Source of the DNA: an uncultured Alphaproteobacteria bacterium | Lineage (GTDB): Bacteria; Pseudomonadota; Alphaproteobacteria; HIMB59; GCA-002718135 | Reading direction: 5' to 3' | NCBI GenBank assembly: GCA_902571865.1 | Contig: CACGDO010000005.1 | Coordinates: forward strand, 1,486-65,485 | Length of the DNA stretch: 64,000 nucleotides | Shown here: positions 1-64,000 of the stretch, piece after piece | Numbering within the stretch: position 1 is the stretch's first letter | Layout: each line of letters begins with the position of its first letter | Made by a program: the position numbers and the translations under genes | Notes under the pieces: generated by a model | Database searches by the model: none | Told to the model about the DNA's origin: nothing | Seen by the model: the letters and a program-made list of their open reading frames with translations, nothing else

Positions 1-2
1 CA

Positions 3-1475
3 CTTTCTGAAATTTATGAAGTTGCAACTTTTTATGCTCACTTTAATATTGTCAAAGATAGTAAAGATTATAACCCAGTGAATGTTGTAAGGGTTTGTGA
101 AAGTCTAACTTGTGAATTATTCGGCGCACACAAATTACTTCACGATATAAAAAAATTAGAAAGTAAAAATATAAAAGTCGTACCTGGGCCATGCATGGGA
201 AGATGCAATGTTGCTCCTACTGTCTGCGTAGGAAAAAATTATGTAGATGTGGCTAATTTTGATAAAGTTAAAAAAATAATCGATGAAAAAACATTTGAAC
301 CCTTCATTCCAGATTATATAAATTTATCTTCTTATAAAAAAAATGGCGGTTATGAAATAGCGAACAAAATAAAAAATAGTGTGATATCAAAAAAACAAGT
401 TTTGGATTCATTAAATGAAAGTGGATTAAAAGGTAAGGGTGGTGCCGGATTTCCTACAGGAAAAAAATGGGAAATTGTTTCAAATTATAATGGTAAAAAA
501 TATGTTGCTGTTAATGGTGATGAAGGTGAACCAGGTACATTTAAAGATAGGTCATATTTAGAAAGTGATCCACATAGATTTTTAGAAGGAGCTTTAATTG
601 CTTCCTATTTTATAAATGCTCAAAAAGTTTACATTTATATGAGAGATGAATATCCAGCAGTTATAAAAATTTTACTTGATGAAATAAATAAAATGGAAAA
701 TGAAGAAATAATTCCAAAAGACTTTTTTATAGTAAGAAGAGGGGCAGGAGCCTATATTTGTGGAGAAGAGTCAGCAATGATAGAAAGTATTGAAGGCAAA
801 AGAGGACTGCCAAGGCATAGACCACCTTATGTGGCTGAAATTGGTTTATTTGGATGTCCTACTTTAACAAATAATTTAGAAACTCTTTTTTGGGTAAGAG
901 ATATAATTGAAAAAGGAGCAAAGTGGTTTGCTGAAAAGGGGTCCAATGGAAATAAAGGTTTTCATAGTTTCTCAGTATCTGGAAGAGTAAAGAACCCAGG
1001 AGTAAAAGTTGCCCCAGCCGGTATAACAATTCAACAATTAATTGATGAGTATTGTGATGGTATGGCAGATGGACATACTTTTAAAGGATATCTTCCGGGA
1101 GGTGCATCTGGAGGTATCCTACCCGCTGCTATGAATGATATTCCACTTGATTATGGATCGAAAGAATTAATGGATGCTGGATGTTTTTTAGGTTCGGCAG
1201 CAGTAATTGTATTATCGGATCATGATAATATGAAAGATGTTGCGCTTAATTTACTAAAATTTTTTGAAGAGGAAAGTTGTGGTCAATGTACACCATGCCG
1301 TTCCGGTACCGAGAAAACTGTAAAATTAATGCAAGAAAAAAATTGGAATAAGGAAAAATTAAAAGATTTAAGTGAAGTTATGGCTCAAGCATCGATATGT
1401 GGTTTAGGACAAGCTGCAACAAACCCATTAAATTCTGTTTTAAAATATTTTAGCAATGAAATAACTTATGACTAA
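3..1475 (+). CDS. NAD-dependent formate dehydrogenase beta subunit (NuoE-like 2Fe-2S domain fused to NuoF-like FMN/4Fe-4S domain), 5'-truncated by window edge
   Basis: Frame is open from base 3 (LSEIYEVATFYAHF..VRVCESLTC..CMGRC, NuoE-like), so the track start at 78 is not the true start. NuoF motifs GKGGAGFPTG, NGDEGEPGTFKDR, GAGAYICGEES, CGQCTPC..CGLG. Overlaps the FDH alpha start. Confidence 0.9.
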   Translation, partial: LSEIYEVATFYAHFNIVKDSKDYNPVNVVRVCESLTCELFGAHKLLHDIKKLESKNIKVVPGPCMGRCNVAPTVCVGKNYVDVANFDKVKKIIDEKTFEPFIPDYINLSSYKKNGGYEIANKIKNSVISKKQVLDSLNESGLKGKGGAGFPTGKKWEIVSNYNGKKYVAVNGDEGEPGTFKDRSYLESDPHRFLEGALIASYFINAQKVYIYMRDEYPAVIKILLDEINKMENEEIIPKDFFIVRRGAGAYICGEESAMIESIEGKRGLPRHRPPYVAEIGLFGCPTLTNNLETLFWVRDIIEKGAKWFAEKGSNGNKGFHSFSVSGRVKNPGVKVAPAGITIQQLIDEYCDGMADGHTFKGYLPGGASGGILPAAMNDIPLDYGSKELMDAGCFLGSAAVIVLSDHDNMKDVALNLLKFFEEESCGQCTPCRSGTEKTVKLMQEKNWNKEKLKDLSEVMAQASICGLGQAATNPLNSVLKYFSNEITYD

Positions 1476-4221
1476 AAAGAAAACAAAATTTTATTTAAAC
1501 AATAAGTTAGTTGAAGCAAATGCTGATGAAACTATTTGGCAAGTTGCAAATAGACTTGGAATAGAAATTCCACATTTATGTTATTCCGATAAACCTGGAT
1601 ACAGAGCAGATGGAAATTGTAGAGCATGTATGGTTGAGATTGAAGGAGAGCGTGTGTTGGCAGCATCTTGTATTAGAAAGCCAACTGATAGTATAAAAGT
1701 AAAAACTTCTTCAGATAAGGCTAAAAAATCTAGAGAGTTAGTTTTTGAATTACTTCTAGCAGACCAGCCAAAAAAAGAAATTGCTCATGATAATAATTCT
1801 GACTTTTGGAAATGGATAGACAAAGTTGAAGTTAAAGAAAGTAGATTTCCAAAAAAAACTTCATGTCAGGCAGATGTTTCTCATCCTAGTATGGCTGTAA
1901 ATCTAGATGCATGCATCCAATGCAATCTTTGTGTAAGAGCATGTAGAGAAGTTCAGGTCAACGATGTGATTGGAATGGCATATCGAGGAGAAAATTCTAA
2001 AATTGTATTCGATTTTGATGATCCAATGGGTGATAGCACATGTGTGGCATGTGGTGAATGTGTACAGGCTTGCCCAACTGGAGCATTAATGCCAGCATCC
2101 ATTGTAGATAAAGATGGTGTTGGTCATAGTAAGGTAGATAAAAAAATTGATAGCGTTTGTCCTTATTGTGGTGTGGGTTGTCAGATAGAATACAATATAA
2201 AAGATAACAAAATTAAATATGTTAATGGTGTTGATGGTCCCGCAAATAAGAATAGATTATGCGTAAAAGGAAGGTTTGGTTTTGATTATGTAAATAATCC
2301 AGAAAGACTTACAAAGCCATTGATTAGAATTAAAGATAGACAAAAAGACTTACACCCAAGTATTAATTTTTCGAATATTCATGAATATTTTAAAGAAGCA
2401 TCTTGGGATGAAGCTCTAGATTATGCTGCACAAGGATTTTTAAAACTTAATAAACAAAGAAATGGTAAGAGTAATCTTGCAGGTTTTGGATCAGCCAAAT
2501 GTTCAAATGAAGAAGCTTATTTATTTCAAAAATTAATACGAACTGGTTTTAATACAAATAATGTTGATCATTGTACAAGACTTTGTCATGCGTCTTCTGT
2601 AGCTGCTTTATTGGAAACTATTGGTTCAGGAGCTGTCACTGCTCCATTCTATGAAGTTGAACATTCTGATGTGATAATAGTCATTGGAGCAAATCCAACT
2701 GAAAACCATCCTGTTGCAGCAACTTTTTTTAAAAATGCCGCAAAAAAAGGTTCCAAATTAATTGTGATGGATCCTAGAGGTCATTCCTTAAAAAAACATG
2801 CAACTCATATGTTGCAATTTAAACCAGGATCTGATGTCGCTCTCTTAAACTCAATAATGAATGTCATTGTAGAAGAAAATTTATTTAATTCCGAATATAT
2901 TAAAAAACAAACTGAAGGATTTGAAAAATTAAGAAAACATTTAATGAATTACTCACCTGATATAATGGAAAAAGAAACAGGTATTGATCCAGAACTTATA
3001 AGAGAAGTAGCTCGTTTGTATGCAAGTACAAATAAAGGAATAATTTTCTGGGGGATGGGTATTTCTCAACATACACATGGTACCGACAATGCTAGATGTT
3101 TAATTTCTCTAGCTTTAATGACAGGAAATGTTGGAAAAAGAGGATCTGGTCTGCATCCTTTAAGAGGACAGAATAATGTTCAAGGCGCATCTGATGCTGG
3201 TCTTATACCAATGATGTACCCCGATTACCAATTAGTTGATGAAGATAATAATAAAGATTTTTTTGAAAAACTTTGGAACACTCCTTTAGATGATAAAAAA
3301 GGTCTAACTGTTGTAGAAATTATGGATGCTATTCATGAGAATACAATTAAAGGTATGTATATACTTGGTGAAAATCCAGCAATGTCCGACCCTGATCTAA
3401 ATCATGCAAGAGAAGCTCTACAAATGTTAGAGCATTTAGTTGTTCAAGATATTTTTTTAACTGAAACAGCAACATATGCTGATGTTATTTTCCCCGCTTC
3501 AGCATGGCCTGAAAAAAATGGAACAGTTACTAATACTAATAGACAAGTACAGATGGGAAGAAAAGCTTTAGACTCCCCAGGTCAAGCAAAAGAAGATTGG
3601 TGGATAACAAACGAACTTGGAAAAAGAATGGGTTTAAATTGGAAATATAAACATCCAAAAGAAATTTATGAAGAAATGTCACTTACAATGCCTTCATTAA
3701 ATAATATATCTTGGGAAAGATTAGAAAATGAAAACTCTGTAACTTATCCAAGTAAGTCTCCAACTACACCAGGAGATGAAATTGTTTTTGGTGATAAATT
3801 TCCAAACGAAAATGGTAAAGGTAAGTTTGTTCCAGCTAGTGTTACTGCTCCAGATGAAATACCTGATAAAGAATTTGCAATGATACTCACTACAGGAAGG
3901 CAATTAGAACATTGGCATACTGGAGCTATGACTAGAAAGGCATCAAATTTAGATGCAATTGAGCCGGAACCTTCAGTTTCAATATCACCTAAAGATATAA
4001 TTAAAAATAATATGAAAGCTGGTGATAAAATAAAAGTCACAACTAGAAGAGGCTCAATAGATATCAGAGTAAGGCAAGACAGGGCGATTCCTGATGGAGT
4101 TATTTTTATCCCTTTTTGTTATAATGAGTCTGCCGCTAATCTTTTAACTAATCCAGCTTTAGATCCATATGGAAAAATTCCTGAATTTAAATATTGTGCA
4201 GCAAAAATTGAGAAGTTATAA
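1468..4221 (+). CDS. fdhA: Formate dehydrogenase alpha subunit (Mo/W-bisPGD, Cys ligand)
   Basis: N-terminal 2Fe-2S (HLC..GNCRAC..C), two 4Fe-4S motifs (CIQCNLCVRAC, CVACGECVQAC), CPYCGVGC..C, active-site RLCHAS, LRGQNNVQG, C-terminal molybdopterin-binding domain. Confidence 0.93.
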   Translation: MTKKKTKFYLNNKLVEANADETIWQVANRLGIEIPHLCYSDKPGYRADGNCRACMVEIEGERVLAASCIRKPTDSIKVKTSSDKAKKSRELVFELLLADQPKKEIAHDNNSDFWKWIDKVEVKESRFPKKTSCQADVSHPSMAVNLDACIQCNLCVRACREVQVNDVIGMAYRGENSKIVFDFDDPMGDSTCVACGECVQACPTGALMPASIVDKDGVGHSKVDKKIDSVCPYCGVGCQIEYNIKDNKIKYVNGVDGPANKNRLCVKGRFGFDYVNNPERLTKPLIRIKDRQKDLHPSINFSNIHEYFKEASWDEALDYAAQGFLKLNKQRNGKSNLAGFGSAKCSNEEAYLFQKLIRTGFNTNNVDHCTRLCHASSVAALLETIGSGAVTAPFYEVEHSDVIIVIGANPTENHPVAATFFKNAAKKGSKLIVMDPRGHSLKKHATHMLQFKPGSDVALLNSIMNVIVEENLFNSEYIKKQTEGFEKLRKHLMNYSPDIMEKETGIDPELIREVARLYASTNKGIIFWGMGISQHTHGTDNARCLISLALMTGNVGKRGSGLHPLRGQNNVQGASDAGLIPMMYPDYQLVDEDNNKDFFEKLWNTPLDDKKGLTVVEIMDAIHENTIKGMYILGENPAMSDPDLNHAREALQMLEHLVVQDIFLTETATYADVIFPASAWPEKNGTVTNTNRQVQMGRKALDSPGQAKEDWWITNELGKRMGLNWKYKHPKEIYEEMSLTMPSLNNISWERLENENSVTYPSKSPTTPGDEIVFGDKFPNENGKGKFVPASVTAPDEIPDKEFAMILTTGRQLEHWHTGAMTRKASNLDAIEPEPSVSISPKDIIKNNMKAGDKIKVTTRRGSIDIRVRQDRAIPDGVIFIPFCYNESAANLLTNPALDPYGKIPEFKYCAAKIEKL

Positions 4222-4228
4222 ATATTTT

Positions 4229-4351
4229 ATGATTAAAAAAATATTAATAATTTTATTTGTTGTATTTAGTCCAATCACAGCATGCTCTACATTGAGTGAA
4301 TTAAATGAAAGAGTAAAGGGTGATGGGGTTCCTTATATTCCTGGAATTTAA
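4229..4351 (+). CDS. Putative small lipoprotein, 40 aa (MIKKILIILFVVFSPITAC-STLSELNERVKGDGVPYIPGI)
   Basis: ATG 7 nt after the fdhA stop, basic N-terminus, hydrophobic stretch and lipobox I-T-A-C. No clear SD. Confidence 0.55.
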   Translation: MIKKILIILFVVFSPITACSTLSELNERVKGDGVPYIPGI

Positions 4352-4402
4352 TTTATAAAATTCTTGTCGATTTTATAATTTAATATAAATGCAAAGATTG
4401 AT

Positions 4403-4478
<76 letters not shown>

Positions 4479-4490
4479 CCTTTATAATAT

Positions 4491-5252
4491 TTAAGTTGAG
4501 TAGAACTGATATAAAGCAATCGATGTTGCATTAGAAACATTCAAACTATCAATTTCAAATTTTAAATTATTTTTCATTTTTATCTGAATTATTTCATCAC
4601 ATTCCTTTTTTACTAATTCTCTAATACCTTTACCTTCAGAGCCAAAAACTAATACTGATTTTTGTGAAAAATTTAATTTTGAATTTTTATTTTGCGAACT
4701 ATCAAATCCATAAATCCAATAATTATTTTTTTTAAGAAAAGAAATAGCTCTTCTAATATTTGTCACTCTAATATAATTTACAATTTCTGCAGCACCGGAA
4801 GCTGATTTATAAAGTGATGAAGTCAGTTCTGGTGAATTATCTTTGCCAACTATAATTCCTGCACAACCAAATAATGCACATGATCTCATTATTGAGCCAA
4901 TATTTTGAGGGTCAGTTACTTGATCTAAAATTAATATTACTGATTTTGATTTTTGACTTTCTACTTTTACAAATTCTTCTAAACCTGGCCAAGTAAGATC
5001 TTTTGTTTTTAGAACTAATCCCTGCGTTGTGTTTTCATTTCCAAATCTTCTTGTGAATTCATTTTGAGGAAGAATTGTAATTTTTTGTATATTAGATTCA
5101 TATTTTTTGGCAAAATTTGTCTGATTTTTACTAATTATAAGCTCAATATTCTCTCTTTTATCATTTTGAAGGGCTGCCTTAACAGAATGTTGACCAAAAA
5201 TTGTATGAATTCCTTGGTTTTTATTAGGTTTATTATTTCTAAACTTACTCAT
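4491..5252 (-). CDS. rlmB: 23S rRNA Gm2251 2'-O-methyltransferase (SpoU/TrmH family)
   Basis: IFGQHSV, LDQVTDPQNIGSIMR, VFGSEGKGIR and SLNVSNA SPOUT motifs. Confidence 0.88.
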   Translation of the reverse strand: MSKFRNNKPNKNQGIHTIFGQHSVKAALQNDKRENIELIISKNQTNFAKKYESNIQKITILPQNEFTRRFGNENTTQGLVLKTKDLTWPGLEEFVKVESQKSKSVILILDQVTDPQNIGSIMRSCALFGCAGIIVGKDNSPELTSSLYKSASGAAEIVNYIRVTNIRRAISFLKKNNYWIYGFDSSQNKNSKLNFSQKSVLVFGSEGKGIRELVKKECDEIIQIKMKNNLKFEIDSLNVSNATSIALYQFYST

Positions 5253-5377
5253 GATTTAATATCACAGATTTGTCTAATTAATACAATCTAGATATGTACA
5301 AAAAGGCATTTTTTGTCTAAAAGGCCGTTGCTTTTACGAGTATACGTATTTTGCAAAGGTGAAGCTGCTGTTTTAGA

Positions 5378-5407
5378 TTGACATATATACTAATTTATTA
5401 GTATTGG
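5378..5407 (+). promoter_or_regulatory. Probable sigma70 promoter for tRNA-Tyr/tRNA-Gly/tuf
   Basis: Perfect TTGACA at 5378-5383. The -10 is ambiguous (TATTGG at 18 nt or TAGTAT at 15 nt), ending about 15-18 nt before tRNA-Tyr. Confidence 0.45.
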
Positions 5408-5422
5408 CCAATTTCTTCAAAC

Positions 5423-5508
5423 GGAGGGGTGGTCGAGTGGTTAAAGGCAGCGGACTGTAAATCCGCCCGCGTGAGCGTACGTAGGTTCGAATCCTACCCC
5501 CTCCACCA
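5423..5508 (+). tRNA. tRNA-Tyr(GTA)
   Basis: Acceptor GGAGGGG/CCCCTCC, anticodon arm GCGGA-CTGTAAA-TCCGC, long variable arm, CCA end. Confidence 0.97.
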
Positions 5509-5566
5509 TTATGGAGGTAATGGAATAAAAGCATTAAAGTGAGTGTGTGAAGCAGTCAGTTTAGTT

Positions 5567-5640
5567 GCGGGTGTAGCTTAGTGGTAAAGCTCCAGCCTTC
5601 CAAGCTGGCTACGAGGGTTCGATTCCCTTCACCCGCTCCA
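5567..5640 (+). tRNA. tRNA-Gly(TCC)
   Basis: GCGGGTG/CACCCGC acceptor, CCAGC-CTTCCAA-GCTGG anticodon arm, CCA end. Confidence 0.97.
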
Positions 5641-5666
5641 TAACAAAATATTATTGGGGTAAAAAA

Positions 5667-6857
5667 ATGGCTAAAGCAAAATTCGAAAGAAACAAACCGC
5701 ATTGTAACATAGGTACTGTTGGTCACGTTGACCATGGTAAAACAACATTAACTGCTGCTATAACAAAAATATTAGCAGAGTCAGGTGGAGCAGAATTTAC
5801 AGATTACGCAAACATTGACAAAGCACCTGAAGAAAGAGAACGTGGTATTACAATATCTACTGCACACGTAGAATACGAAACTGAAGCAAGGCATTATGCT
5901 CACGTAGATTGTCCTGGACACGCAGATTATGTTAAGAACATGATTACTGGTGCAGCTCAAATGGATGGTGGTATCTTAGTTGTTAATGCAGCTGACGGAC
6001 CAATGCCTCAAACAAGAGAACACATACTTTTAGCTAGACAGGTAGGTGTACCTGCACTTGTCGTATACATGAATAAAGTCGATCAAGTTGATGACAAAGA
6101 ACTAATTGATCTAGTTGAAATGGAAATTAGAGAACTTCTTACTTCATATGAATTCCCAGGTGATACTATCCCAATCATTAAGGGTTCAGCTTTAGCAGCT
6201 CTTGAAGGTAGAGATGATGAAATTGGAAAAAATTCAATTATGGAATTAATGAAAGCAGTTGATGAACATATACCACAACCTAGCCGACCTGTAGATCAGC
6301 CTTTCTTAATGCCAGTTGAGGATGTATTTTCGATTTCTGGTAGAGGTACAGTTGTAACTGGAAGAATTGAACAAGGTCAAGTTAAAGTTGGAGAGGAAAT
6401 CGAAATTTTAGGAATAAGAGATCCTCAAAAAACTACTTGTACTGGTGTAGAGATGTTTAGAAAACTTCTAGACTCTGGTGAGGCCGGAGACAACGTTGGT
6501 GTTCTTCTTCGTGGAACGAAAAGAGAAGAAGTTGAACGCGGTCAAGTATTAGCAAAACCTGGTTCAATAAAACCACATACAAAATTTAAAGCAGAAGCAT
6601 ATGTATTAAAAAAAGAAGAGGGTGGAAGACATACCCCATTCTTTTCAAACTACAGACCTCAATTCTACTTTAGAACAACTGATGTAACTGGAACAATTAA
6701 ATTACCAGAAGGTACCGAAATGGTAATGCCTGGTGATAATATTGCTATGGAAGTTACTCTTTTGTCTCCAATTGCAATGGATAAAGGTTTAAAATTTGCA
6801 ATTAGAGAAGGTGGAAGAACAGTTGGCGCTGGAGTCGTTGCTGAAATTATTGAATAG
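5667..6857 (+). CDS. tuf: Elongation factor Tu
   Basis: [18 protein letters not shown] motifs; canonical Tyr-Gly-tuf-Trp-secE context. Confidence 0.99.
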
Positions 6858-6894
6858 TTTTAGAGACCGCTCTATCAGTTAGCCAATACTTATT

Positions 6895-6970
6895 AGGAGT
6901 GTAGCTCAACTGGTAGAGCACCGGTCTCCAAAACCGGGGGCTGCGGGTTCAAGTCCTGCCACTCCTGCCA
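6895..6970 (+). tRNA. tRNA-Trp(CCA)
   Basis: AGGAGTG/CACTCCT acceptor, CCGGT-CTCCAAA-ACCGG anticodon arm, CCA end, precedes secE. Confidence 0.97.
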
Positions 6971-6984
6971 AAAAAAATAAAAAT

Positions 6985-7200
6985 ATGAATATTGAAAAAA
7001 AGAAAACATCACCGGCTCTTTTTGTAAGACAAGTAAGGCAAGAATTACAGAAGGTTACTTGGCCACAAAGAAGAGATACTTTTTTATCATCTGCAATTGT
7101 CATATTATTAATAATATTATTTTCATTATTTTTTTTACTAACAGATCAGATTTGGTCTTTTTCAATAAGAAAGATAATTGAGATTGGGTCTGGTTTCTAA
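6985..7200 (+). CDS. secE: Preprotein translocase subunit SecE
   Basis: FVRQVRQELQKVTWP motif followed by a single TM helix; synteny. Confidence 0.95.
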   Translation: MNIEKKKTSPALFVRQVRQELQKVTWPQRRDTFLSSAIVILLIILFSLFFLLTDQIWSFSIRKIIEIGSGF

Positions 7201-7733
7201 TGAATAAAGCAAGATGGTACGTTCTTCATGCCTATTCTGGATATGAAAAAAAAGTTGCTGACAGTATTTTAGATCAAGCAACAAAACTAGGTGTTAAAGA
7301 ACACATCGAAGAAATATCGGTTCCAGTTCAAAATATTGTTGAAGTAAAAAGAGGTGTAAGAGTCAATACTGAAAGGAAAATTTATCCTGGCTACATTCTT
7401 ATTAAAATGAATTTAAATGATGACACTTGGCATATAATTAAAACTACTCCAAAGTTAAGTGGTTTTCTAGGTAACAAAGGAAATCCAATTCCAATTAGTA
7501 ATGCTGAAGCAAAAAGAATATCTGAACAAGTTATTGATGGTGTAGAAAAATCCAGACCTGCAATAATGTATGATGTTGGTGAACAGGTTAAGGTTATTGA
7601 TGGACCATTTGCATCATTTAATGGTGAAGTTGAGCAAATAGATGAAGATAAAGCTAGACTCAGAGTAGCTGTTTCAATATTTGGTAGATCAACACCCGTT
7701 GATTTAGAATATTCTCAGGTAGAAAAGGTATAA
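7200..7733 (+). CDS. nusG: Transcription termination/antitermination factor NusG
   Basis: WYVLHAYSGYEKKV, YPGYIL, KOW domain GPFASF, SIFGRSTPV. Confidence 0.98.
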   Translation: MNKARWYVLHAYSGYEKKVADSILDQATKLGVKEHIEEISVPVQNIVEVKRGVRVNTERKIYPGYILIKMNLNDDTWHIIKTTPKLSGFLGNKGNPIPISNAEAKRISEQVIDGVEKSRPAIMYDVGEQVKVIDGPFASFNGEVEQIDEDKARLRVAVSIFGRSTPVDLEYSQVEKV

Positions 7734-7736
7734 AAT

Positions 7737-8165
7737 ATGGCTAAAGAAATTTTAGGATTAATTAAATTACAAATTCCTGCTGGAGGAGCAAATCCTTCCC
7801 CACCCGTTGGTCCAGCACTTGGACAAAGAGGTCTTAATATCATGGATTTTTGTAAAGCTTTTAATGATAAGACAAAAGATTTAGAAAAAGGAGCGCCAAT
7901 ACCAGTTATTATAACTGCATATAAAGATAGAAGTTTTGATTTCACTACAAAATTACCACCAGTAAGCTACTATTTAAAAAAAGCTGCCAAAATAAAAAAA
8001 GGAAACTCAACTCCTGGTAGATCACTTGTTGGTAAAGTATCAATTCAAGATATTGAAAAAATTGCAAAAGAAAAAATGCAAGATTTAAATGCAATTGATT
8101 TAAATGGAGCAGTTAATATGGTTAAAGGATCTGCTGTTTCAATGGGTATGGAGGTTGTAAGTTAA
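7737..8165 (+). CDS. rplK: 50S ribosomal protein L11
   Basis: [17 protein letters not shown] motif; synteny. Confidence 0.98.
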
Positions 8166-8854
8166 TGAAAACTTCAAAAAATAGAAAAAAAATGCTTGAT
8201 AATTTTGATTTTTTAAAAGTGTATGAACCACTCGAAGCGATAAAAATATTAAAAGAAAAATCATATGTAAAATTTAATGAAACAATTGATATTTCAATTA
8301 ACTTAGGAATTGATAGTAATAAAACAGATCAAAATATTAAGGGTGTTGTTAATCTTCCTAAGGGATCAGGTAAAGCGGTTAAAGTTGCTGTAGTTGCTAA
8401 CGAAGATAAACAAAATGATGCCAAAACCAACGGAGCTGATATAGTAGGTAATGATGATTTAATAGAAAAAATTTCTAAATCGAAAATAGATTTTGACATT
8501 CTTATTGCAACCCCAGATATGATGCCAAAACTTGGAAAAGTTGCAAAAATACTAGGCCCAAAAGGTTTAATGCCAAATCCAAAACTTGGAACAGTTACAA
8601 ACGAAATTTCTAAATCAGTAAAAGATGCCAAATCAGGTCAGGTTAAGTTTAAAAATGATAAATCTGGTATCGTTCATGCTGGTGTAGGTAAAATAGATTT
8701 TAGTGAAGAAGACTTGTTGGAAAATATTAAAACATTTTTTTCTTCAGTAGTTAAAAGTAAACCTGATGCTGTTAAGGGTTCTTTTATAAAAAAAGTTACC
8801 ATAGCTTCAACTATGGGAATTGGATTAAATATTAATCAAGCTAGCTTGCGTTAA
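8165..8854 (+). CDS. rplA: 50S ribosomal protein L1
   Basis: LGPKGLMPNPKLGT, STMG motifs. Confidence 0.98.
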   Translation: MKTSKNRKKMLDNFDFLKVYEPLEAIKILKEKSYVKFNETIDISINLGIDSNKTDQNIKGVVNLPKGSGKAVKVAVVANEDKQNDAKTNGADIVGNDDLIEKISKSKIDFDILIATPDMMPKLGKVAKILGPKGLMPNPKLGTVTNEISKSVKDAKSGQVKFKNDKSGIVHAGVGKIDFSEEDLLENIKTFFSSVVKSKPDAVKGSFIKKVTIASTMGIGLNINQASLR

Positions 8855-8883
8855 TTAATCCAATAGATGATCTTTGATCATCA

Positions 8884-8961
8884 CCTGTCAAAGACTGCAG
8901 GAGCTTTGTGCTTAATACCCTGCATAGACTGAAGCGAGTTATTAATTTGCTTCTTGACAGG
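8884..8961 (+). ncRNA. L10 leader cis-regulatory RNA
   Basis: Closing stem CCTGTCAA(8884-91)/TTGACAGG(8954-61) around AAGACTGCAGG..CTTAAT..CCTGCATAGAC, matching the L10-leader kink-turn consensus; directly upstream of rplJ. Confidence 0.8.
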
Positions 8962-8965
8962 CTTA

Positions 8966-8993
8966 AAGTTAGTTTGGTGGGCAAACTAATTTT
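8966..8993 (+). terminator. Terminator-like hairpin in the rplJ leader (possible attenuator)
   Basis: AAGTTAGTTTG-gtggg-CAAACTAATTT, 11-bp stem (one G-U) ending in a short T run. Confidence 0.45.
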
Positions 8994-9037
8994 AGCTAAC
9001 ATTAGATCTTAATGATCTAGTAGAAACCGAGGTTGAC

Positions 9038-9559
9038 GTGAAACGTTCTGAAAAAAAAGATTTTGTAACTAATCTTAAAGAAGATTTTTCTAATTCCACT
9101 TCAGTAATTGTAGCAGAGTATTCTGGTCTTACAGTTAATGAAACTGAGCAACTTAGAAAAGAAATGAGAGATAATGGTGCGAAATTTAAAGTAACTAAGA
9201 ACAGACTCACAAAACTTGCTATCTCTGAGACTCAATTTAAAGAAATATCTGATCTTTTTAAAGGTCCTACAGCAATTGCATATTCTGAAGATGCTGTTGC
9301 ACCAGCAAAAGTAGCAGTAAATTTTGAAAAGAAATTTGAAAAATTTAAGATTCTTGGAGGAGGTTATAATGGAGAGAAAATTGATAGAGATAAAATTGAT
9401 TTTCTTGCAAAATTACCTTCTTTAGATGAGTTAAGAGGAAAAATATTAGGACTAATATCTGCACCTGCTCAAAAAATAGCATCGATAACTATCGAGCCTG
9501 GAGCTCAAATTGCAAGATTAATTAATTCTCATAGTAGCAATAAACAAGAGTCGAACTAG
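9038..9559 (+). CDS. rplJ: 50S ribosomal protein L10
   Basis: GTG start after GAGG; YSGLTV, KVTKNRL, FKGPTAIA, LAKLPS. Confidence 0.97.
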   Translation: MKRSEKKDFVTNLKEDFSNSTSVIVAEYSGLTVNETEQLRKEMRDNGAKFKVTKNRLTKLAISETQFKEISDLFKGPTAIAYSEDAVAPAKVAVNFEKKFEKFKILGGGYNGEKIDRDKIDFLAKLPSLDELRGKILGLISAPAQKIASITIEPGAQIARLINSHSSNKQESN

Positions 9560-9577
9560 GTAAATAAGGAGTAATAA

Positions 9578-9955
9578 ATGGCTGATTTAAATAAAATAGT
9601 AGAAGATCTTTCTTCACTAACCGTTCTTGAAGCGGCTGAATTAAGTAAATTATTAGAAGAAAAATGGGGTGTTTCTGCCTCTGCACCTGTAGCAGTAGCT
9701 GCAGCTCCAGCTGCTGGTGGAGGAGAAACTGCAGCAGAGGAGAAAACAGAATTTGATGTTGAGTTATCTGAATCCGGTTCTAACAAAATCGCAGTAATCA
9801 AAGAAGTTAGAACAATTACAGGACTTGGACTAAAAGAAGCTAAAGATCTTGTAGAAGGAGCACCAAAACCGCTTAAACAAGGGGTTAAAAAAGAAGAAGC
9901 TGAAGAAATGAAAAAAACATTAGAAGCAGCAGGCGCTAAAGTAACATTAAAATAA
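9578..9955 (+). CDS. rplL: 50S ribosomal protein L7/L12
   Basis: [25 protein letters not shown]. Confidence 0.98.
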
Positions 9956-9962
9956 ATAAAAT

Positions 9963-9995
9963 AAAATTGTGGGCCTTAAATAGGCCTACAATTTT
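9963..9995 (+). terminator. Intrinsic terminator/attenuator hairpin between rplL and rpoB
   Basis: AAAATTGTGGGCCT-taaat-AGGCCTACAATTTT, 14-bp stem with one G-U. Confidence 0.7.
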
Positions 9996-10019
9996 GAACT
10001 TGTAAATGAAGGAGTAAAA

Positions 10020-13000
10020 GTGAGCTTAGATCATATTAATATAAAAAAGATAAGAAAATCTTTTGGTAAAATCCCTCTTGTAACTTCTTTACCCAATCTT
10101 GTAGAAGTTCAAAAAAGATCTTTTGATAGTTTTCTTCAACTAAAAACTGATCCTGAACAAAGAGAGAATACTGGCCTTCATTCAATTTTTAAATCTGTAT
10201 TTCCAATTCATGATTATACTGAAAGGGCTACAGTAGATTATGTTAGCTATAATCTTGGTGTTCCAAAATATGATGTCGAAGAATGTTCTCAAAGAGGAAT
10301 GACTTATGGAACGCCTCTTTTAGTTAACTTTCGTCTAATAATATGGGACATTGATGAAATTGCTGGGACAAAATCTGTAAGAGATATTAAAGAACAAGAA
10401 GTCTACATGGGTGATATTCCACTTATGACAAAAAACGCAACTTTTGTAATTAATGGTACAGAGAGGGTTGTGGTAAGTCAAATGCATAGATCTCCTGGTG
10501 TATTTTTTGATCATGATTTTGGGAAAACTCACACAAGTGGTAAATATCTATTTAATGCAAGAATTATTCCCTACAGAGGATCTTGGCTAGATTTTGAACA
10601 TGATGCAAAAAACAATATTCACGCAAGAATTGATAGAAAAAGAAAGTTTCCCGTAACAACATTATTTAAATGTTTACTTAGTGAAGTCTCCAACAATTAT
10701 ATTAAAGAATGTGAAAAAAATAAAATAGAGCCTGATCCTAAAAGAATATTAGGAATGACCGGAGAAGAAATATTATCTTTATTCTATGATAATCTTACTT
10801 ACAAAAAAAATGAATTTGGTTGGTCGTTTAAACAGGATCTATCTTTCTTCAAAGGTAAAATTCTAAACTACAATCTACTCGATTCCAAATCAGGGAAAAC
10901 AATTTTGACTAAAGGCACAAAAGTAAATCAAAAAATAATCAACGATTTAAAAAAGAAAAATAGTAATAATTTCTCAATAACTGAAGAATCACTTCTTGGA
11001 TTTTTTTTAGCATCAGATCTTATTGATGAAAAGACAGGTAAAATATTCTTTGAAGCTGGATATGAAATTGATGAAATATTTATTGATTTTATAAATGTAA
11101 ATAAAATTAACAAAATCGATATTTTAAAAGCTGATAATATTGAAATTGGTTCTTACATCAGAAACACCTTACAATTGGATAAAGCAAGATCAAGAGAGGA
11201 AGCTCTATTTGAAGTTTTCAAAATCTTAAGACCTGGTGAGCCGCCCACAATTGAAACAGCTGAAAATTTATTTAATAATCTTTTCTTTAATGCTGATAGG
11301 TACGATTTATCTTCAGTTGGAAGATTAAAAATAAACGCAAAATTTAAAAAAAATACCTCTATTGAACAAAGAGTTTTAGATAAAAGCGATATTATAGATG
11401 TTGTTAAACACATGCATAATTTAATCGATGGCAAAGGTGAAATAGATGATATTGATCACTTGGCTAATAGAAGAGTAAGATCTGTAGGTGAATTGCTAGA
11501 AAATCAATACAGAATTGGTCTTTTAAAAATGGATAGAGCAATCAAAGAGAGATTAAGCTCTTTAGAAGTTGATAATATTATGCCACAGGATATTGTGAAT
11601 GCAAAACCCGTTGTAGCTTCTATAAAGGAATTTTTTGGTCTTAGTCAGCTTAGTCAGTTTATGGATCAGACTAATCCTCTAAGTGAAATTACTCATAAAC
11701 GAAGGGTATCAGCATTGGGTCCAGGTGGTTTAAATAGAGAAAGAGCTGGATTTGAAGTAAGAGATGTTCACCAAACACATTATGGAAGGATCTGCCCAAT
11801 TGAAACTCCAGAAGGTGCTAATATTGGACTTATTAATAGCCTAGCCTCTTACTCAAGAATTAATAAATATGGATTTATTGAAACTCCATATAGAATAGTA
11901 AATTCTGGTAAGGTTTCAGATAAAGTAATATACCTCAGCGCAATCGATGAAGAAGATTTTGTAATAGCTCAAGCTAATTCAGAAGTGGATACTAAAGGCA
12001 AATTTAGTAATCAAATTGTTAGTTGTAGGAAAAATGGTGAATTCATAAATGTAGATATAGACTCAATAGACTTAATGGATGTATCCCCTCAGCAATTAGT
12101 ATCTGTTGCTTCCTCTCTTATTCCATTTCTAGAGAATGATGATGCAAATAGAGCTCTTATGGGTTCCAATATGATGAGACAAGCAGTTCCTCTAATAAAA
12201 CCTAAAGCTCCTTTAGTTGGTACAGGTATGGAGTACACTGTTGCCAATGATAGTGGCTCAACAATAGTTGCAAAAAGGGAAGGTATAGTAGATCAACTTG
12301 ATGCAAATAGAATTGTAATTAGAATAACTGATAAAAATGATAAGTCACTTAACAAAATTGATATTTACAATCTTGCTAAATTTCAGAGATCAAATCAAAA
12401 CACATGTATTACTCAAAGACCTTTAGTAAATGTTGGTGATAAAATTTTAAAAAATCAAGTTATTGCAGATGGTCCAGCAACCGAACTTGGCGAACTCGCA
12501 CTTGGAAGAAATGTTCTTGCTGCATTCATGCCATGGAATGGATATAATTTTGAAGATTCAATTCTAATATCAGAAAAAGTTGTTCAAGATGATGTCTTTA
12601 CATCTATTCATGTTGAAGAGTTTGAAGTTATGTCAAGGGATACAAAGTTAGGACCTGAAGAAATAACTAGAGATATACCTAACGCAAGTGAAGAAATGCT
12701 TATAAATCTTGATGAGACTGGAATTGTTTATGTTGGAGCAGAAGTAAATTCTGGTGACATTTTAGTAGGTAAGGTAACTCCGAAGGGTGAGTCACCGATG
12801 ACACCAGAAGAAAAACTACTTAGAGCAATTTTTGGAGAAAAAGCGGCAGATGTCAAAGATACAAGTTTACGAGTTCCACCAGGAGTAAAAGGAACAATTG
12901 TTGAAATAAGAGTTTTTTCAAGAAGGGGAATAGAAAAAGATGAACGTGCAATTAGTATAGAAAACAATCAAATTGAAGTTATTGCTAGAGACAGAGATGA

Positions 13001-14225
13001 TGAATTAAAAATTCTTGAAAAGAGTTTCGGGAATCATCTAAGAGAACTTCTCAATAATCAAGTATTCATCTCTGGAATTGATGCCCTAACTAAAAATTCA
13101 AATATAAAGTATGAACAAATCGAGAGTCTGTCCTTAAATGATTTATTAAAAATTAATATCTCTGATGAAAAGAGAAGTGATCAAATTGAAGCTTTGGTCA
13201 GTAATTATGAAAATCAATTAGGTAATATTAATCAAAAGTTTGAAAACAAAATAGATAAAATACAAAGTGGTGATGAGTTACTACCTGGGGTTTTAAAGTT
13301 AATAAAAGTCTTTATTTCTGTAAAACGTAAATTACAACCAGGTGATAAGATGGCTGGACGACACGGGAATAAGGGTGTAATTTCCAAAATCTGTCCAGTT
13401 GAAGATATGCCTTATCTGGAAGATGGAACACCAGTTGATATAGTTTTGAATCCGTTAGGAGTTCCAAGTAGAATGAATATAGGCCAAATTTTAGAAACGC
13501 ATCTTGGTTGGGCTTCCGCTTCTTTAGGAAGACAAGTTAATGAAATGTTAAAAAAAATACAGTCTACAGGACAAACTGATGATCTAAGAAAACAGCTTTT
13601 AGAAATATATGATCTAGATAGCCATCAGAAATTGATAAATAATATGAATGATGATGAAATTCTCGAGCTAGGAAATAACCTTAAAGATGGTATTCCATTT
13701 GCAACTCCAGTTTTTGATGGCGCAAAAGAAAAAGATATAACAAACTTACTATCAAAATCTGGTGTTTCTAACACAGGTCAAGAAGTCCTATATGATGGTA
13801 TAACTGGTAAGAAATTTGAGAGACCTGTTACAGTTGGATATATGTATATGCTAAAACTTCATCATTTGGTAGATGAAAAGATTCATGCTAGATCAATTGG
13901 TCCTTACAGCTTAGTTACCCAACAACCTTTAGGAGGAAAAGCACAATTTGGAGGACAAAGATTTGGAGAGATGGAAGTTTGGGCGCTTGAGGCTTATGGT
14001 GCAGCATACACCCTTCAAGAAATCTTGACTATTAAATCTGATGATGTTGCAGGAAGAACTAAAGTTTATGAGTCAATAGTTAAAGGTGATAATAATTTTG
14101 AGTCTGGAACACCTGAGTCATTTAATGTTATGGTAAAAGAACTTAGGTCTCTTGGTTTAAATTTAGATTTTAAAGAAAACTTAAAAGAAAATAACTTAAC
14201 AAACTTGATAGGTACAAATGAATAA
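10020..14225 (+). CDS. rpoB: RNA polymerase beta subunit
   Basis: GTG start after GAAGGAG; [48 protein letters not shown]. Confidence 0.99.
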
Positions 14226-17200
14226 AGAACTAACAAATATTTTTAATCAAAACTTAGGTGTTCAGAATTTTAATAGTCTTAAAATATCTATTGCTAGTCC
14301 AGATGATATTCGATCTTGGTCTTTTGGTGAAATTAAAAAACCTGAAACTATAAATTATAGAACTTTTAAACCAGAAAAGGACGGCCTTTTTTGTTCTAGA
14401 ATATTTGGTCCAGTTAAAGATTATGAATGTCTTTGTGGTAAATATAAAAGAATGAAATTTAGAGGAATAATTTGTGAAAAATGTGGAGTAGAAGTAACAC
14501 TTTCAAAAGTAAGAAGGGATAGGATGGGCCATATAGAATTAGCGGCACCGGTATCTCATATATGGTTTATGAAATCCTTACCAAGTAGGATTGCTACCTT
14601 ATTAGATATGACAATTAAAAATTTAGAAAAAGTTCTTTATTTTGAGCAATTCATTGTTGTTGAACCTGGCTTAACTGATTTAAAAAAAGGAGACATAATT
14701 ACTGAAGAACAATATATTGAGTATCAAGATGAATATGGTGAAGATTCTTTTAACGCCTCAATAGGAGCAGAAGCAATTGAGCAGATGCTTATTAGTATTG
14801 ATTTGGAAAGTGATTTCAATCAATTAAAAATTGATTTAACAGAAACCAAATCTGAACTGAAGAAAACTAAAATTACAAAAAGACTAAAATTAATTGAGTC
14901 TTTCATTTTATCAAAAAACAAACCTGAATGGATGATCATGAAAGTTCTACCTGTAATTCCACCTGAGTTAAGACCTTTAGTACCACTAGATGGGGGTAGA
15001 TTTGCAACATCCGATTTAAATGACCTTTATAGAAGAGTCATAAATAGAAATAATCGTTTAAAAAGATTAATTGATCTGAGAGCGCCAGACATTATTATCA
15101 GAAATGAAAAAAGAATGCTTCAAGAATCTGTTGATGCGTTATTTGATAATGGCAGAAGAGGAAGGGTAATTACATCAACAAATAAGAGACCACTTAAATC
15201 CCTTTCAGATATGTTAAAAGGAAAACAAGGTAGATTTAGACAAAACCTTCTAGGTAAAAGGGTTGATTACTCTGGTAGATCAGTAATTGTTGTAGGTCCA
15301 AATTTAAAACTCCATCAATGTGGAATACCCAAAAAGATGGCACTCGAGCTATTTAAGCCATTCATATTTCATAAACTCGATGTATATGGTTGGGCAAACA
15401 CAATAAAGGCAGCAAAAAAACTTGTCGAAAAAGAAGACTCAAGAGTTTGGGACATTTTAGAGGAGGTAATAAGAGAACACCCAGTTCTTCTGAATAGAGC
15501 TCCCACTCTTCATAGGCTAGGTATTCAGGCTTTTGAACCTATTTTAATAGAAGGAAAATCAATACAACTCCATCCTTTAGTTTGTACAGCTTTTAATGCT
15601 GATTTTGATGGTGATCAAATGGCTGTTCATGTTCCTCTTAGTCTGGAAGCTCAGCTTGAAGCAAGAGTACTGATGATGAGTACAAATAACATTCTACATC
15701 CAGCAAGTGGCAAACCAATTATTGTTCCTTCTCAAGATATTATTTTAGGTATTTATTATTTGTCAATAATGAGAGAAAAACAAATTGGAGAAGGTCGAAG
15801 TTTTGTAGATTTGAATGAAATATTAAAAGCATTAGAAAATAACGATATAAGTCTTCATACAAAAATTAATGCCAGAGTTAAAAATAGTGATGGCGATATT
15901 TTAAAAGTAATAACCACTCCAGGAAGAATGATTTTAGGAAACATTTTACCAGACAATAAAAACATTAATTATGAGATGATAAACAAAATATTAACTAAAA
16001 AAGAAGTTAGTAATATTATCGACACTGTTTATAGATTTTGTGGACAAAAAGAGACTGTTTTATTTGCAGATCATATTATGCAAATAGGGTTTAAGTATGC
16101 AGCAATTGCAGGTATTTCTTTTGGAAAAGATGATTTAATTATACCATCTGATAAAGATAATCTTCTAAACGCAACTCAAGAAAAAGTTCAAGAGTATGAA
16201 AATCAATACCAAGATGGATTAATTACTCAAGGTGAGAAGTACAACAAAGTAGTGGACGCATGGTCTGAATGCACAAATAAAGTTGCTGATAAAATGCTTG
16301 ATGTTATATCTTCACCTTCAGATGAACAACCAATAAATTCTGTATATATGATGGCCCACTCTGGAGCAAGGGGGTCAGCTGCACAATTAAAACAACTTTC
16401 TGGAATGAGAGGTTTGATGGCTAAACCTTCTGGAGAGATCATTGAGAACCCAATTAAATCAAATTTTAAAGAAGGTTTATCAGTTCTTGAATACTTTACC
16501 TCTACCCATGGAGCGCGTAAAGGTCTAGCTGATACTGCATTAAAAACTGCAAGTAGTGGTTATTTAACCCGTAGATTAGTTGATGTTGCTCAAGATGCTG
16601 TTATTAGAGAATTAGACTGCAATACATCTAATGGTGTTATTGTTGAAGAAATAGTTGAGTCTGGAAATATTACATCATCGCTTACTGAAAGAGTATTAGG
16701 TAGAACTCCTGTCAGTGAAATAATTGATGAAAATAACAACGTTATTGTTAATGCTGGTGAAATAATTTCTGAAAAACATTTGGATCCAATTACAAAACTA
16801 GGTATCAGATCATTAAAAATTAGATCAGTTTTAACTTGTGAAACTGAGGATGGTATCTGCTCAATATGTTATGGTAGAGATCTTGCTAGAGGAACTCCAG
16901 TTAACCTTGGAGAAGCGGTAGGTATAATAGCAGCACAATCAATTGGTGAACCTGGAACACAATTAACAATGAGAACATTTCATATAGGTGGTGCAGCCAG
17001 TTCATCTGTTGAACAGTCAAATGCAACTGCTCCAGTATCAGGTATTGTGCAACTAGAAAATATTAATATCATTGAAGATAAGTTTGGTAACAAAATAGTA
17101 TTAAGCAGAAATGGAAAAATAAAAATACTAGATAAAAGTACAGAAAAATATTCTTCTAACATACCATTTGGATCTAAACTTCTTGTAAATAATGGTGATA

Positions 17201-18336
17201 AGGTTGAAAATAATTTTATACTTGCAGAGTGGGACCCATATACTTTACCAATAATTGCTGAAAAGAATGGATTTGTTAAATACGTGGATTTAAAACAAGG
17301 TTCATCCTTTAGAGAGTCGATTGATGACACAACAGGTATATCAAGTAAAATAGTAATTGACTGGAGCCAAAATCAAAAGAGCAAAAATTTCAAACCTGCT
17401 ATTAATATAACTGAAAATTTATCTAGCGATAATGTTGAGTCAGAAAACTTTTTAAACTATCCTATGTCTATTGATTCAATTTTAAGTGTTGAAGATGGTC
17501 AAGAAGTAACCGCTGGTCAAGTAATAGCTAGAATTCCAAAGGAATCATCTAAAACTAAAGATATAACAGGAGGTCTTCCAAGGGTCGCAGAACTTTTCGA
17601 AGCAAGAAAACCAAAAGATCCTGCAATAATGTGTGAAATTGATGGAAAAATTTCATTTGGCAAAGATTATAAAAATAAACGAAGAGTGATTATTACATCT
17701 TTAGATGAGAAAGATACATTTGAAATCTTAATCCCAAGATCAAAATACTTGAATGTTCAAGAAGATGACTTTGTTAAAAAAGGAGATATACTTGTTGAAG
17801 GAACTCCTGTACCTCATGATATTCTTAGAATTTTGGGAGTAGAAGAATTAGCGAGATACCTTGTAAGAGAAGTTCAATCAGTTTACAAACTCCAAGGCGT
17901 ATATATAAATGATAAACATATTGAGACTATCGCAAGACAGATGCTTCAAAAGGTTCTAATTAAAGAACCAGGCGACTCTAATCTTATTGTGGGAGAGCAA
18001 ATTCAAAGAAGAGACCTAGTAAAACTTAATAAAATATTAAAAAATGAAGGAAAAAAAGAAGTTTCTTCTGAGCCAGTATTACTTGGCATAACAAAAGCAA
18101 GTTTACAAACTAGCTCATTTATTTCAGCGGCTTCTTTTCAAGAAACTACAAAAGTATTAACTGATGCAGCTACACTTGGAAAGGTGGATACCTTAAATGG
18201 ACTGAAAGAGAATGTAATTGTTGGAAGACTCATTCCAGCAGGCACTGGTAAATTGACTTCAGATTATGAGAATATAGCTTATGAAAAAGACAAGGAAATA
18301 ATTGAAAAAAATCAGCCTGAAAATATAGAAAATTAG
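14218..18336 (+). CDS. rpoC: RNA polymerase beta' subunit
   Basis: [12 protein letters not shown] catalytic motif, CLCGKYK..CEKC zinc finger. Confidence 0.99.
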
Positions 18337-18356
18337 TAATTTTTTAGCATATCTTC

Positions 18357-18385
18357 TTGACTTTAATGCAATCAATTTATAAAGA
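18357..18385 (+). promoter_or_regulatory. Probable promoter of rpsL operon
   Basis: TTGACT-N17-TAAAGA in the 108-nt rpoC-rpsL gap. Confidence 0.45.
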
Positions 18386-18444
18386 CCCCTACGATTTGTT
18401 AAAGGTCGTGGATTTAATTCCAAACACTTAACTAGAGGATAACA

Positions 18445-18816
18445 ATGCCAACAATAAACCAACTTGTTAGAAAAGGTAGATCTGCTGTAAAAAAAAGGAA
18501 TAAGGTTCCTGCTTTAGATAAAAGCCCTCAAAAACGTGGAGTATGTACGAGAGTATATACAACAACTCCAAAAAAACCAAACTCCGCTTTAAGAAAAGTT
18601 GCTAGAGTTAAACTTACAAATGGACAGGAAGTTTCAGCCTATATCCCAGGAGAGGGTCACAACCTACAAGAACACTCTGTAGTACTTATCAGGGGTGGTC
18701 GTGTTAAAGATTTACCAGGTGTAAGATATCATATCTTAAGAGGAACACTTGACACTCAAGGTGTTTCAACAAGAAAGCAAAGAAGATCCCTTTATGGAGC
18801 TAAGCGCCCTAAATAG
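18445..18816 (+). CDS. rpsL: 30S ribosomal protein S12
   Basis: [20 protein letters not shown]. Confidence 0.99.
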
Positions 18817-18818
18817 TT

Positions 18819-19289
18819 ATGTCTAGAAGAAGAGCAGCAGAAAAAAGAACTATACTACCAGATCATAAATATAAAGATTTAGTTTTGGCTAAGTTCATGA
18901 ATAGAATCATGATGAATGGAATGAAATCAACATCAGAAAAAATTGTATACGGAGCTTTTGATATTGTTTCAAAAAAAACTGACAAAACACCAATTGAATT
19001 TTTTCACGAAGCATTAAACAATGTTAAGCCTACATTAGAAGTTAGATCTAGAAGAGTAGGAGGAGCAACTTACCAAGTTCCTATGGAAGTAAGGCCTAAA
19101 AGAGCACAAACCCTTGCAATGAAATGGATTGTGGACTCTGCAACAAAAAGAAATGAAAAAACAATGAGGGAAAGAGTTGCAAATGAAATTATAGATGCAT
19201 TTAATAACAAAGGAAACGCAGTAAAGAAACGAGAAGAGACTCACAAAATGGCTGATGCTAATAGAGCTTTCTCTCATTTTAGGTGGTAA
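18819..19289 (+). CDS. rpsG: 30S ribosomal protein S7
   Basis: [21 protein letters not shown]. Confidence 0.99.
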
Positions 19290-19294
19290 GATAT

Positions 19295-21373
19295 ATGTCA
19301 AGATCGCATTCATTAAATCAATATAGAAACATTGGAATAATGGCTCATATAGATGCTGGCAAAACAACCACTACAGAAAGAATATTATATTACACTGGTA
19401 AATCACATAAGATTGGAGAAGTTCATGATGGCGCTGCAACTATGGATTGGATGGAGCAAGAGCAAGAAAGAGGTATCACTATTACATCAGCAGCAACAAC
19501 ATGTTTTTGGAAAGACCATCGTATAAATATTATTGATACCCCTGGTCATGTAGACTTTACAATTGAAGTAGAAAGATCATTGAAGGTTTTAGACGGTGCG
19601 GTTGCTGTTTTTGACGGTGTTGCAGGTGTTGAGCCTCAATCTGAAACTGTATGGAGACAAGCAGACAAATATAAAGTCCCCCGAATGTGTTTCGTTAATA
19701 AACTTGATAGAACTGGAGCAAACTTTTTTATGTGCGTAGATATGATTTCTGAGCGTTTAGGTTCGTATCCGCTTGTCACCCAATTACCAATAGGCATTGA
19801 GAGCAATTTAAAGGGTGTTGTTGATTTAGTTGCTTACAAAGCAATAGTTTGGCAGGACGAAAGTCTAGGAGCTAAATTTGACATTGTAGATATACCTGAA
19901 GATTTAAAGGAACAGTCTGATGAATACAGATTAAAATTAATTGAGAAAGCTGTAGAAGAGGATGACTCAATTATGGAAAAATATCTTGATGGTAATGAAC
20001 CAACTTTAGAAGAATTGAAATTATGTATTAGAAAAGGGACTATTAAAGGATCGTTTGTTCCTGTTTTAACAGGATCAGCTTTTAAGAATAAGGGTGTTCA
20101 ACCACTTTTAGATGCTGTTATCGATTATATGCCATCACCTACTGACGTATCAAGTGTAAGGGGAGTAGATGTTAACGATGATACTATAGAATTAACTAGA
20201 AAATGTGAAGACAATGAACCATTTAGCGCTTTAGCATTTAAAATAATGACAGACCCTTTCGTTGGAAGCTTAACTTTTGCTAGAATCTACTCTGGCTCAA
20301 TAAATACTAAAGACTCAGTTCTTAACTCTAATTCTGGTAAAAAAGAAAATATCGGTAGAATGCTATTAATGCACGCTAATAATAGAGAAGAAATAAAAAC
20401 AGCTAATGCTGGAGATATTGTTGCTTTAGTGGGATTAAAAGATGTTACTACTGGAGAAACTTTATGTGCATCTGATAAACCTATAGTCCTAGAAAAAATG
20501 GATTTTCCTGATCCAGTCATTGAAGTTGCAGTTGAACCTAAAACTAAAGTAGACCATGAAAAAATGGGCCAGGCTTTGGGAAGACTAGCCCAAGAAGATC
20601 CTAGTTTTAGAGTTACAACAGACCATGAAAGTGGTCAAACAATAATCAAAGGTATGGGAGAACTTCATCTAGAAATTCTTGTAGATAGAATGAAGAGAGA
20701 ATTTAAAGTAGAAGCAAACGTTGGTGCGCCACAAGTTGCATATAGAGAAACAATTTCTAAGTCATTTGATGTTGATTATACCCATAAGAAACAATCAGGT
20801 GGTGCTGGGCAATTTGCAAGAGTAAAAATAAAATTTCAGCCCGGCGATGCTGGCAGTGGTTATCAATTTATTAATCAAATTAAGGGTGGTAATATTCCTA
20901 CGGAGCATATCCCAGGCGTTGAGAAAGGGTTAATTGCTCAACAACAAACAGGGGTTATAGCTGGTTTTCCATGTATTGATTTTAAAGCAACCTTATATGA
21001 TGGAGCATATCATGATGTTGACTCAAGTGTTCTAGCTTTTGAAATTGCTGCTCGTGCAGCTTTTAGGGAAGGTATTGCTAAGGCAAGTCCAGTATTACTC
21101 GAGCCAATGATGAAAGTAGAAGTTGTTACTCCTGAAGAATATATGGGCGATGTGATTGGTGATTTAAATAGTAGACGTGGACAAGTTCAAGAAATGTCAA
21201 CAAGAGGGAATGCAAATGTAGTTGATGCAATGGTGCCACTTGCAAACATGTTTGGTTATGTAAATAATTTAAGATCTTTATCACAAGGAAGAGCCAACTA
21301 TACAATGCAATTTGATCACTATGAAGAGGTACCATCTAATGTTGCTGAAGAAGTAAAGGCTAAATTAGCATAA
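19295..21373 (+). CDS. fusA: Elongation factor G
   Basis: [23 protein letters not shown]; ATG at 19295 just after the rpsG stop. Confidence 0.99.
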
Positions 21374-21681
21374 TGGACAATCAAAATATAAGAATTAGAT
21401 TAAGAGGATATGATAACTCCCTTTTGGATACTAGTACTCAAGATATAATAAATACAGCTAAGAGAACAGGAGCTAAAGTAAAAGGTCCAATTCCTTTACC
21501 AACAAGATTTGAGAGATTTACCGTAAATAAATCGCCTCATATCGATAAAAAAAGTAGAGATCAGTTAGAAATAAGGACACATAATCGTCTTTTAGACATA
21601 ATTGATCCAACACCACAGACAGTTGATGCATTAATGAAATTAGACTTATCTGCTGGTGTAGAAGTGGATATTAAAATTTAA
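21373..21681 (+). CDS. rpsJ: 30S ribosomal protein S10
   Basis: [25 protein letters not shown]; TAATG overlap with fusA. Confidence 0.98.
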
Positions 21682-21682
21682 C

Positions 21683-22327
21683 ATGTTACGGTCTGGTTTA
21701 ATAGCAACTAAATTGGGAAACAGTTCGTTTTTTCACAATAATGGTTCTAATATTCATGTAACTGTTTTGAAAGTAAATGATTGTATTGTCTCTAACATTA
21801 AAACTTTAGAAAAAAATGGATATAATGCAGTACAACTTGCATCCATAGATACTGGAAAAGATATAAAACATGTTAAAAAGCCTCAAAGAAAAATATTTTC
21901 TTCGATTAAAATAAATCCTAAAAAAATTATTAAAGAGTTTAAAGTTGATAATAATAATTTATTGGAAATTGGAACTACACTTAATGCAGATCATTTTAAA
22001 GTTGATCAATTTATTGATGCTAGTAGTTTTTCAATTGGTAAAGGTTTTGCTGGTGTAATGAAAAGGCACAACTTTGGTGGACTTAGAGCATCACATGGAG
22101 TTTCAATCTCACATCGTTCTCATGGCTCAACTGGACAAAATCAAGATCCTGGAAGAGTTTTTAAAGGAAAAAAAATGGCAGGAAGAATGGGAAATACAAA
22201 GGTAACTAAACAAAACTTAAAAATTATCGAAATAGATAAAGTTAATAATCTAATAATAGTAAAAGGTTCAGTGCCTGGTAAAAAAAACTCAATTATTTAT
22301 TTGAAAGATTCAGTTAAAAGGTCCTAA
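21683..22327 (+). CDS. rplC: 50S ribosomal protein L3
   Basis: GKGFAGVMKRHNF, SHGVSISHRSHGSTGQ. Confidence 0.98.
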   Translation: MLRSGLIATKLGNSSFFHNNGSNIHVTVLKVNDCIVSNIKTLEKNGYNAVQLASIDTGKDIKHVKKPQRKIFSSIKINPKKIIKEFKVDNNNLLEIGTTLNADHFKVDQFIDASSFSIGKGFAGVMKRHNFGGLRASHGVSISHRSHGSTGQNQDPGRVFKGKKMAGRMGNTKVTKQNLKIIEIDKVNNLIIVKGSVPGKKNSIIYLKDSVKRS

Positions 22328-22951
22328 ATGAAGAGAAAAGTTTTAAACCTTAAAAATAAATCAGTTGGAGATATTGATCTTGATTCAAATATATTTGGTT
22401 TTAGGAAACTTCCTGATTTAATTCACCAATATATAAGATTTCAAAATGCTAAATCAAGACAAGGTTCACATAAAACAAAGACAAGGTCAGAAGTAAGTGG
22501 TAGAAGTAAAAAACCTTTCTCCCAAAAAGGTACAGGTAATGCTAGACAAGGTAGTAATAAACCACCTAATTTTAGAGGTGGTGCAGTATCAATGGGTCCT
22601 GTGAATAGAGATCACTCATTTAATTTAAATAAAAAAGAAAAGAAACTTGCACTAGTGTCAGCTCTGTCTGTAAAAAACTCTCAAGATAAGTTAATAATTA
22701 TTGATAGTTTTGAAATTCAAAGTTTTAAAACTAAGGATCTTTATTCTGACTTAAAACTTTTTGAATATGAAACAGCTCTTTTTATATATTCAGAACAAGG
22801 TTTAAATAAAAACTTTAAGCTTGCTTCTTCAAATATACCAAAAATATCAACTCTAAATCAAAAGGGTATAAATGTAAAAGATCTAATAAGTTATGATAAA
22901 ATATTTATAGAACAAAAATCTATTAATGAAATAGTTAAGAGGCTCTCATGA
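22328..22951 (+). CDS. rplD: 50S ribosomal protein L4
   Basis: QKGTGNARQG, FRGGAV. Confidence 0.97.
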   Translation: MKRKVLNLKNKSVGDIDLDSNIFGFRKLPDLIHQYIRFQNAKSRQGSHKTKTRSEVSGRSKKPFSQKGTGNARQGSNKPPNFRGGAVSMGPVNRDHSFNLNKKEKKLALVSALSVKNSQDKLIIIDSFEIQSFKTKDLYSDLKLFEYETALFIYSEQGLNKNFKLASSNIPKISTLNQKGINVKDLISYDKIFIEQKSINEIVKRLS

Positions 22952-23265
22952 AAAAAAACAAACTTAATATTTCTTTAGAAAGAGCTTATGATATTGTAAA
23001 AAAACCAATTACAACAGAAAAATCTACAAATTTACAACAATTCAACCAGTATTCATTTGTTGTATCCAAGGATTCAAACTCATTTGAAATTAAAAAAGCT
23101 ATTGAAGTAATTTTTAAAGTAAAAGTTAATAAAATTAATACCTCAATACTTAGAGGTAAAGGTAAAACATTTAAAGGTCAATACGGTTTTAGGAAAGATA
23201 CTAAAAGAGCTATAGTTACATTAGAAGAAGGCAACACTATTGATTCATCATTGGAGATTAAATAA
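22948..23265 (+). CDS. rplW: 50S ribosomal protein L23
   Basis: PITTEKS, KRAIVTL; synteny. Confidence 0.95.
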
Positions 23266-24086
23266 TGTTAATAAAGTTTAAACCAACAACTCCAGGTTTA
23301 AGGGGAACAGTTTTAGTTTCAAAAAAAGAACTTTCAAAAGAAAAACCTTACAAATCACTTACAACAAAACTAAATTCTACAGGAGGAAGAAATAACCAGG
23401 GCAGAATCACTTCAAGGAGAATGGGAGGTGGTGTAAAAAGAAAATTTAGAATCATAGATTTTAAAAGATCTAAAACTGATGTTTCAGCTGAGATTATAAG
23501 AAATGAATATGATCCAAATAGATCAGCTTTTATATCACTTGTTAAGTATGAAGATGGTGAGCATAGCTATATCATTTCACCAAAAAATATTAAAATAGGT
23601 GAAAAAATTATCTCTGGCGAAAATGTTGCGATCAAGAATGGTAATTGTCTTCCTATAAATAATATTCCGGTGGGAACTAATATTCATAATATTGAACTAA
23701 AACCTGGAGCAGGCGCTCAATTAATAAGATCAGCTGGATCTTCTGCACAAATAGTCTCTAAAGAACAACCATATGTTCAAATTAAGTTAATTTCTGGAGA
23801 AATTAGACATATCAACAAATATTGTAGAGCTACAATCGGTGAAGTATCTAACTCTGATCAAAAAAATATTAAGCTAGGTAAAGCTGGCAGAAAAAGATAT
23901 TTAGGTTTCAGACCAAAAGTAAGAGGTGTTGTCATGAATCCAGTAGATCATCCTCATGGTGGTGGAGAAGGTAGAACTTCTGGAGGTAGAGATCCTGTAA
24001 CTCCATGGGGAGTTTCTACCAAAGGAAAAAAAACAAGGAATAACAAAAAAACTAACGTATTTATCTTAAAGAGGAAGAAAAAATAA
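23265..24086 (+). CDS. rplB: 50S ribosomal protein L2
   Basis: [25 protein letters not shown]. Confidence 0.99.
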
Positions 24087-24367
24087 TGACTAGATCTGTA
24101 TGGAAAGGACCGTTTGTTGATATTACGCTTATGAAGAAAGCAGAAAAATCAGCTCAATCTGCTAGAAAAGAAGTTATAAAAACTTGGTCAAGAAGATCTA
24201 CTATACTACCGCAATTTGTTGGTTTAACATTCGGTGTTTATAATGGACAAAAATTTGTACCTGTAACGGTAAACGAACAAATGGTTGGACATAAATTTGG
24301 AGAGTTTTCTCCTACCAGGAATTTTAAAGGTCATACTGCGGCTGATAAGAAAGCGGAACAAAAATGA
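24086..24367 (+). CDS. rpsS: 30S ribosomal protein S19
   Basis: [21 protein letters not shown]. Confidence 0.98.
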
Positions 24368-24732
24368 GTGATAATCCATTAGCTATAGCAAAAGATAACA
24401 TGGTTAGAATAAGTCCTACCAAGTTATCAATATTAGTAAACAGCATAGTAAATATGAAAGTTAGTATAGCTGTTAATCAATTGCAATTTTCTTCAAAAAG
24501 AATATCTAGAACTATACTTAAGGTTTTGAATGCTGCTATTGCAAATGCAGAAAATAATAATCAAATGGATATAGATAAGCTTTTTATTAAAGAAGCCTTT
24601 GTTGGTAAAAGTTTAAGAATGAAAAGATGGAGGCCCAGAGCTAAAGGTAGAGCATCATCAATAATAAAACCATTTAGTAAAGTAACTATTATTGTTGAAG
24701 AAAGATTAGAAAACAAAAAAGGAAAAGCATAA
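24364..24732 (+). CDS. rplV: 50S ribosomal protein L22
   Basis: SAIANAEN-like [17 protein letters not shown]. Confidence 0.97.
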
Positions 24733-25409
24733 TGGGACAAAAAGTAAATCCGTACGGTATTAGACTTGGAATAAACAAAACTTGGTCGTCAAGATGGTTT
24801 TCAAAAAACGAATATACCAAATTGCTACATCAGGATTTGAAAATTAAAAGTTATGTTCAAAAAAAATTAAAAAATGCTAGCATATCAAAAATTAATATTG
24901 AAAGAGCTGCAAAGAAATTAAGACTTTCTATTTATAGTTCAAGACCAGGAATCATAATTGGAAAAAAGGGAGCTGATATTGAAACTTTAAAAAATGATCT
25001 TTCAAAAATGTCTAATCTAGAAGTATTTTTAGATATTAAAGAAGTAAGAAAACCTGAAGTTGAGGCAAAATTAGTTGCAGAAAATATTGCTTCGCAACTT
25101 GAAAAGAGAATATCTTTTAGAAGGGCGATGAAAAAGGCAGTGCAGTCAGCAATGAGATTAGGAGCAAAAGGTGTAAAAGTTGTATGCAGTGGAAGATTGG
25201 GTGGTGCAGAAATTGCCAGAACTGAGAAATATCATGAGGGTAGTGTTCCATTACATACTCTTAGAGGTGATATTGATTATTCTACAGCAGAAGCTGAAAC
25301 TACATATGGAATTTGTGGAATTAAAGTTTGGATTAACAAAGGTGAAATATTATTGAAAGACCCATATGCTAGTGAAAAAAAACAATTTGACCAAGGGAGC
25401 GTAAGATAA
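24732..25409 (+). CDS. rpsC: 30S ribosomal protein S3
   Basis: [27 protein letters not shown]. Confidence 0.99.
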
Positions 25410-25825
25410 TGAATATGCTTTCACCAAAAAAAACTAAATTTAGAAAACAATTCAAAGGAAGAATTCATGGAAATTCAAAAGGCAATTATGCACTAAATTA
25501 CGGAAGTTTTGGACTTAAAGCACTAGAACCAGAGAGAGTTACATCCAGGCAAATAGAAGCTGCAAGAAAAGCAATAACAAGATACTTAAAAAGAGCTGGT
25601 CGTATGTGGATTAGAATATTTCCTGATGTTCCTGTTTCAAAAAAACCTGCTGAAGTTAGAATGGGTAAAGGCAAAGGGTCAATTGAGTACTGGGCTTGCA
25701 GAGTAAAACCAGGAAGAATTATGTTTGAGGTAGATGGAGTAAATATTAATGATGCAAGAAAGGCTATGACATTAGCTGCAGCAAAACTACCTATTAAATG
25801 CAAATTTGTTGAAAGAAATATATAA
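25409..25825 (+). CDS. rplP: 50S ribosomal protein L16 (alternative start 25415)
   Basis: [12 protein letters not shown]. Confidence 0.98.
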
Positions 25826-26019
25826 TGAATAAAAAAATTAATTTAGACTATAAAAAATTATCTGAAGAAGTCTTAGATAACAAGAAAATACTGTTAAATT
25901 TAAGATTCCAAAAAAGTTCTGGTCAACTTGAAAAAACTTCGCAAATTAAAAATGCTAGAAAACAAATAGCTAGACTGAAAACTAAATTATCTATGATTAA
26001 AGGTGATGAAAATGCCTAA
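25825..26019 (+). CDS. rpmC: 50S ribosomal protein L29
   Basis: LLNLRFQ..GQL..RKQIAR; synteny. Confidence 0.93.
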
Positions 26020-26257
26020 AAGAATATTATCTGGGGTTGTTGTTTCTTCAAATTCTAACAAAACTATAACAGTAGATGTTACTAGAAGAATAAAACATAA
26101 ACTTTATAAAAAAATAATTAGACAGACTAAAAAATATCATGTTCATGATGAGAATAATCAATTTAAAGTTGGAGATACAGTTTCCATTATAGAATCAAAG
26201 CCCATTTCCAAACTAAAAAAATGGAAAGTGATTTCTAATTTAGGGGAAAATTCATGA
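26012..26257 (+). CDS. rpsQ: 30S ribosomal protein S17
   Basis: [22 protein letters not shown]; start at ATG 26012 after AAGGTG. Confidence 0.97.
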
Positions 26258-26622
26258 TACAAATGCAATCTAATCTTTTTGTAGCAGACAACTCTGGAGC
26301 AAGGAAGATACAATGTATCAAGGTTTTAGGTGGTTCAAAAAGAAGATCCGCTTCAATTGGAGACATAATAGTAGTTTCAATAAAAGATGCTTTGCCAAGA
26401 GCTAAAGTAAAAAAAGGTGACGTTTATAAAGCTGTTGTTGTGAGAACTTCCAAAGATTTTAAAAGGCCTGATGGAACCGCAATCAGATTTGATAAAAATG
26501 CTGCAGTTATATTAGATAAGCAAGAAGAACCTATAGCTACTAGGATATTTGGACCGGTGACAAGAGAATTAAGAAGTAAAAAATTTATGAAAATAATTAG
26601 TTTAGCTCCTGAGGTAATTTAA
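26254..26622 (+). CDS. rplN: 50S ribosomal protein L14
   Basis: [22 protein letters not shown]. Confidence 0.99.
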
Positions 26623-26936
26623 TGAGTATTAAGTTTAAATTAAAAAAAGGTGATGAAGTAATCGTTCTTACAGGTAAAGATAAAGGTAAAACTGGTAAGA
26701 TAGTTCAAATGTTGCCAAAAAGAATGAAGGCCATAGTTTCAGAAATTAATACAGCTAAAAAAAATCAGAAACCTGACAATAATCAACCAGGTGGAATAGT
26801 TAATAAAGATATGCCAATCGATATTTCTAATCTTTCTTTTTACGATCCAGAATTAAAAAAAGGAGTTAAAATTGGCTATAAATTAAATAATGATAAAAAG
26901 GTTAGAATAAATAAATCTAGCGGTAAGGAAATTTAA
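26622..26936 (+). CDS. rplX: 50S ribosomal protein L24
   Basis: KKGDEVIVLTGKDKGK KOW motif. Confidence 0.97.
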   Translation: MSIKFKLKKGDEVIVLTGKDKGKTGKIVQMLPKRMKAIVSEINTAKKNQKPDNNQPGGIVNKDMPIDISNLSFYDPELKKGVKIGYKLNNDKKVRINKSSGKEI

Positions 26937-27488
26937 ATGAGCAGGCTTTTAGAAGAATATAATAATCAGATTAAAAAAAATTTAAAGTCTAAGCTTGGTT
27001 TAAATAATATTTTTGAAGTTCCAAAATTAAAAAAAATAATTCTAAATATAGGAGTTGGGGAGGCTAAAGAAGATTCAAAGTTAATTGATAAAGCTCTTGA
27101 GGATCTAACTCTAATATCTGGACAAAAGGCTGTAAAAACTAAATCCAAAAAGGCTATTTCAGGATTTAAAATTAGAGCAGGTATGCCTTTAGGAGTAAAA
27201 GTAACTTTAAGAAATAAAATTATGTACGAATTTCTTGATAGATTAGTAAATATTGCAATCCCAAGAATTAGAGATTTTAGAGGATTAAATCTTAAAAGTT
27301 TTGATGGTAATGGAAACTTTTCTATGGGAATAAAAGAACATGTAATTTTTCCAGAAATCAATTTTGATAAAGTAGATAAAATAAGAGGTATGGATATTAC
27401 AATTTGTACCTCAGCAAAAAACAATAATGAGGCTTTAGAATTATTAAAGAGTTTTAATATGCCTTTTAATGACAACAAGGTAAATTAA
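26937..27488 (+). CDS. rplE: 50S ribosomal protein L5
   Basis: [18 protein letters not shown]. Confidence 0.98.
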
Positions 27489-27496
27489 GGAGTAAA

Positions 27497-27802
27497 ATGG
27501 CTAAGCTTAGTTCAGTACAAAAAAATTTATTTAGGCAAAAATTAATTAGTAAATTTAAAATTAAGAGAAAGACACTTAAATCTATGATAAAAAATAAAGA
27601 AATTTCTATAGAAGAGAGAATTTCATATCAAAATAAATTAAATGATCTTCCTAGAAATGGTTCAGCAATTAGACATAGAAATAGATGTGAAATTACAGGA
27701 AGGCCAAGAGGCAACTATAGAAAATTTGGTTTATCAAGAATTAAACTTAGGGAACTTTCAATGTCTGGAGATTTGCCAGGTGTTGTAAAATCAAGTTGGT
27801 AG
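27497..27802 (+). CDS. rpsN: 30S ribosomal protein S14 (101-aa, zinc-independent type)
   Basis: [25 protein letters not shown]. Confidence 0.98.
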
Positions 27803-27811
27803 GAGGATATT

Positions 27812-28210
27812 ATGGCTTTTAATGACTCACTCTCAGACATGCTTGCCAGAATTAAAAATGCACATCAAGCAAATAAAGTATCAACTTTATGTCTAAATTC
27901 CAAACTAAACTTAAATGTTCTTACTGTTCTTAAAGATGAAGGTTATATTAGAGACTTTAAAAATATAGAAGAAAGAAAAGGTGTCAATTCTATTAAAATT
28001 GATTTGAAGTATTTTAATGGTAGTCCTGTAATAAAAAAAATAAAAAGAATATCAAAGCCTGGAATTAGAAAATACTCAAAAATAAGTGAACTTAATAAAC
28101 CATATGGGGGTTTAGGAATTTCAATTTTATCTACTCCTAAAGGAGTTATGTCAGATCATGAAGCAAAGAAGAATAATGTTGGCGGCGAAGTATTGTGCGA
28201 GGTTTTTTAA
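27812..28210 (+). CDS. rpsH: 30S ribosomal protein S8
   Basis: DMLARIKN, SKPG.R, STPKGVM, GGEVLC. Confidence 0.98.
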   Translation: MAFNDSLSDMLARIKNAHQANKVSTLCLNSKLNLNVLTVLKDEGYIRDFKNIEERKGVNSIKIDLKYFNGSPVIKKIKRISKPGIRKYSKISELNKPYGGLGISILSTPKGVMSDHEAKKNNVGGEVLCEVF

Positions 28211-28740
28211 TGTCCAGAATAGCTAAGAATCCAATTAAAATTTCAAAAGAAATTCAATGTACTTTTATTGATGGTGTTTTTTCAGCTAAAGGAAAATTGG
28301 GAGAAATGCAAACAAATGTTAATGCAAATTTTAAAATCGATATAAATGATGATGAGATTAAGGTGATTCCAAAAGGTGAATTTGATAAAGATCCTAACTG
28401 GGGAACTACCAGAGCGATAATATCAAATATTATTAATGGTGTTACAAGTGGCTTTTCTAAAACATTAGAATTAAATGGTACTGGATACAGAGCTAGCGTT
28501 ACGGGTTCAAAGCTAAAATTAGAACTTGGTTACAGTCATGATATTAACTTTGATATACCTAGTGATGTTAAGATTGAATGCTCAAAACAAAACATAATAA
28601 AGTTGACAAGTATTGATAAAGAAAAACTTGGTGCTACTGCTGCCAAGATTAGATCATATAGAAAACCAGAACCCTTCAAAGGTAAAGGAATTAAATACTC
28701 AGATGAATATATTTTTAGAAAAGAAGGAAAAAAGAAATAA
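28210..28740 (+). CDS. rplF: 50S ribosomal protein L6
   Basis: MSRIAK, GTGYRA, PEPFKGKGI; ATG at 28210. Confidence 0.98.
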   Translation: MSRIAKNPIKISKEIQCTFIDGVFSAKGKLGEMQTNVNANFKIDINDDEIKVIPKGEFDKDPNWGTTRAIISNIINGVTSGFSKTLELNGTGYRASVTGSKLKLELGYSHDINFDIPSDVKIECSKQNIIKLTSIDKEKLGATAAKIRSYRKPEPFKGKGIKYSDEYIFRKEGKKK

Positions 28741-28742
28741 CC

Positions 28743-29075
28743 ATGAAAACTAGACAAGAAAGAATTAGGTATAAAACAAAAAAAGTATCTGATAGAAAAA
28801 GATTATCAGTATATAGATCTAATAACCATATCTATGCTCAATTAATAGACGATGCCAAAGGAGTGACACTAGCTAGTTCATCTTCAATGGAAAAATCAAT
28901 AAAAGATATGAAACTTTCTCGAAAAGAATTGGCTGAACTAATTGGTAAAAATATAGCTAAAAAAATAATATCGAAAGGTATTGATAAGGTAGCTTTTGAT
29001 AGAGGAAAATACAAATATCATGGTTTAATAAAGATACTAGCTGAAGCTGCAAGAGTGGAAGGACTTAATTTTTAG
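28743..29075 (+). CDS. rplR: 50S ribosomal protein L18
   Basis: [23 protein letters not shown]. Confidence 0.98.
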
Positions 29076-29083
29076 AGGTATTT

Positions 29084-29593
29084 ATGTTTGATAATGAAAA
29101 AAATGAATTTAGTGAACATCTAGTAACAATAAATAGAGTTGCAAAAGTTGTTAAAGGTGGAAGAAGATTTGGTTTTGCTGCAATCATGATAGTTGGTGAT
29201 AATAAAGGTAGGGTTGGTATAGGAACAGGCAAAGCAAAAGAAGTCCCAGAAGCTGTTAGAAAAGCAACTGAAAATGCAAAAAATAAAATGATCAGAGTTC
29301 ATTTAAAAGAAAATAGAACTATTCATCATGATACTATTGGGCGTTTTGGGGCTGGAAAAGTTATACTTCGTGCTGCTTCTCCAGGAACAGGTATTATAGC
29401 AGGGGGTCCAATGAGAGCACTATTTGAATCTCTTGGAATTAAAGACGTTGTAGCAAAATCTACTGGAACTTCAAATCCACATAATATGCTAAAAGCAACT
29501 ATGAATGCTTTTAAAGTTTCTGAATCTCCTAAATCTGTTGCTGCAAAAAGATCAAAAAAAATTAATGAAATAAATAACAATAAAAATAGTTAG
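29084..29593 (+). CDS. rpsE: 30S ribosomal protein S5
   Basis: [22 protein letters not shown]. Confidence 0.99.
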
Positions 29594-29595
29594 AT

Positions 29596-30054
29596 ATGAA
29601 AATTAACGAACTTAAATCTACATTAACATCCAGTAAAAAACCTAAAAGAAGAGGTAGAGGTTCGGGCTCTGGTCTTGGAAAGACAGCTGGTAGAGGTGTT
29701 AAAGGTCAAAAATCAAGATCTGGAGTATCAATAAACGGTTTTGAGGGCGGTCAAATGCCACTTTATCGACGTTTACCTAAAAGAGGATTTAAAAATTATT
29801 TTAAAACAAAAATTCAAAGAATTAATTTTAATATTATTAATAATTTAATAAAAAAATACAAACTAAATCCTGAGGATATTAAAGAGGAAGATCTTTTTAA
29901 TAAAAATATCTTTAAAAAATCAAATGGAAGTTTAAAATTACTCAATGTAGGTAAACCAGAAAATAACACTAATTTAGAGATTTCTTATGCTTCAAAAAAA
30001 GCAATTGAAGTATTAGAAAAAAACGGTGGCAAAATCAAATTAACTAAGAAATAA
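29596..30054 (+). CDS. rplO: 50S ribosomal protein L15
   Basis: [23 protein letters not shown]. Confidence 0.98.
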
Positions 30055-31395
30055 ATGGCAACAGCTGCAGATAGATTGGCAAATAATTTAAATTTTGGAG
30101 CTCTTGGCAAAGCAACTGAATTAAGACAAAGACTTCTTTTTACTTTAGGTGCTCTCATTGTTTTTAGATTAGGAACTTTTTTACCAATTCCTGGAATTAA
30201 TCCTCTTGCACTTCAGCAATTTTTTGAGCAACAATCTTCTGGTATATTGGGTATTTTTGATACTTTTTCTGGCGGAGCGTTAGGAAGAATGGGTATATTT
30301 GCATTAGGAGTAATGCCTTATATTTCCTCATCAATTATTATGACCTTAATGCAGTCTGCGATACCCTTTCTAAAATCTTTAAAAGAACAGGGCTCTAAGG
30401 GAAGGAGGCAGCTACTTCAATATACAAGATATGTAACAGTTTTGATTGCTGCTATTCAAGGTTACGGTGTTTCAATTGGTTTAGAATCAATGCAAACTAC
30501 TTACGGAAATATTGTTTTTGATCCAGGGTTATTTTTTCGACTTACTACTGTTATTACTCTTGTGGGAGGAACTATATTTTTGATGTGGTTAGGAGAACAA
30601 ATTTCATCAAGAGGTGTAGGCAATGGAATTTCATTAATTATTACAGCAGGTATTATTGCAAATTTACCAGGTGCATTTGTAAGTACACTTCAATTAGGTA
30701 GAACTGGTGAATTAAGTATAGGTTTCATTTTAAGTATATTAATCTTAATATTATTTTTAATAATTTTTATAGTGTTTGTTGAAAAAGCACAGAGACGTCT
30801 TCCAGTTCAATATCCAAAAAGACAAGTCGGTAATAAAATATATGGAGGTCAGAGTTCACATTTACCTCTTAAAATCAATACAGCAGGTGTTATACCTGTT
30901 ATATTTGCTTCATCAATTCTGTTACTTCCAAATACTATGTCTGGTTTTGGAGCAGGATCCTCAAGTGATATATTTATACTAATCTCCAGCTATTTAGGTA
31001 GAGGTCAACCACTATATTTAGCATTGTATGCAGCAATGATAATCTTTTTTGGATTTTTCTATACATCTATTGTTTTTAATCCAGATGAGCAGGCTGAAAA
31101 CTTACGTAAATATGGAGGGTTTATTCCTGGAATAAGGCCAGGAGAAAATACAGCTAAATATATTGAGTTTGTATTAATAAGATTAACAACAATAGGAACT
31201 ATATATTTAACCTTTGTTGCTCTGTTACCAGAATTTCTACTTTCAAGAACTTCCATTCCATTCTATTTAGGCGGAACTGCTTTATTAATCGTTGTAGTCG
31301 TTATGATAGATTTTATTACACAGGTTCAATCCTACCTGTTTCAACATCAATATGAAGGTTTGCTCAAAAAAACTAAGTTAAAAGGTAGAAGATAA
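30055..31395 (+). CDS. secY: Preprotein translocase subunit SecY
   Basis: LGVMPYISSSII, GNGISLII, NTAGVIP, FIPGIRPG. Confidence 0.99.
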   Translation: MATAADRLANNLNFGALGKATELRQRLLFTLGALIVFRLGTFLPIPGINPLALQQFFEQQSSGILGIFDTFSGGALGRMGIFALGVMPYISSSIIMTLMQSAIPFLKSLKEQGSKGRRQLLQYTRYVTVLIAAIQGYGVSIGLESMQTTYGNIVFDPGLFFRLTTVITLVGGTIFLMWLGEQISSRGVGNGISLIITAGIIANLPGAFVSTLQLGRTGELSIGFILSILILILFLIIFIVFVEKAQRRLPVQYPKRQVGNKIYGGQSSHLPLKINTAGVIPVIFASSILLLPNTMSGFGAGSSSDIFILISSYLGRGQPLYLALYAAMIIFFGFFYTSIVFNPDEQAENLRKYGGFIPGIRPGENTAKYIEFVLIRLTTIGTIYLTFVALLPEFLLSRTSIPFYLGGTALLIVVVVMIDFITQVQSYLFQHQYEGLLKKTKLKGRR

Positions 31396-31396
31396 A

Positions 31397-31966
31397 TTGA
31401 ATAACATAATCTTTTTTGGACCACCTGGGGCCGGTAAAGGAACACAAGCAAAAATTATTTCAAATCATTTAAATTTACCGCACCTTTCGACAGGTGACAT
31501 ACTAAGGAAAAAAATTAATGAAAAAGACGACCTAGCAAAAAAATTGAATGAAATAATGTCATCTGGAAAACTAGTATCAGACGATATATTAAATTCCATA
31601 GTTGCATCACGATTAGAAAGTAATCAAGAGAATGGGTTTATTTTGGATGGGTATCCAAGATCATTACCGCAATCAGAATTTTTAAACAATTATTTAAAAA
31701 GAATATCTGAAAAAATTAATTATATATTTGATATTCAAATTAATTTTTCTATTTTAAAAGATAGAATTTTAAAACGTTCTACAGAAGAAAGTAGAGAAGA
31801 TGATAAATTCGAAGTTTTAGAGACTAGATATAAAGAATATTTAAATACTACTGAAAATGTATCTAAATTTTATAGAGAGTCACAACCAGATATTTATTTT
31901 GAAATTGATGGATCTTTGCAAATTGAAGAAATAACTATGAAAATAACTCAAATATTAAAAAAATGA
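31397..31966 (+). CDS. adk: Adenylate kinase (short-LID type)
   Basis: TTG start; GPPGAGKGTQ, STGDILR, LDGYPR, R..REDD. Confidence 0.96.
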   Translation: MNNIIFFGPPGAGKGTQAKIISNHLNLPHLSTGDILRKKINEKDDLAKKLNEIMSSGKLVSDDILNSIVASRLESNQENGFILDGYPRSLPQSEFLNNYLKRISEKINYIFDIQINFSILKDRILKRSTEESREDDKFEVLETRYKEYLNTTENVSKFYRESQPDIYFEIDGSLQIEEITMKITQILKK

Positions 31967-31998
31967 TGAAAATCAGCCAAATTTTAAGATATCTCTTC

Positions 31999-32028
31999 TT
32001 GACTAAACACATAATTATCATGTATTCA
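31999..32028 (+). promoter_or_regulatory. Probable alpha-operon promoter
   Basis: TCTTC-TTGACT-N18-TATTCA; same TCTTCTTGACT 5' context as the rpsL promoter. Confidence 0.4.
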
Positions 32029-32056
32029 CCCTCATTCATTTTTTTTGGAAATCTTT

Positions 32057-32437
32057 ATGGCTAGAATATCAGGTGTCAACATCCCTACTAACAAAAAAGT
32101 AAATATAGCTCTTACCTACATTTTTGGTATTGGAAATAAAATAGCCTTAGATATTTGCAAAGAAGCTTCTATAGATCTTACTAAAAGAGTTAGTGAACTA
32201 AATGAAGAGGAAGTTAATAAAATAAGGGATTTAATAGATAAGGATTATTCCGTTGAAGGTGATTTAAGAAGAAAAATATCTTTAGATATTAAAAGACTAA
32301 ATGACCTTGGTTGCTATAGAGGTCTAAGACATAGAAAAAAACTTCCAGTAAGAGGACAGAGAACCCATACCAATGCAAGAACAAGAAAAGGCAAGGCTGT
32401 TGCAATCGCTGGTAAGAAAAAAGTTACAAAAGGCTAG
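32057..32437 (+). CDS. rpsM: 30S ribosomal protein S13
   Basis: MARISGV, YRGLRH, PVRGQRT. Confidence 0.99.
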
Positions 32438-32438
32438 T

Positions 32439-32819
32439 ATGGTTGATAAAAAAAAATCAAAGTTTAAAAAAAAATTTTCTTCCGGTATAGCACATATCGT
32501 TTCTTCTTTTAATAATACAATAATAACCATAACAGATGAAAAAGGTAATGCAGTTGCTTGGTCTTCTTCGGGTCATAAAGGTTTTAAAGGTTCTAGAAAA
32601 TCTACACCATATGCTGCTCAAATAGCTGCTGAGGATGTAGGAAATAAAGCTAAAGAGTTTGGTTTAAAAAACCTTAAAGTAGAAGTTTCTGGCCCTGGTT
32701 CTGGAAGAGAGTCTGCCTTAAGATCTTTACAATCTATTGGTTATGTAATTACATCTATTAAAGACGTTACGCCTATACCTCACAATGGCTGCAGACCAAG
32801 AAAAAGAAGAAGAGTTTAA
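32439..32819 (+). CDS. rpsK: 30S ribosomal protein S11
   Basis: [26 protein letters not shown]; ATG at 32439. Confidence 0.98.
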
Positions 32820-32834
32820 ATAAAGGAGCAATAA

Positions 32835-33857
32835 GTGTTACAAAAAAACTGGAGTGAATTAATTAAACCAACAAAAATGGAAGTTAATGTTAATGAAAAT
32901 AATGGAAGAATTGGTAAACTTACTGCTGAACCTTTAGAGAGAGGTTTCGGTTTAACATTAGGAAATTCAATAAGAAGAATACTTCTTTCATCTTTACAAG
33001 GTGCTGCAATTACATCAGTAAAAATTAAAGGTGTTGTTCATGAATTTTCTACTATTTCTGGAGTTAAAGAAGATTTGACTGACATTCTTCTTAACTTAAA
33101 ATCAGTAGGAGTAAAGGTCCATTCGCCTGGTTTAAAGAAAATGTATCTTAAGTCAAGTGGATCTGGAGAATTACGCGCTGGGAATTTTGAAACTGATTCT
33201 GAAACTGAAATAATGAATCCAGACCAGCTAATTATGACGTTAGACTCCAATGCAGATATTGAAATTGAAGCAAACGTTGAAACGGGTAAAGGTTATGTTT
33301 CAGCTGAAGTAGCTGAAGATGAAAATAAATTAATTGGAGAGATTAAGCTTGATGCTATGTTCAGTCCAGTTATAAAAGCTACATACAAAGTTGAAAATAG
33401 TAGAGTAGGTCAAGTTACAGATTTTGATAAACTAATTTTTGAAGTTGAAACTAACGGTGCAATAAGTCCTGATGATGCGATTGCTCTTGCTGCTCGAATA
33501 TTACAGGATCAATTACAACCCTTCATTAATTTTGATGAACCCGAAGTTTTACCTGATCAATCACAAGCAGAGGCTTTATCTTTTAACTCTAATTTACTTA
33601 AAAAAGTTGAGGAGTTGGAACTGTCAGTAAGATCAGCAAACTGCCTTAAAAATGATAATATCATCTATATTGGTGATTTAGTTCAAAAATCCGAATCTGA
33701 AATGCTAAGAACACCAAATTTTGGAAGAAAATCTCTTAATGAAATTAAAGAAGTGCTACAACAAATGGAGTTAAACTTAGGAATGTCTGTCCCAGATTGG
33801 CCACCTGAAAATATCGACGATCTTGCAAAGAAATATGAAGATCCTTTCAATAAATAA
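32835..33857 (+). CDS. rpoA: RNA polymerase alpha subunit
   Basis: GTG start after AAGGAG; PLERGFG.TLGN, LELSVRS.NCL, NFGRKSL. Confidence 0.99.
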
Positions 33858-33863
33858 ACATAT

Positions 33864-34304
33864 ATGAAGCATAATATTAAAAACAAAAAACTTAATAAAA
33901 CATCATCTCATAGGAAAGCAATGTTCATGAATATGTCAAACGCACTTATAAAACATGAACAAATTTCCACAACCCTAGCTAAAGCTAAAGAGCTCAGAAG
34001 ATTTGTAGAAAAAATAGTAACTTTGGGTAAAAAAGGTGATCTGTTATCAAAAAGAAAAACTATTTCCATTTTACAAGATCAAAAAATGTCAAAGAAAGTC
34101 TTTGATGTGCTGGCTGATCGATATAAAAATAGAAGTGGTGGATATACAAGAATAATCAAACTTGGTAACAGGTTTGGTGACAACGCTCCTACAGCAGTAA
34201 TAGAATTTGTTGACAGAGATGAAAATGCAAAAGGGCAAGATAGTGGTCCTGTTATTGAAAAAAAATCTACGGAAGAAGAAGTAGAGCAACAACCTCAAAT
34301 TTAG
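33864..34304 (+). CDS. rplQ: 50S ribosomal protein L17
   Basis: [20 protein letters not shown]. Confidence 0.98.
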
Positions 34305-34310
34305 AAACTA

Positions 34311-34679
34311 TTGTTTAATATAATCCTTGTAGCCACAGGCGGAGCAACTGGAGCAATACTAAGATATATTCTAACAAACTTAAGCAAAACTATATTTACC
34401 TCAAGTATTTATGGAACTCTTTCAGTAAATATTATAGGCTGTTTTTTGATTGGATATCTTGTAACTTCAGATTTCTCAAAAAACATAAATGAAAATTTTG
34501 TTAAATTTTTTTTAATTATAGGTTTACTTGGATCATTTACTACTTTTTCAGCATTTTCCTATGAAGTTGTTAATTTAATTATTTCTAAAAAAATCCTTAT
34601 AGCATTTATATATATTTCTATTTCAATATTCGTCTGCATTTTATTTGCATACTTTGGAATGTTAATTAATAAGTTTTAA
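34311..34679 (+). CDS. crcB: Fluoride channel FluC/CrcB
   Basis: GGATGAILRY, GTLSVN, GLLGSFTTFSAF. Confidence 0.92.
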   Translation: MFNIILVATGGATGAILRYILTNLSKTIFTSSIYGTLSVNIIGCFLIGYLVTSDFSKNINENFVKFFLIIGLLGSFTTFSAFSYEVVNLIISKKILIAFIYISISIFVCILFAYFGMLINKF

Positions 34680-34680
34680 T

Positions 34681-35595
34681 TTGATAAAAAAAATACAAAT
34701 TAAGAAAGATTACGAAGTTAGGCTTGATAAGTATTTAAAGAACTTATTTACCTCTCTTACGCAAAGTTTTATTGAAAAAAATATAAGAAAGAAAAATATT
34801 TTAATTAATAACTCTCGCACAAAAGCAAATTATGTTGTCAAATTAAATGATAATTTAATTATATTAAATTTCCATGAAGAACTTTACAAAAATAAAATAA
34901 TTTATAAGAAAAATATTAATATATCAGATAATGATTTAAAAAAGTTTAATAAATCAATTATTTTTCAAAATAACAATTTTTTAGTTATCAATAAGTGGTC
35001 AGATATTGCAACACAAGGAGGCAGTAAAGTAAATGTTTCGATTGACCATATAATAAAAAATATTAACCCCAATTATAGACTCGTGCACAGACTTGATAAA
35101 GAGACATCAGGTTTGCTTTTGATTTCGAAAAATTTAAAATATGCAAGATCTTTTTCAACACTTTTTAAACAACATTTAATTACAAAGTTTTACATTGCTT
35201 TATGTGAGGGAAGTCCAAAAAACAAAAATTCTAAAGTTCTTTTAAATATAAAAAACAAAAATCAGGAAATTGAAAAAACTATAACTAATTACAGTGTTAT
35301 TAGTAATAAAAATAATATAACACAAATTCTATATAACCCTGAAACTGGCAAAACTCATCAATTAAGAAAAGTTTCTAAAAATCTTGGTTGCTCAATAATA
35401 GGTGATCAAAAATATAATATTAATTCTAAGTACAATAATGAAAAACTAATGTTACATGCCTTTGCTTTGAAATTTACAATTTATGAAGAAAAATTTAGTT
35501 TTATTTCAGAATTACCCGAATATTTTCTTACTTTTATTAAAAAAAATAAATTAAAATTTAAAGAAAATTTAGAAAAAGAATTAAATAGTTTTTAA
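34681..35595 (+). CDS. RluA-family 23S rRNA pseudouridine synthase with S4 domain (RluC-like)
   Basis: RLDKYL S4-like N-terminus, HRLDKETSG catalytic motif, TGKTHQLR, LHA. Confidence 0.88.
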   Translation: MIKKIQIKKDYEVRLDKYLKNLFTSLTQSFIEKNIRKKNILINNSRTKANYVVKLNDNLIILNFHEELYKNKIIYKKNINISDNDLKKFNKSIIFQNNNFLVINKWSDIATQGGSKVNVSIDHIIKNINPNYRLVHRLDKETSGLLLISKNLKYARSFSTLFKQHLITKFYIALCEGSPKNKNSKVLLNIKNKNQEIEKTITNYSVISNKNNITQILYNPETGKTHQLRKVSKNLGCSIIGDQKYNINSKYNNEKLMLHAFALKFTIYEEKFSFISELPEYFLTFIKKNKLKFKENLEKELNSF

Positions 35596-36237
35596 TTTGT
35601 TTAAAAAAATTTTTTTAAAACCTTCATCAAATTCTTTTTGATCTATTTTAATACCTAACTCATTCAATGAAGTATTTGCATACTCTTTTAATCCACATGA
35701 ATGAATAGAATTATAATATTTTAAATCAGGATTAATATTAAAACTCATTCCATGATAAGTAATCCATTTTTTAACTCTAAGACCAATAGCACTAATTTTT
35801 TTTTCTTTATCAAATGTCATTTTATTATTCTTAATTACCCAAATACCGACTCTATCTTTAAATGCTCTTGCTTCAACATTGTAGCTCTTTAAAAAATCAA
35901 TTACAGAATTTTCAATTACAGAAATAAACTTTCTTATATCCTTTTTTTTATTATTTAAGTTTAACATAAAATAAACAATTCTTTGGCCTGGTCCATGATA
36001 AGTCGTTTTTCCACCACGATTTGTCTTTAATACTTCTATAACATCTGAATTTAATATTTCATCATCTGAAGCACTTGTGCCTTGAGTAAATATATGATTA
36101 TGACTAAGAAACCATAGTAATTCTTTTGAATGATTTTCACTTATATCTCTTACCTTAGACTCCATAAATAAAACAGCCTCCTTATAATTTATTTCTTCAT
36201 TAGATATTTTAATTTCAATCTGATTCATGTCATTCAT
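35581..36237 (-). CDS. lipB: Octanoyltransferase
   Basis: RGGKTTYHGPGQ, KISAIG, YHG, CG motifs. Confidence 0.95.
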   Translation of the reverse strand: MNDMNQIEIKISNEEINYKEAVLFMESKVRDISENHSKELLWFLSHNHIFTQGTSASDDEILNSDVIEVLKTNRGGKTTYHGPGQRIVYFMLNLNNKKKDIRKFISVIENSVIDFLKSYNVEARAFKDRVGIWVIKNNKMTFDKEKKISAIGLRVKKWITYHGMSFNINPDLKYYNSIHSCGLKEYANTSLNELGIKIDQKEFDEGFKKIFLNKLKTI

Positions 36238-36288
36238 ATACTTTATTGATAGTTAATATCCTATCTGATATTTAATTCTAGTATATAT

Positions 36289-36375
36289 GCGGCTGTGGCG
36301 GAATTGGTATACGCGCAGCGTTGAGGTCGCTGTGGGATTTATCCTGTGGAAGTTCAAGTCTTCTCAGCCGCACCA
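36289..36375 (+). tRNA. tRNA-Leu(GAG)
   Basis: GCGGCTG/CAGCCGC acceptor, CAGCG-TTGAGGT-CGCTG anticodon arm, long variable arm, CCA end. Confidence 0.96.
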
Positions 36376-36381
36376 ATTAAT

Positions 36382-37749
36382 ATGGAAGAAATTATAATTA
36401 AAAAAGATGATGACAATTCTAATGAATCAATTCGATTAGTAACTGATTATCTAGAAAATTATAAATATGATAAAATTTTATCTTTTTTAAAAGACTTTCA
36501 TAATGCAGACATAGCAGAAATTCTTCAAAATTTAGATCCAGTTTTAAGATTAAGTCTTCTAAATATAATGGATAAAAATTTTGATCCTGAAATCTTAACT
36601 TATTTGAATGATACTCTTAGAGAAGAAATAATTGAAACTTTAGATATAAAACAGTTAGCTAATAACGCAAAAAGTTTAGACATAGATGATGCCGTAGATT
36701 TAGCTGAAGATTTAGAAGAAAAAAATCAAAATATTTTTTTAGAAAACTTAGACAAAGAAGAAAGAACTTTAGTTAAAGAAGGTTTAAATTACCCTGAAGA
36801 TTCTGCTGGAAGATTAATGCAAAGAGAATTTGTTGCTATTGATCAATCATGGAATGTTGGTCAAGCAATTGATTATTTGAGAAATAATAAAGGAAATTTA
36901 CCTGAAGATTTCTACGATATTTATTTAATTAATCAAACCAAAGAAGCAAAAGGGATAGTTCCATTAGGAAGATTAATGGGCTCAAAAAGAGAAATAAAAT
37001 TAAATTCAATATCAAATAAAGAGTTACGGTTAATTGATGTGAATGCTGATCAAGAAGATGTAGCTTTATTATTTAATAAATATGGATTGGTTAGCGCCCC
37101 TGTTATTGATACCCAAAAAAAAATTATTGGATCTATTACAGTTGATGATGTTGTTGAAGTCATTGAAGAAGAAAGAGAAGAAGATATTTTAAAACTTGGA
37201 GGCGTAGATCATACAGATTTATACGAGTCAGTTATTGGCACAACAAAATCTAGAATTTCATGGTTAATTGTTAATTTAATGACAGCAGTCGTAGCTTCCA
37301 TAGTAATAGGTTTGTTTGAAGCAGCAATCGAAAAAGTAGTGGCCTTAGCTATTTTAATGCCAATTGTAGCTTCTATGGGTGCCAATGCTGGCACTCAAAC
37401 TTTAACTGTGGCAGTGCGAGCTATTGCAGTGAAAGAATTAACAACTAGTAACGCGTTAAAAATAATAATCAAAGAAACTCTAATTGGTGGTATAAATGGT
37501 ATCATATTCGCTATTATAATATCTTTGATTTCTATTTATTGGTTTGATAATTTGCTATTAGGCTTGATAATAGGTCTTGCTATGATACTGAACTTACTAA
37601 TTGCTGGTTTTTCAGGAATTGTAATTCCACTAGTTTTAGATAAGCTGAAAATTGATCCTGCTTTAGCATCAGCAGTAATTTTGACTACAATAACAGATGT
37701 ATTTGGTTTTCTATCTTTTCTTGGATTAGCAACTTTATTTTTAATATGA
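36382..37749 (+). CDS. mgtE: Magnesium transporter MgtE
   Basis: HNADIAE N-domain, YPEDSAGRLM, CBS pair, MGANAGTQ, TTITDVFG. The track start at 36346 lies inside the tRNA, so ATG 36382 is used. Confidence 0.95.
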   Translation: MEEIIIKKDDDNSNESIRLVTDYLENYKYDKILSFLKDFHNADIAEILQNLDPVLRLSLLNIMDKNFDPEILTYLNDTLREEIIETLDIKQLANNAKSLDIDDAVDLAEDLEEKNQNIFLENLDKEERTLVKEGLNYPEDSAGRLMQREFVAIDQSWNVGQAIDYLRNNKGNLPEDFYDIYLINQTKEAKGIVPLGRLMGSKREIKLNSISNKELRLIDVNADQEDVALLFNKYGLVSAPVIDTQKKIIGSITVDDVVEVIEEEREEDILKLGGVDHTDLYESVIGTTKSRISWLIVNLMTAVVASIVIGLFEAAIEKVVALAILMPIVASMGANAGTQTLTVAVRAIAVKELTTSNALKIIIKETLIGGINGIIFAIIISLISIYWFDNLLLGLIIGLAMILNLLIAGFSGIVIPLVLDKLKIDPALASAVILTTITDVFGFLSFLGLATLFLI

Positions 37750-37773
37750 TTTGGCCTATTTAGATAAAAAGCA

Positions 37774-39114
37774 ATGCTAGAAAAAAATGATCTAATAGAT
37801 TACTTTTATAAAGGAATTAAAGATAAAAATGATATGCGCATAGGCGTAGAACATGAGAAATTTGTTCTAAAAAAAGACAGTTTACACCAATTATCTTATG
37901 AAGAGTCAAACGGTATAAAAGATATTCTTTTAAAATTTGTAAAAAAGGGATGGAAACCAAAGTATGATGATAAAAATACTACTATAATTGCTCTAGAAAG
38001 ATTTGGTGAAAGTATAACTTTAGAACCAGGTGGTCAGATCGAATTATCTGGAGCTCAATTAAAAAATATTCATCAAACCTGCACAGAAACAAATAGACAT
38101 TTAAAAGAGTTAAAAGAAATTGGTGAAGAATTTAATTTTATATTATTGGGCTTAGGCGTGGAACCCAGTTTATCCATAGATGAATTACCTTGGATACCAA
38201 AACAAAGATACTCCATAATGAAAAAATATATGCACAAAGTAGGTACTTTAGGACATCATATGATGAAACGTACTTGTACAAACCAAGTAAATTTGGATTA
38301 TCATTCTGAAGCAGATATGATTGCTAAGTATAGATTAATGTTGAATCTTGAAGGAATTGCAACTGCAATATTTGCTAACTCACCATTTGATCAAAAAAAA
38401 GTTTCTAAATATAAGAGTTTAAGATCTCATTTTTGGCATCACACAGATAAAGATAGAACAGGTTTATTACCATTTGTTTTTGATAAAGATTTTAATTTTG
38501 AAAAATATGCTGAGTATGCTCTTGATGTGCCAATGTATTTTGTAATTAGAAATCATAAATATATAAATATGACCAATTATACTTTTAGAGATTTTATGAA
38601 TAATAAAATCTCTAAAGATTTGCACATTGAAACCACCATTGAAGATTGGATAAATCATTTATCAACTTTATTTCCTCAAGTTAGATTAAAGCAATTCTTA
38701 GAAATTCGTTCCATGGATGCATGTTCATGGGATTTAATATGTTCTCAACCTGCTTTTTGGACTGGTATTTTATATAATGATGAAGCTATTGATAAAACGA
38801 ATGAAATTGTCGAGGGTTGGACTCAAAATGATAGGAATTTAATAAATAATTTAGCCCCACTAGAGGGGTTACAAACAAAATTTAAAAATGGTGATCTGTT
38901 AGACGTTGCACAAAAATTGTTCGAAATTTCAAAATCAGGTTTAGAGAAAAGAAATGTTCTAGTAAAAAATGAAAAATATAATGAAACATTTTATCTAAAA
39001 GATTTAGAGCAAAATCTATCGAATGGTCATTCACCAGCTGATTTATTAATCAGTAAATATAATGGTGAATGGAAGCAAAATATTGAAATAATATATGAAG
39101 AAGAGATTTTCTAA
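37774..39114 (+). CDS. gshA: Glutamate-cysteine ligase (GCS2, plant/alphaproteobacterial type)
   Basis: IGVEHEKF, TLEPGGQIELSG, FANSPF, TLFPQVRLK..LEIR; coupled to gshB. Confidence 0.93.
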   Translation: MLEKNDLIDYFYKGIKDKNDMRIGVEHEKFVLKKDSLHQLSYEESNGIKDILLKFVKKGWKPKYDDKNTTIIALERFGESITLEPGGQIELSGAQLKNIHQTCTETNRHLKELKEIGEEFNFILLGLGVEPSLSIDELPWIPKQRYSIMKKYMHKVGTLGHHMMKRTCTNQVNLDYHSEADMIAKYRLMLNLEGIATAIFANSPFDQKKVSKYKSLRSHFWHHTDKDRTGLLPFVFDKDFNFEKYAEYALDVPMYFVIRNHKYINMTNYTFRDFMNNKISKDLHIETTIEDWINHLSTLFPQVRLKQFLEIRSMDACSWDLICSQPAFWTGILYNDEAIDKTNEIVEGWTQNDRNLINNLAPLEGLQTKFKNGDLLDVAQKLFEISKSGLEKRNVLVKNEKYNETFYLKDLEQNLSNGHSPADLLISKYNGEWKQNIEIIYEEEIF

Positions 39115-40052
39115 TGAAAAAAAGTATAGCAATCCAGATGGATAATATTGAAAAAATTGATTATGAATTCGATACATCTTTTTTAATTGGTTATGAGGCA
39201 CAGGAAAGATCTTATGATATTTTTTATTACAATCCAAAAAATTTATTTATAAAAGAAAATACTATTCAAGCATCTGGATATTATTTAGAGTTATTACTTG
39301 ATGAAAAAAATTATTTCAATTTTAAATCTAATAAAATAATTGCCAAATTAGAAGATTTTCAATTTGTTTTTTTAAGACAAGACCCTCCTTTTGATATGAA
39401 TTATATCACATCGACTTATATTTTAGATTTACTTCCCTCCTCAACAATTGTTGTAAATAATCCAACGGCAGTTAGAAACTCTACTGAAAAGTTATTTACA
39501 TTTAATTTTAAAGAATTCATGCCACCTACTTTGGTAACAAAAGATTTAAAAATTATTGAAGATTTTTTAAATAGAGAAGAAGATATCATAACCAAACCAC
39601 TTTATGGTAATGGTGGAGAGGGTATACATAGATTTAATAAAAGTAATTTCAATTCTAAAATATTAGAAGAATATTTACATTTACCTATAATGGTCCAAAA
39701 ATTTATCAATGAGATAGAGCATGGTGACAGGAGAATCATTTTTTTCGATGGTGAATATTTTGGTTCAGTTGCTAGAATACCCCAAGAAGGTAATGTAAAG
39801 GCAAATTTTCATGCGGGCGGTGTAGCAAGCAAAACGGATCTTGTTTATAGAGATGAAGAAATTATTAAGACATTGGGGCCAAAACTCAAAGAACACAATC
39901 TTTTTTTTGTTGGAATTGATATAATTGGAAATTATCTAACAGAAATAAACGTAACTTCACCTACAGGATTGAAGCAAATTAATGCATTAAATAATGTAAA
40001 TTTAGAAAAAGATTTTTGGGATAAGCTTGAAGCAAAATATAAATTAGTTTAA
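39114..40052 (+). CDS. gshB: Glutathione synthetase
   Basis: QMD..E, RQDPPFDM.Y, KPLYGNGG, EINVTSPTG. Confidence 0.96.
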   Translation: MKKSIAIQMDNIEKIDYEFDTSFLIGYEAQERSYDIFYYNPKNLFIKENTIQASGYYLELLLDEKNYFNFKSNKIIAKLEDFQFVFLRQDPPFDMNYITSTYILDLLPSSTIVVNNPTAVRNSTEKLFTFNFKEFMPPTLVTKDLKIIEDFLNREEDIITKPLYGNGGEGIHRFNKSNFNSKILEEYLHLPIMVQKFINEIEHGDRRIIFFDGEYFGSVARIPQEGNVKANFHAGGVASKTDLVYRDEEIIKTLGPKLKEHNLFFVGIDIIGNYLTEINVTSPTGLKQINALNNVNLEKDFWDKLEAKYKLV

Positions 40053-40075
40053 TTACAATAATTAAAGGAAAACAT

Positions 40076-40642
40076 ATGCACGAAGATAGAATTTTAATTA
40101 ACAAATTAAAAAATTTTGAAAATATTAATTCAAATTTTCTTATAATAACATTGATGTTATTTGGTTCAATTTTACTAGCGATTTCTGCCAAAGTTCAAGT
40201 TCCATTTTGGCCAGTGCCAATGACAATGCAGACGTTTGTGATATTCTTAATAGGAATGACATATAGTGTCAGGTTATCTTTTGCCACAGTTGCATTTTAC
40301 ATTTTTCAAGGAGCTATAGGACTTCCCGTGTTTGCAGCTGGTGGTGGAATTGCTTATTTAGTTGGTCCAACTGCAGGATACCTTTATGGAATGTTATTTG
40401 CATCTATTTTTATAAGTTATTTAGCAAATTTAGGTTTTAGCAAAACATATTTTAAAGCTACATTATCTCTGTTAACTGGTTCTACTATTATATTTTTATT
40501 TGGCATCATCTATCTTGGTTATATTATTGGTTTCGAAAAAGCAGTAGCTGCTGGTCTTTTACCATTTATTCCAAGTGAATTATTTAAAATTGCATTAGCA
40601 GTTGCTTTGATACCAACTTTACACAAAATTATTACAAAATAG
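40076..40642 (+). CDS. bioY: Biotin transporter BioY
   Basis: PVPMTMQTF, GLPVFAAG, GPTAGYL. Confidence 0.92.
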   Translation: MHEDRILINKLKNFENINSNFLIITLMLFGSILLAISAKVQVPFWPVPMTMQTFVIFLIGMTYSVRLSFATVAFYIFQGAIGLPVFAAGGGIAYLVGPTAGYLYGMLFASIFISYLANLGFSKTYFKATLSLLTGSTIIFLFGIIYLGYIIGFEKAVAAGLLPFIPSELFKIALAVALIPTLHKIITK

Positions 40643-40648
40643 TAATTA

Positions 40649-41539
40649 ATGAAAATTGGTATTGATGTAGGTGGTACCAAAACTGAGGGTATTCTTTTAG
40701 ATCCAAATGGAATTGAAATAGATAGAAAAAGAATTAATACTGAAAAAAGTTATGATGGAACAATTAAGGGAATACTGTCCATTATAAAACATTTTGAAGA
40801 TAAACACGGCAAAGCAGAAACTGTTGGTATGGGAATGCCAGGAGCCATATCAAATGATACAGCTTTAATTAAAAATGCCAATTCTATATGGTTAAACGGC
40901 AAACCTTTTAAGCAAGATTTAGATAAAATTCTAAATAGAAATGTGAATTTGGAAAATGATGCTAATTGTTTTACTCTTTCTGAAGCAGTAGATGGAGCTG
41001 GTAAAGGGTTTGAAGTTGTTTTCGGTGTTATTATAGGAACTGGTGTAGGCGGTGGTATCAGTATCAATCAAAAAGTTATAAGAGGTCGTAATAGCATAAG
41101 TGGAGAATGGGGACATATAGTTTTGCCTAGCAGAACAGAAGATGAAAAAAAATATGTTAAAAAATGTTATTGTGGAAAAGATGGGTGCTTAGAAACCTAT
41201 ATATCTGGACCAGGGTTTTCATCTGTTTATAATTTACGTTTCAATAAAAATTATAATTCACATCAAATATTAGATGGTTATAATAATAAAGAAAAAGATA
41301 GTATCTTTGCACTAAATCAATATGTCGATCATTTAGCAAGAGGATTGTCTTTAGTTTGTAATATTCTTGATCCAGATGTGATAGTTTTGGGTGGAGGTAT
41401 GTCAAACATCGATTTTATTTATGAAAATATAAATGATGCTCTAAAAAAATATGTTTTTACAGATACGCTTCACACAAAAGTTGTAAAAAATATTCATGGT
41501 GATTCAAGTGGCGTAAGAGGAGCTGCTTGGCTTTCTTAA
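40649..41539 (+). CDS. ROK-family sugar kinase (fructokinase Mak-like)
   Basis: GIDVGGTK, ENDANCF, GTGVGGG, GEWGH, CYCGKDGCLE zinc motif. Confidence 0.9.
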   Translation: MKIGIDVGGTKTEGILLDPNGIEIDRKRINTEKSYDGTIKGILSIIKHFEDKHGKAETVGMGMPGAISNDTALIKNANSIWLNGKPFKQDLDKILNRNVNLENDANCFTLSEAVDGAGKGFEVVFGVIIGTGVGGGISINQKVIRGRNSISGEWGHIVLPSRTEDEKKYVKKCYCGKDGCLETYISGPGFSSVYNLRFNKNYNSHQILDGYNNKEKDSIFALNQYVDHLARGLSLVCNILDPDVIVLGGGMSNIDFIYENINDALKKYVFTDTLHTKVVKNIHGDSSGVRGAAWLS

Positions 41540-42987
41540 ATACCACCCATTGAAATATATTTTATAGTTAAATAGTCATCAAGGCCATAACGAGAACCTT
41601 CTCTTCCCATTCCTGATTCTTTTACACCTCCAAAAGGCACTTCTGCAATTGTTGGTAGTCCATTATTGATAGATACAATCCCATATTCAAGTGCTTCAGC
41701 TACTCTCCAAATTCTTCCTATGTCTCTTGAATAGAAATATGAAGCTAATCCATATGGTGTATCATTAGCCATTTTAATCACCTCATCATCACTAGAAAAT
41801 TTATAAAGAGGTGCAACAGGTCCAAATGTTTCTTCAAAAGTTATTTTTGCCTTTGTAGATACATTTGAGAGAACAGTTGGTTGATAGAAATTACCACCAA
41901 GCGAATGCACATCTCCACCAATTGCTATTTTAGCTCCGGTATTTACTGCATCTTGAACATGATCAATTACTTTTTCTAAAGAGGATTGATCAATTAAAGG
42001 ACCAGATACAATTCCATCTTCAAGTCCATTACCCACTGTTATTTTACTGACTTCATTTGTAAATTTTTCTAGGAATTCATCATAAATATTTTCATGGACA
42101 AAAATTCTATTTGAACAAATACATGTTTGACCACTATTTCTAAATTTACTTTGAAGTGCGCCTGCAACAGCTTCATCCATATCTGCATCATCGAAAACAA
42201 TAAAGGGTGCATGACCACCAAGTTCCATAGAAACTTTTTTTACTGTTGAGGCACTTTGCTCTAAAAGTATTTTTCCAACCTCCGTAGATCCTGTAAAAGA
42301 AATTTTTCTTACAATTGGGTTACTTGTTAGCTCTTTACCAATCTCACTTGCCGATCCAGTGATTACATTAAATACACCATCTGGAAAACCAGCTTCTTTA
42401 GCAAGCACTGCTACAGCTAGTGCTGAATAGGGTGTTTGGCTTGCTGGTTTAACAACAGTAGTACAACCAACAGCTAGAGCGGCTGCACATTTTCTTGTGA
42501 TCATTGAATTTGGAAAATTCCATGGAGTTATTGCTCCCACAACACCAACAGGTTGTTTAATTATTACAATTCTTTTTCCAGGTCTTGGATCAGGAACTAT
42601 ATCACCATACACTCTTTTTGCTTCTTCAGCATAGAACTCAATGTAAGAAGCACCCATTAGTATTTCACCCTTTGCTTCAGCTAGAGGTTTACCTTGCTCA
42701 ATAGTCATTATTTTAGCTAAATCATCTGCATTTTCTGTAATTAACTCACCCCATTTTTTAAGAATAACTGATCTTTCTTTCGCAGTAGTTTCTTTCCAGG
42801 TTTGGAAAGCAGTATTGGCATCATCTACAGCTTTTTTAGTTTCTGAAATTGAGCATTTTGGGACGTTGCCAATAATTTCAAGAGAGGCTGGATTATTTAC
42901 CTCAAGAGTTTCACCTGAAGAACTGTTAACCCATTCCCCATTTATAAAACATTTTTGTTTAAAGAGTGATTTGTTATTTAATTCCAT
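41536..42987 (-). CDS. gabD: NAD(P)-dependent succinate-semialdehyde dehydrogenase family (GabD/Ssd-like)
   Basis: ITPWNFP, FTGSTEVGK, ELGG, GQTCIC, EETFGP, PFGGVKESGMGREG. Confidence 0.85.
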   Translation of the reverse strand: MELNNKSLFKQKCFINGEWVNSSSGETLEVNNPASLEIIGNVPKCSISETKKAVDDANTAFQTWKETTAKERSVILKKWGELITENADDLAKIMTIEQGKPLAEAKGEILMGASYIEFYAEEAKRVYGDIVPDPRPGKRIVIIKQPVGVVGAITPWNFPNSMITRKCAAALAVGCTTVVKPASQTPYSALAVAVLAKEAGFPDGVFNVITGSASEIGKELTSNPIVRKISFTGSTEVGKILLEQSASTVKKVSMELGGHAPFIVFDDADMDEAVAGALQSKFRNSGQTCICSNRIFVHENIYDEFLEKFTNEVSKITVGNGLEDGIVSGPLIDQSSLEKVIDHVQDAVNTGAKIAIGGDVHSLGGNFYQPTVLSNVSTKAKITFEETFGPVAPLYKFSSDDEVIKMANDTPYGLASYFYSRDIGRIWRVAEALEYGIVSINNGLPTIAEVPFGGVKESGMGREGSRYGLDDYLTIKYISMGGI

Positions 42988-42995
42988 ATGTTTTA

Positions 42996-43003
42996 ATTAT
43001 AAT
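42996..43003. promoter_or_regulatory. Palindromic ATTATAAT giving a consensus -10 (TATAAT) on both strands: candidate bidirectional promoter
   Basis: Sits in the 43-nt gap between the divergent gabD and amidinotransferase starts. Confidence 0.5.
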
Positions 43004-43030
43004 GCATAGTTTTAAATTAAGGAAAATATA

Positions 43031-44134
43031 ATGACAATAGTTAATTCTTGGAATGAATGGGATCCATTAAGACATGTTATAGTTGGAGCAGTTGAAAATG
43101 CCAACATACCTCCAATGGAACCGGCGCTTGAACCAAAAATAAGTAAAGATAGTGGTATGGCAGGATCTCACGGACCACGTTCACAGGAGTCAATTGATAA
43201 AGCAAATATACAATTAGAAAACTTTGTTAAAATATTAAATTCCCTAAATATAAAAGTTGATAGACCAACACCTATTGACTTTTCTCAGATTATCAAGACA
43301 CCCGATTGGTCTAATGATGGTATGTTTGGTTGTATGCCTCCAAGAGATGTTATTCTTACTGTAGGAAATGAAATGCTAGAGGCGCCAATGTCTTACAGAT
43401 GTAGATGGTTTGAGTACCTTGCTTATAGGCCACTACTTGAAAAATATTATTCAGAAGATAAAAATATGAGATGGGAGTCGGCACCTAAACCAAGATTAAC
43501 AAATCAATCTTATAAGTCTAATTATCTTCCTAAAGGTATAACGGAAGAAGAACGATATAAAAAAATCGAAAATAGAGACATGATATTGACTGAAAAAGAA
43601 CCACTTTTTGATGCAGCAGAAATTTTACGTTTTGGAAAAGATCTTTTTTATCATAACAATTTTACATCAAATTTAAGTGGTTTAGATTGGTTAAGAAGGC
43701 ATTATCCAAATCATCGTGTTCATCAAATTAATTTACCAGGTGATTTAATTCCAACTCACATTGATGCATGTTTTACTCCCATTAAACCAGGAGTTATAAT
43801 TATTAATCCGAATAGAAAAATATCATCAGAGCAAAGAAAAATTTTTGATGATAATAAATGGGAAATTCATGAAGCAGCACCTTCTATTCATAATAGTCCA
43901 CCACCTATGTGTTATTCATCAATCTGGTTGTCAATGAATGTTTTGATAATTGATCCTAAAACTATATGTGTCGAAGCAACAGAAGAAAAAATGATTAAAC
44001 AAATGGAAAGTTTTGGATTGGATGTTATTCCTGTTCCTTTTAGAGACGTTTATGCATTTGGGGGTAGTCTACATTGTGCCACAACTGATGTTCATAGAGA
44101 GGGTGAGTGTGAGGATTATTTTCCAAGTCAATAA
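43031..44134 (+). CDS. Amidinotransferase (pentein superfamily, AGAT/StrB1/SxtG-like)
   Basis: VNSWNEWDPL, PRD, FDAA (catalytic Asp), HID (His), GGSLHCAT (Cys nucleophile). Confidence 0.92.
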   Translation: MTIVNSWNEWDPLRHVIVGAVENANIPPMEPALEPKISKDSGMAGSHGPRSQESIDKANIQLENFVKILNSLNIKVDRPTPIDFSQIIKTPDWSNDGMFGCMPPRDVILTVGNEMLEAPMSYRCRWFEYLAYRPLLEKYYSEDKNMRWESAPKPRLTNQSYKSNYLPKGITEEERYKKIENRDMILTEKEPLFDAAEILRFGKDLFYHNNFTSNLSGLDWLRRHYPNHRVHQINLPGDLIPTHIDACFTPIKPGVIIINPNRKISSEQRKIFDDNKWEIHEAAPSIHNSPPPMCYSSIWLSMNVLIIDPKTICVEATEEKMIKQMESFGLDVIPVPFRDVYAFGGSLHCATTDVHREGECEDYFPSQ

Positions 44135-44889
44135 TGAATAGTTTTAATCAAAATAATTTTAAAGCCAATTTAAATGACACAAACTTTTCTAGAATTGGTA
44201 TAATTACACTATCAACGGATTTTACCATAGAGCAGGATTTTAGAAAAATTTGCCATAATTTACCAGTTGATCTATTTTTTAATAGGATACCTTTTTTAAA
44301 TCCTCTAACTCATGAAAATTATATGAGAATGGCTGATCATCTTACAGAAACAACAAACCAAATACTACCCAATGAAAAAATACAAGTTGTAGCGTATGGA
44401 TGTACTTCGGGTACTATTGAAATTGGTGAAAAAAGAATAAGATCTGAAATTTTCAAGGCTAAACCTGATGCTTTAATTACTACACCTATTACAGCAGCTG
44501 TCAAAGCACTTAAATTGTTAAACCATAAAAAAATTGCTGTCCTTACTCCTTATCCAAAAGATGTTAATGTTAAAGTTTACAAATATTTAATTGAAAGTGG
44601 ATTTGAAATTAAATCATTTAGTTCATTTAATTTAAATTATGATTCGGAAATTGCCAAAGTTACTCATGATAGTTTAATGCGAACAATTTCTTCAATTAAT
44701 TTAATAGATGTTGATAGTATTTTTGTATCTTGTACTGCATTAAAAGTAATTGATATTATCGAAACATTAGAGTCAAAATTAAGCACAGATATCATTTCAA
44801 GTAATCAAGCTATTATTTGGGATTCATTAAGATTATCTAATATTAATCAAAAAATTGATGGTTTTGGTAACCTATTTAAATTACATTAA
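44134..44889 (+). CDS. eutA: EutA-like Asp/Glu racemase-maleate isomerase family protein
   Basis: RIGIITLSTD, paired catalytic cysteines YGCTSG and VSCTAL, SSNQA; precedes eutB/eutC-like genes. Confidence 0.72.
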   Translation: MNSFNQNNFKANLNDTNFSRIGIITLSTDFTIEQDFRKICHNLPVDLFFNRIPFLNPLTHENYMRMADHLTETTNQILPNEKIQVVAYGCTSGTIEIGEKRIRSEIFKAKPDALITTPITAAVKALKLLNHKKIAVLTPYPKDVNVKVYKYLIESGFEIKSFSSFNLNYDSEIAKVTHDSLMRTISSINLIDVDSIFVSCTALKVIDIIETLESKLSTDIISSNQAIIWDSLRLSNINQKIDGFGNLFKLH

Positions 44890-44901
44890 ATAGGGTTTAA
44901 A

Positions 44902-45864
44902 TTGATTACACTTCAACAAATACAAGATGCACATAAGAAAATTTTACCTTATGTTAATTATACACCATTAATTAATTCTAATTTCTTATCAAAAAATACT
45001 ACAGTAAAACTAAAGTTAGAAAATTTTCAAATCACTGGTTCATTTAAGTTAAGAGGCGCTGTTAATAAACTTCTTTCTTTAAGTGAAGATGACAAAAACA
45101 AAGGAGTCATTGCAGTTTCTACAGGGAATCACGGCAAAGGCGTTGCTTATGCTTCAAAAGTATTGGGCATTCAATCAACAATATATATGTCTTCAATGGT
45201 TCCAGAATATAGAAAAGAGGCTATTCAAAAATTAGGGGCTAAAGTAGAAATTATTGGAAAGAATAGTGATGAAGCTGATTTGTATGCTAAACAAATTGCG
45301 AAAGAAAAAAATATCCCACTAATTCATCCTTTTGATGATGAAGATATTATAATAGGGCAAGGTACAGTTGGACTTGAAATGCTTACTGAATTTCCCGAAG
45401 TTGATACAGTAATTATACCAACATCTGGTGGCGGTCTTATATCTGGAATTGCTCAGGCTATTAAACTTCAAAAACCTAACACAAAAATTATTGCCGTATC
45501 TATGGAAAGAGGCCCCTCAATGTATGAAAGTCTAAAAGAAGGTAAGCCTGTTGATGTAGAGGAAACTGAAACTTTAGCTGATTGTTTAGGGGGTAGTATT
45601 GGTTTAGATAATAAATTTACATTTAATATTGTACAAAAATACGTTGATGACTTTGTTTTAGTAAGTGAAGAAAAAATAGCTGAGGGAATTAGAATAAACT
45701 TTTTAGAACATAAAATTGTATCTGAAGGTGCTGCAGCAACAAGTGTTATGGTTGTTAAAGAAAAATTAACATCGCACTTAGGAAAAAATATAATTTGTTT
45801 AATTTGTGGTGGAAATATTGACTCGGAACTATTTAATAAAGTTTTAAGCCATGCTCATCCTTAA
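44902..45864 (+). CDS. eutB: EutB-like PLP-dependent dehydratase (Ser/Thr dehydratase family)
   Basis: TTG start; TGSFKLRGA, STGNHG, GGGL, and the EutB-type LGGSIGLDN segment. Confidence 0.8.
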   Translation: MITLQQIQDAHKKILPYVNYTPLINSNFLSKNTTVKLKLENFQITGSFKLRGAVNKLLSLSEDDKNKGVIAVSTGNHGKGVAYASKVLGIQSTIYMSSMVPEYRKEAIQKLGAKVEIIGKNSDEADLYAKQIAKEKNIPLIHPFDDEDIIIGQGTVGLEMLTEFPEVDTVIIPTSGGGLISGIAQAIKLQKPNTKIIAVSMERGPSMYESLKEGKPVDVEETETLADCLGGSIGLDNKFTFNIVQKYVDDFVLVSEEKIAEGIRINFLEHKIVSEGAAATSVMVVKEKLTSHLGKNIICLICGGNIDSELFNKVLSHAHP

Positions 45865-46825
45865 TAAAAATGATATTATTCAACATGTAAATTTGAATAA
45901 AAATCTCATACCAATAATAGAGGAGGCTTTCATAAGTTTATCAAAGGGATTGGTAATGATGCCACCTATAATGAGAATTGATATTGAAAAATATCATGGT
46001 GAATCAGATGTTAAAGCTGCATACATTGAGGGTTTTGACAGTTTTGCAATAAAAATCGCTTCAGGTTTTTTTGATAATCCAAAACTTGGTTTGCCATCTA
46101 GTAATGGACTGATGGTTTTATTAGATTCAAAGACTGGAGTTGTAAAATCTGTTTTATTGGATGAAGGTTATCTTACAGATACTAGAACAGCTATAGCAGG
46201 AGCAATAGCTACAAAATATTTATCAAATCAAAATGCTAATTCTGTTGGTATTATCGGAGCTGGAATTCAAGCCAAATTACAACTTCAAGCAATAATGTTA
46301 GTTAGAAAAATAAAAAAAATAACAGTCTGGACAAGAGATGAGACAAAAGCAAACCAATTTATCGAAGGTTTTAAAGATTTAGATTTAGATTTGCATGTAG
46401 CTTCTTCTTGCAAGGAGTTGGCAAGCTTATCAGAAATAATCGTTACAACAACTCCTAGTAAAAAACCGCTTTTGCAATTTGATTGGATAATTAAAGGAAC
46501 TCACATAACAGCAATGGGATCAGATGCAGAACAAAAAAACGAATTAGATCCTCAGTTGTTAAAACATTGCGATCAATATGTACCTGACAATCAATTACAA
46601 ACAAGTGTTTTGGGTGAATTACATCATGCTTTAAAACAAAATATAATTTCTTCTAAAGAAAAATTTAATGAACTTGGCGATATTATTAACGATCCAAGCT
46701 TAGGAAGAAAAAATAAAGAAGATATAACAATATGTGATTTGACAGGAACTGGCGTACAAGATACTGCAATAGCAAGATTTGCTTATAATCTTTGTAAAAC
46801 AAATAATTTAGGCATCAATATTTAA
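45851..46825 (+). CDS. eutC: EutC-like ornithine cyclodeaminase/mu-crystallin family protein
   Basis: MPPIMRIDI..GESDVKAAY, GFFDNPKLGLPS.NG, GYLTDTRTA, DLTGTGVQD. Confidence 0.82.
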   Translation: MLILNKNDIIQHVNLNKNLIPIIEEAFISLSKGLVMMPPIMRIDIEKYHGESDVKAAYIEGFDSFAIKIASGFFDNPKLGLPSSNGLMVLLDSKTGVVKSVLLDEGYLTDTRTAIAGAIATKYLSNQNANSVGIIGAGIQAKLQLQAIMLVRKIKKITVWTRDETKANQFIEGFKDLDLDLHVASSCKELASLSEIIVTTTPSKKPLLQFDWIIKGTHITAMGSDAEQKNELDPQLLKHCDQYVPDNQLQTSVLGELHHALKQNIISSKEKFNELGDIINDPSLGRKNKEDITICDLTGTGVQDTAIARFAYNLCKTNNLGINI

Positions 46826-46828
46826 TTT

Positions 46829-48271
46829 ATGAGTCAAGCAATAATAAAAAAAACGTCTGATTACTTCAAATCAAAAGGAGTTGTCTTGCCAAGTATTAGT
46901 GAACTTCAAGACCCTCAAATTATTAATGATGATATTAAAAATTCTCTAAAAAAAATAAATAATAATGATATCAATCCTCTTAACCTCTTTAGAGTTCATT
47001 GGTTTAATAAAAGAGATCAATCAGGTTTTGGAAATGAGCCTGAATATATTGTGCTTCCAACAGAATTTACAGGTGTTAAGGCAAAGATAATTGTAAATAT
47101 GGGACGATATTTTCCCTTAATAACAGCTCATAAAGTTTTGGCAGCTTATGGTTGTTTGCTTCCAAGAATATTGAATGGTACTTTTGATTATGAAAAACAT
47201 AAAGCAGTTTGGCCTTCAACAGGAAATTATTGCCGGGGTGGAGTAGCAATATCTCGGATAATGGGTCTTAATAGTATTGCAATACTTCCTGAAGGAATGA
47301 GTAATGAGAGATTTGAATGGTTGAATAATTGGGTTGAAGATAAAAAAAATATCATAAAGACAAAAGGCACAGAAAGTAATGTTAAAGAAATTTACGATGC
47401 TTGTAATGAATTAAAAAAAGATAATCAAAATGATATCATAAATCAATTTGATGAGTATTATAACTATGGCATTCATCGTTCCGTAACCGGTCCATCTTTT
47501 GAAAAATCATTTCTTAAAGTTAAAGGTAACAGTAATTTAACTCCTAGGTTTTACGTAAGTGCTTCAGGATCAAGTGGTACTCTAGCAGCAGGAGATTATC
47601 TTAAAGATAAATTACAGACGAAGATTGCAGTTGTTGAAGCTTTGGAGTGCCCAACTTTGCTTCATGGCGGTTATGGTGAACATAATATACAAGGAATTGG
47701 TGACAAACATGTTCCCCTTATTCATAATGTAATGAATACAGATTTTGTCGTAGATGTCACTGATCAAGCTACCAATAATCTAAATATGATTTTTAATACT
47801 GAAATAGGAAAAAAGTTTTTAATTGAGAAAAAAAATTTTGAGCCTGATTTTGTTTCACGACTTCCTGAATTTGGCTTTTCAGCAATAGCAAATATATTGG
47901 CATCAATAAAACTAGCTAAATATATGGATTTAAATAGTGATGACGCAATTATAACGGTCGCTACAGATGGTGCAGATTTATACATGTCAGAATTAAATAA
48001 GACCATTGCTGATTTTAAAAATAATTATGATGAAATAGTTTGTGCTGAACTATTTGGAAAACACCTATCAGGAATATCTACTGATAATATGCTAGAACTT
48101 TCTTACCTGGACAAGAAAAGAATATTTAATTTAGGTTACTTTACTTGGGTAGAGCAACAAGGTGTAAGTCTTGAAGAATTTGAAAAAAGAAAAGATCAAA
48201 AATTTTGGAATTCACATTATGAATATATGCTTTCTCTAGACAATAAGATTAAAGAATTTAATAATATGTAG
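46829..48271 (+). CDS. Fold-type II PLP-dependent enzyme of unknown specificity (480 aa)
   Basis: AHKV (PLP Lys), WPSTGNY, SGSSGTL phosphate loop, HNIQGIG cysteine-synthase-like motif. Confidence 0.75.
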   Translation: MSQAIIKKTSDYFKSKGVVLPSISELQDPQIINDDIKNSLKKINNNDINPLNLFRVHWFNKRDQSGFGNEPEYIVLPTEFTGVKAKIIVNMGRYFPLITAHKVLAAYGCLLPRILNGTFDYEKHKAVWPSTGNYCRGGVAISRIMGLNSIAILPEGMSNERFEWLNNWVEDKKNIIKTKGTESNVKEIYDACNELKKDNQNDIINQFDEYYNYGIHRSVTGPSFEKSFLKVKGNSNLTPRFYVSASGSSGTLAAGDYLKDKLQTKIAVVEALECPTLLHGGYGEHNIQGIGDKHVPLIHNVMNTDFVVDVTDQATNNLNMIFNTEIGKKFLIEKKNFEPDFVSRLPEFGFSAIANILASIKLAKYMDLNSDDAIITVATDGADLYMSELNKTIADFKNNYDEIVCAELFGKHLSGISTDNMLELSYLDKKRIFNLGYFTWVEQQGVSLEEFEKRKDQKFWNSHYEYMLSLDNKIKEFNNM

Positions 48272-48274
48272 GTT

Positions 48275-49429
48275 ATGAAAACTCAGTCATTACATAACCA
48301 ATTAGTAGAATGGCGTCATGATCTTCATATGCACCCACAATTAAGTTTTGAAGAAGAGTATGCTGCAGCAAAAGTATCAACACTTCTAAAAGAATTTGGA
48401 ATAGAAGTTCATTCTGGTATTGCCAGAACTGGAGTAGTTGGAATTTTAAAAAAAGGAAATAGTTCAAATTCAATAGGTATAAGAGCTGACATGGATGCTC
48501 TTCCTATACATGAAACTAATAAGTTTAGTTATAAGTCCAAGTTTGATAACAGAATGCATGCATGTGGACATGATGGTCACACAACAATGTTATTAGGTGC
48601 AGCAAAATATTTATCAGAAAAAGGTAACTTTAACGGTACGGTATATTTTATTTTTCAACCTGATGAAGAGAATACATTTGGTGCAAGAACAATGATAGAT
48701 GAAGGATTGTTTGATAAATTTAACATTGATGAAGTTTACGCTATGCACAATATTCCTAACATGGAAATTGGAACATTTGGTACAAGAAATGGAGCTATTA
48801 CAGCCAGTGAAAATTTATTTGAAATTGAAATAAAAACTAAAGGTGGGCACGCTGCATTACCTCATATGGGGGTAGATGCAATAACTGTTGGTTCTCAAAT
48901 AGCTGTAGCACTTCAATCGATAGTGTCTAGGAAATTAAATCCAGCAGACAATGGTATAGTGTCTATTACTGAATTTATAACCGATGGTAAAAAAAATGTT
49001 CTGCCAGGTATGGTAAAAATGACTGGTGACGCGAGAGCTTTATCAAAAGAAACAAATGAAAAAATTGCTTCAAAAATGTTACAAATTGTCGAAGGGATTT
49101 GCAATGCACATGGTGTTAATGGTAGTGTTAAATATGAAACAGCCTGTCCTGTAACTTTTAATTCAAAAAATCAAACTGAGTCTGCAACAAAAGCTGCAGT
49201 TTCTTTACTTGGTAATGATAAATGTAATGGTAATATAGAACCTCGTTTATTCTCAGAAGATTTTTCTGTTATGGCAAATGAAAAACCTGGCTGCTTTGTT
49301 TTAATGGGTAACGGAACATCAGAGCAGCATTCCAGACCTTTACATGCTGATAATTATGATTTTAATGACGAATTATTAGTCATAGGTTCTTCATATTGGA
49401 CTGAATTGGTAGAACAACAATTAAAATAA
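48275..49429 (+). CDS. M20D-family amidohydrolase (hippurate hydrolase-like)
   Basis: IRADMDALP, MHACGHDGH, FQPDEE, GGHAA.PH, SEDF, LH. Confidence 0.9.
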   Translation: MKTQSLHNQLVEWRHDLHMHPQLSFEEEYAAAKVSTLLKEFGIEVHSGIARTGVVGILKKGNSSNSIGIRADMDALPIHETNKFSYKSKFDNRMHACGHDGHTTMLLGAAKYLSEKGNFNGTVYFIFQPDEENTFGARTMIDEGLFDKFNIDEVYAMHNIPNMEIGTFGTRNGAITASENLFEIEIKTKGGHAALPHMGVDAITVGSQIAVALQSIVSRKLNPADNGIVSITEFITDGKKNVLPGMVKMTGDARALSKETNEKIASKMLQIVEGICNAHGVNGSVKYETACPVTFNSKNQTESATKAAVSLLGNDKCNGNIEPRLFSEDFSVMANEKPGCFVLMGNGTSEQHSRPLHADNYDFNDELLVIGSSYWTELVEQQLK

Positions 49430-50587
49430 ATGTTTTCTGAAAACTTAAATAAACTAAAGAAAAAAATGTCTGAGAACAATATTGATCTCTCAATTATAAC
49501 TGATGATGACTCGATATATTATTTCACAGGATACCATGACTTCCTTCATATGGATTTTTATCGACCAACATTATTAGTTGTTTCAAATGATCATAAAACT
49601 TATTTAATTACACCTCTTCTTGATGTTTTATTAGTACCAGAATCTTGTCCTGTAGATATGGTTGAAACATGGAATGATGGTATTGGAAATGAATGGAGAG
49701 AATTATTACCTCAAATCATCAATCAGCATAAAAATATTTTTATTGAAAAATTTAAAATTAACCCAATGGTTAAGAGTTATTTAGACGAATTACTTAAAGA
49801 CCATCCTGGGGATTTAACCAAATTAATAGATAATATAAGAATGATTAAATCTAATCATGAATTGAATATAGCTCGTCATGCCGGCGAAGTTGGTATGGCT
49901 ATGATGGAGGCAGCAAAAAAAACAATTGGCCATAATGTTCCTGAGTATGAGGTTGCACTTGCACAATCACAAGCTGGAACAAGAAAAGCTGCAGATCTTT
50001 TAAAAGAATTTTATCCTGATAATATCAATATGTCTCCAAATATTCACTTTTTACCTGTTATGACATCGGGTCATGATTTACCTAAAACTCACCATCGTGC
50101 TTCAACCAAAATTATAAAAAAAGGTGATCCAGTATTCGTATGTTATTGTGGTTCTACAAATTTCCATAGGTTTAAATTAGGTTTTGACAGAATATTTTGG
50201 GTAGAAGAAATTCAATCCGATGAACAAATAAAAGCTTTTGAGACTGCAGTTAAATCTCAAAAAGCTGCTCTTGAAATTCTTGGCCCTGGAGTAACAGCTG
50301 AAGAAGTTCATGCTGCTTATGCAGATACTATACAGTCTGAGGGATACCCTTATCCTACATTTCGATGTGGAAGAGGTACAGGCTTTAGCTTTTTAGAGGA
50401 ACCACAATTAGTAGTTGGTAATAAAACAGTACTGGAGCCTGGAATGGTATTTGCCGTTGATGGCGGGGCAAGTGCAAATAATTTTAGATCACAAGTTGGT
50501 GATAGTTTTATTATAACAGAAGAAGGATACGAACAAATAACACATCATTCTAAAAATATTGATGATCTAATAATTCCACATGGATGA
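49430..50587 (+). CDS. M24 pita-bread-fold hydrolase, metal-independent (creatinase/ectoine-hydrolase-like)
   Basis: Creatinase-type N-domain (YFTGY), R.IKS..E linker, C-domain lacking the usual D/D/H/E/E metal ligands. Confidence 0.75.
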   Translation: MFSENLNKLKKKMSENNIDLSIITDDDSIYYFTGYHDFLHMDFYRPTLLVVSNDHKTYLITPLLDVLLVPESCPVDMVETWNDGIGNEWRELLPQIINQHKNIFIEKFKINPMVKSYLDELLKDHPGDLTKLIDNIRMIKSNHELNIARHAGEVGMAMMEAAKKTIGHNVPEYEVALAQSQAGTRKAADLLKEFYPDNINMSPNIHFLPVMTSGHDLPKTHHRASTKIIKKGDPVFVCYCGSTNFHRFKLGFDRIFWVEEIQSDEQIKAFETAVKSQKAALEILGPGVTAEEVHAAYADTIQSEGYPYPTFRCGRGTGFSFLEEPQLVVGNKTVLEPGMVFAVDGGASANNFRSQVGDSFIITEEGYEQITHHSKNIDDLIIPHG

Positions 50588-51605
50588 AATCACAGTATTT
50601 AACACACATTGCTGTGGTGAAATTGGGGATGTTGTAACTGGAATTAAAGGCTTGAATTTTAAATCACCTGAAGAAGCTTCTAAAAAACTTTTTTTAGATA
50701 AAAAATGGAGAAATTTTTTTCTAAATGAACCTCGAGGAGGGGTCTTTAAACATTGTAATATTATTTTAGAACCTTCAAATAAAAATGCAGATGCTGGATT
50801 TGTAATTATGGAACCAGAAGATAATCCTCCAATGAGTGGGTCAAATGCAATTTGTGTAACGACAGTCTTATTAGAAAAAAATATTGTTCAAATGAAATAT
50901 CCTAAAACCATGCTTACACTTGAAGCTCCAGGTGGTTTAATAAAAGTTGTTGCTGATTGTGAAAATAAGAAAGTTAAAAGTGTCACTTTAACTAATCTTG
51001 CCTGCTTTGCAGATAAAATAGATGTAGATTTAAAGACTAAAAATTATGGTACAATTAAAGTAAGTACTGCTTTTGGAGGTGACAGTTTTTTAATTTGTAA
51101 TGCTAGTGATTTTAATCTTAAAATTGAACCAAAGAATGCAAATAAATTTGTAAATGTTGCAAAAGAATTATTAAAAGAAGCAAACGCATCTATAGGATTT
51201 GAGCATCCTACTATTAATGGATTAGACTATCTTTCCTTTTGCCAATTTATTGAACCCTTAAAAAAAAATAATCAATCATTACTTACAGGATTAAATACAG
51301 TTGTTATACGACCTGGGAAACTTGATCGTTCACCTTGCGGCACAGGCACTTCAGCAAGATTAGCAGTAATGAAAGAAAAAAATGAAATACAAATAAATGA
51401 AGAATTTATATCAAAGTCTATTATAGGATCTTCATTTAACGCAAGTATTGAAAAGGAAATTAAAATTAATAACAAAAATTGTATTATTCCAAAAATAACA
51501 GGTAGTGCATTTATTACTGGAAAACAAAGTTTATATATCGATAAGGATGATCCTTTTCCAGAAGGTTATAGATTAAATGACACATGGCCAGATTCATTAA
51601 GTTAA
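50580..51605 (+). CDS. Proline racemase superfamily enzyme (Ser/Cys active-site pair)
   Basis: EPRGG, PMSGSNAIC, DRSPCGTGTSA, ITGSA. Confidence 0.88.
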   Translation: MDEITVFNTHCCGEIGDVVTGIKGLNFKSPEEASKKLFLDKKWRNFFLNEPRGGVFKHCNIILEPSNKNADAGFVIMEPEDNPPMSGSNAICVTTVLLEKNIVQMKYPKTMLTLEAPGGLIKVVADCENKKVKSVTLTNLACFADKIDVDLKTKNYGTIKVSTAFGGDSFLICNASDFNLKIEPKNANKFVNVAKELLKEANASIGFEHPTINGLDYLSFCQFIEPLKKNNQSLLTGLNTVVIRPGKLDRSPCGTGTSARLAVMKEKNEIQINEEFISKSIIGSSFNASIEKEIKINNKNCIIPKITGSAFITGKQSLYIDKDDPFPEGYRLNDTWPDSLS

Positions 51606-51681
51606 CTGTGATTAAATAACACTAGTATGGCGAGTTAATTTATTTTACTTTCATCAACTATTCTAATAATTAATAAAACAA

Positions 51682-52947
51682 ATGACAAAATTTAATGCCT
51701 GGAATGTAATTAAAAACGGTTTAAATGGTCAGTCTTATTGGACTAGACAATGGCGTGATCCAGAACCAAAAAGTAGTTATGACGTTGTAATAATTGGGGG
51801 AGGTTTGCACGGTCTTGCCACAGCATATTATTTAGCAAAGAATCATAATATAAAAAATGTAGCTGTCTTAGAAAAAGGCTGGATTGGTGGAGGAAACGCT
51901 GGACGTAATACCACTATTGTAAGATCAAATTATATGATGCCAGGCAACCACGAATTTTATGAACATTCTTTAAAGTTATGGGAAAATTTAAGTCACGAAT
52001 TAAATTATAATGTAATGTTTAGCCAACGAGCTCATGTCTCGTTATTTCATAGCCCTGGTGCTAAAGATTCAGTTTCACGGATTTATAATATTATGCGACT
52101 CCACGGAACTGATGCAGAACTTTGGGATTTAAAAACTTTAAAGAAAAAAATTCCGCATTTAAATTATCATAATTCTAGATTTCCAATACTTGGAGCTGCA
52201 GTTCAAAAAAGAGCAGGCAATGCAAGACACGATGCAGTTGCATGGGGTTATGCAAGGGCTGCAGATACATTAGGTGTAGACATTTTGCAAAATTGTGAAG
52301 TTACAGGTTTTACAAGAAAGAATGGAAATATTGAAAGTATTCAAACTTCAAGAGGAATTATAAAAGGAAAGAAAATAGGATTTGCTGTTGCAGGTAATAC
52401 TTCAGTATTATGGCAAATGGCAGAATTAGGCAACCTGCCAATTGAGTCTCATAAACTACAAGCATTTGTATCTGAGGCTGTTAAGCCACTCCTAGATCAG
52501 GTTGTTGTTTACGGTGTAGGTGGTGCACATTTCTATATATCGCAGTCAGACAAAGGAAGTATGGTGTTTGGTGGTGATCTTGACTGGTATAAATCATATG
52601 CTCAAAGAGGAAATCTTCCTATGGTTCAAGATGTTGCTGAAGCGGCCATGGCAATATTTCCTTCACTTGGGAGAATAAGATTACTTCGTCATTGGGCAGG
52701 TGTTATGGACATGACAATGGACGGATCATTTTTTATTTGTAAAACACCGATATCTAATCTCTATTTAAATGCTGGTTGGAACTATGGGGGTTTTAAAGCA
52801 AGTCCAGCATCAGGTTGGTATTTTGCCGACTTAATTGCAAATGAAAGCCCGCATAACTACGTGCAAAATCATAATTTAGAAAGATTTGAAAAAGGTATCA
52901 ATATAGATGAACGTGGTGCAGGACCTGATCCGAAATTGCACGGTTAA
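51682..52947 (+). CDS. soxB: Heterotetrameric sarcosine oxidase family beta subunit
   Basis: GGGLHG, GRNTTIVRSNY, ARHDAVAW, GWNYGGFKA. Confidence 0.9.
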   Translation: MTKFNAWNVIKNGLNGQSYWTRQWRDPEPKSSYDVVIIGGGLHGLATAYYLAKNHNIKNVAVLEKGWIGGGNAGRNTTIVRSNYMMPGNHEFYEHSLKLWENLSHELNYNVMFSQRAHVSLFHSPGAKDSVSRIYNIMRLHGTDAELWDLKTLKKKIPHLNYHNSRFPILGAAVQKRAGNARHDAVAWGYARAADTLGVDILQNCEVTGFTRKNGNIESIQTSRGIIKGKKIGFAVAGNTSVLWQMAELGNLPIESHKLQAFVSEAVKPLLDQVVVYGVGGAHFYISQSDKGSMVFGGDLDWYKSYAQRGNLPMVQDVAEAAMAIFPSLGRIRLLRHWAGVMDMTMDGSFFICKTPISNLYLNAGWNYGGFKASPASGWYFADLIANESPHNYVQNHNLERFEKGINIDERGAGPDPKLHG

Positions 52948-53232
52948 ATGATTAGAATTAATTGTCCTTATTGTGGTGAAAGAGATCATAGTGAATTTAG
53001 TTATGGAGGAGATGCAACAATCAATTATCCTTCGTTAGATGCATCAGAGAAAGAATGGACTGAAGCTATATTTTTCAGAAAAAATATAAAAGGTTTTCAA
53101 TTTGAAACATGGCATCATTCTAATGGATGTAGAATGTGGTTGGTAGTTGAACGTTCTACTGTCACTCATGAAATAAAAAGTGTCAAACCATCCCATCCGG
53201 ATTTACAGAAGATTGTAGAAAATAATAAATGA
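52948..53232 (+). CDS. soxD: Sarcosine oxidase family delta subunit
   Basis: CPYCG.R...EF.YGG, WHHSNGC zinc ligands. Confidence 0.92.
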   Translation: MIRINCPYCGERDHSEFSYGGDATINYPSLDASEKEWTEAIFFRKNIKGFQFETWHHSNGCRMWLVVERSTVTHEIKSVKPSHPDLQKIVENNK

Positions 53233-56186
53233 AGACAAGAAGAATAGATAACTATGGAAAAATTAATAGAGATAAAATTTTATCCTTTAGGTGGGATAAA
53301 AAAAATTACAAAGGTTTTGAAGGAGATACTCTAGCATCAGCATTACTTGCAAATAATATTGGTATAGTTGGTAGAAGTTTTAAATATCATAGACCAAGGG
53401 GAATATTTTCTAGTGGAGTCGAGGAGTCCGGTGCTTTAGTTACTATTGGTTCAAAAGATAGAAGAGATCCAAATGTAAGAGCAACAACGCAAGAATTATA
53501 TAATGGTTTGGAAGCAAGTGGTCAAAATGCATTTCCAAATGTAAATTTTGATCTAGCTGGAATAAATAATTACTTAGGTAGGTTTTTTGCAGCTGGTTTT
53601 TATTATAAAACTTTTATGGGAATACCTCCACTTGAATGGGGTAAAGGAACAGCCATATGGATGTTTTTTGAAAAGTTTATTAGAAAAGCTGCGGGAATGG
53701 GAAGTGCTTCTGGGTTACCTGATCCAGATACTTATGAGCATGCTCATGATTTTTGTGATTTAATTGTTGTAGGATCAGGACCTGCTGGTGTTGCAGCTGC
53801 AATAGAGGCAGCAGAAAAAAAATTAGATGTTATTTTAGTTGAGCAAGATAGTCTTATTGGAGGAAATCAACTTGCAGAAAATGATTTTGATAACTCACAA
53901 ATTAAAAATCAACTTGAAAATCTAGGCATAAAAATAATGACTAGAACTACTGCATTCGGATTATATGATAATTGTGTTGTTGGTTTATTAGAGAGAGTAA
54001 CAGACCATATATCAGCATCAAATGTAAACATTCCACGCCAAAGATTTTGGACCATTAGAGCAAAGCATATAATTGTTGGTGCTGGAGCAATTGAAAGACA
54101 CATTGCATTTAATAATAATGATATTCCTGGTGTAATGACCGTAAATGCATCAAAGCATTATTTGAATAGATATGGTGTACTCACCGGAAAAAGAATTGTG
54201 ATAGCTACAAATAATGATTCTGTTTATGAAACAGCACATCAATTATCAGAAGCTGGGGCCAATGTAACTGTTCTTGATTCACGAACTAATTTTGAAATTG
54301 AGACAAATAAAAGTTTTGAAATAAGAAAAGGGTATGTACCTTATAATATTAATGGTTCAAAAAAAATTAATAGTTTAGATATATCAAAAAGTGTAACTAT
54401 TAATAAATCTGAAACTATAAATTGTGATCAGGTTCTATTATCAGGTGGCTGGTCACCTGCTGTACATTTGTTATCTCACAGAGGCGTAAAGCCTAAATGG
54501 GATTATAACAATGCTTGTTTTTTACCAAGTGACACAAAAGAAAATATTACAATGGTAGGTTCTTCTAGAGGTTTATGGAATAAAAATGATTGTATTGCTT
54601 CTGGGATAGCAGGAACTACTGATGCGTTGAACCGTTTAGGTATTTCTAAAACAAATTATTTTTTCCCAAAACCTGGTGGATGGAAAAATCCCATACAACC
54701 ACTTTATGAAGTAAAATATAAAAAATCTAGATCAAAAAGTTTTGTAGATTATCAACATGATGTAACAACAGATGACGTAAGACTCGCACATCGTGAAGGT
54801 TTCATTTCGGTAGAGCATCTTAAAAGATACACAACTTTAGGTATGGCAAACGATCAAGGAAAAATGGGAAATATCATTGGATTGTCTTTAATGGCAGAAC
54901 TTTTAAATAAAGAAATTTCAGAAGTTGGAACTACTGTTTTTAGACCTCCTTATACTCCTGTATCTATAGGTGCCTTAAGCGGAAGAAATGTTGGAAAACA
55001 TTTTAGGCCGTTAAGAGTAACGCCAATGCATCAATGGAATATTGATCATGGTGCAAAAATGATTGAAGTTGGATTGTATCAAAGACCTTGGTATTATCCC
55101 AAAGAAAATGAAACTTTAAGTGACTCTTATATAAGAGAAGCATCAACAGTAAGAAAAACAGTTGGAATTTGTGATGTAACATCATTAGGCAAAATAGCTA
55201 TTCAAGGACCAGACTCTACCGAATTTTTAAATAGAATTTATTCGAATGGTTTTTCAAAACTACAAGTTGGAAAAGCTAGATACGGTATCATGTTACGTGA
55301 TGACGGTATTGTAATGGATGATGGCACATCTTGGAGATTAGCAGAAAATGAATATTTTATGACGACGTCTACAGGTGAAGCTGCAAAAGTGATGTCATGG
55401 TTAGAAGAATTACTTCAAACTAGATGGACAGATCTTAATGTTAATGTGACTAGTGTTTCTGAACAATGGGCAGGCGTATCAATTGCAGGACCTAAATCTA
55501 GAGAAGTTCTCAATAATTGTGTCGATGATTCTTTGGTTATAACTAATAATAACTTACCTTTTATGGGTGTTACTTCAACATTTCTTAAAGGTAATATTCC
55601 TTGTAGGATTGCAAGAATTAGTTTTTCCGGCGAATTAGCTTTTGAAGTTTATGTCAAATCAGATTTTGCCAATACAATGATGGACTTACTTTGGGAAAAT
55701 GCAAAAAAATATGATGGATGTTTATATGGATTAGAAGCTTTAGGTGCGCTTAGAGTTGAAAAAGGTCATGTAACAGCTGCTGAGCTTGATGGGAGGGTAA
55801 CAATTGATGATGCAGGTTTAAGCAAAATGGCATCTACAAAAAAATCATATATTGGAAGCGCAATGAGAAAACGAGGAGTTTTAAAAAATAATGATCGTGA
55901 AATTCTAGTAGGCTTCTTTCCTACAAATCTAAAAGAAACTTTTAATGCTGGAACTATTGTGTGTGAAAAAAATAATATTAAAGGACAGGGTATCGGAAGA
56001 ATCACCTCAGTCACTTATTCTCCAGAACTTGGACATTGGATTGGAATAGGTTTTGTAAAAGGTGGTTTAGATAAATGGAAAGATACCACTTTAGTAGGCG
56101 CAGACCCTGTAAGAAATAAACAAATGAATTTAAAAGTTGTTTCACCACATATGATTGATCCTAAAGGAGAACGAATGTATGCATAG
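53229..56186 (+). CDS. soxA: Sarcosine oxidase family alpha subunit (NAD-binding plus GcvT-like folate domain)
   Basis: GDTLASAL, FKYHRPRG, GSGPAG, KRYTTLGMA.DQGK, RISFSGELAFE. Confidence 0.92.
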   Translation: MKTRRIDNYGKINRDKILSFRWDKKNYKGFEGDTLASALLANNIGIVGRSFKYHRPRGIFSSGVEESGALVTIGSKDRRDPNVRATTQELYNGLEASGQNAFPNVNFDLAGINNYLGRFFAAGFYYKTFMGIPPLEWGKGTAIWMFFEKFIRKAAGMGSASGLPDPDTYEHAHDFCDLIVVGSGPAGVAAAIEAAEKKLDVILVEQDSLIGGNQLAENDFDNSQIKNQLENLGIKIMTRTTAFGLYDNCVVGLLERVTDHISASNVNIPRQRFWTIRAKHIIVGAGAIERHIAFNNNDIPGVMTVNASKHYLNRYGVLTGKRIVIATNNDSVYETAHQLSEAGANVTVLDSRTNFEIETNKSFEIRKGYVPYNINGSKKINSLDISKSVTINKSETINCDQVLLSGGWSPAVHLLSHRGVKPKWDYNNACFLPSDTKENITMVGSSRGLWNKNDCIASGIAGTTDALNRLGISKTNYFFPKPGGWKNPIQPLYEVKYKKSRSKSFVDYQHDVTTDDVRLAHREGFISVEHLKRYTTLGMANDQGKMGNIIGLSLMAELLNKEISEVGTTVFRPPYTPVSIGALSGRNVGKHFRPLRVTPMHQWNIDHGAKMIEVGLYQRPWYYPKENETLSDSYIREASTVRKTVGICDVTSLGKIAIQGPDSTEFLNRIYSNGFSKLQVGKARYGIMLRDDGIVMDDGTSWRLAENEYFMTTSTGEAAKVMSWLEELLQTRWTDLNVNVTSVSEQWAGVSIAGPKSREVLNNCVDDSLVITNNNLPFMGVTSTFLKGNIPCRIARISFSGELAFEVYVKSDFANTMMDLLWENAKKYDGCLYGLEALGALRVEKGHVTAAELDGRVTIDDAGLSKMASTKKSYIGSAMRKRGVLKNNDREILVGFFPTNLKETFNAGTIVCEKNNIKGQGIGRITSVTYSPELGHWIGIGFVKGGLDKWKDTTLVGADPVRNKQMNLKVVSPHMIDPKGERMYA

Positions 56187-56742
56187 ACATTCTGCACTAG
56201 AAACAATTTATAAGGTTGGAAAATATTCATCAAGCGAGAAACAATCTCTAACATTTAAAGAATTAAAAAGTTTAGAAATTTTGCAAATTGCTTGTTGGCC
56301 TGACAAAATTGATGAAATGAATAATTTAATATCAAAAGAACTAAAAATTAAAAATATTCCTAGTTTTAATAAAGGGATAATTTTTGAAAATAAATCATTA
56401 TGGAGAATGGAACCTTTGAAATGGTGGCTATTTAATAAAGAAATTGAAATAAGTGAGCAAATCGCAACAATTTTAGACATGTCTCATGCTTTTACAGGTA
56501 TTGAAATTACAGGAGATAATTCATCATTATTTTTAAATAGACATCTTCCAATTGATTTAAGAGCTAGGAATTTTCCAGATCTATCTTCTGCTAGCACAGC
56601 TATTCATCATGTCAGTGTTAAGCTATTTAAAATAACTTCCAATAACTACTGTCTATATATACCAAGAGGTTTTGCTTTATCAATTTGGGAGATCCTTCTT
56701 GAAACAGCGGATCAGTTTGGATACGAAGTATTAGAGAGATAG
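56179..56742 (+). CDS. soxG: Sarcosine oxidase family gamma subunit
   Basis: Position after soxA with 8-nt overlap; DMSHA...I.ITG, PIDL, RGFA..IW..L. Confidence 0.8.
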   Translation: MHRHSALETIYKVGKYSSSEKQSLTFKELKSLEILQIACWPDKIDEMNNLISKELKIKNIPSFNKGIIFENKSLWRMEPLKWWLFNKEIEISEQIATILDMSHAFTGIEITGDNSSLFLNRHLPIDLRARNFPDLSSASTAIHHVSVKLFKITSNNYCLYIPRGFALSIWEILLETADQFGYEVLER

Positions 56743-56816
56743 ATAAGTTATCTTGGGGTAACGGAAACTGGTTATAAACTAATTACTAATGTATTTAGCA
56801 ATTTGCATATAGTAAA

Positions 56817-57497
56817 TTAATCATTTGCATCACCACCTCCAGCACCTTTGGCTCTAGATTCCTCTGACTCAGGTACAAAAGTTCTAAAAGCTATCTTAGA
56901 TATTTGATCCCAAGATTTTTTATCAGGATTTATGCCTTCAGATAGCAAATTATTTATATTTGATGATGGAATATTAATATCTAACTTTTGTTCATTTAAA
57001 ATATTTTTTGTAAGTAAAAGATCAAAATTTCTTTGATAATTTGTAGAGATAATATCTCTATTAATACTAATATTTTTATTTGTTATTTGTGCATTAACTT
57101 TTTGATCTAACAAAAACTGTGAATTGATATTTTTTTTTGCATACTTATAAAGCAAAGGTATTAGGAATATGGGATCATTGCAATTTTTTATAGTTAATAT
57201 TAAATTTTCTTTTTTATCTACTTTTGATATCAAATAATCAATTAATCCTGGCCCTATCATCAAAAAAGATTTATTTTTACAATCAAACTCATCATTTATA
57301 TTTGATGGATCTATGCTAGCATTAAAAGTGTTATCTAATTCTTTAATTTTTAATGTTAATAATTTGATTCCATCTAAACCAAGTATTTCAAGCCAAGTTG
57401 TAATAAATGCAGCGTCTTCATCTGATCCATATGTGAACCCTAATCCTGAAAAAGCTCGCTGTGAATTAGTGTAGACTTCATAATAAGAGTAACTCAC
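56817..57497 (-). CDS. DUF3726-like protein of unknown function (probable GTG start 57497; track start 57533)
   Basis: N-terminal S..EV....QRAF.GLG..YG..EDAA....WL...GLDG pattern; C-terminal SEESRAKGAG. Confidence 0.55.
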   Translation of the reverse strand: MSYSYYEVYTNSQRAFSGLGFTYGSDEDAAFITTWLEILGLDGIKLLTLKIKELDNTFNASIDPSNINDEFDCKNKSFLMIGPGLIDYLISKVDKKENLILTIKNCNDPIFLIPLLYKYAKKNINSQFLLDQKVNAQITNKNISINRDIISTNYQRNFDLLLTKNILNEQKLDINIPSSNINNLLSEGINPDKKSWDQISKIAFRTFVPESEESRAKGAGGGDAND

Positions 57498-57502
57498 AGA
57501 TA

Positions 57503-59167
57503 TTAATATGAATTCATTGTTGCAAAACCCCATTCATCAACATTTTTATTATTTAGATCTGATAGATAAGGAGCTCCAGAAAAAAAACTTACTCTTAACC
57601 ATCTATCTGACTTAGGATCATATCGATTGGCACCAAAAAAAGATAATTTAAATCTTAACATATCAATTGGTATTGTTTTTTTATCGAGAACATTATCTTG
57701 AACTTCCGAATAAGGATAATTTTTTAAAGATTGTATTCTTTTAATAATTCCTCTGTATTCGGGATGTGTTAATAAAAATTCACAAATTAATTGATTTTCA
57801 TCTACATTTTTTATTTGCTTAAATAAGTCACTGACCATTTTTGCAATTCCTAAATTTTGCTCCAATTCACTTCCTTGCTCATTATATCTTTCACCCAGCC
57901 TAGGTTCTAACTTTGCTGCTGAAACATACCAAAATAAATAATTGCTATCATTGTTATTAAAATCAATATCTTTTATCCAAGAATATTTATCATTGATTAT
58001 TTGTTTTAAATCTCCGATAGATTGATTTCCATCAATTTCCATTATCTCCTCATCTGCCATATCTTCTGCTAACTCTTCTGATATTTGAGGATACAATTCA
58101 ATTAGTTGTACTCTTGCAATTTCTTGAGTATCATTATTAAAATTTGAATCACAATAATCTAGAATATCTAACCATTTAAATTTTTGAGAGAGATCTAAGT
58201 CATTAATATAGAAAATATATTTTTTTAAATCTTCAGTAGTTAATTTATTTTTATTAATTTGGAATTCATCACTTGTGTTTACTTCCTCAAGATAATTAAG
58301 AGCTTTATTCAACAGTTTTTTATATTTTTCAAAAATTATACTATCTAACTCAATTTGAGAAATTGCTTCTAATGTCTTTGTGTACTGTTTCATCCACTTA
58401 TTAATCAACTTTGGATGCTTAATGATAAAAGGTGCCATACCTAAACCTGTTGAATTACCAATACCTAAATGTTGTTTAATTTTTCTATCTAACTTTACTG
58501 CTTTTTTTGGATTAATTTGCCTTGCAACATGCTCGACTAATTCAATACTAAATTCTCTAATTAAATAAACTGATAACATTTCTGCTCTAAAGGGTTGATT
58601 GAAAACAGTTGTATTTTTTGTGTTAGTAAAATCTGATAATCCAAATTTACCACTACCATAAACAGCAGTAGTTCTCAGTAAATACCCAACTTTATTTATT
58701 TCATAAATATCTGGCTGATTACCATTTGAAAGACAATCGACAACATACTGAAACAATCTTACACTTTTATTTGCTCTGCTAAGAATTAACTCATCTGGAG
58801 AATTGCGACCTGATTCTTGAAGAGGAATTGTTTTTTTTAATCTATTTAGATCTTGATCAGATAATTTACCTACATGTAACGTATAGGCTGTATCCCATTT
58901 ACTAGCAATAACTCTATCACTTCTATCCTTATCATCTAGAAAAGCAGAGAAACATACAAGTGAATAAGTTTGCTTATTAATAATTATTTCATAAACAACA
59001 GTGCCGAAACCATATTTATCTAAATCAAATTTTGATTTATGTATTTCCCAGTTGTCATTGATCAATCTTCTTAACATACTTCTAGAAAAACTAAGGCGAG
59101 AAGGATAGCGTGAACCCATTCTTGATAGTTTCATGTAGTTATCGTTTTCTCTTACTTTTTGTAACAT
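57503..59167 (-). CDS. Conserved-looking hypothetical protein, 554 aa
   Basis: Long soluble ORF with enzyme-like low-variability segments (RSDRVIA..WD, GYLLRTTAVYGSGKFG, GIGNSTGLGMAPF, FFGANRYDPKSDRW); no family recognised. Confidence 0.8.
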   Translation of the reverse strand: MLQKVRENDNYMKLSRMGSRYPSRLSFSRSMLRRLINDNWEIHKSKFDLDKYGFGTVVYEIIINKQTYSLVCFSAFLDDKDRSDRVIASKWDTAYTLHVGKLSDQDLNRLKKTIPLQESGRNSPDELILSRANKSVRLFQYVVDCLSNGNQPDIYEINKVGYLLRTTAVYGSGKFGLSDFTNTKNTTVFNQPFRAEMLSVYLIREFSIELVEHVARQINPKKAVKLDRKIKQHLGIGNSTGLGMAPFIIKHPKLINKWMKQYTKTLEAISQIELDSIIFEKYKKLLNKALNYLEEVNTSDEFQINKNKLTTEDLKKYIFYINDLDLSQKFKWLDILDYCDSNFNNDTQEIARVQLIELYPQISEELAEDMADEEIMEIDGNQSIGDLKQIINDKYSWIKDIDFNNNDSNYLFWYVSAAKLEPRLGERYNEQGSELEQNLGIAKMVSDLFKQIKNVDENQLICEFLLTHPEYRGIIKRIQSLKNYPYSEVQDNVLDKKTIPIDMLRFKLSFFGANRYDPKSDRWLRVSFFSGAPYLSDLNNKNVDEWGFATMNSY

Positions 59168-59221
59168 TTATTAAATATCTGTAGTTAATTTTGGTTTTTT
59201 CATTAATAGAAGTATTAATCT

Positions 59222-60208
59222 ATGTCAAAAATAAGTGAAGATATACTTCTAATTGATGGATTGGAATATTGTAACTGGAATAGGGAATTATTTGAAAATG
59301 CCCACCAATCTGGATTAACTGCAATTCATGCGACATTAGTGTATTGGGAAAATACTGAAGAGTCTTTTGAAAAAATAAATTATTGGCACCGTCTTTTTAA
59401 AGAGCATCATGATATTATTGCTCACGCAAAAACTACCGAAGATATTTTGGATGCTAAAAAAAATAATAAAGTTGCAATTATTTTTGGTTTTCAAAATTCT
59501 GCTCCTATTGCGAATGATATATTTTTAATTGAAAAATTTTTTGAAGCAGGTGTAAGATTTATGCAACTCACCTATAATAATCAAACCCCACTCGCTGGAG
59601 GATGTTTTGAACCTAAAGACTCAGGTGTTTCACGATTTGGAAAAGCTGTTATTGAAGAAATGAATAGACTTGGCATGATTGTAGATTTAAGTCATGCAGG
59701 AAAGCAAACTTGTCTTGACGCTATTGAAGTCTCAAATAAACCTGTGGCAATTTCTCATGCTAACCCAAATTTCTTTCATAAATCTAAAAGAAACATTGAT
59801 ACTGATATTTTACAAAAACTTGTTAAAAAAAATGGTTTTATTGGGTTAAGTTTATATCCTTACCATCTTAAAAATTTAGGTGATTGTACCATAGAAGATT
59901 TTTGTGAAATGATTAAGGAGCTAGTAAACCTAATTGGTGAAGACAATATTGGAATAGGGTCTGATCTTTGTTTAAATTGGCCTGATGATGTAGTTATGTG
60001 GATGAGAAATGGAAACTGGACCAAAAATATCGACTATGGAGAATCTAAAGATAAAAATCCAAAATGGCCTAAGTTACCAAGTTGGTATAAACAACCAAGT
60101 GACTTAAATAATTTTTTTTATTTAATGTGTGAAAATAATATTCCAGAAAAAGTTTCTACAAAAATAATAGGTCAGAATTGGTTTAACTTCATGAAAAATC
60201 AATTTTAG
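59222..60208 (+). CDS. M19 membrane-dipeptidase-like amidohydrolase (non-canonical metal site)
   Basis: QLTYN, MNRLGMIVDLSH, AISHAN, GIGSD; the N-terminal HxD and bridging Glu are replaced. Confidence 0.82.
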   Translation: MSKISEDILLIDGLEYCNWNRELFENAHQSGLTAIHATLVYWENTEESFEKINYWHRLFKEHHDIIAHAKTTEDILDAKKNNKVAIIFGFQNSAPIANDIFLIEKFFEAGVRFMQLTYNNQTPLAGGCFEPKDSGVSRFGKAVIEEMNRLGMIVDLSHAGKQTCLDAIEVSNKPVAISHANPNFFHKSKRNIDTDILQKLVKKNGFIGLSLYPYHLKNLGDCTIEDFCEMIKELVNLIGEDNIGIGSDLCLNWPDDVVMWMRNGNWTKNIDYGESKDKNPKWPKLPSWYKQPSDLNNFFYLMCENNIPEKVSTKIIGQNWFNFMKNQF

Positions 60209-61068
60209 TTTCTACGACTAATAAAAGAAGCTGATAGCAAACTTATAATTACAATCGAAGCACCAATCATTTGATAAGTTTCTAAATTTTCTTTTAATAA
60301 AAAAACAGCTCCAAGAACACCTACCACTGGTTCTAAATACAAAAATAAAGCAGTATATGATTGTCCAATCTTTGGGATAGCAATTAATTGTGATAAAAGT
60401 GCAAAGCTATAACATACCGAAGGAATTATAATTAAAAGATAAATATTGAAATCAAAATTAAAATTTAATGAAAAAAATATTTTTAATATTACAAAGAAGA
60501 AAAAAGTATTAAAAACATTTATAAAGATATTAATTGGTATTGGTGAAATACCTTTAATAGACATTTTTTGATTTACTATAATCATACTAGTTGATCCAAG
60601 TGAGGCAAGAAAAGCTAAAAGAATACCTACTATATTTATGACTTTAAAAGATGGTCCTATAACTAAAACAATTCCTAAAAATGTAACAAAAAAGAGAATC
60701 TTTACAGTTAATGAAATTTTTTCTTTATCGACAATAATAGAAAATAAAAGAACATATATTGGATAGAGGCAAAAAATAAGAATTGTTAAACTAACTTCAA
60801 TAAATATAACTGAAGTCAATAATCCAAGCGTTAATAATATTGAACCCGCTGAAATAGATAAAAAGTATTTTAGGTTCTTTTTAAAAATTTCTAATAGATT
60901 CTTTTGATAAGGGATAAAAGGTAATATAATTATCGCGGCAACTGCGTAACGTAAAAAAATAGTTAATGCTACAGAGGCGCCTGAATTATATGCTATTTTT
61001 GTAGTAGGGCCAATTAGGCCAAACAAAATTCCAGCAACTAAAGCAAAAATAACTCCAAATATGAACAT
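60205..61068 (-). CDS. EamA/DMT-family transporter
   Basis: About 10 hydrophobic segments in two repeats, LRY, YLEPV. Confidence 0.85.
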   Translation of the reverse strand: MFIFGVIFALVAGILFGLIGPTTKIAYNSGASVALTIFLRYAVAAIIILPFIPYQKNLLEIFKKNLKYFLSISAGSILLTLGLLTSVIFIEVSLTILIFCLYPIYVLLFSIIVDKEKISLTVKILFFVTFLGIVLVIGPSFKVINIVGILLAFLASLGSTSMIIVNQKMSIKGISPIPINIFINVFNTFFFFVILKIFFSLNFNFDFNIYLLIIIPSVCYSFALLSQLIAIPKIGQSYTALFLYLEPVVGVLGAVFLLKENLETYQMIGASIVIISLLSASFISRRN

Positions 61069-61133
61069 TTTTTAAATTAACTTTTGACTATTTGTTTTCA
61101 TGCAGTTATTCAAGCTTCATTACAAAATATATT

Positions 61134-62222
61134 ATGAATGACACATCTCAAAGTTTCGTTAAATTTGAAAAGATTGATAAAAGTTATGATGGAGAAGTAC
61201 TAGTAGTAAAAAACTTAAACTTGGATATTGCTAAGGGTGAGTTTGTAACAATGTTGGGTCCATCAGGATCAGGTAAAACAACAACTTTGATGATGTTAGC
61301 TGGTTTTGAAACACCTACAAACGGTGAAATATTTTTAGATACTAAACCAATAAGTAAAATACCTCCTTATGAAAGAGAAATTGGAATGGTATTTCAAAAC
61401 TATGCTTTATTTCCCCACATGACTGTTGCAGAAAATTTATCATTCCCTCTAGAAGTAAGAAAAATTTCAAAACCAGATATTAAAGAAAAAGTGCAGAAAG
61501 CTCTTGATATGGTTGAGTTAGGAAATTTTGGTACTAGATTTCCTGCTCAATTATCTGGTGGACAACAACAAAGAGTTGCTTTGGCTAGAGCACTTGTATT
61601 TGAACCACGCCTTGTATTAATGGATGAGCCTTTAGGTGCACTTGATAAGAATTTGCGTGAACAGATGCAATACGAAATCAAACATATTCATGATAGGATT
61701 GGTATAACAGTTGTCTATGTTACACATGATCAAAGTGAAGCATTAACAATGTCCAACAGAATTGCAGTATTCAATGATGGTGTAGTACAACAATTATCTA
61801 CTCCTGATATTTTGTATGAAAAACCTGAAAATTCTTTTGTTGCTAAATTTATAGGTGAAAATAATACATTAAATGGTGTTGTTAAAGAAGTAAATGGTTC
61901 GTCATGTACTGTTGAATTAGATGGTGGTTTTGGAATGGTGAAAGCGTTAAAAATTAATGTGAATGAAGTTGGAGAAAAAACTCAACTATCTATTAGACCA
62001 GAACGTGTTTCAATAGACAGTTCTACTTCTGGCTCAAACAATTTTTCAGGAAAAATTGAAGAATTAATTTACCTAGGTGATCATATTAGAGCTAGGCTTG
62101 ATGTTTGTGGAAATAATGAGTTTATAGTAAAAGTCCCTAATGAAGGAAGTTTTAGTCATAAAGAAGGAGATCAACTTAATTTAAGCTGGGATTCCGAGGA
62201 TGTTAGAGCTCTAGATATTTAA
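61134..62222 (+). CDS. ABC transporter ATPase, PotA-like with TOBE domain
   Basis: GPSGSGKT, VFQNYALFPH, LSGGQQQR, LMDEPLGALD, YVTHDQ; ATG at 61134. Confidence 0.93.
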   Translation: MNDTSQSFVKFEKIDKSYDGEVLVVKNLNLDIAKGEFVTMLGPSGSGKTTTLMMLAGFETPTNGEIFLDTKPISKIPPYEREIGMVFQNYALFPHMTVAENLSFPLEVRKISKPDIKEKVQKALDMVELGNFGTRFPAQLSGGQQQRVALARALVFEPRLVLMDEPLGALDKNLREQMQYEIKHIHDRIGITVVYVTHDQSEALTMSNRIAVFNDGVVQQLSTPDILYEKPENSFVAKFIGENNTLNGVVKEVNGSSCTVELDGGFGMVKALKINVNEVGEKTQLSIRPERVSIDSSTSGSNNFSGKIEELIYLGDHIRARLDVCGNNEFIVKVPNEGSFSHKEGDQLNLSWDSEDVRALDI

Positions 62223-62353
62223 ATCTATTTTTTTATCGGTATTTGGCCAAAATTTTTTATTTTTACCTCTTTTTTTTCATTTAATGACATGTTATTAAAC
62301 CACCATTACGGACATAATCTTAAGATTAATTAATAAAAAATAGGAGGATATAT

Positions 62354-63457
62354 ATGTCTAAATTTTTAAAAACCTTCTTATTTGCGTCATTAGTGTTCGC
62401 TCCTTTTACAGCTAGCGCTGTAACAGTAGCTTCATGGGGTGGTGCTTATACAGAAAGTCAACAAAAAGCTTATGCTGACACATATTCTGATCCTAGCTCA
62501 ATTGTTTTTGAAAACTACAACGGAGGTTTAGGTGAAGTAAGAGCTCAAGTAGAAAGTGGAAGTGTTACTTGGGATTTAGTAGACGTTTTACCATCTGATG
62601 CAATCACGGGTTGTGATGAGGGTCTTTTCGAAGATATTTCATCTGAAATTGCAGCTAATGCTGTTCCTGGACCAGACGGTGAATCAATGGCAGAAGATAT
62701 GGAAAACAATGGACTTGAGTATCACTCAGGTTGGGATTGTTGTGTTCCACAAATTTTCTGGACATACGTTGTATTCTATGACCCAGATGCTTTCCCTGGT
62801 GAAAAACCAAATAGTATGGCTGACTTCTTTGATACAGAAAAGTTCCCTGGTAAAAGAGGTATTCATACTTGGGCAACAGGTATTATAGAAAAAGCTATGG
62901 TAGCAGATGGTGTAAAACCAAATGCAGTTCCAACAGTTTTAGCTAACCAAACAGGTGCTATTGATAGAGCATTTGAAGTTATGGACAGAATTAAAGATGA
63001 TGTAGTATTCTGGTCAGCTGGTTCTCAACCTCTTGAGTTAGTAAAAAGTGGAGAAGTTATAATGTCAGTTGCATATAACGGCCGTGTTGGTGCAGCTAAC
63101 CTAGCTGAAGGAGAAAACTTTGAATATATTTGGGAAGGTCAAGTTCTAGACCAAGAGTATCTTTGTCTAACTGCTGGTGCTCCTAACAGAGAAGCAGCAC
63201 TTGATTTCATGTGGCATGCTTCAACTCCTGAAGCACAAGCTGAACAAGCTAAATATATTACATATGGACCAATGAGAGCATCTGGTATTCCAATCATTAA
63301 AGCAGGTGAGCCTTTTGGACCAGGTGGCGTTGAAATTATGCCTCATATGCCTAATACTCCAGATCGTTTAGCAGTTTCAATCGTAAGTGATCCACAATGG
63401 TGGTCAGATTACGGTGCAGAAATTAATGAGCGTTATGCTGCGTGGATGGCTAACTAA
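62354..63457 (+). CDS. ABC transporter substrate-binding protein, PotD/PotF superfamily (SWGG subgroup)
   Basis: Signal peptide ending ASA, SWGGAY, FFDTEKFPGKR, AYNGR; strong GGAGG SD. Confidence 0.88.
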   Translation: MSKFLKTFLFASLVFAPFTASAVTVASWGGAYTESQQKAYADTYSDPSSIVFENYNGGLGEVRAQVESGSVTWDLVDVLPSDAITGCDEGLFEDISSEIAANAVPGPDGESMAEDMENNGLEYHSGWDCCVPQIFWTYVVFYDPDAFPGEKPNSMADFFDTEKFPGKRGIHTWATGIIEKAMVADGVKPNAVPTVLANQTGAIDRAFEVMDRIKDDVVFWSAGSQPLELVKSGEVIMSVAYNGRVGAANLAEGENFEYIWEGQVLDQEYLCLTAGAPNREAALDFMWHASTPEAQAEQAKYITYGPMRASGIPIIKAGEPFGPGGVEIMPHMPNTPDRLAVSIVSDPQWWSDYGAEINERYAAWMAN

Positions 63458-63488
63458 GCTTGATAAATTAAACTTTGTAATTTAATCT

Positions 63489-63514
63489 AAAGGCGAGAAT
63501 TATCTCGCCTTTTT
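63489..63514 (+). terminator. Intrinsic terminator/stabilising hairpin after the SBP gene
   Basis: AAAGGCGAGA-atta-TCTCGCCTTT followed by TT(A)TTT. Confidence 0.8.
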
Positions 63515-63528
63515 ATTTGGAGGTTACC

Positions 63529-64000
63529 ATTTCTACGGCTGAATTATTAACTACAGACGGCATTCCACTCAAACAAAGCCTTCGAAAAGCTGAAAGAAGA
63601 AATAAACTTCGTGCCTTTCTACTAGTATTTCCTTTACTTCTTTTTATTATTGTAACATTTGTAATGCCTATTGGTGACATGCTTCTAAGAAGCGTTGATG
63701 ATAGTCAAATTAATTCAGTATTTTCTAATACTTTTGATGAATATAAAAACTGGGATAAAGAAGCTGATGAACTGCCGCCTGAAGAAGTTTACAAAAGTCT
63801 TTTTTTTGAATTAGCAAATGGAGATAAGAGGCAGATAGGTAAAGCCTTAACAAGAATGAATTATGCTAAATCTGGTTGGAAAAGTTTAATAAAAAAAACT
63901 ACAAGAGAAATAAAAAAAATTGTTAAAAAGGGTGAAGAACCAGTTTCGTATAAAGATACATTTATTAAAATAAATAAGCTCTGGGCAGATCCAACTTACT
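63529..64000 (+). CDS. ABC transporter permease, PotB-like, 3'-truncated; start at ATT 63529 (or TTG 63517)
   Basis: Open frame to the window end: TTDGIPLKQSLRKAERRNKLRAFLLVFPLLLFIIVTFVMPIGDML (TM1) followed by a periplasmic loop; missing from the ORF track because no stop is in the window. Confidence 0.8.
   Translation, partial: MSTAELLTTDGIPLKQSLRKAERRNKLRAFLLVFPLLLFIIVTFVMPIGDMLLRSVDDSQINSVFSNTFDEYKNWDKEADELPPEEVYKSLFFELANGDKRQIGKALTRMNYAKSGWKSLIKKTTREIKKIVKKGEEPVSYKDTFIKINKLWADPTY

Follow-up and report, generated by a model that had tools for sequence, protein, structure and literature searches.

A probable SAR11 homarine degradation module (homA, homB, and homC) beside a sox-like operon in an uncultured alphaproteobacterium

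The catabolic operon for homarine (N-methylpicolinate) was published in March 2026 by Ferrer-González et al. (Nat Microbiol; PMC13236597), who showed genetically that homABCDER, together with homT, degrades this compound. The loci are SPO3188-3192 in R. pomeroyi, running from SPO3192 to SPO3188, and ACFLL8_11490-11520 in Cobetia sp. OBi1, in the order homR-homD-homC-homT-homB-homA; the validated proteins are SPO3188-3190 and ACFLL8_11495-11510, with SPO3189 and ACFLL8_11500 as HomB, and in this R. pomeroyi and Cobetia system homB, homC, homD, and homR mutants do not grow on homarine (PMC13236597). HomC was labeled a "peptidase," HomD "aldehyde dehydrogenase-like," and homT a "glycine betaine transporter"; homA is the shorter gene according to the text of the paper (profile E values to 9.5e-57 vs 3.9e-240 for homB), it is adjacent to homB in 97.7% of genomes, and AlphaFold predicts a heterodimer of the two products (PMC13236597). 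Opening of the pyridinium ring leaves the N-methyl group in place, intermediates of the formulas C7H9NO5 and C6H9NO4 were reported, and the N-methylglutamate formed is converted to glutamate by N-methylglutamate dehydrogenase (PMC13236597). The operon was reported in all 120 Pelagibacter genomes (SAR11), as well as in SAR116 and SAR92, and in situ homB transcripts tracking homarine were attributed to Pelagibacter (PMC13236597).

The TgnAB/TgnC/TgnD/TgnE trigonelline pathway of Acinetobacter baylyi was cited as an analogue (PMC13236597). In both pathways a two-protein enzyme opens the ring of an N-methylpyridinium carboxylate before an aldehyde/lactone is oxidized and an amide hydrolyzed, whereas the end products differ: N-methylglutamate in the hom pathway, succinate semialdehyde and methylamine in the Tgn pathway. 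In formula, the two homarine intermediates presumably equal those of the trigonelline pathway. Another related arrangement is the dgc operon of P. aeruginosa, PA5396 ("putative dipeptidase")-PA5397-dgcA-dgcB, in which an M19-fold gene is reported next to a small partner, among genes of methylated-amine catabolism. We take PA5397 to be a DUF3726 protein and the dipeptidase-like PA5396 to be the protein of PDB entry 2i5g; to our knowledge, no HomB-type protein is found in this operon, where the PA5396-PA5397 pair accompanies DgcA/DgcB.

The genes described here lie in a 64,000-nucleotide stretch of DNA (the window) and are listed with their neighbors in Table 1. The first-pass annotation had placed a 554-aa gene and a DUF3726-like gene 5 nt apart, with an M19-like gene divergent across 54 nt, between soxBDAG and an ABC transporter; coordinates bear out this layout and Pfam confirms the DUF3726 and M19-like families. 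The 5-nt gap, read from the sequence, runs from the homB stop to a GTG at 57497. An alternative homA ATG at 57533 in the open reading frame list would give a 238-aa protein overlapping the upstream homB by 31 nt; the GTG start is preferred because the alignment of 72 homologues begins at its position. The homC and homB starts (59222 and 59167) face away from each other on opposite strands, and the 54 nt between them matched no Rfam family and were no richer than shuffled sequence in a consensus promoter scan, in which no site was assigned. The module is flanked by soxB/D/A/G-like genes at 51682-56742 and by EamA, ABC ATPase, and solute-binding protein genes at 60205-63457, in a region of 28-29% G+C. 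Genes for osmolyte catabolism (eutA/B/C-like, DoeB2-like) form an island around it.

Table 1. Features of the module and its surroundings, in window positions
Feature	Coordinates	Strand	Remarks
soxB/soxD/soxA/soxG-like operon, candidate mgdABCD	51682..56742	plus	NCBIfam sox family models
homA-family gene (DUF3726), 226 aa, putative small partner subunit	56817..57497	minus	GTG start at 57497
homB-family gene, 554 aa	59167->57503	minus	TAA at 57505-57503; presumed ring-opening enzyme, large subunit
Divergent intergenic region homB/homC, 54 nt	59168..59221	.	Presumed site of both promoters
homC-family gene, 328 aa, M19-fold amidohydrolase with altered metal site	59222..60208	plus	Peptidase_M19
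EamA-family membrane transporter	60205..61068	minus	Pfam EamA
ABC ATPase	61092-62222	plus	Pfam ABC_tran+TOBE_2
PotD-type solute-binding protein	62354-63457	plus	Pfam SBP_bac_8

The 554-aa protein has no sequence match in Pfam, NCBIfam, or PDB. Among clusters built at 50% identity, its family counts 1266 representatives at E<=1e-3; at least 599 confirmed loci in species-representative genomes come from Alpha- and Gammaproteobacteria, Acidimicrobiales, Chloroflexota, and Campylobacterota. The motifs singled out by the first-pass annotation (RTTAVYGSGKFG, GIGNSTGLGMAPF, FWYVS..KLEPRLGER, and YDPKSDRW) are all present and fall on invariant or near-invariant columns in an alignment of 57 sequences that share only 26-62% identity with the window protein. 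The AF2 model has a pLDDT of 94.8 and a pTM of 0.94, and a Foldseek search with it against the PDB returned no match (best E 0.22, TM <=0.13). The fold of this protein is thus predicted with confidence and without a solved relative, a new result of this analysis that agrees with the earlier suggestion of a possible new fold.

Of 81 surveyed loci, 76 carry the large gene, 72 carry DUF3726, and 67 carry the M19-like gene, the usual order being M19>554-aa>DUF3726. This co-occurrence across several phyla sustains the proposal that the three genes form a functional unit, and none of them matched a housekeeping family. The DUF3726 gene adjoins the large gene in 72 of 76 loci, and natural fusions of 760-816 aa, with the 554-aa region followed by DUF3726, include protein P0124 from Arcobacter/Malaciobacter; by this near-universal adjacency and natural fusion, the two products are obligate partners. 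Three Rhodobacteraceae loci (L064, L068, and L073) read LysR<ALDH>M19>BCCT>554-aa>DUF3726, and an operon of a Ruegeria sp. encodes LysR, ALDH, M19, a 562-aa protein, and DUF3726. This order corresponds gene for gene to the published hom operon, by which the 554-aa protein would be HomB, the DUF3726 protein HomA, and the M19-like protein HomC. Homology was gauged through the Ruegeria proteins, which come from a species other than R. pomeroyi: full-length identity is 40% for the window HomB (E 4e-154), and the values for HomC and HomA are 41% (E 3e-108) and 23% (E 2e-16). Three hallmarks of the operon are found here: a HomB, recognized by the Ruegeria protein and the conserved family profile; a homA directly beside homB, by the 5-nt gap in the window and by fusion elsewhere; and the M19-like gene 54 nt away, although divergent. 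It is therefore no longer apt to call the module uncharacterized, as the first-pass annotation did: synteny points to homA, homB, and homC, published in March 2026 and reported in SAR11 (PMC13236597). We consider it highly probable that the three window genes are SAR11 homA (DUF3726), homB (554 aa), and homC (M19-like), the core of the homarine pathway.

The DUF3726 model (PF12525) matches residues 16-78 of the 238-aa homA ORF (E 3.9e-10, 39.9 bits vs a cut-off of 22.1), and the 72-homologue alignment has a conserved C-terminal motif, RTFVPESEESRxKGAGxGxxDND. HomA has been said to carry FAD-binding motifs (Ferrer-González et al. 2026, PMC13236597); we did not reproduce them, as Pfam returned only DUF3726 and the fold search only Ldh_2. 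This search was run with the model of the fused homologue P0124 (pTM 0.87), in which residues 567-800 align end to end with residues 1-220 of the window HomA. The top 24 chains in Foldseek against the PDB, at E 2e-5 to 4e-3, were all Ldh_2 with probability 1.0; the similarity (TM normalized to the target 0.41-0.51) is thus that of a homologue and not of the window protein itself. The HomA domain of the fusion matched nothing else at E<=4e-3, and the HomB-only model gave no Ldh_2 match. As modeled, HomA would have the type-2 malate/lactate dehydrogenase fold (Pfam Ldh_2) and no recognizable flavin fold, which is new here. NAD(P)H-dependent reductases of 2-oxo acids and cyclic imines, e.g., DpkA, have the Ldh_2 fold. 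The HomA domain resembles DpkA (delta1-piperideine-2-carboxylate/N-methyl-amino-acid dehydrogenase), YiaK, AllD, and ComC in fold; however, HomA is about 100 residues shorter, has no Pfam Ldh_2 (PF02615) match, and aligned weakly with neighboring Ldh_2 genes in hhalign (probability 12.8%), with a gap suggesting that the Ldh_2 "SHG" loop is deleted. Genuine Ldh_2 genes often follow homA (Ruegeria L081; Gammaproteobacteria L053, L063, and L075). Pfam, NCBIfam, and fold searches found no flavin-reductase/flavin-monooxygenase domain pair in HomA or HomB; in contrast to the Tgn system, HomA resembles Ldh_2 enzymes, and no solved structure is related to HomB.

In M19 enzymes, the binuclear zinc ligands are His20, Asp22, Glu125, His198, and His219 (DPEP1 numbering). 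HomC matches Pfam Peptidase_M19 (PF01244; E 9.3e-72, 242.3 bits vs a cut-off of 26) and shares with DPEP1 (PDB 1itq) the TIM-barrel amidohydrolase fold and the equivalents of His198 (H158), His219 (H179), and Asp288 (D248). It differs in having IDGLEY in place of the canonical HxD motif (L-E-Y for H-x-D), in a region outside the Pfam match, which begins at profile position 39, and Q91 at the position of Glu125 in the alignment to 1itq. This altered pattern is identical in 67 of 67 orthologues. Of the M19 metal site, HomC keeps only the His-His-Asp half, and the loss of three of the five zinc ligands is a conserved trait, which is new here. Because His20 and Asp22 are absent and Glu125 is replaced by Gln, a DPEP1-type binuclear zinc site cannot form, and a dipeptide is an unlikely substrate. 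The earlier label of a "degenerate" dipeptidase is not entirely apt, as a site so strictly conserved marks a conserved variant and not a decaying gene. The closest solved relative, 2i5g (204.6 bits, E 1.9e-59), is labeled only "amidohydrolase" and belongs to the same divergent M19 subtype, with IDGL for the HxD motif and Gln for the bridging Glu.

The missing ligands, and the low G+C at which long spurious ORFs are less rare, are what could be cited for chance or decaying ORFs in AT-rich DNA, with the dipeptidase as a pseudogene remnant. We give this reading practically no credence, and the conservation data refute it: at least 8000 candidates were scored, all at E<=0.001, with 97-100% identity in the 120 listed; full-length homologues at 26-62% identity occur in several phyla; the HomB model is of high pLDDT (94.8); and all 67 orthologues have the same altered M19 site.

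A four-gene sox/mgd-type operon adjoins the hom genes, a possible counterpart of the mgdABCD genes expected together with the published system. With NCBIfam sox models, SoxB scored 606 bits (cut-off 529), SoxA 1165 (cut-off 1164), SoxD 105 (below the cut-off of 116.5), and SoxG 51 (below the cut-off of 144), placing three of the four subunits at or below the sox cut-offs; no sarcosine oxidase gamma chain of the PDB matched the window gamma subunit. Homarine-induced genes annotated as sox were shown to be mgd (PMC13236597), and Sun et al. 2011 did not settle which of the sox paralogues in SAR11 encodes N-methylglutamate dehydrogenase. By adjacency only, the window operon is a candidate for this enzyme (mgdABCD). 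Sox-like genes were found in about 25-28 of 81 loci, mostly in SAR11-type lineages (clusters 3, 5, 6, and 12), and directly adjoin the trio in the window clade only. The same adjacency, the kinship of the M19-like protein with 2i5g, and the dgc gene order would also suit a role of the trio as an accessory module (assembly, cofactor handling, or a side reaction) for the neighboring sox-type N-methyl oxidase, like PA5396-PA5397 for DgcAB. We regard this as very unlikely: the association with sox-like genes is confined as described, no DgcAB-type cluster is prominent among the frequent neighbors in the 81 loci, the trio is accompanied by its own transporter, ALDH, and regulator, and mutation of homB or homC stops R. 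pomeroyi from growing on homarine (PMC13236597).

Along with these likenesses to the hom operon, the window differs from it in several respects. Its homC is divergent rather than co-directional, and inverted relative to every other lineage surveyed; homR, homE, a BCCT-type homT, and a HomD-orthologous ALDH are missing nearby; and the window instead carries genes for a PotD-type ABC transporter and an EamA protein. The EamA gene lies beside homC only in the window clade (L001-L012). The ABC permease genes lie past the window end; on the sister contig L001 (HomB 99% identical), the solute-binding protein is followed by two permeases, a D-amino-acid-dehydrogenase-like flavoprotein, and an ALDH. 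PotD-type ABC transporter families also lie beside hom genes in unrelated lineages (L029, L038, and L027), and we propose the PotD-type system as a candidate importer of the hom substrate in the window clade. No LysR-type homR was detected among ORFs of at least 80 aa in window positions 45000-64000 or on sister contigs L001-L012. The operon definition places homD, an aldehyde dehydrogenase, within 10 kb, where the window has no true orthologue. Across phyla, hom-adjacent ALDHs (HomD orthologues) share at least 52% identity, whereas the two ALDHs near window-clade hom genes are just 31-37% identical to them: one, at 41536-42987 and 14 kb from the hom genes, scores as a succinate-semialdehyde dehydrogenase, and the other, on L001, lies 6.7 kb beyond homC and would probably be accepted as HomD by a plain BLAST criterion like that of the paper. 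The window-clade HomB forms a separate branch, 40-46% identical to every other HomB clade. The SAR11 window clade is a deep HomB branch without a HomD orthologue and with a PotD-type transporter, a combination new here.

The missing homR and the other kind of transporter leave room for a different substrate in this clade: the same enzymes might act on another N-methylated pyridinium or betaine-like osmolyte, e.g., trigonelline or an undescribed compound. The HomB divergence, the lack of a nearby HomD orthologue, the inverted homC, the PotD-type rather than BCCT or OpuA-type transporter, and the surrounding osmolyte-catabolism island all fit this idea. On the other side, the window HomB keeps all invariant and near-invariant family residues and all four motifs, its HomC site is the same as in the other 66 orthologues, the adjacent sox/mgd-like operon suits the known product N-methylglutamate, and the homarine-tracking homB transcripts were attributed to Pelagibacter (PMC13236597). 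On balance, we consider a different substrate in this deep SAR11 clade rather unlikely and retain homarine.

For homarine, we infer the following steps for HomA, HomB, and HomC. The substrate would be imported, probably through the adjacent PotD-type ABC system, and a HomA-HomB heterodimer would carry out oxygen-dependent ring opening, with HomA possibly supplying or using NAD(P)H rather than a flavin. The resulting aldehyde would be oxidized by an aldehyde dehydrogenase, in the window clade a non-orthologous one, and HomC would then act as an amide hydrolase, the simplest case being removal of an N-formyl group; such a deformylation agrees with the published formulas (C7H9NO5 + H2O -> C6H9NO4 + formate). 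Reduction of a C=N or C=C bond would give N-methylglutamate (C6H11NO4), and the Ldh_2 family reduces C=O or C=N beside a carboxylate, the chemistry required to reach this product. The adjacent sox-like (probably mgd) enzyme may finally release glutamate and a folate-bound one-carbon unit. The first-pass annotation, which foresaw a first attack on a methylated-amine or betaine solute, was partly supported and right in its direction: the matching published system does attack such a compound, homarine. This substrate, a methylated pyridinium carboxylate, keeps its N-methyl group during ring opening (PMC13236597) and is not a glycine-betaine-type solute demethylated first. The module is thus real and ecologically important and, in all probability, already known as the homarine-degradation genes.

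When the coordinates were re-read, the gene geometry of the first-pass annotation proved exact (a 5-nt gap between the 554-aa gene and the DUF3726 gene, and a 54-nt divergent gap to the M19-like gene), as did its placement of the three genes between soxBDAG-like genes and an ABC transporter, and Pfam supported both families it had named. The DUF3726 gene could also start at an ATG at 57533, yet 72 homologues begin at the GTG position. The window has a G+C content of about 31%, and near-identical copies of the 554-aa protein carry the Pelagibacteraceae label, which marks the DNA as SAR11. A first homologue search with this protein was filled with SAR11 sequences of 97-100% identity and was uninformative on function. 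An exhaustive search, clustered at 50% identity, recovered 1266 representatives of the family (361 with E <1e-30), and a scan of one genome per species, using a 12-sequence alignment as query, confirmed at least 599 loci in Alpha- and Gammaproteobacteria, Acidimicrobiales, Chloroflexota, Campylobacterota and other taxa. ORFs were then called and clustered in the best 80 of these at least 599 loci plus the window. Among the resulting 81 loci, the large gene was present in 76, the DUF3726 gene in 72 and the M19-like gene in 67; in the five loci without the large gene, our crude ORF filter seems to have retained an overlapping ORF. The trio that had been proposed as a module from one sequence is therefore conserved across many lineages, which excludes chance ORFs, and the three genes form one unit.

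The prevailing order in the 81 loci is M19>554-aa>DUF3726 on a single strand, with the M19-like gene inverted only in the clade of the window (L001-L013). In many relatives of 760-816 aa, the two proteins are naturally fused, the 554-aa region being followed by a C-terminal DUF3726 domain. One such fusion is P0124 (804 aa), from Arcobacter/Malaciobacter, and the window DUF3726 protein aligns over its entire length with the C-terminal domain of P0124. The DUF3726 protein is thus an obligate partner of the 554-aa protein. The Arcobacter/Malaciobacter fusions (P0124, P0132, P0140 and P0149) are annotated as "DUF3726 domain-containing protein". A more distant clade (P0178, P0194, P0232 and P0237; 840-960 aa, about 23-31% identity, with one member from a Hyphomicrobiales MAG) extends further at the C terminus, by 300-400 aa in which the DUF3726 signal is faint at most.

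Genes that recur around the trio in the 81 loci encode an ALDH, placed immediately upstream of the M19-like gene, a LysR regulator, betaine transporters of the BCCT or OpuA type, and RidA-like, Ldh_2, GcvT-like and MetF-like proteins. The order is LysR<ALDH>M19>BCCT>554-aa>DUF3726>RidA-like in Rhodobacteraceae (L064, L068, L073) and LysR/ALDH, M19, 562-aa protein, DUF3726, Ldh_2 in a Ruegeria sp. The homarine catabolic operon defined by Ferrer-González et al. 2026 (Nat Microbiol 11:1531, PMC13236597) reads homE-homA-homB-homT-homC-homD-homR in Cobetia sp. OBi1, and SPO3188-3192 of R. pomeroyi are homA, homB, homC, homD and homR; the annotations there read "glycine betaine transporter" for homT, "peptidase" for HomC and "aldehyde dehydrogenase-like" for HomD. 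The authors found homA and homB adjacent in 97.7% of genomes, modeled their products as a heterodimer and reported far stronger profile matches for homB than for homA (E down to 3.9e-240) (PMC13236597); homA appears to be the short gene of the pair. Because order and annotation match gene for gene, we assign the 554-aa gene as putative homB, the DUF3726 gene as putative homA and the M19-like gene as putative homC. Aligned with the Ruegeria operon, the window proteins show 40% identity over full length for HomB (E 4e-154), 41% for HomC (E 3e-108) and 23% for HomA (E 2e-16); the tie to the experimentally validated proteins rests on synteny and family membership rather than on direct alignment.

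Features of the window in and around the putative hom genes
Feature	Coordinates	Strand	Remarks
ALDH gene	41536-42987		SSADH-like
Ectoine/hydroxyectoine-utilisation-like block	43031-51605
367-aa ORF heading this block	43031-44134		no Pfam or NCBIfam match
soxB/D/A/G-like operon	51682-56742	+	upstream flank
SoxG-like gene	56155-56742		TTG start listed; overlaps soxA end by 32 nt
homA-soxG spacer	56743-56816
DUF3726 gene (HomA)	56817-57497	-	GTG start 57497; opens 5 nt after HomB stop; Pfam DUF3726, E 3.9e-10
554-aa ORF (HomB)	57503-59167	-	stop TAA
M19-like gene (HomC)	59222-60208	+	54 nt from HomB start; Pfam Peptidase_M19, E 9.3e-72
EamA, ABC ATPase, PotD-type binding protein			downstream flank
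PotD-type ABC transporter	61092-63457

The homarine paper reports the hom operon from every one of 120 Pelagibacter genomes, there lacking homE, and also from SAR116 and SAR92 (PMC13236597). The system, having been described in 2026 with SAR11 included, is thus already known: the first-pass inference of an enzyme system attacking a betaine, possibly with a new fold, was well aimed, but the word "uncharacterised" no longer applies. Literature searches returned no paper for "DUF3726", nothing for SAR11 with dipeptidase and dimethylglycine, and only the homarine paper and one sRNA paper for the SPO locus tags. A HomB homolog from Ruegeria halocynthiae (P0406) bears the UniRef name "EH_Signature domain-containing protein", probably a marginal automatic annotation; the window protein has no such Pfam match. 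A genuine Ldh_2 gene often directly follows homA (L081, 10328-11335; L053, L063, L075). The RidA-like, Ldh_2 and M24 neighbors are all candidates for the published homE.

Published physiology bears directly on function. Growth on homarine is lost in R. pomeroyi mutants of homB, homC, homD or homR and in Cobetia deleted for homD; labeled homarine is converted to N-methylglutamate, N-methylglutamine and glutamate, with additional features C7H9NO5, C6H9NO4 and C6H9NO3, and the N-methyl group is kept through ring opening (PMC13236597). The homarine-induced genes annotated as sox are mgdABCD, encoding N-methylglutamate dehydrogenase, and mgd mutants grow poorly on homarine (PMC13236597). One could argue that the trio is merely accessory to sox- or dgc-type oxidases, as PA5396-PA5397 sit in the Pseudomonas dgc operon; this is unlikely, given that the trio does not adjoin sox-type genes in most lineages and that the phenotype of hom mutants is homarine-specific.

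The sox-like operon of the window, which ends 74 nt from homA, is a candidate mgd operon. Its SoxA lies at the NCBIfam cut-off and its SoxD and SoxG below theirs, and its gamma subunit matched no sarcosine oxidase gamma chain in the PDB; neither the NCBIfam cut-offs nor the PDB sarcosine oxidase subunits discriminate between sox and mgd. The SoxG-like protein is the most divergent subunit (51 bits against a soxG model cut-off of 144), which fits the low identity that the homarine paper gives for soxG and mgdD (PMC13236597). Between homA and soxG, the sister contigs L001 (12348-13523) and L002, whose HomB is 99% identical, as well as L003, L005, L010 and L011, carry a 391-aa ectoine-hydrolase-like gene (DoeA/EutD, M24), whereas the window, L004, L007 and L009 have the spacer alone; this is a strain-level difference in gene content. 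The neighboring ectoine/hydroxyectoine-utilisation-like block encodes EutA-, EutB- and EutC-like (cyclodeaminase) proteins, a 480-aa PLP-enzyme-like protein, a DoeB2-like deacetylase, an M24 hydrolase and a trans-3-hydroxyproline-dehydratase-like protein. Together with the sox and hom genes, it makes up an osmolyte-catabolism island.

The window differs from the canonical hom operon in several respects. Its HomB clade is a separate deep branch, with 40-46% identity to all other clades; homC is inverted; homR, homE and BCCT are absent; and a PotD-type ABC transporter is found instead of the BCCT homT. True HomD proteins are mutually at least 52% identical across phyla. The ALDH of the window and another just beyond it, seen on the sister contig, have only 31-37% identity to HomD orthologs and an SSADH/betaine-aldehyde-dehydrogenase-like profile, and both were rejected as HomD. 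On the one hand, the deep branching, the inversion, the missing homR, homE, BCCT and HomD ortholog, and the PotD-type importer would all suit a module that takes a related substrate instead of homarine; on the other hand, we give that reading only a small share of the probability. If homarine is the substrate, the PotD-type transporter is a candidate importer for this clade, as its genomic position suggests: PotD-type families adjoin hom genes in three unrelated lineages (L029, L038, L027). The set comprises an ATPase, an SBP_bac_8 binding protein and two permeases, and is linked to hom genes in the window clade, a "Deltaproteobacteria" MAG and Arenicellales (L029, 1458-5985; L038, 15310-18658), while near the hom genes of L027 just the two permease families are shown. 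In L001 (2239-8076), the ATPase and binding protein are followed by the two permeases and a D-amino-acid-dehydrogenase-like flavoprotein.

Other Pelagibacteraceae loci, including L031, L044, L048, L065 and L069, carry a second SAR11 HomB type (about 45% identity to that of the window), with M19>HomB>HomA placed between purE/purK and genes for a GcvT-like aminomethyltransferase, a MetF-like protein and an OpuA-type betaine transporter. These surroundings are unlike those in the window. The two types were never seen together in one assembly, for which reason we rejected the idea of two hom paralogs within SAR11. No Rfam family matched in the hom region of the window, where promoter-like and terminator-like sites were no more frequent than in shuffled sequence.

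As the first-pass annotation had anticipated, HomB matches no known family: searches of Pfam, NCBIfam and PDB sequences, the last with phmmer as well as a profile of 57 sequences, yielded no significant match; P450 BM3 came closest among the PDB sequences (E 0.04) but had no passing stretch. Its confident model (pLDDT 94.8, pTM 0.94) likewise has no Foldseek neighbor in the PDB (best E 0.22, TM <=0.13). Many of the conserved HomB positions hold Arg, Gly or Trp, few hold His and none holds Cys, so a classical Fe-S or 2-His-1-carboxylate site is not evident. In contrast, the top 24 PDB matches of the P0124 fusion model (pLDDT 88.1, pTM 0.87) are all Ldh_2 proteins (type-2 malate/lactate dehydrogenases, including DpkA, YiaK, AllD and ComC; E 2e-5 to 4e-3, probability 1.0). 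Since the HomB-only model lacks these matches, it is the HomA domain that resembles the Ldh_2 proteins. The Ldh_2 sequence-profile signal in HomA is weak, and its "SHG" loop looks deleted; we therefore used the structural match alone. HomA is said to carry FAD-binding motifs (PMC13236597); we found no flavin-type domain in it, and its conserved C-terminal GAGxG may be the motif meant. Judged from the model, HomA resembles an Ldh_2 protein of the NAD(P)H type and not a flavoprotein. HomA and the adjacent true Ldh_2 gene product share an Ldh_2-like fold; a duplication may connect them, or the neighbor may perform imine reduction. HomC retains the equivalents of DPEP1 His198, His219 and Asp288, with Gln replacing Glu125 and the HxD motif absent. 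This pattern is identical in 67/67 orthologs and in PDB 2i5g; by its residues, the supposedly "degenerate" dipeptidase is a conserved mono- or non-metal variant and not a product of decay.

Bookkeeping with the published formulas points to a route in three steps. HomAB would open the ring oxygenatively (homarine C7H7NO2 + O2 + H2O = C7H9NO5); HomC would hydrolyse an amide (formyl), with C7H9NO5 + H2O - formate = C6H9NO4; and a C=N or C=C bond would be reduced, as Ldh_2 enzymes do, with C6H9NO4 + 2H = N-methylglutamate (C6H11NO4). For the hom pair, a flavin two-component model has been proposed by analogy with TgnAB; an Ldh_2-like HomA provides a testable alternative. Tentatively, and with more doubt than confidence, we suggest that HomB, a fold without a solved relative, works with HomA as a cut-down Ldh_2-type NAD(P)H partner and not a flavin reductase, that ring opening proceeds unlike the TgnAB-style model, e.g., by hydride-driven dearomatisation and then oxygenation, and that the module of this SAR11 clade has been rewired, with no HomD, a PotD-type importer and an adjacent N-methylglutamate dehydrogenase, and might act on some substrate different from homarine.

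Homarine ranks among the most abundant of the small nitrogen-containing metabolites that phytoplankton release, and no heterotroph in the ocean is more abundant than SAR11. The hom identity gives three formerly "hypothetical" genes a name and a connection to a flux of carbon and nitrogen that has been measured. Since the link to homarine was itself published in 2026, the identification adds little; what remains of value is the HomAB chemistry, where an Ldh_2-like HomA would be a concrete alternative to the published analogy, the clade-specific rewiring and a hint on the SAR11 sox paralog. Sun et al. 2011 described two sox-type operons in SAR11 and left undecided which one encodes N-methylglutamate dehydrogenase; that hom genes adjoin one sox-like operon gives a lead on this question. 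The clade-specific PotD-type transporter is a candidate for homarine import in oligotrophs. Finally, the M19-like gene of the Pseudomonas dgc operon and PA5397, which we take to be its DUF3726 partner, may work by the same mechanism as HomC and HomA.
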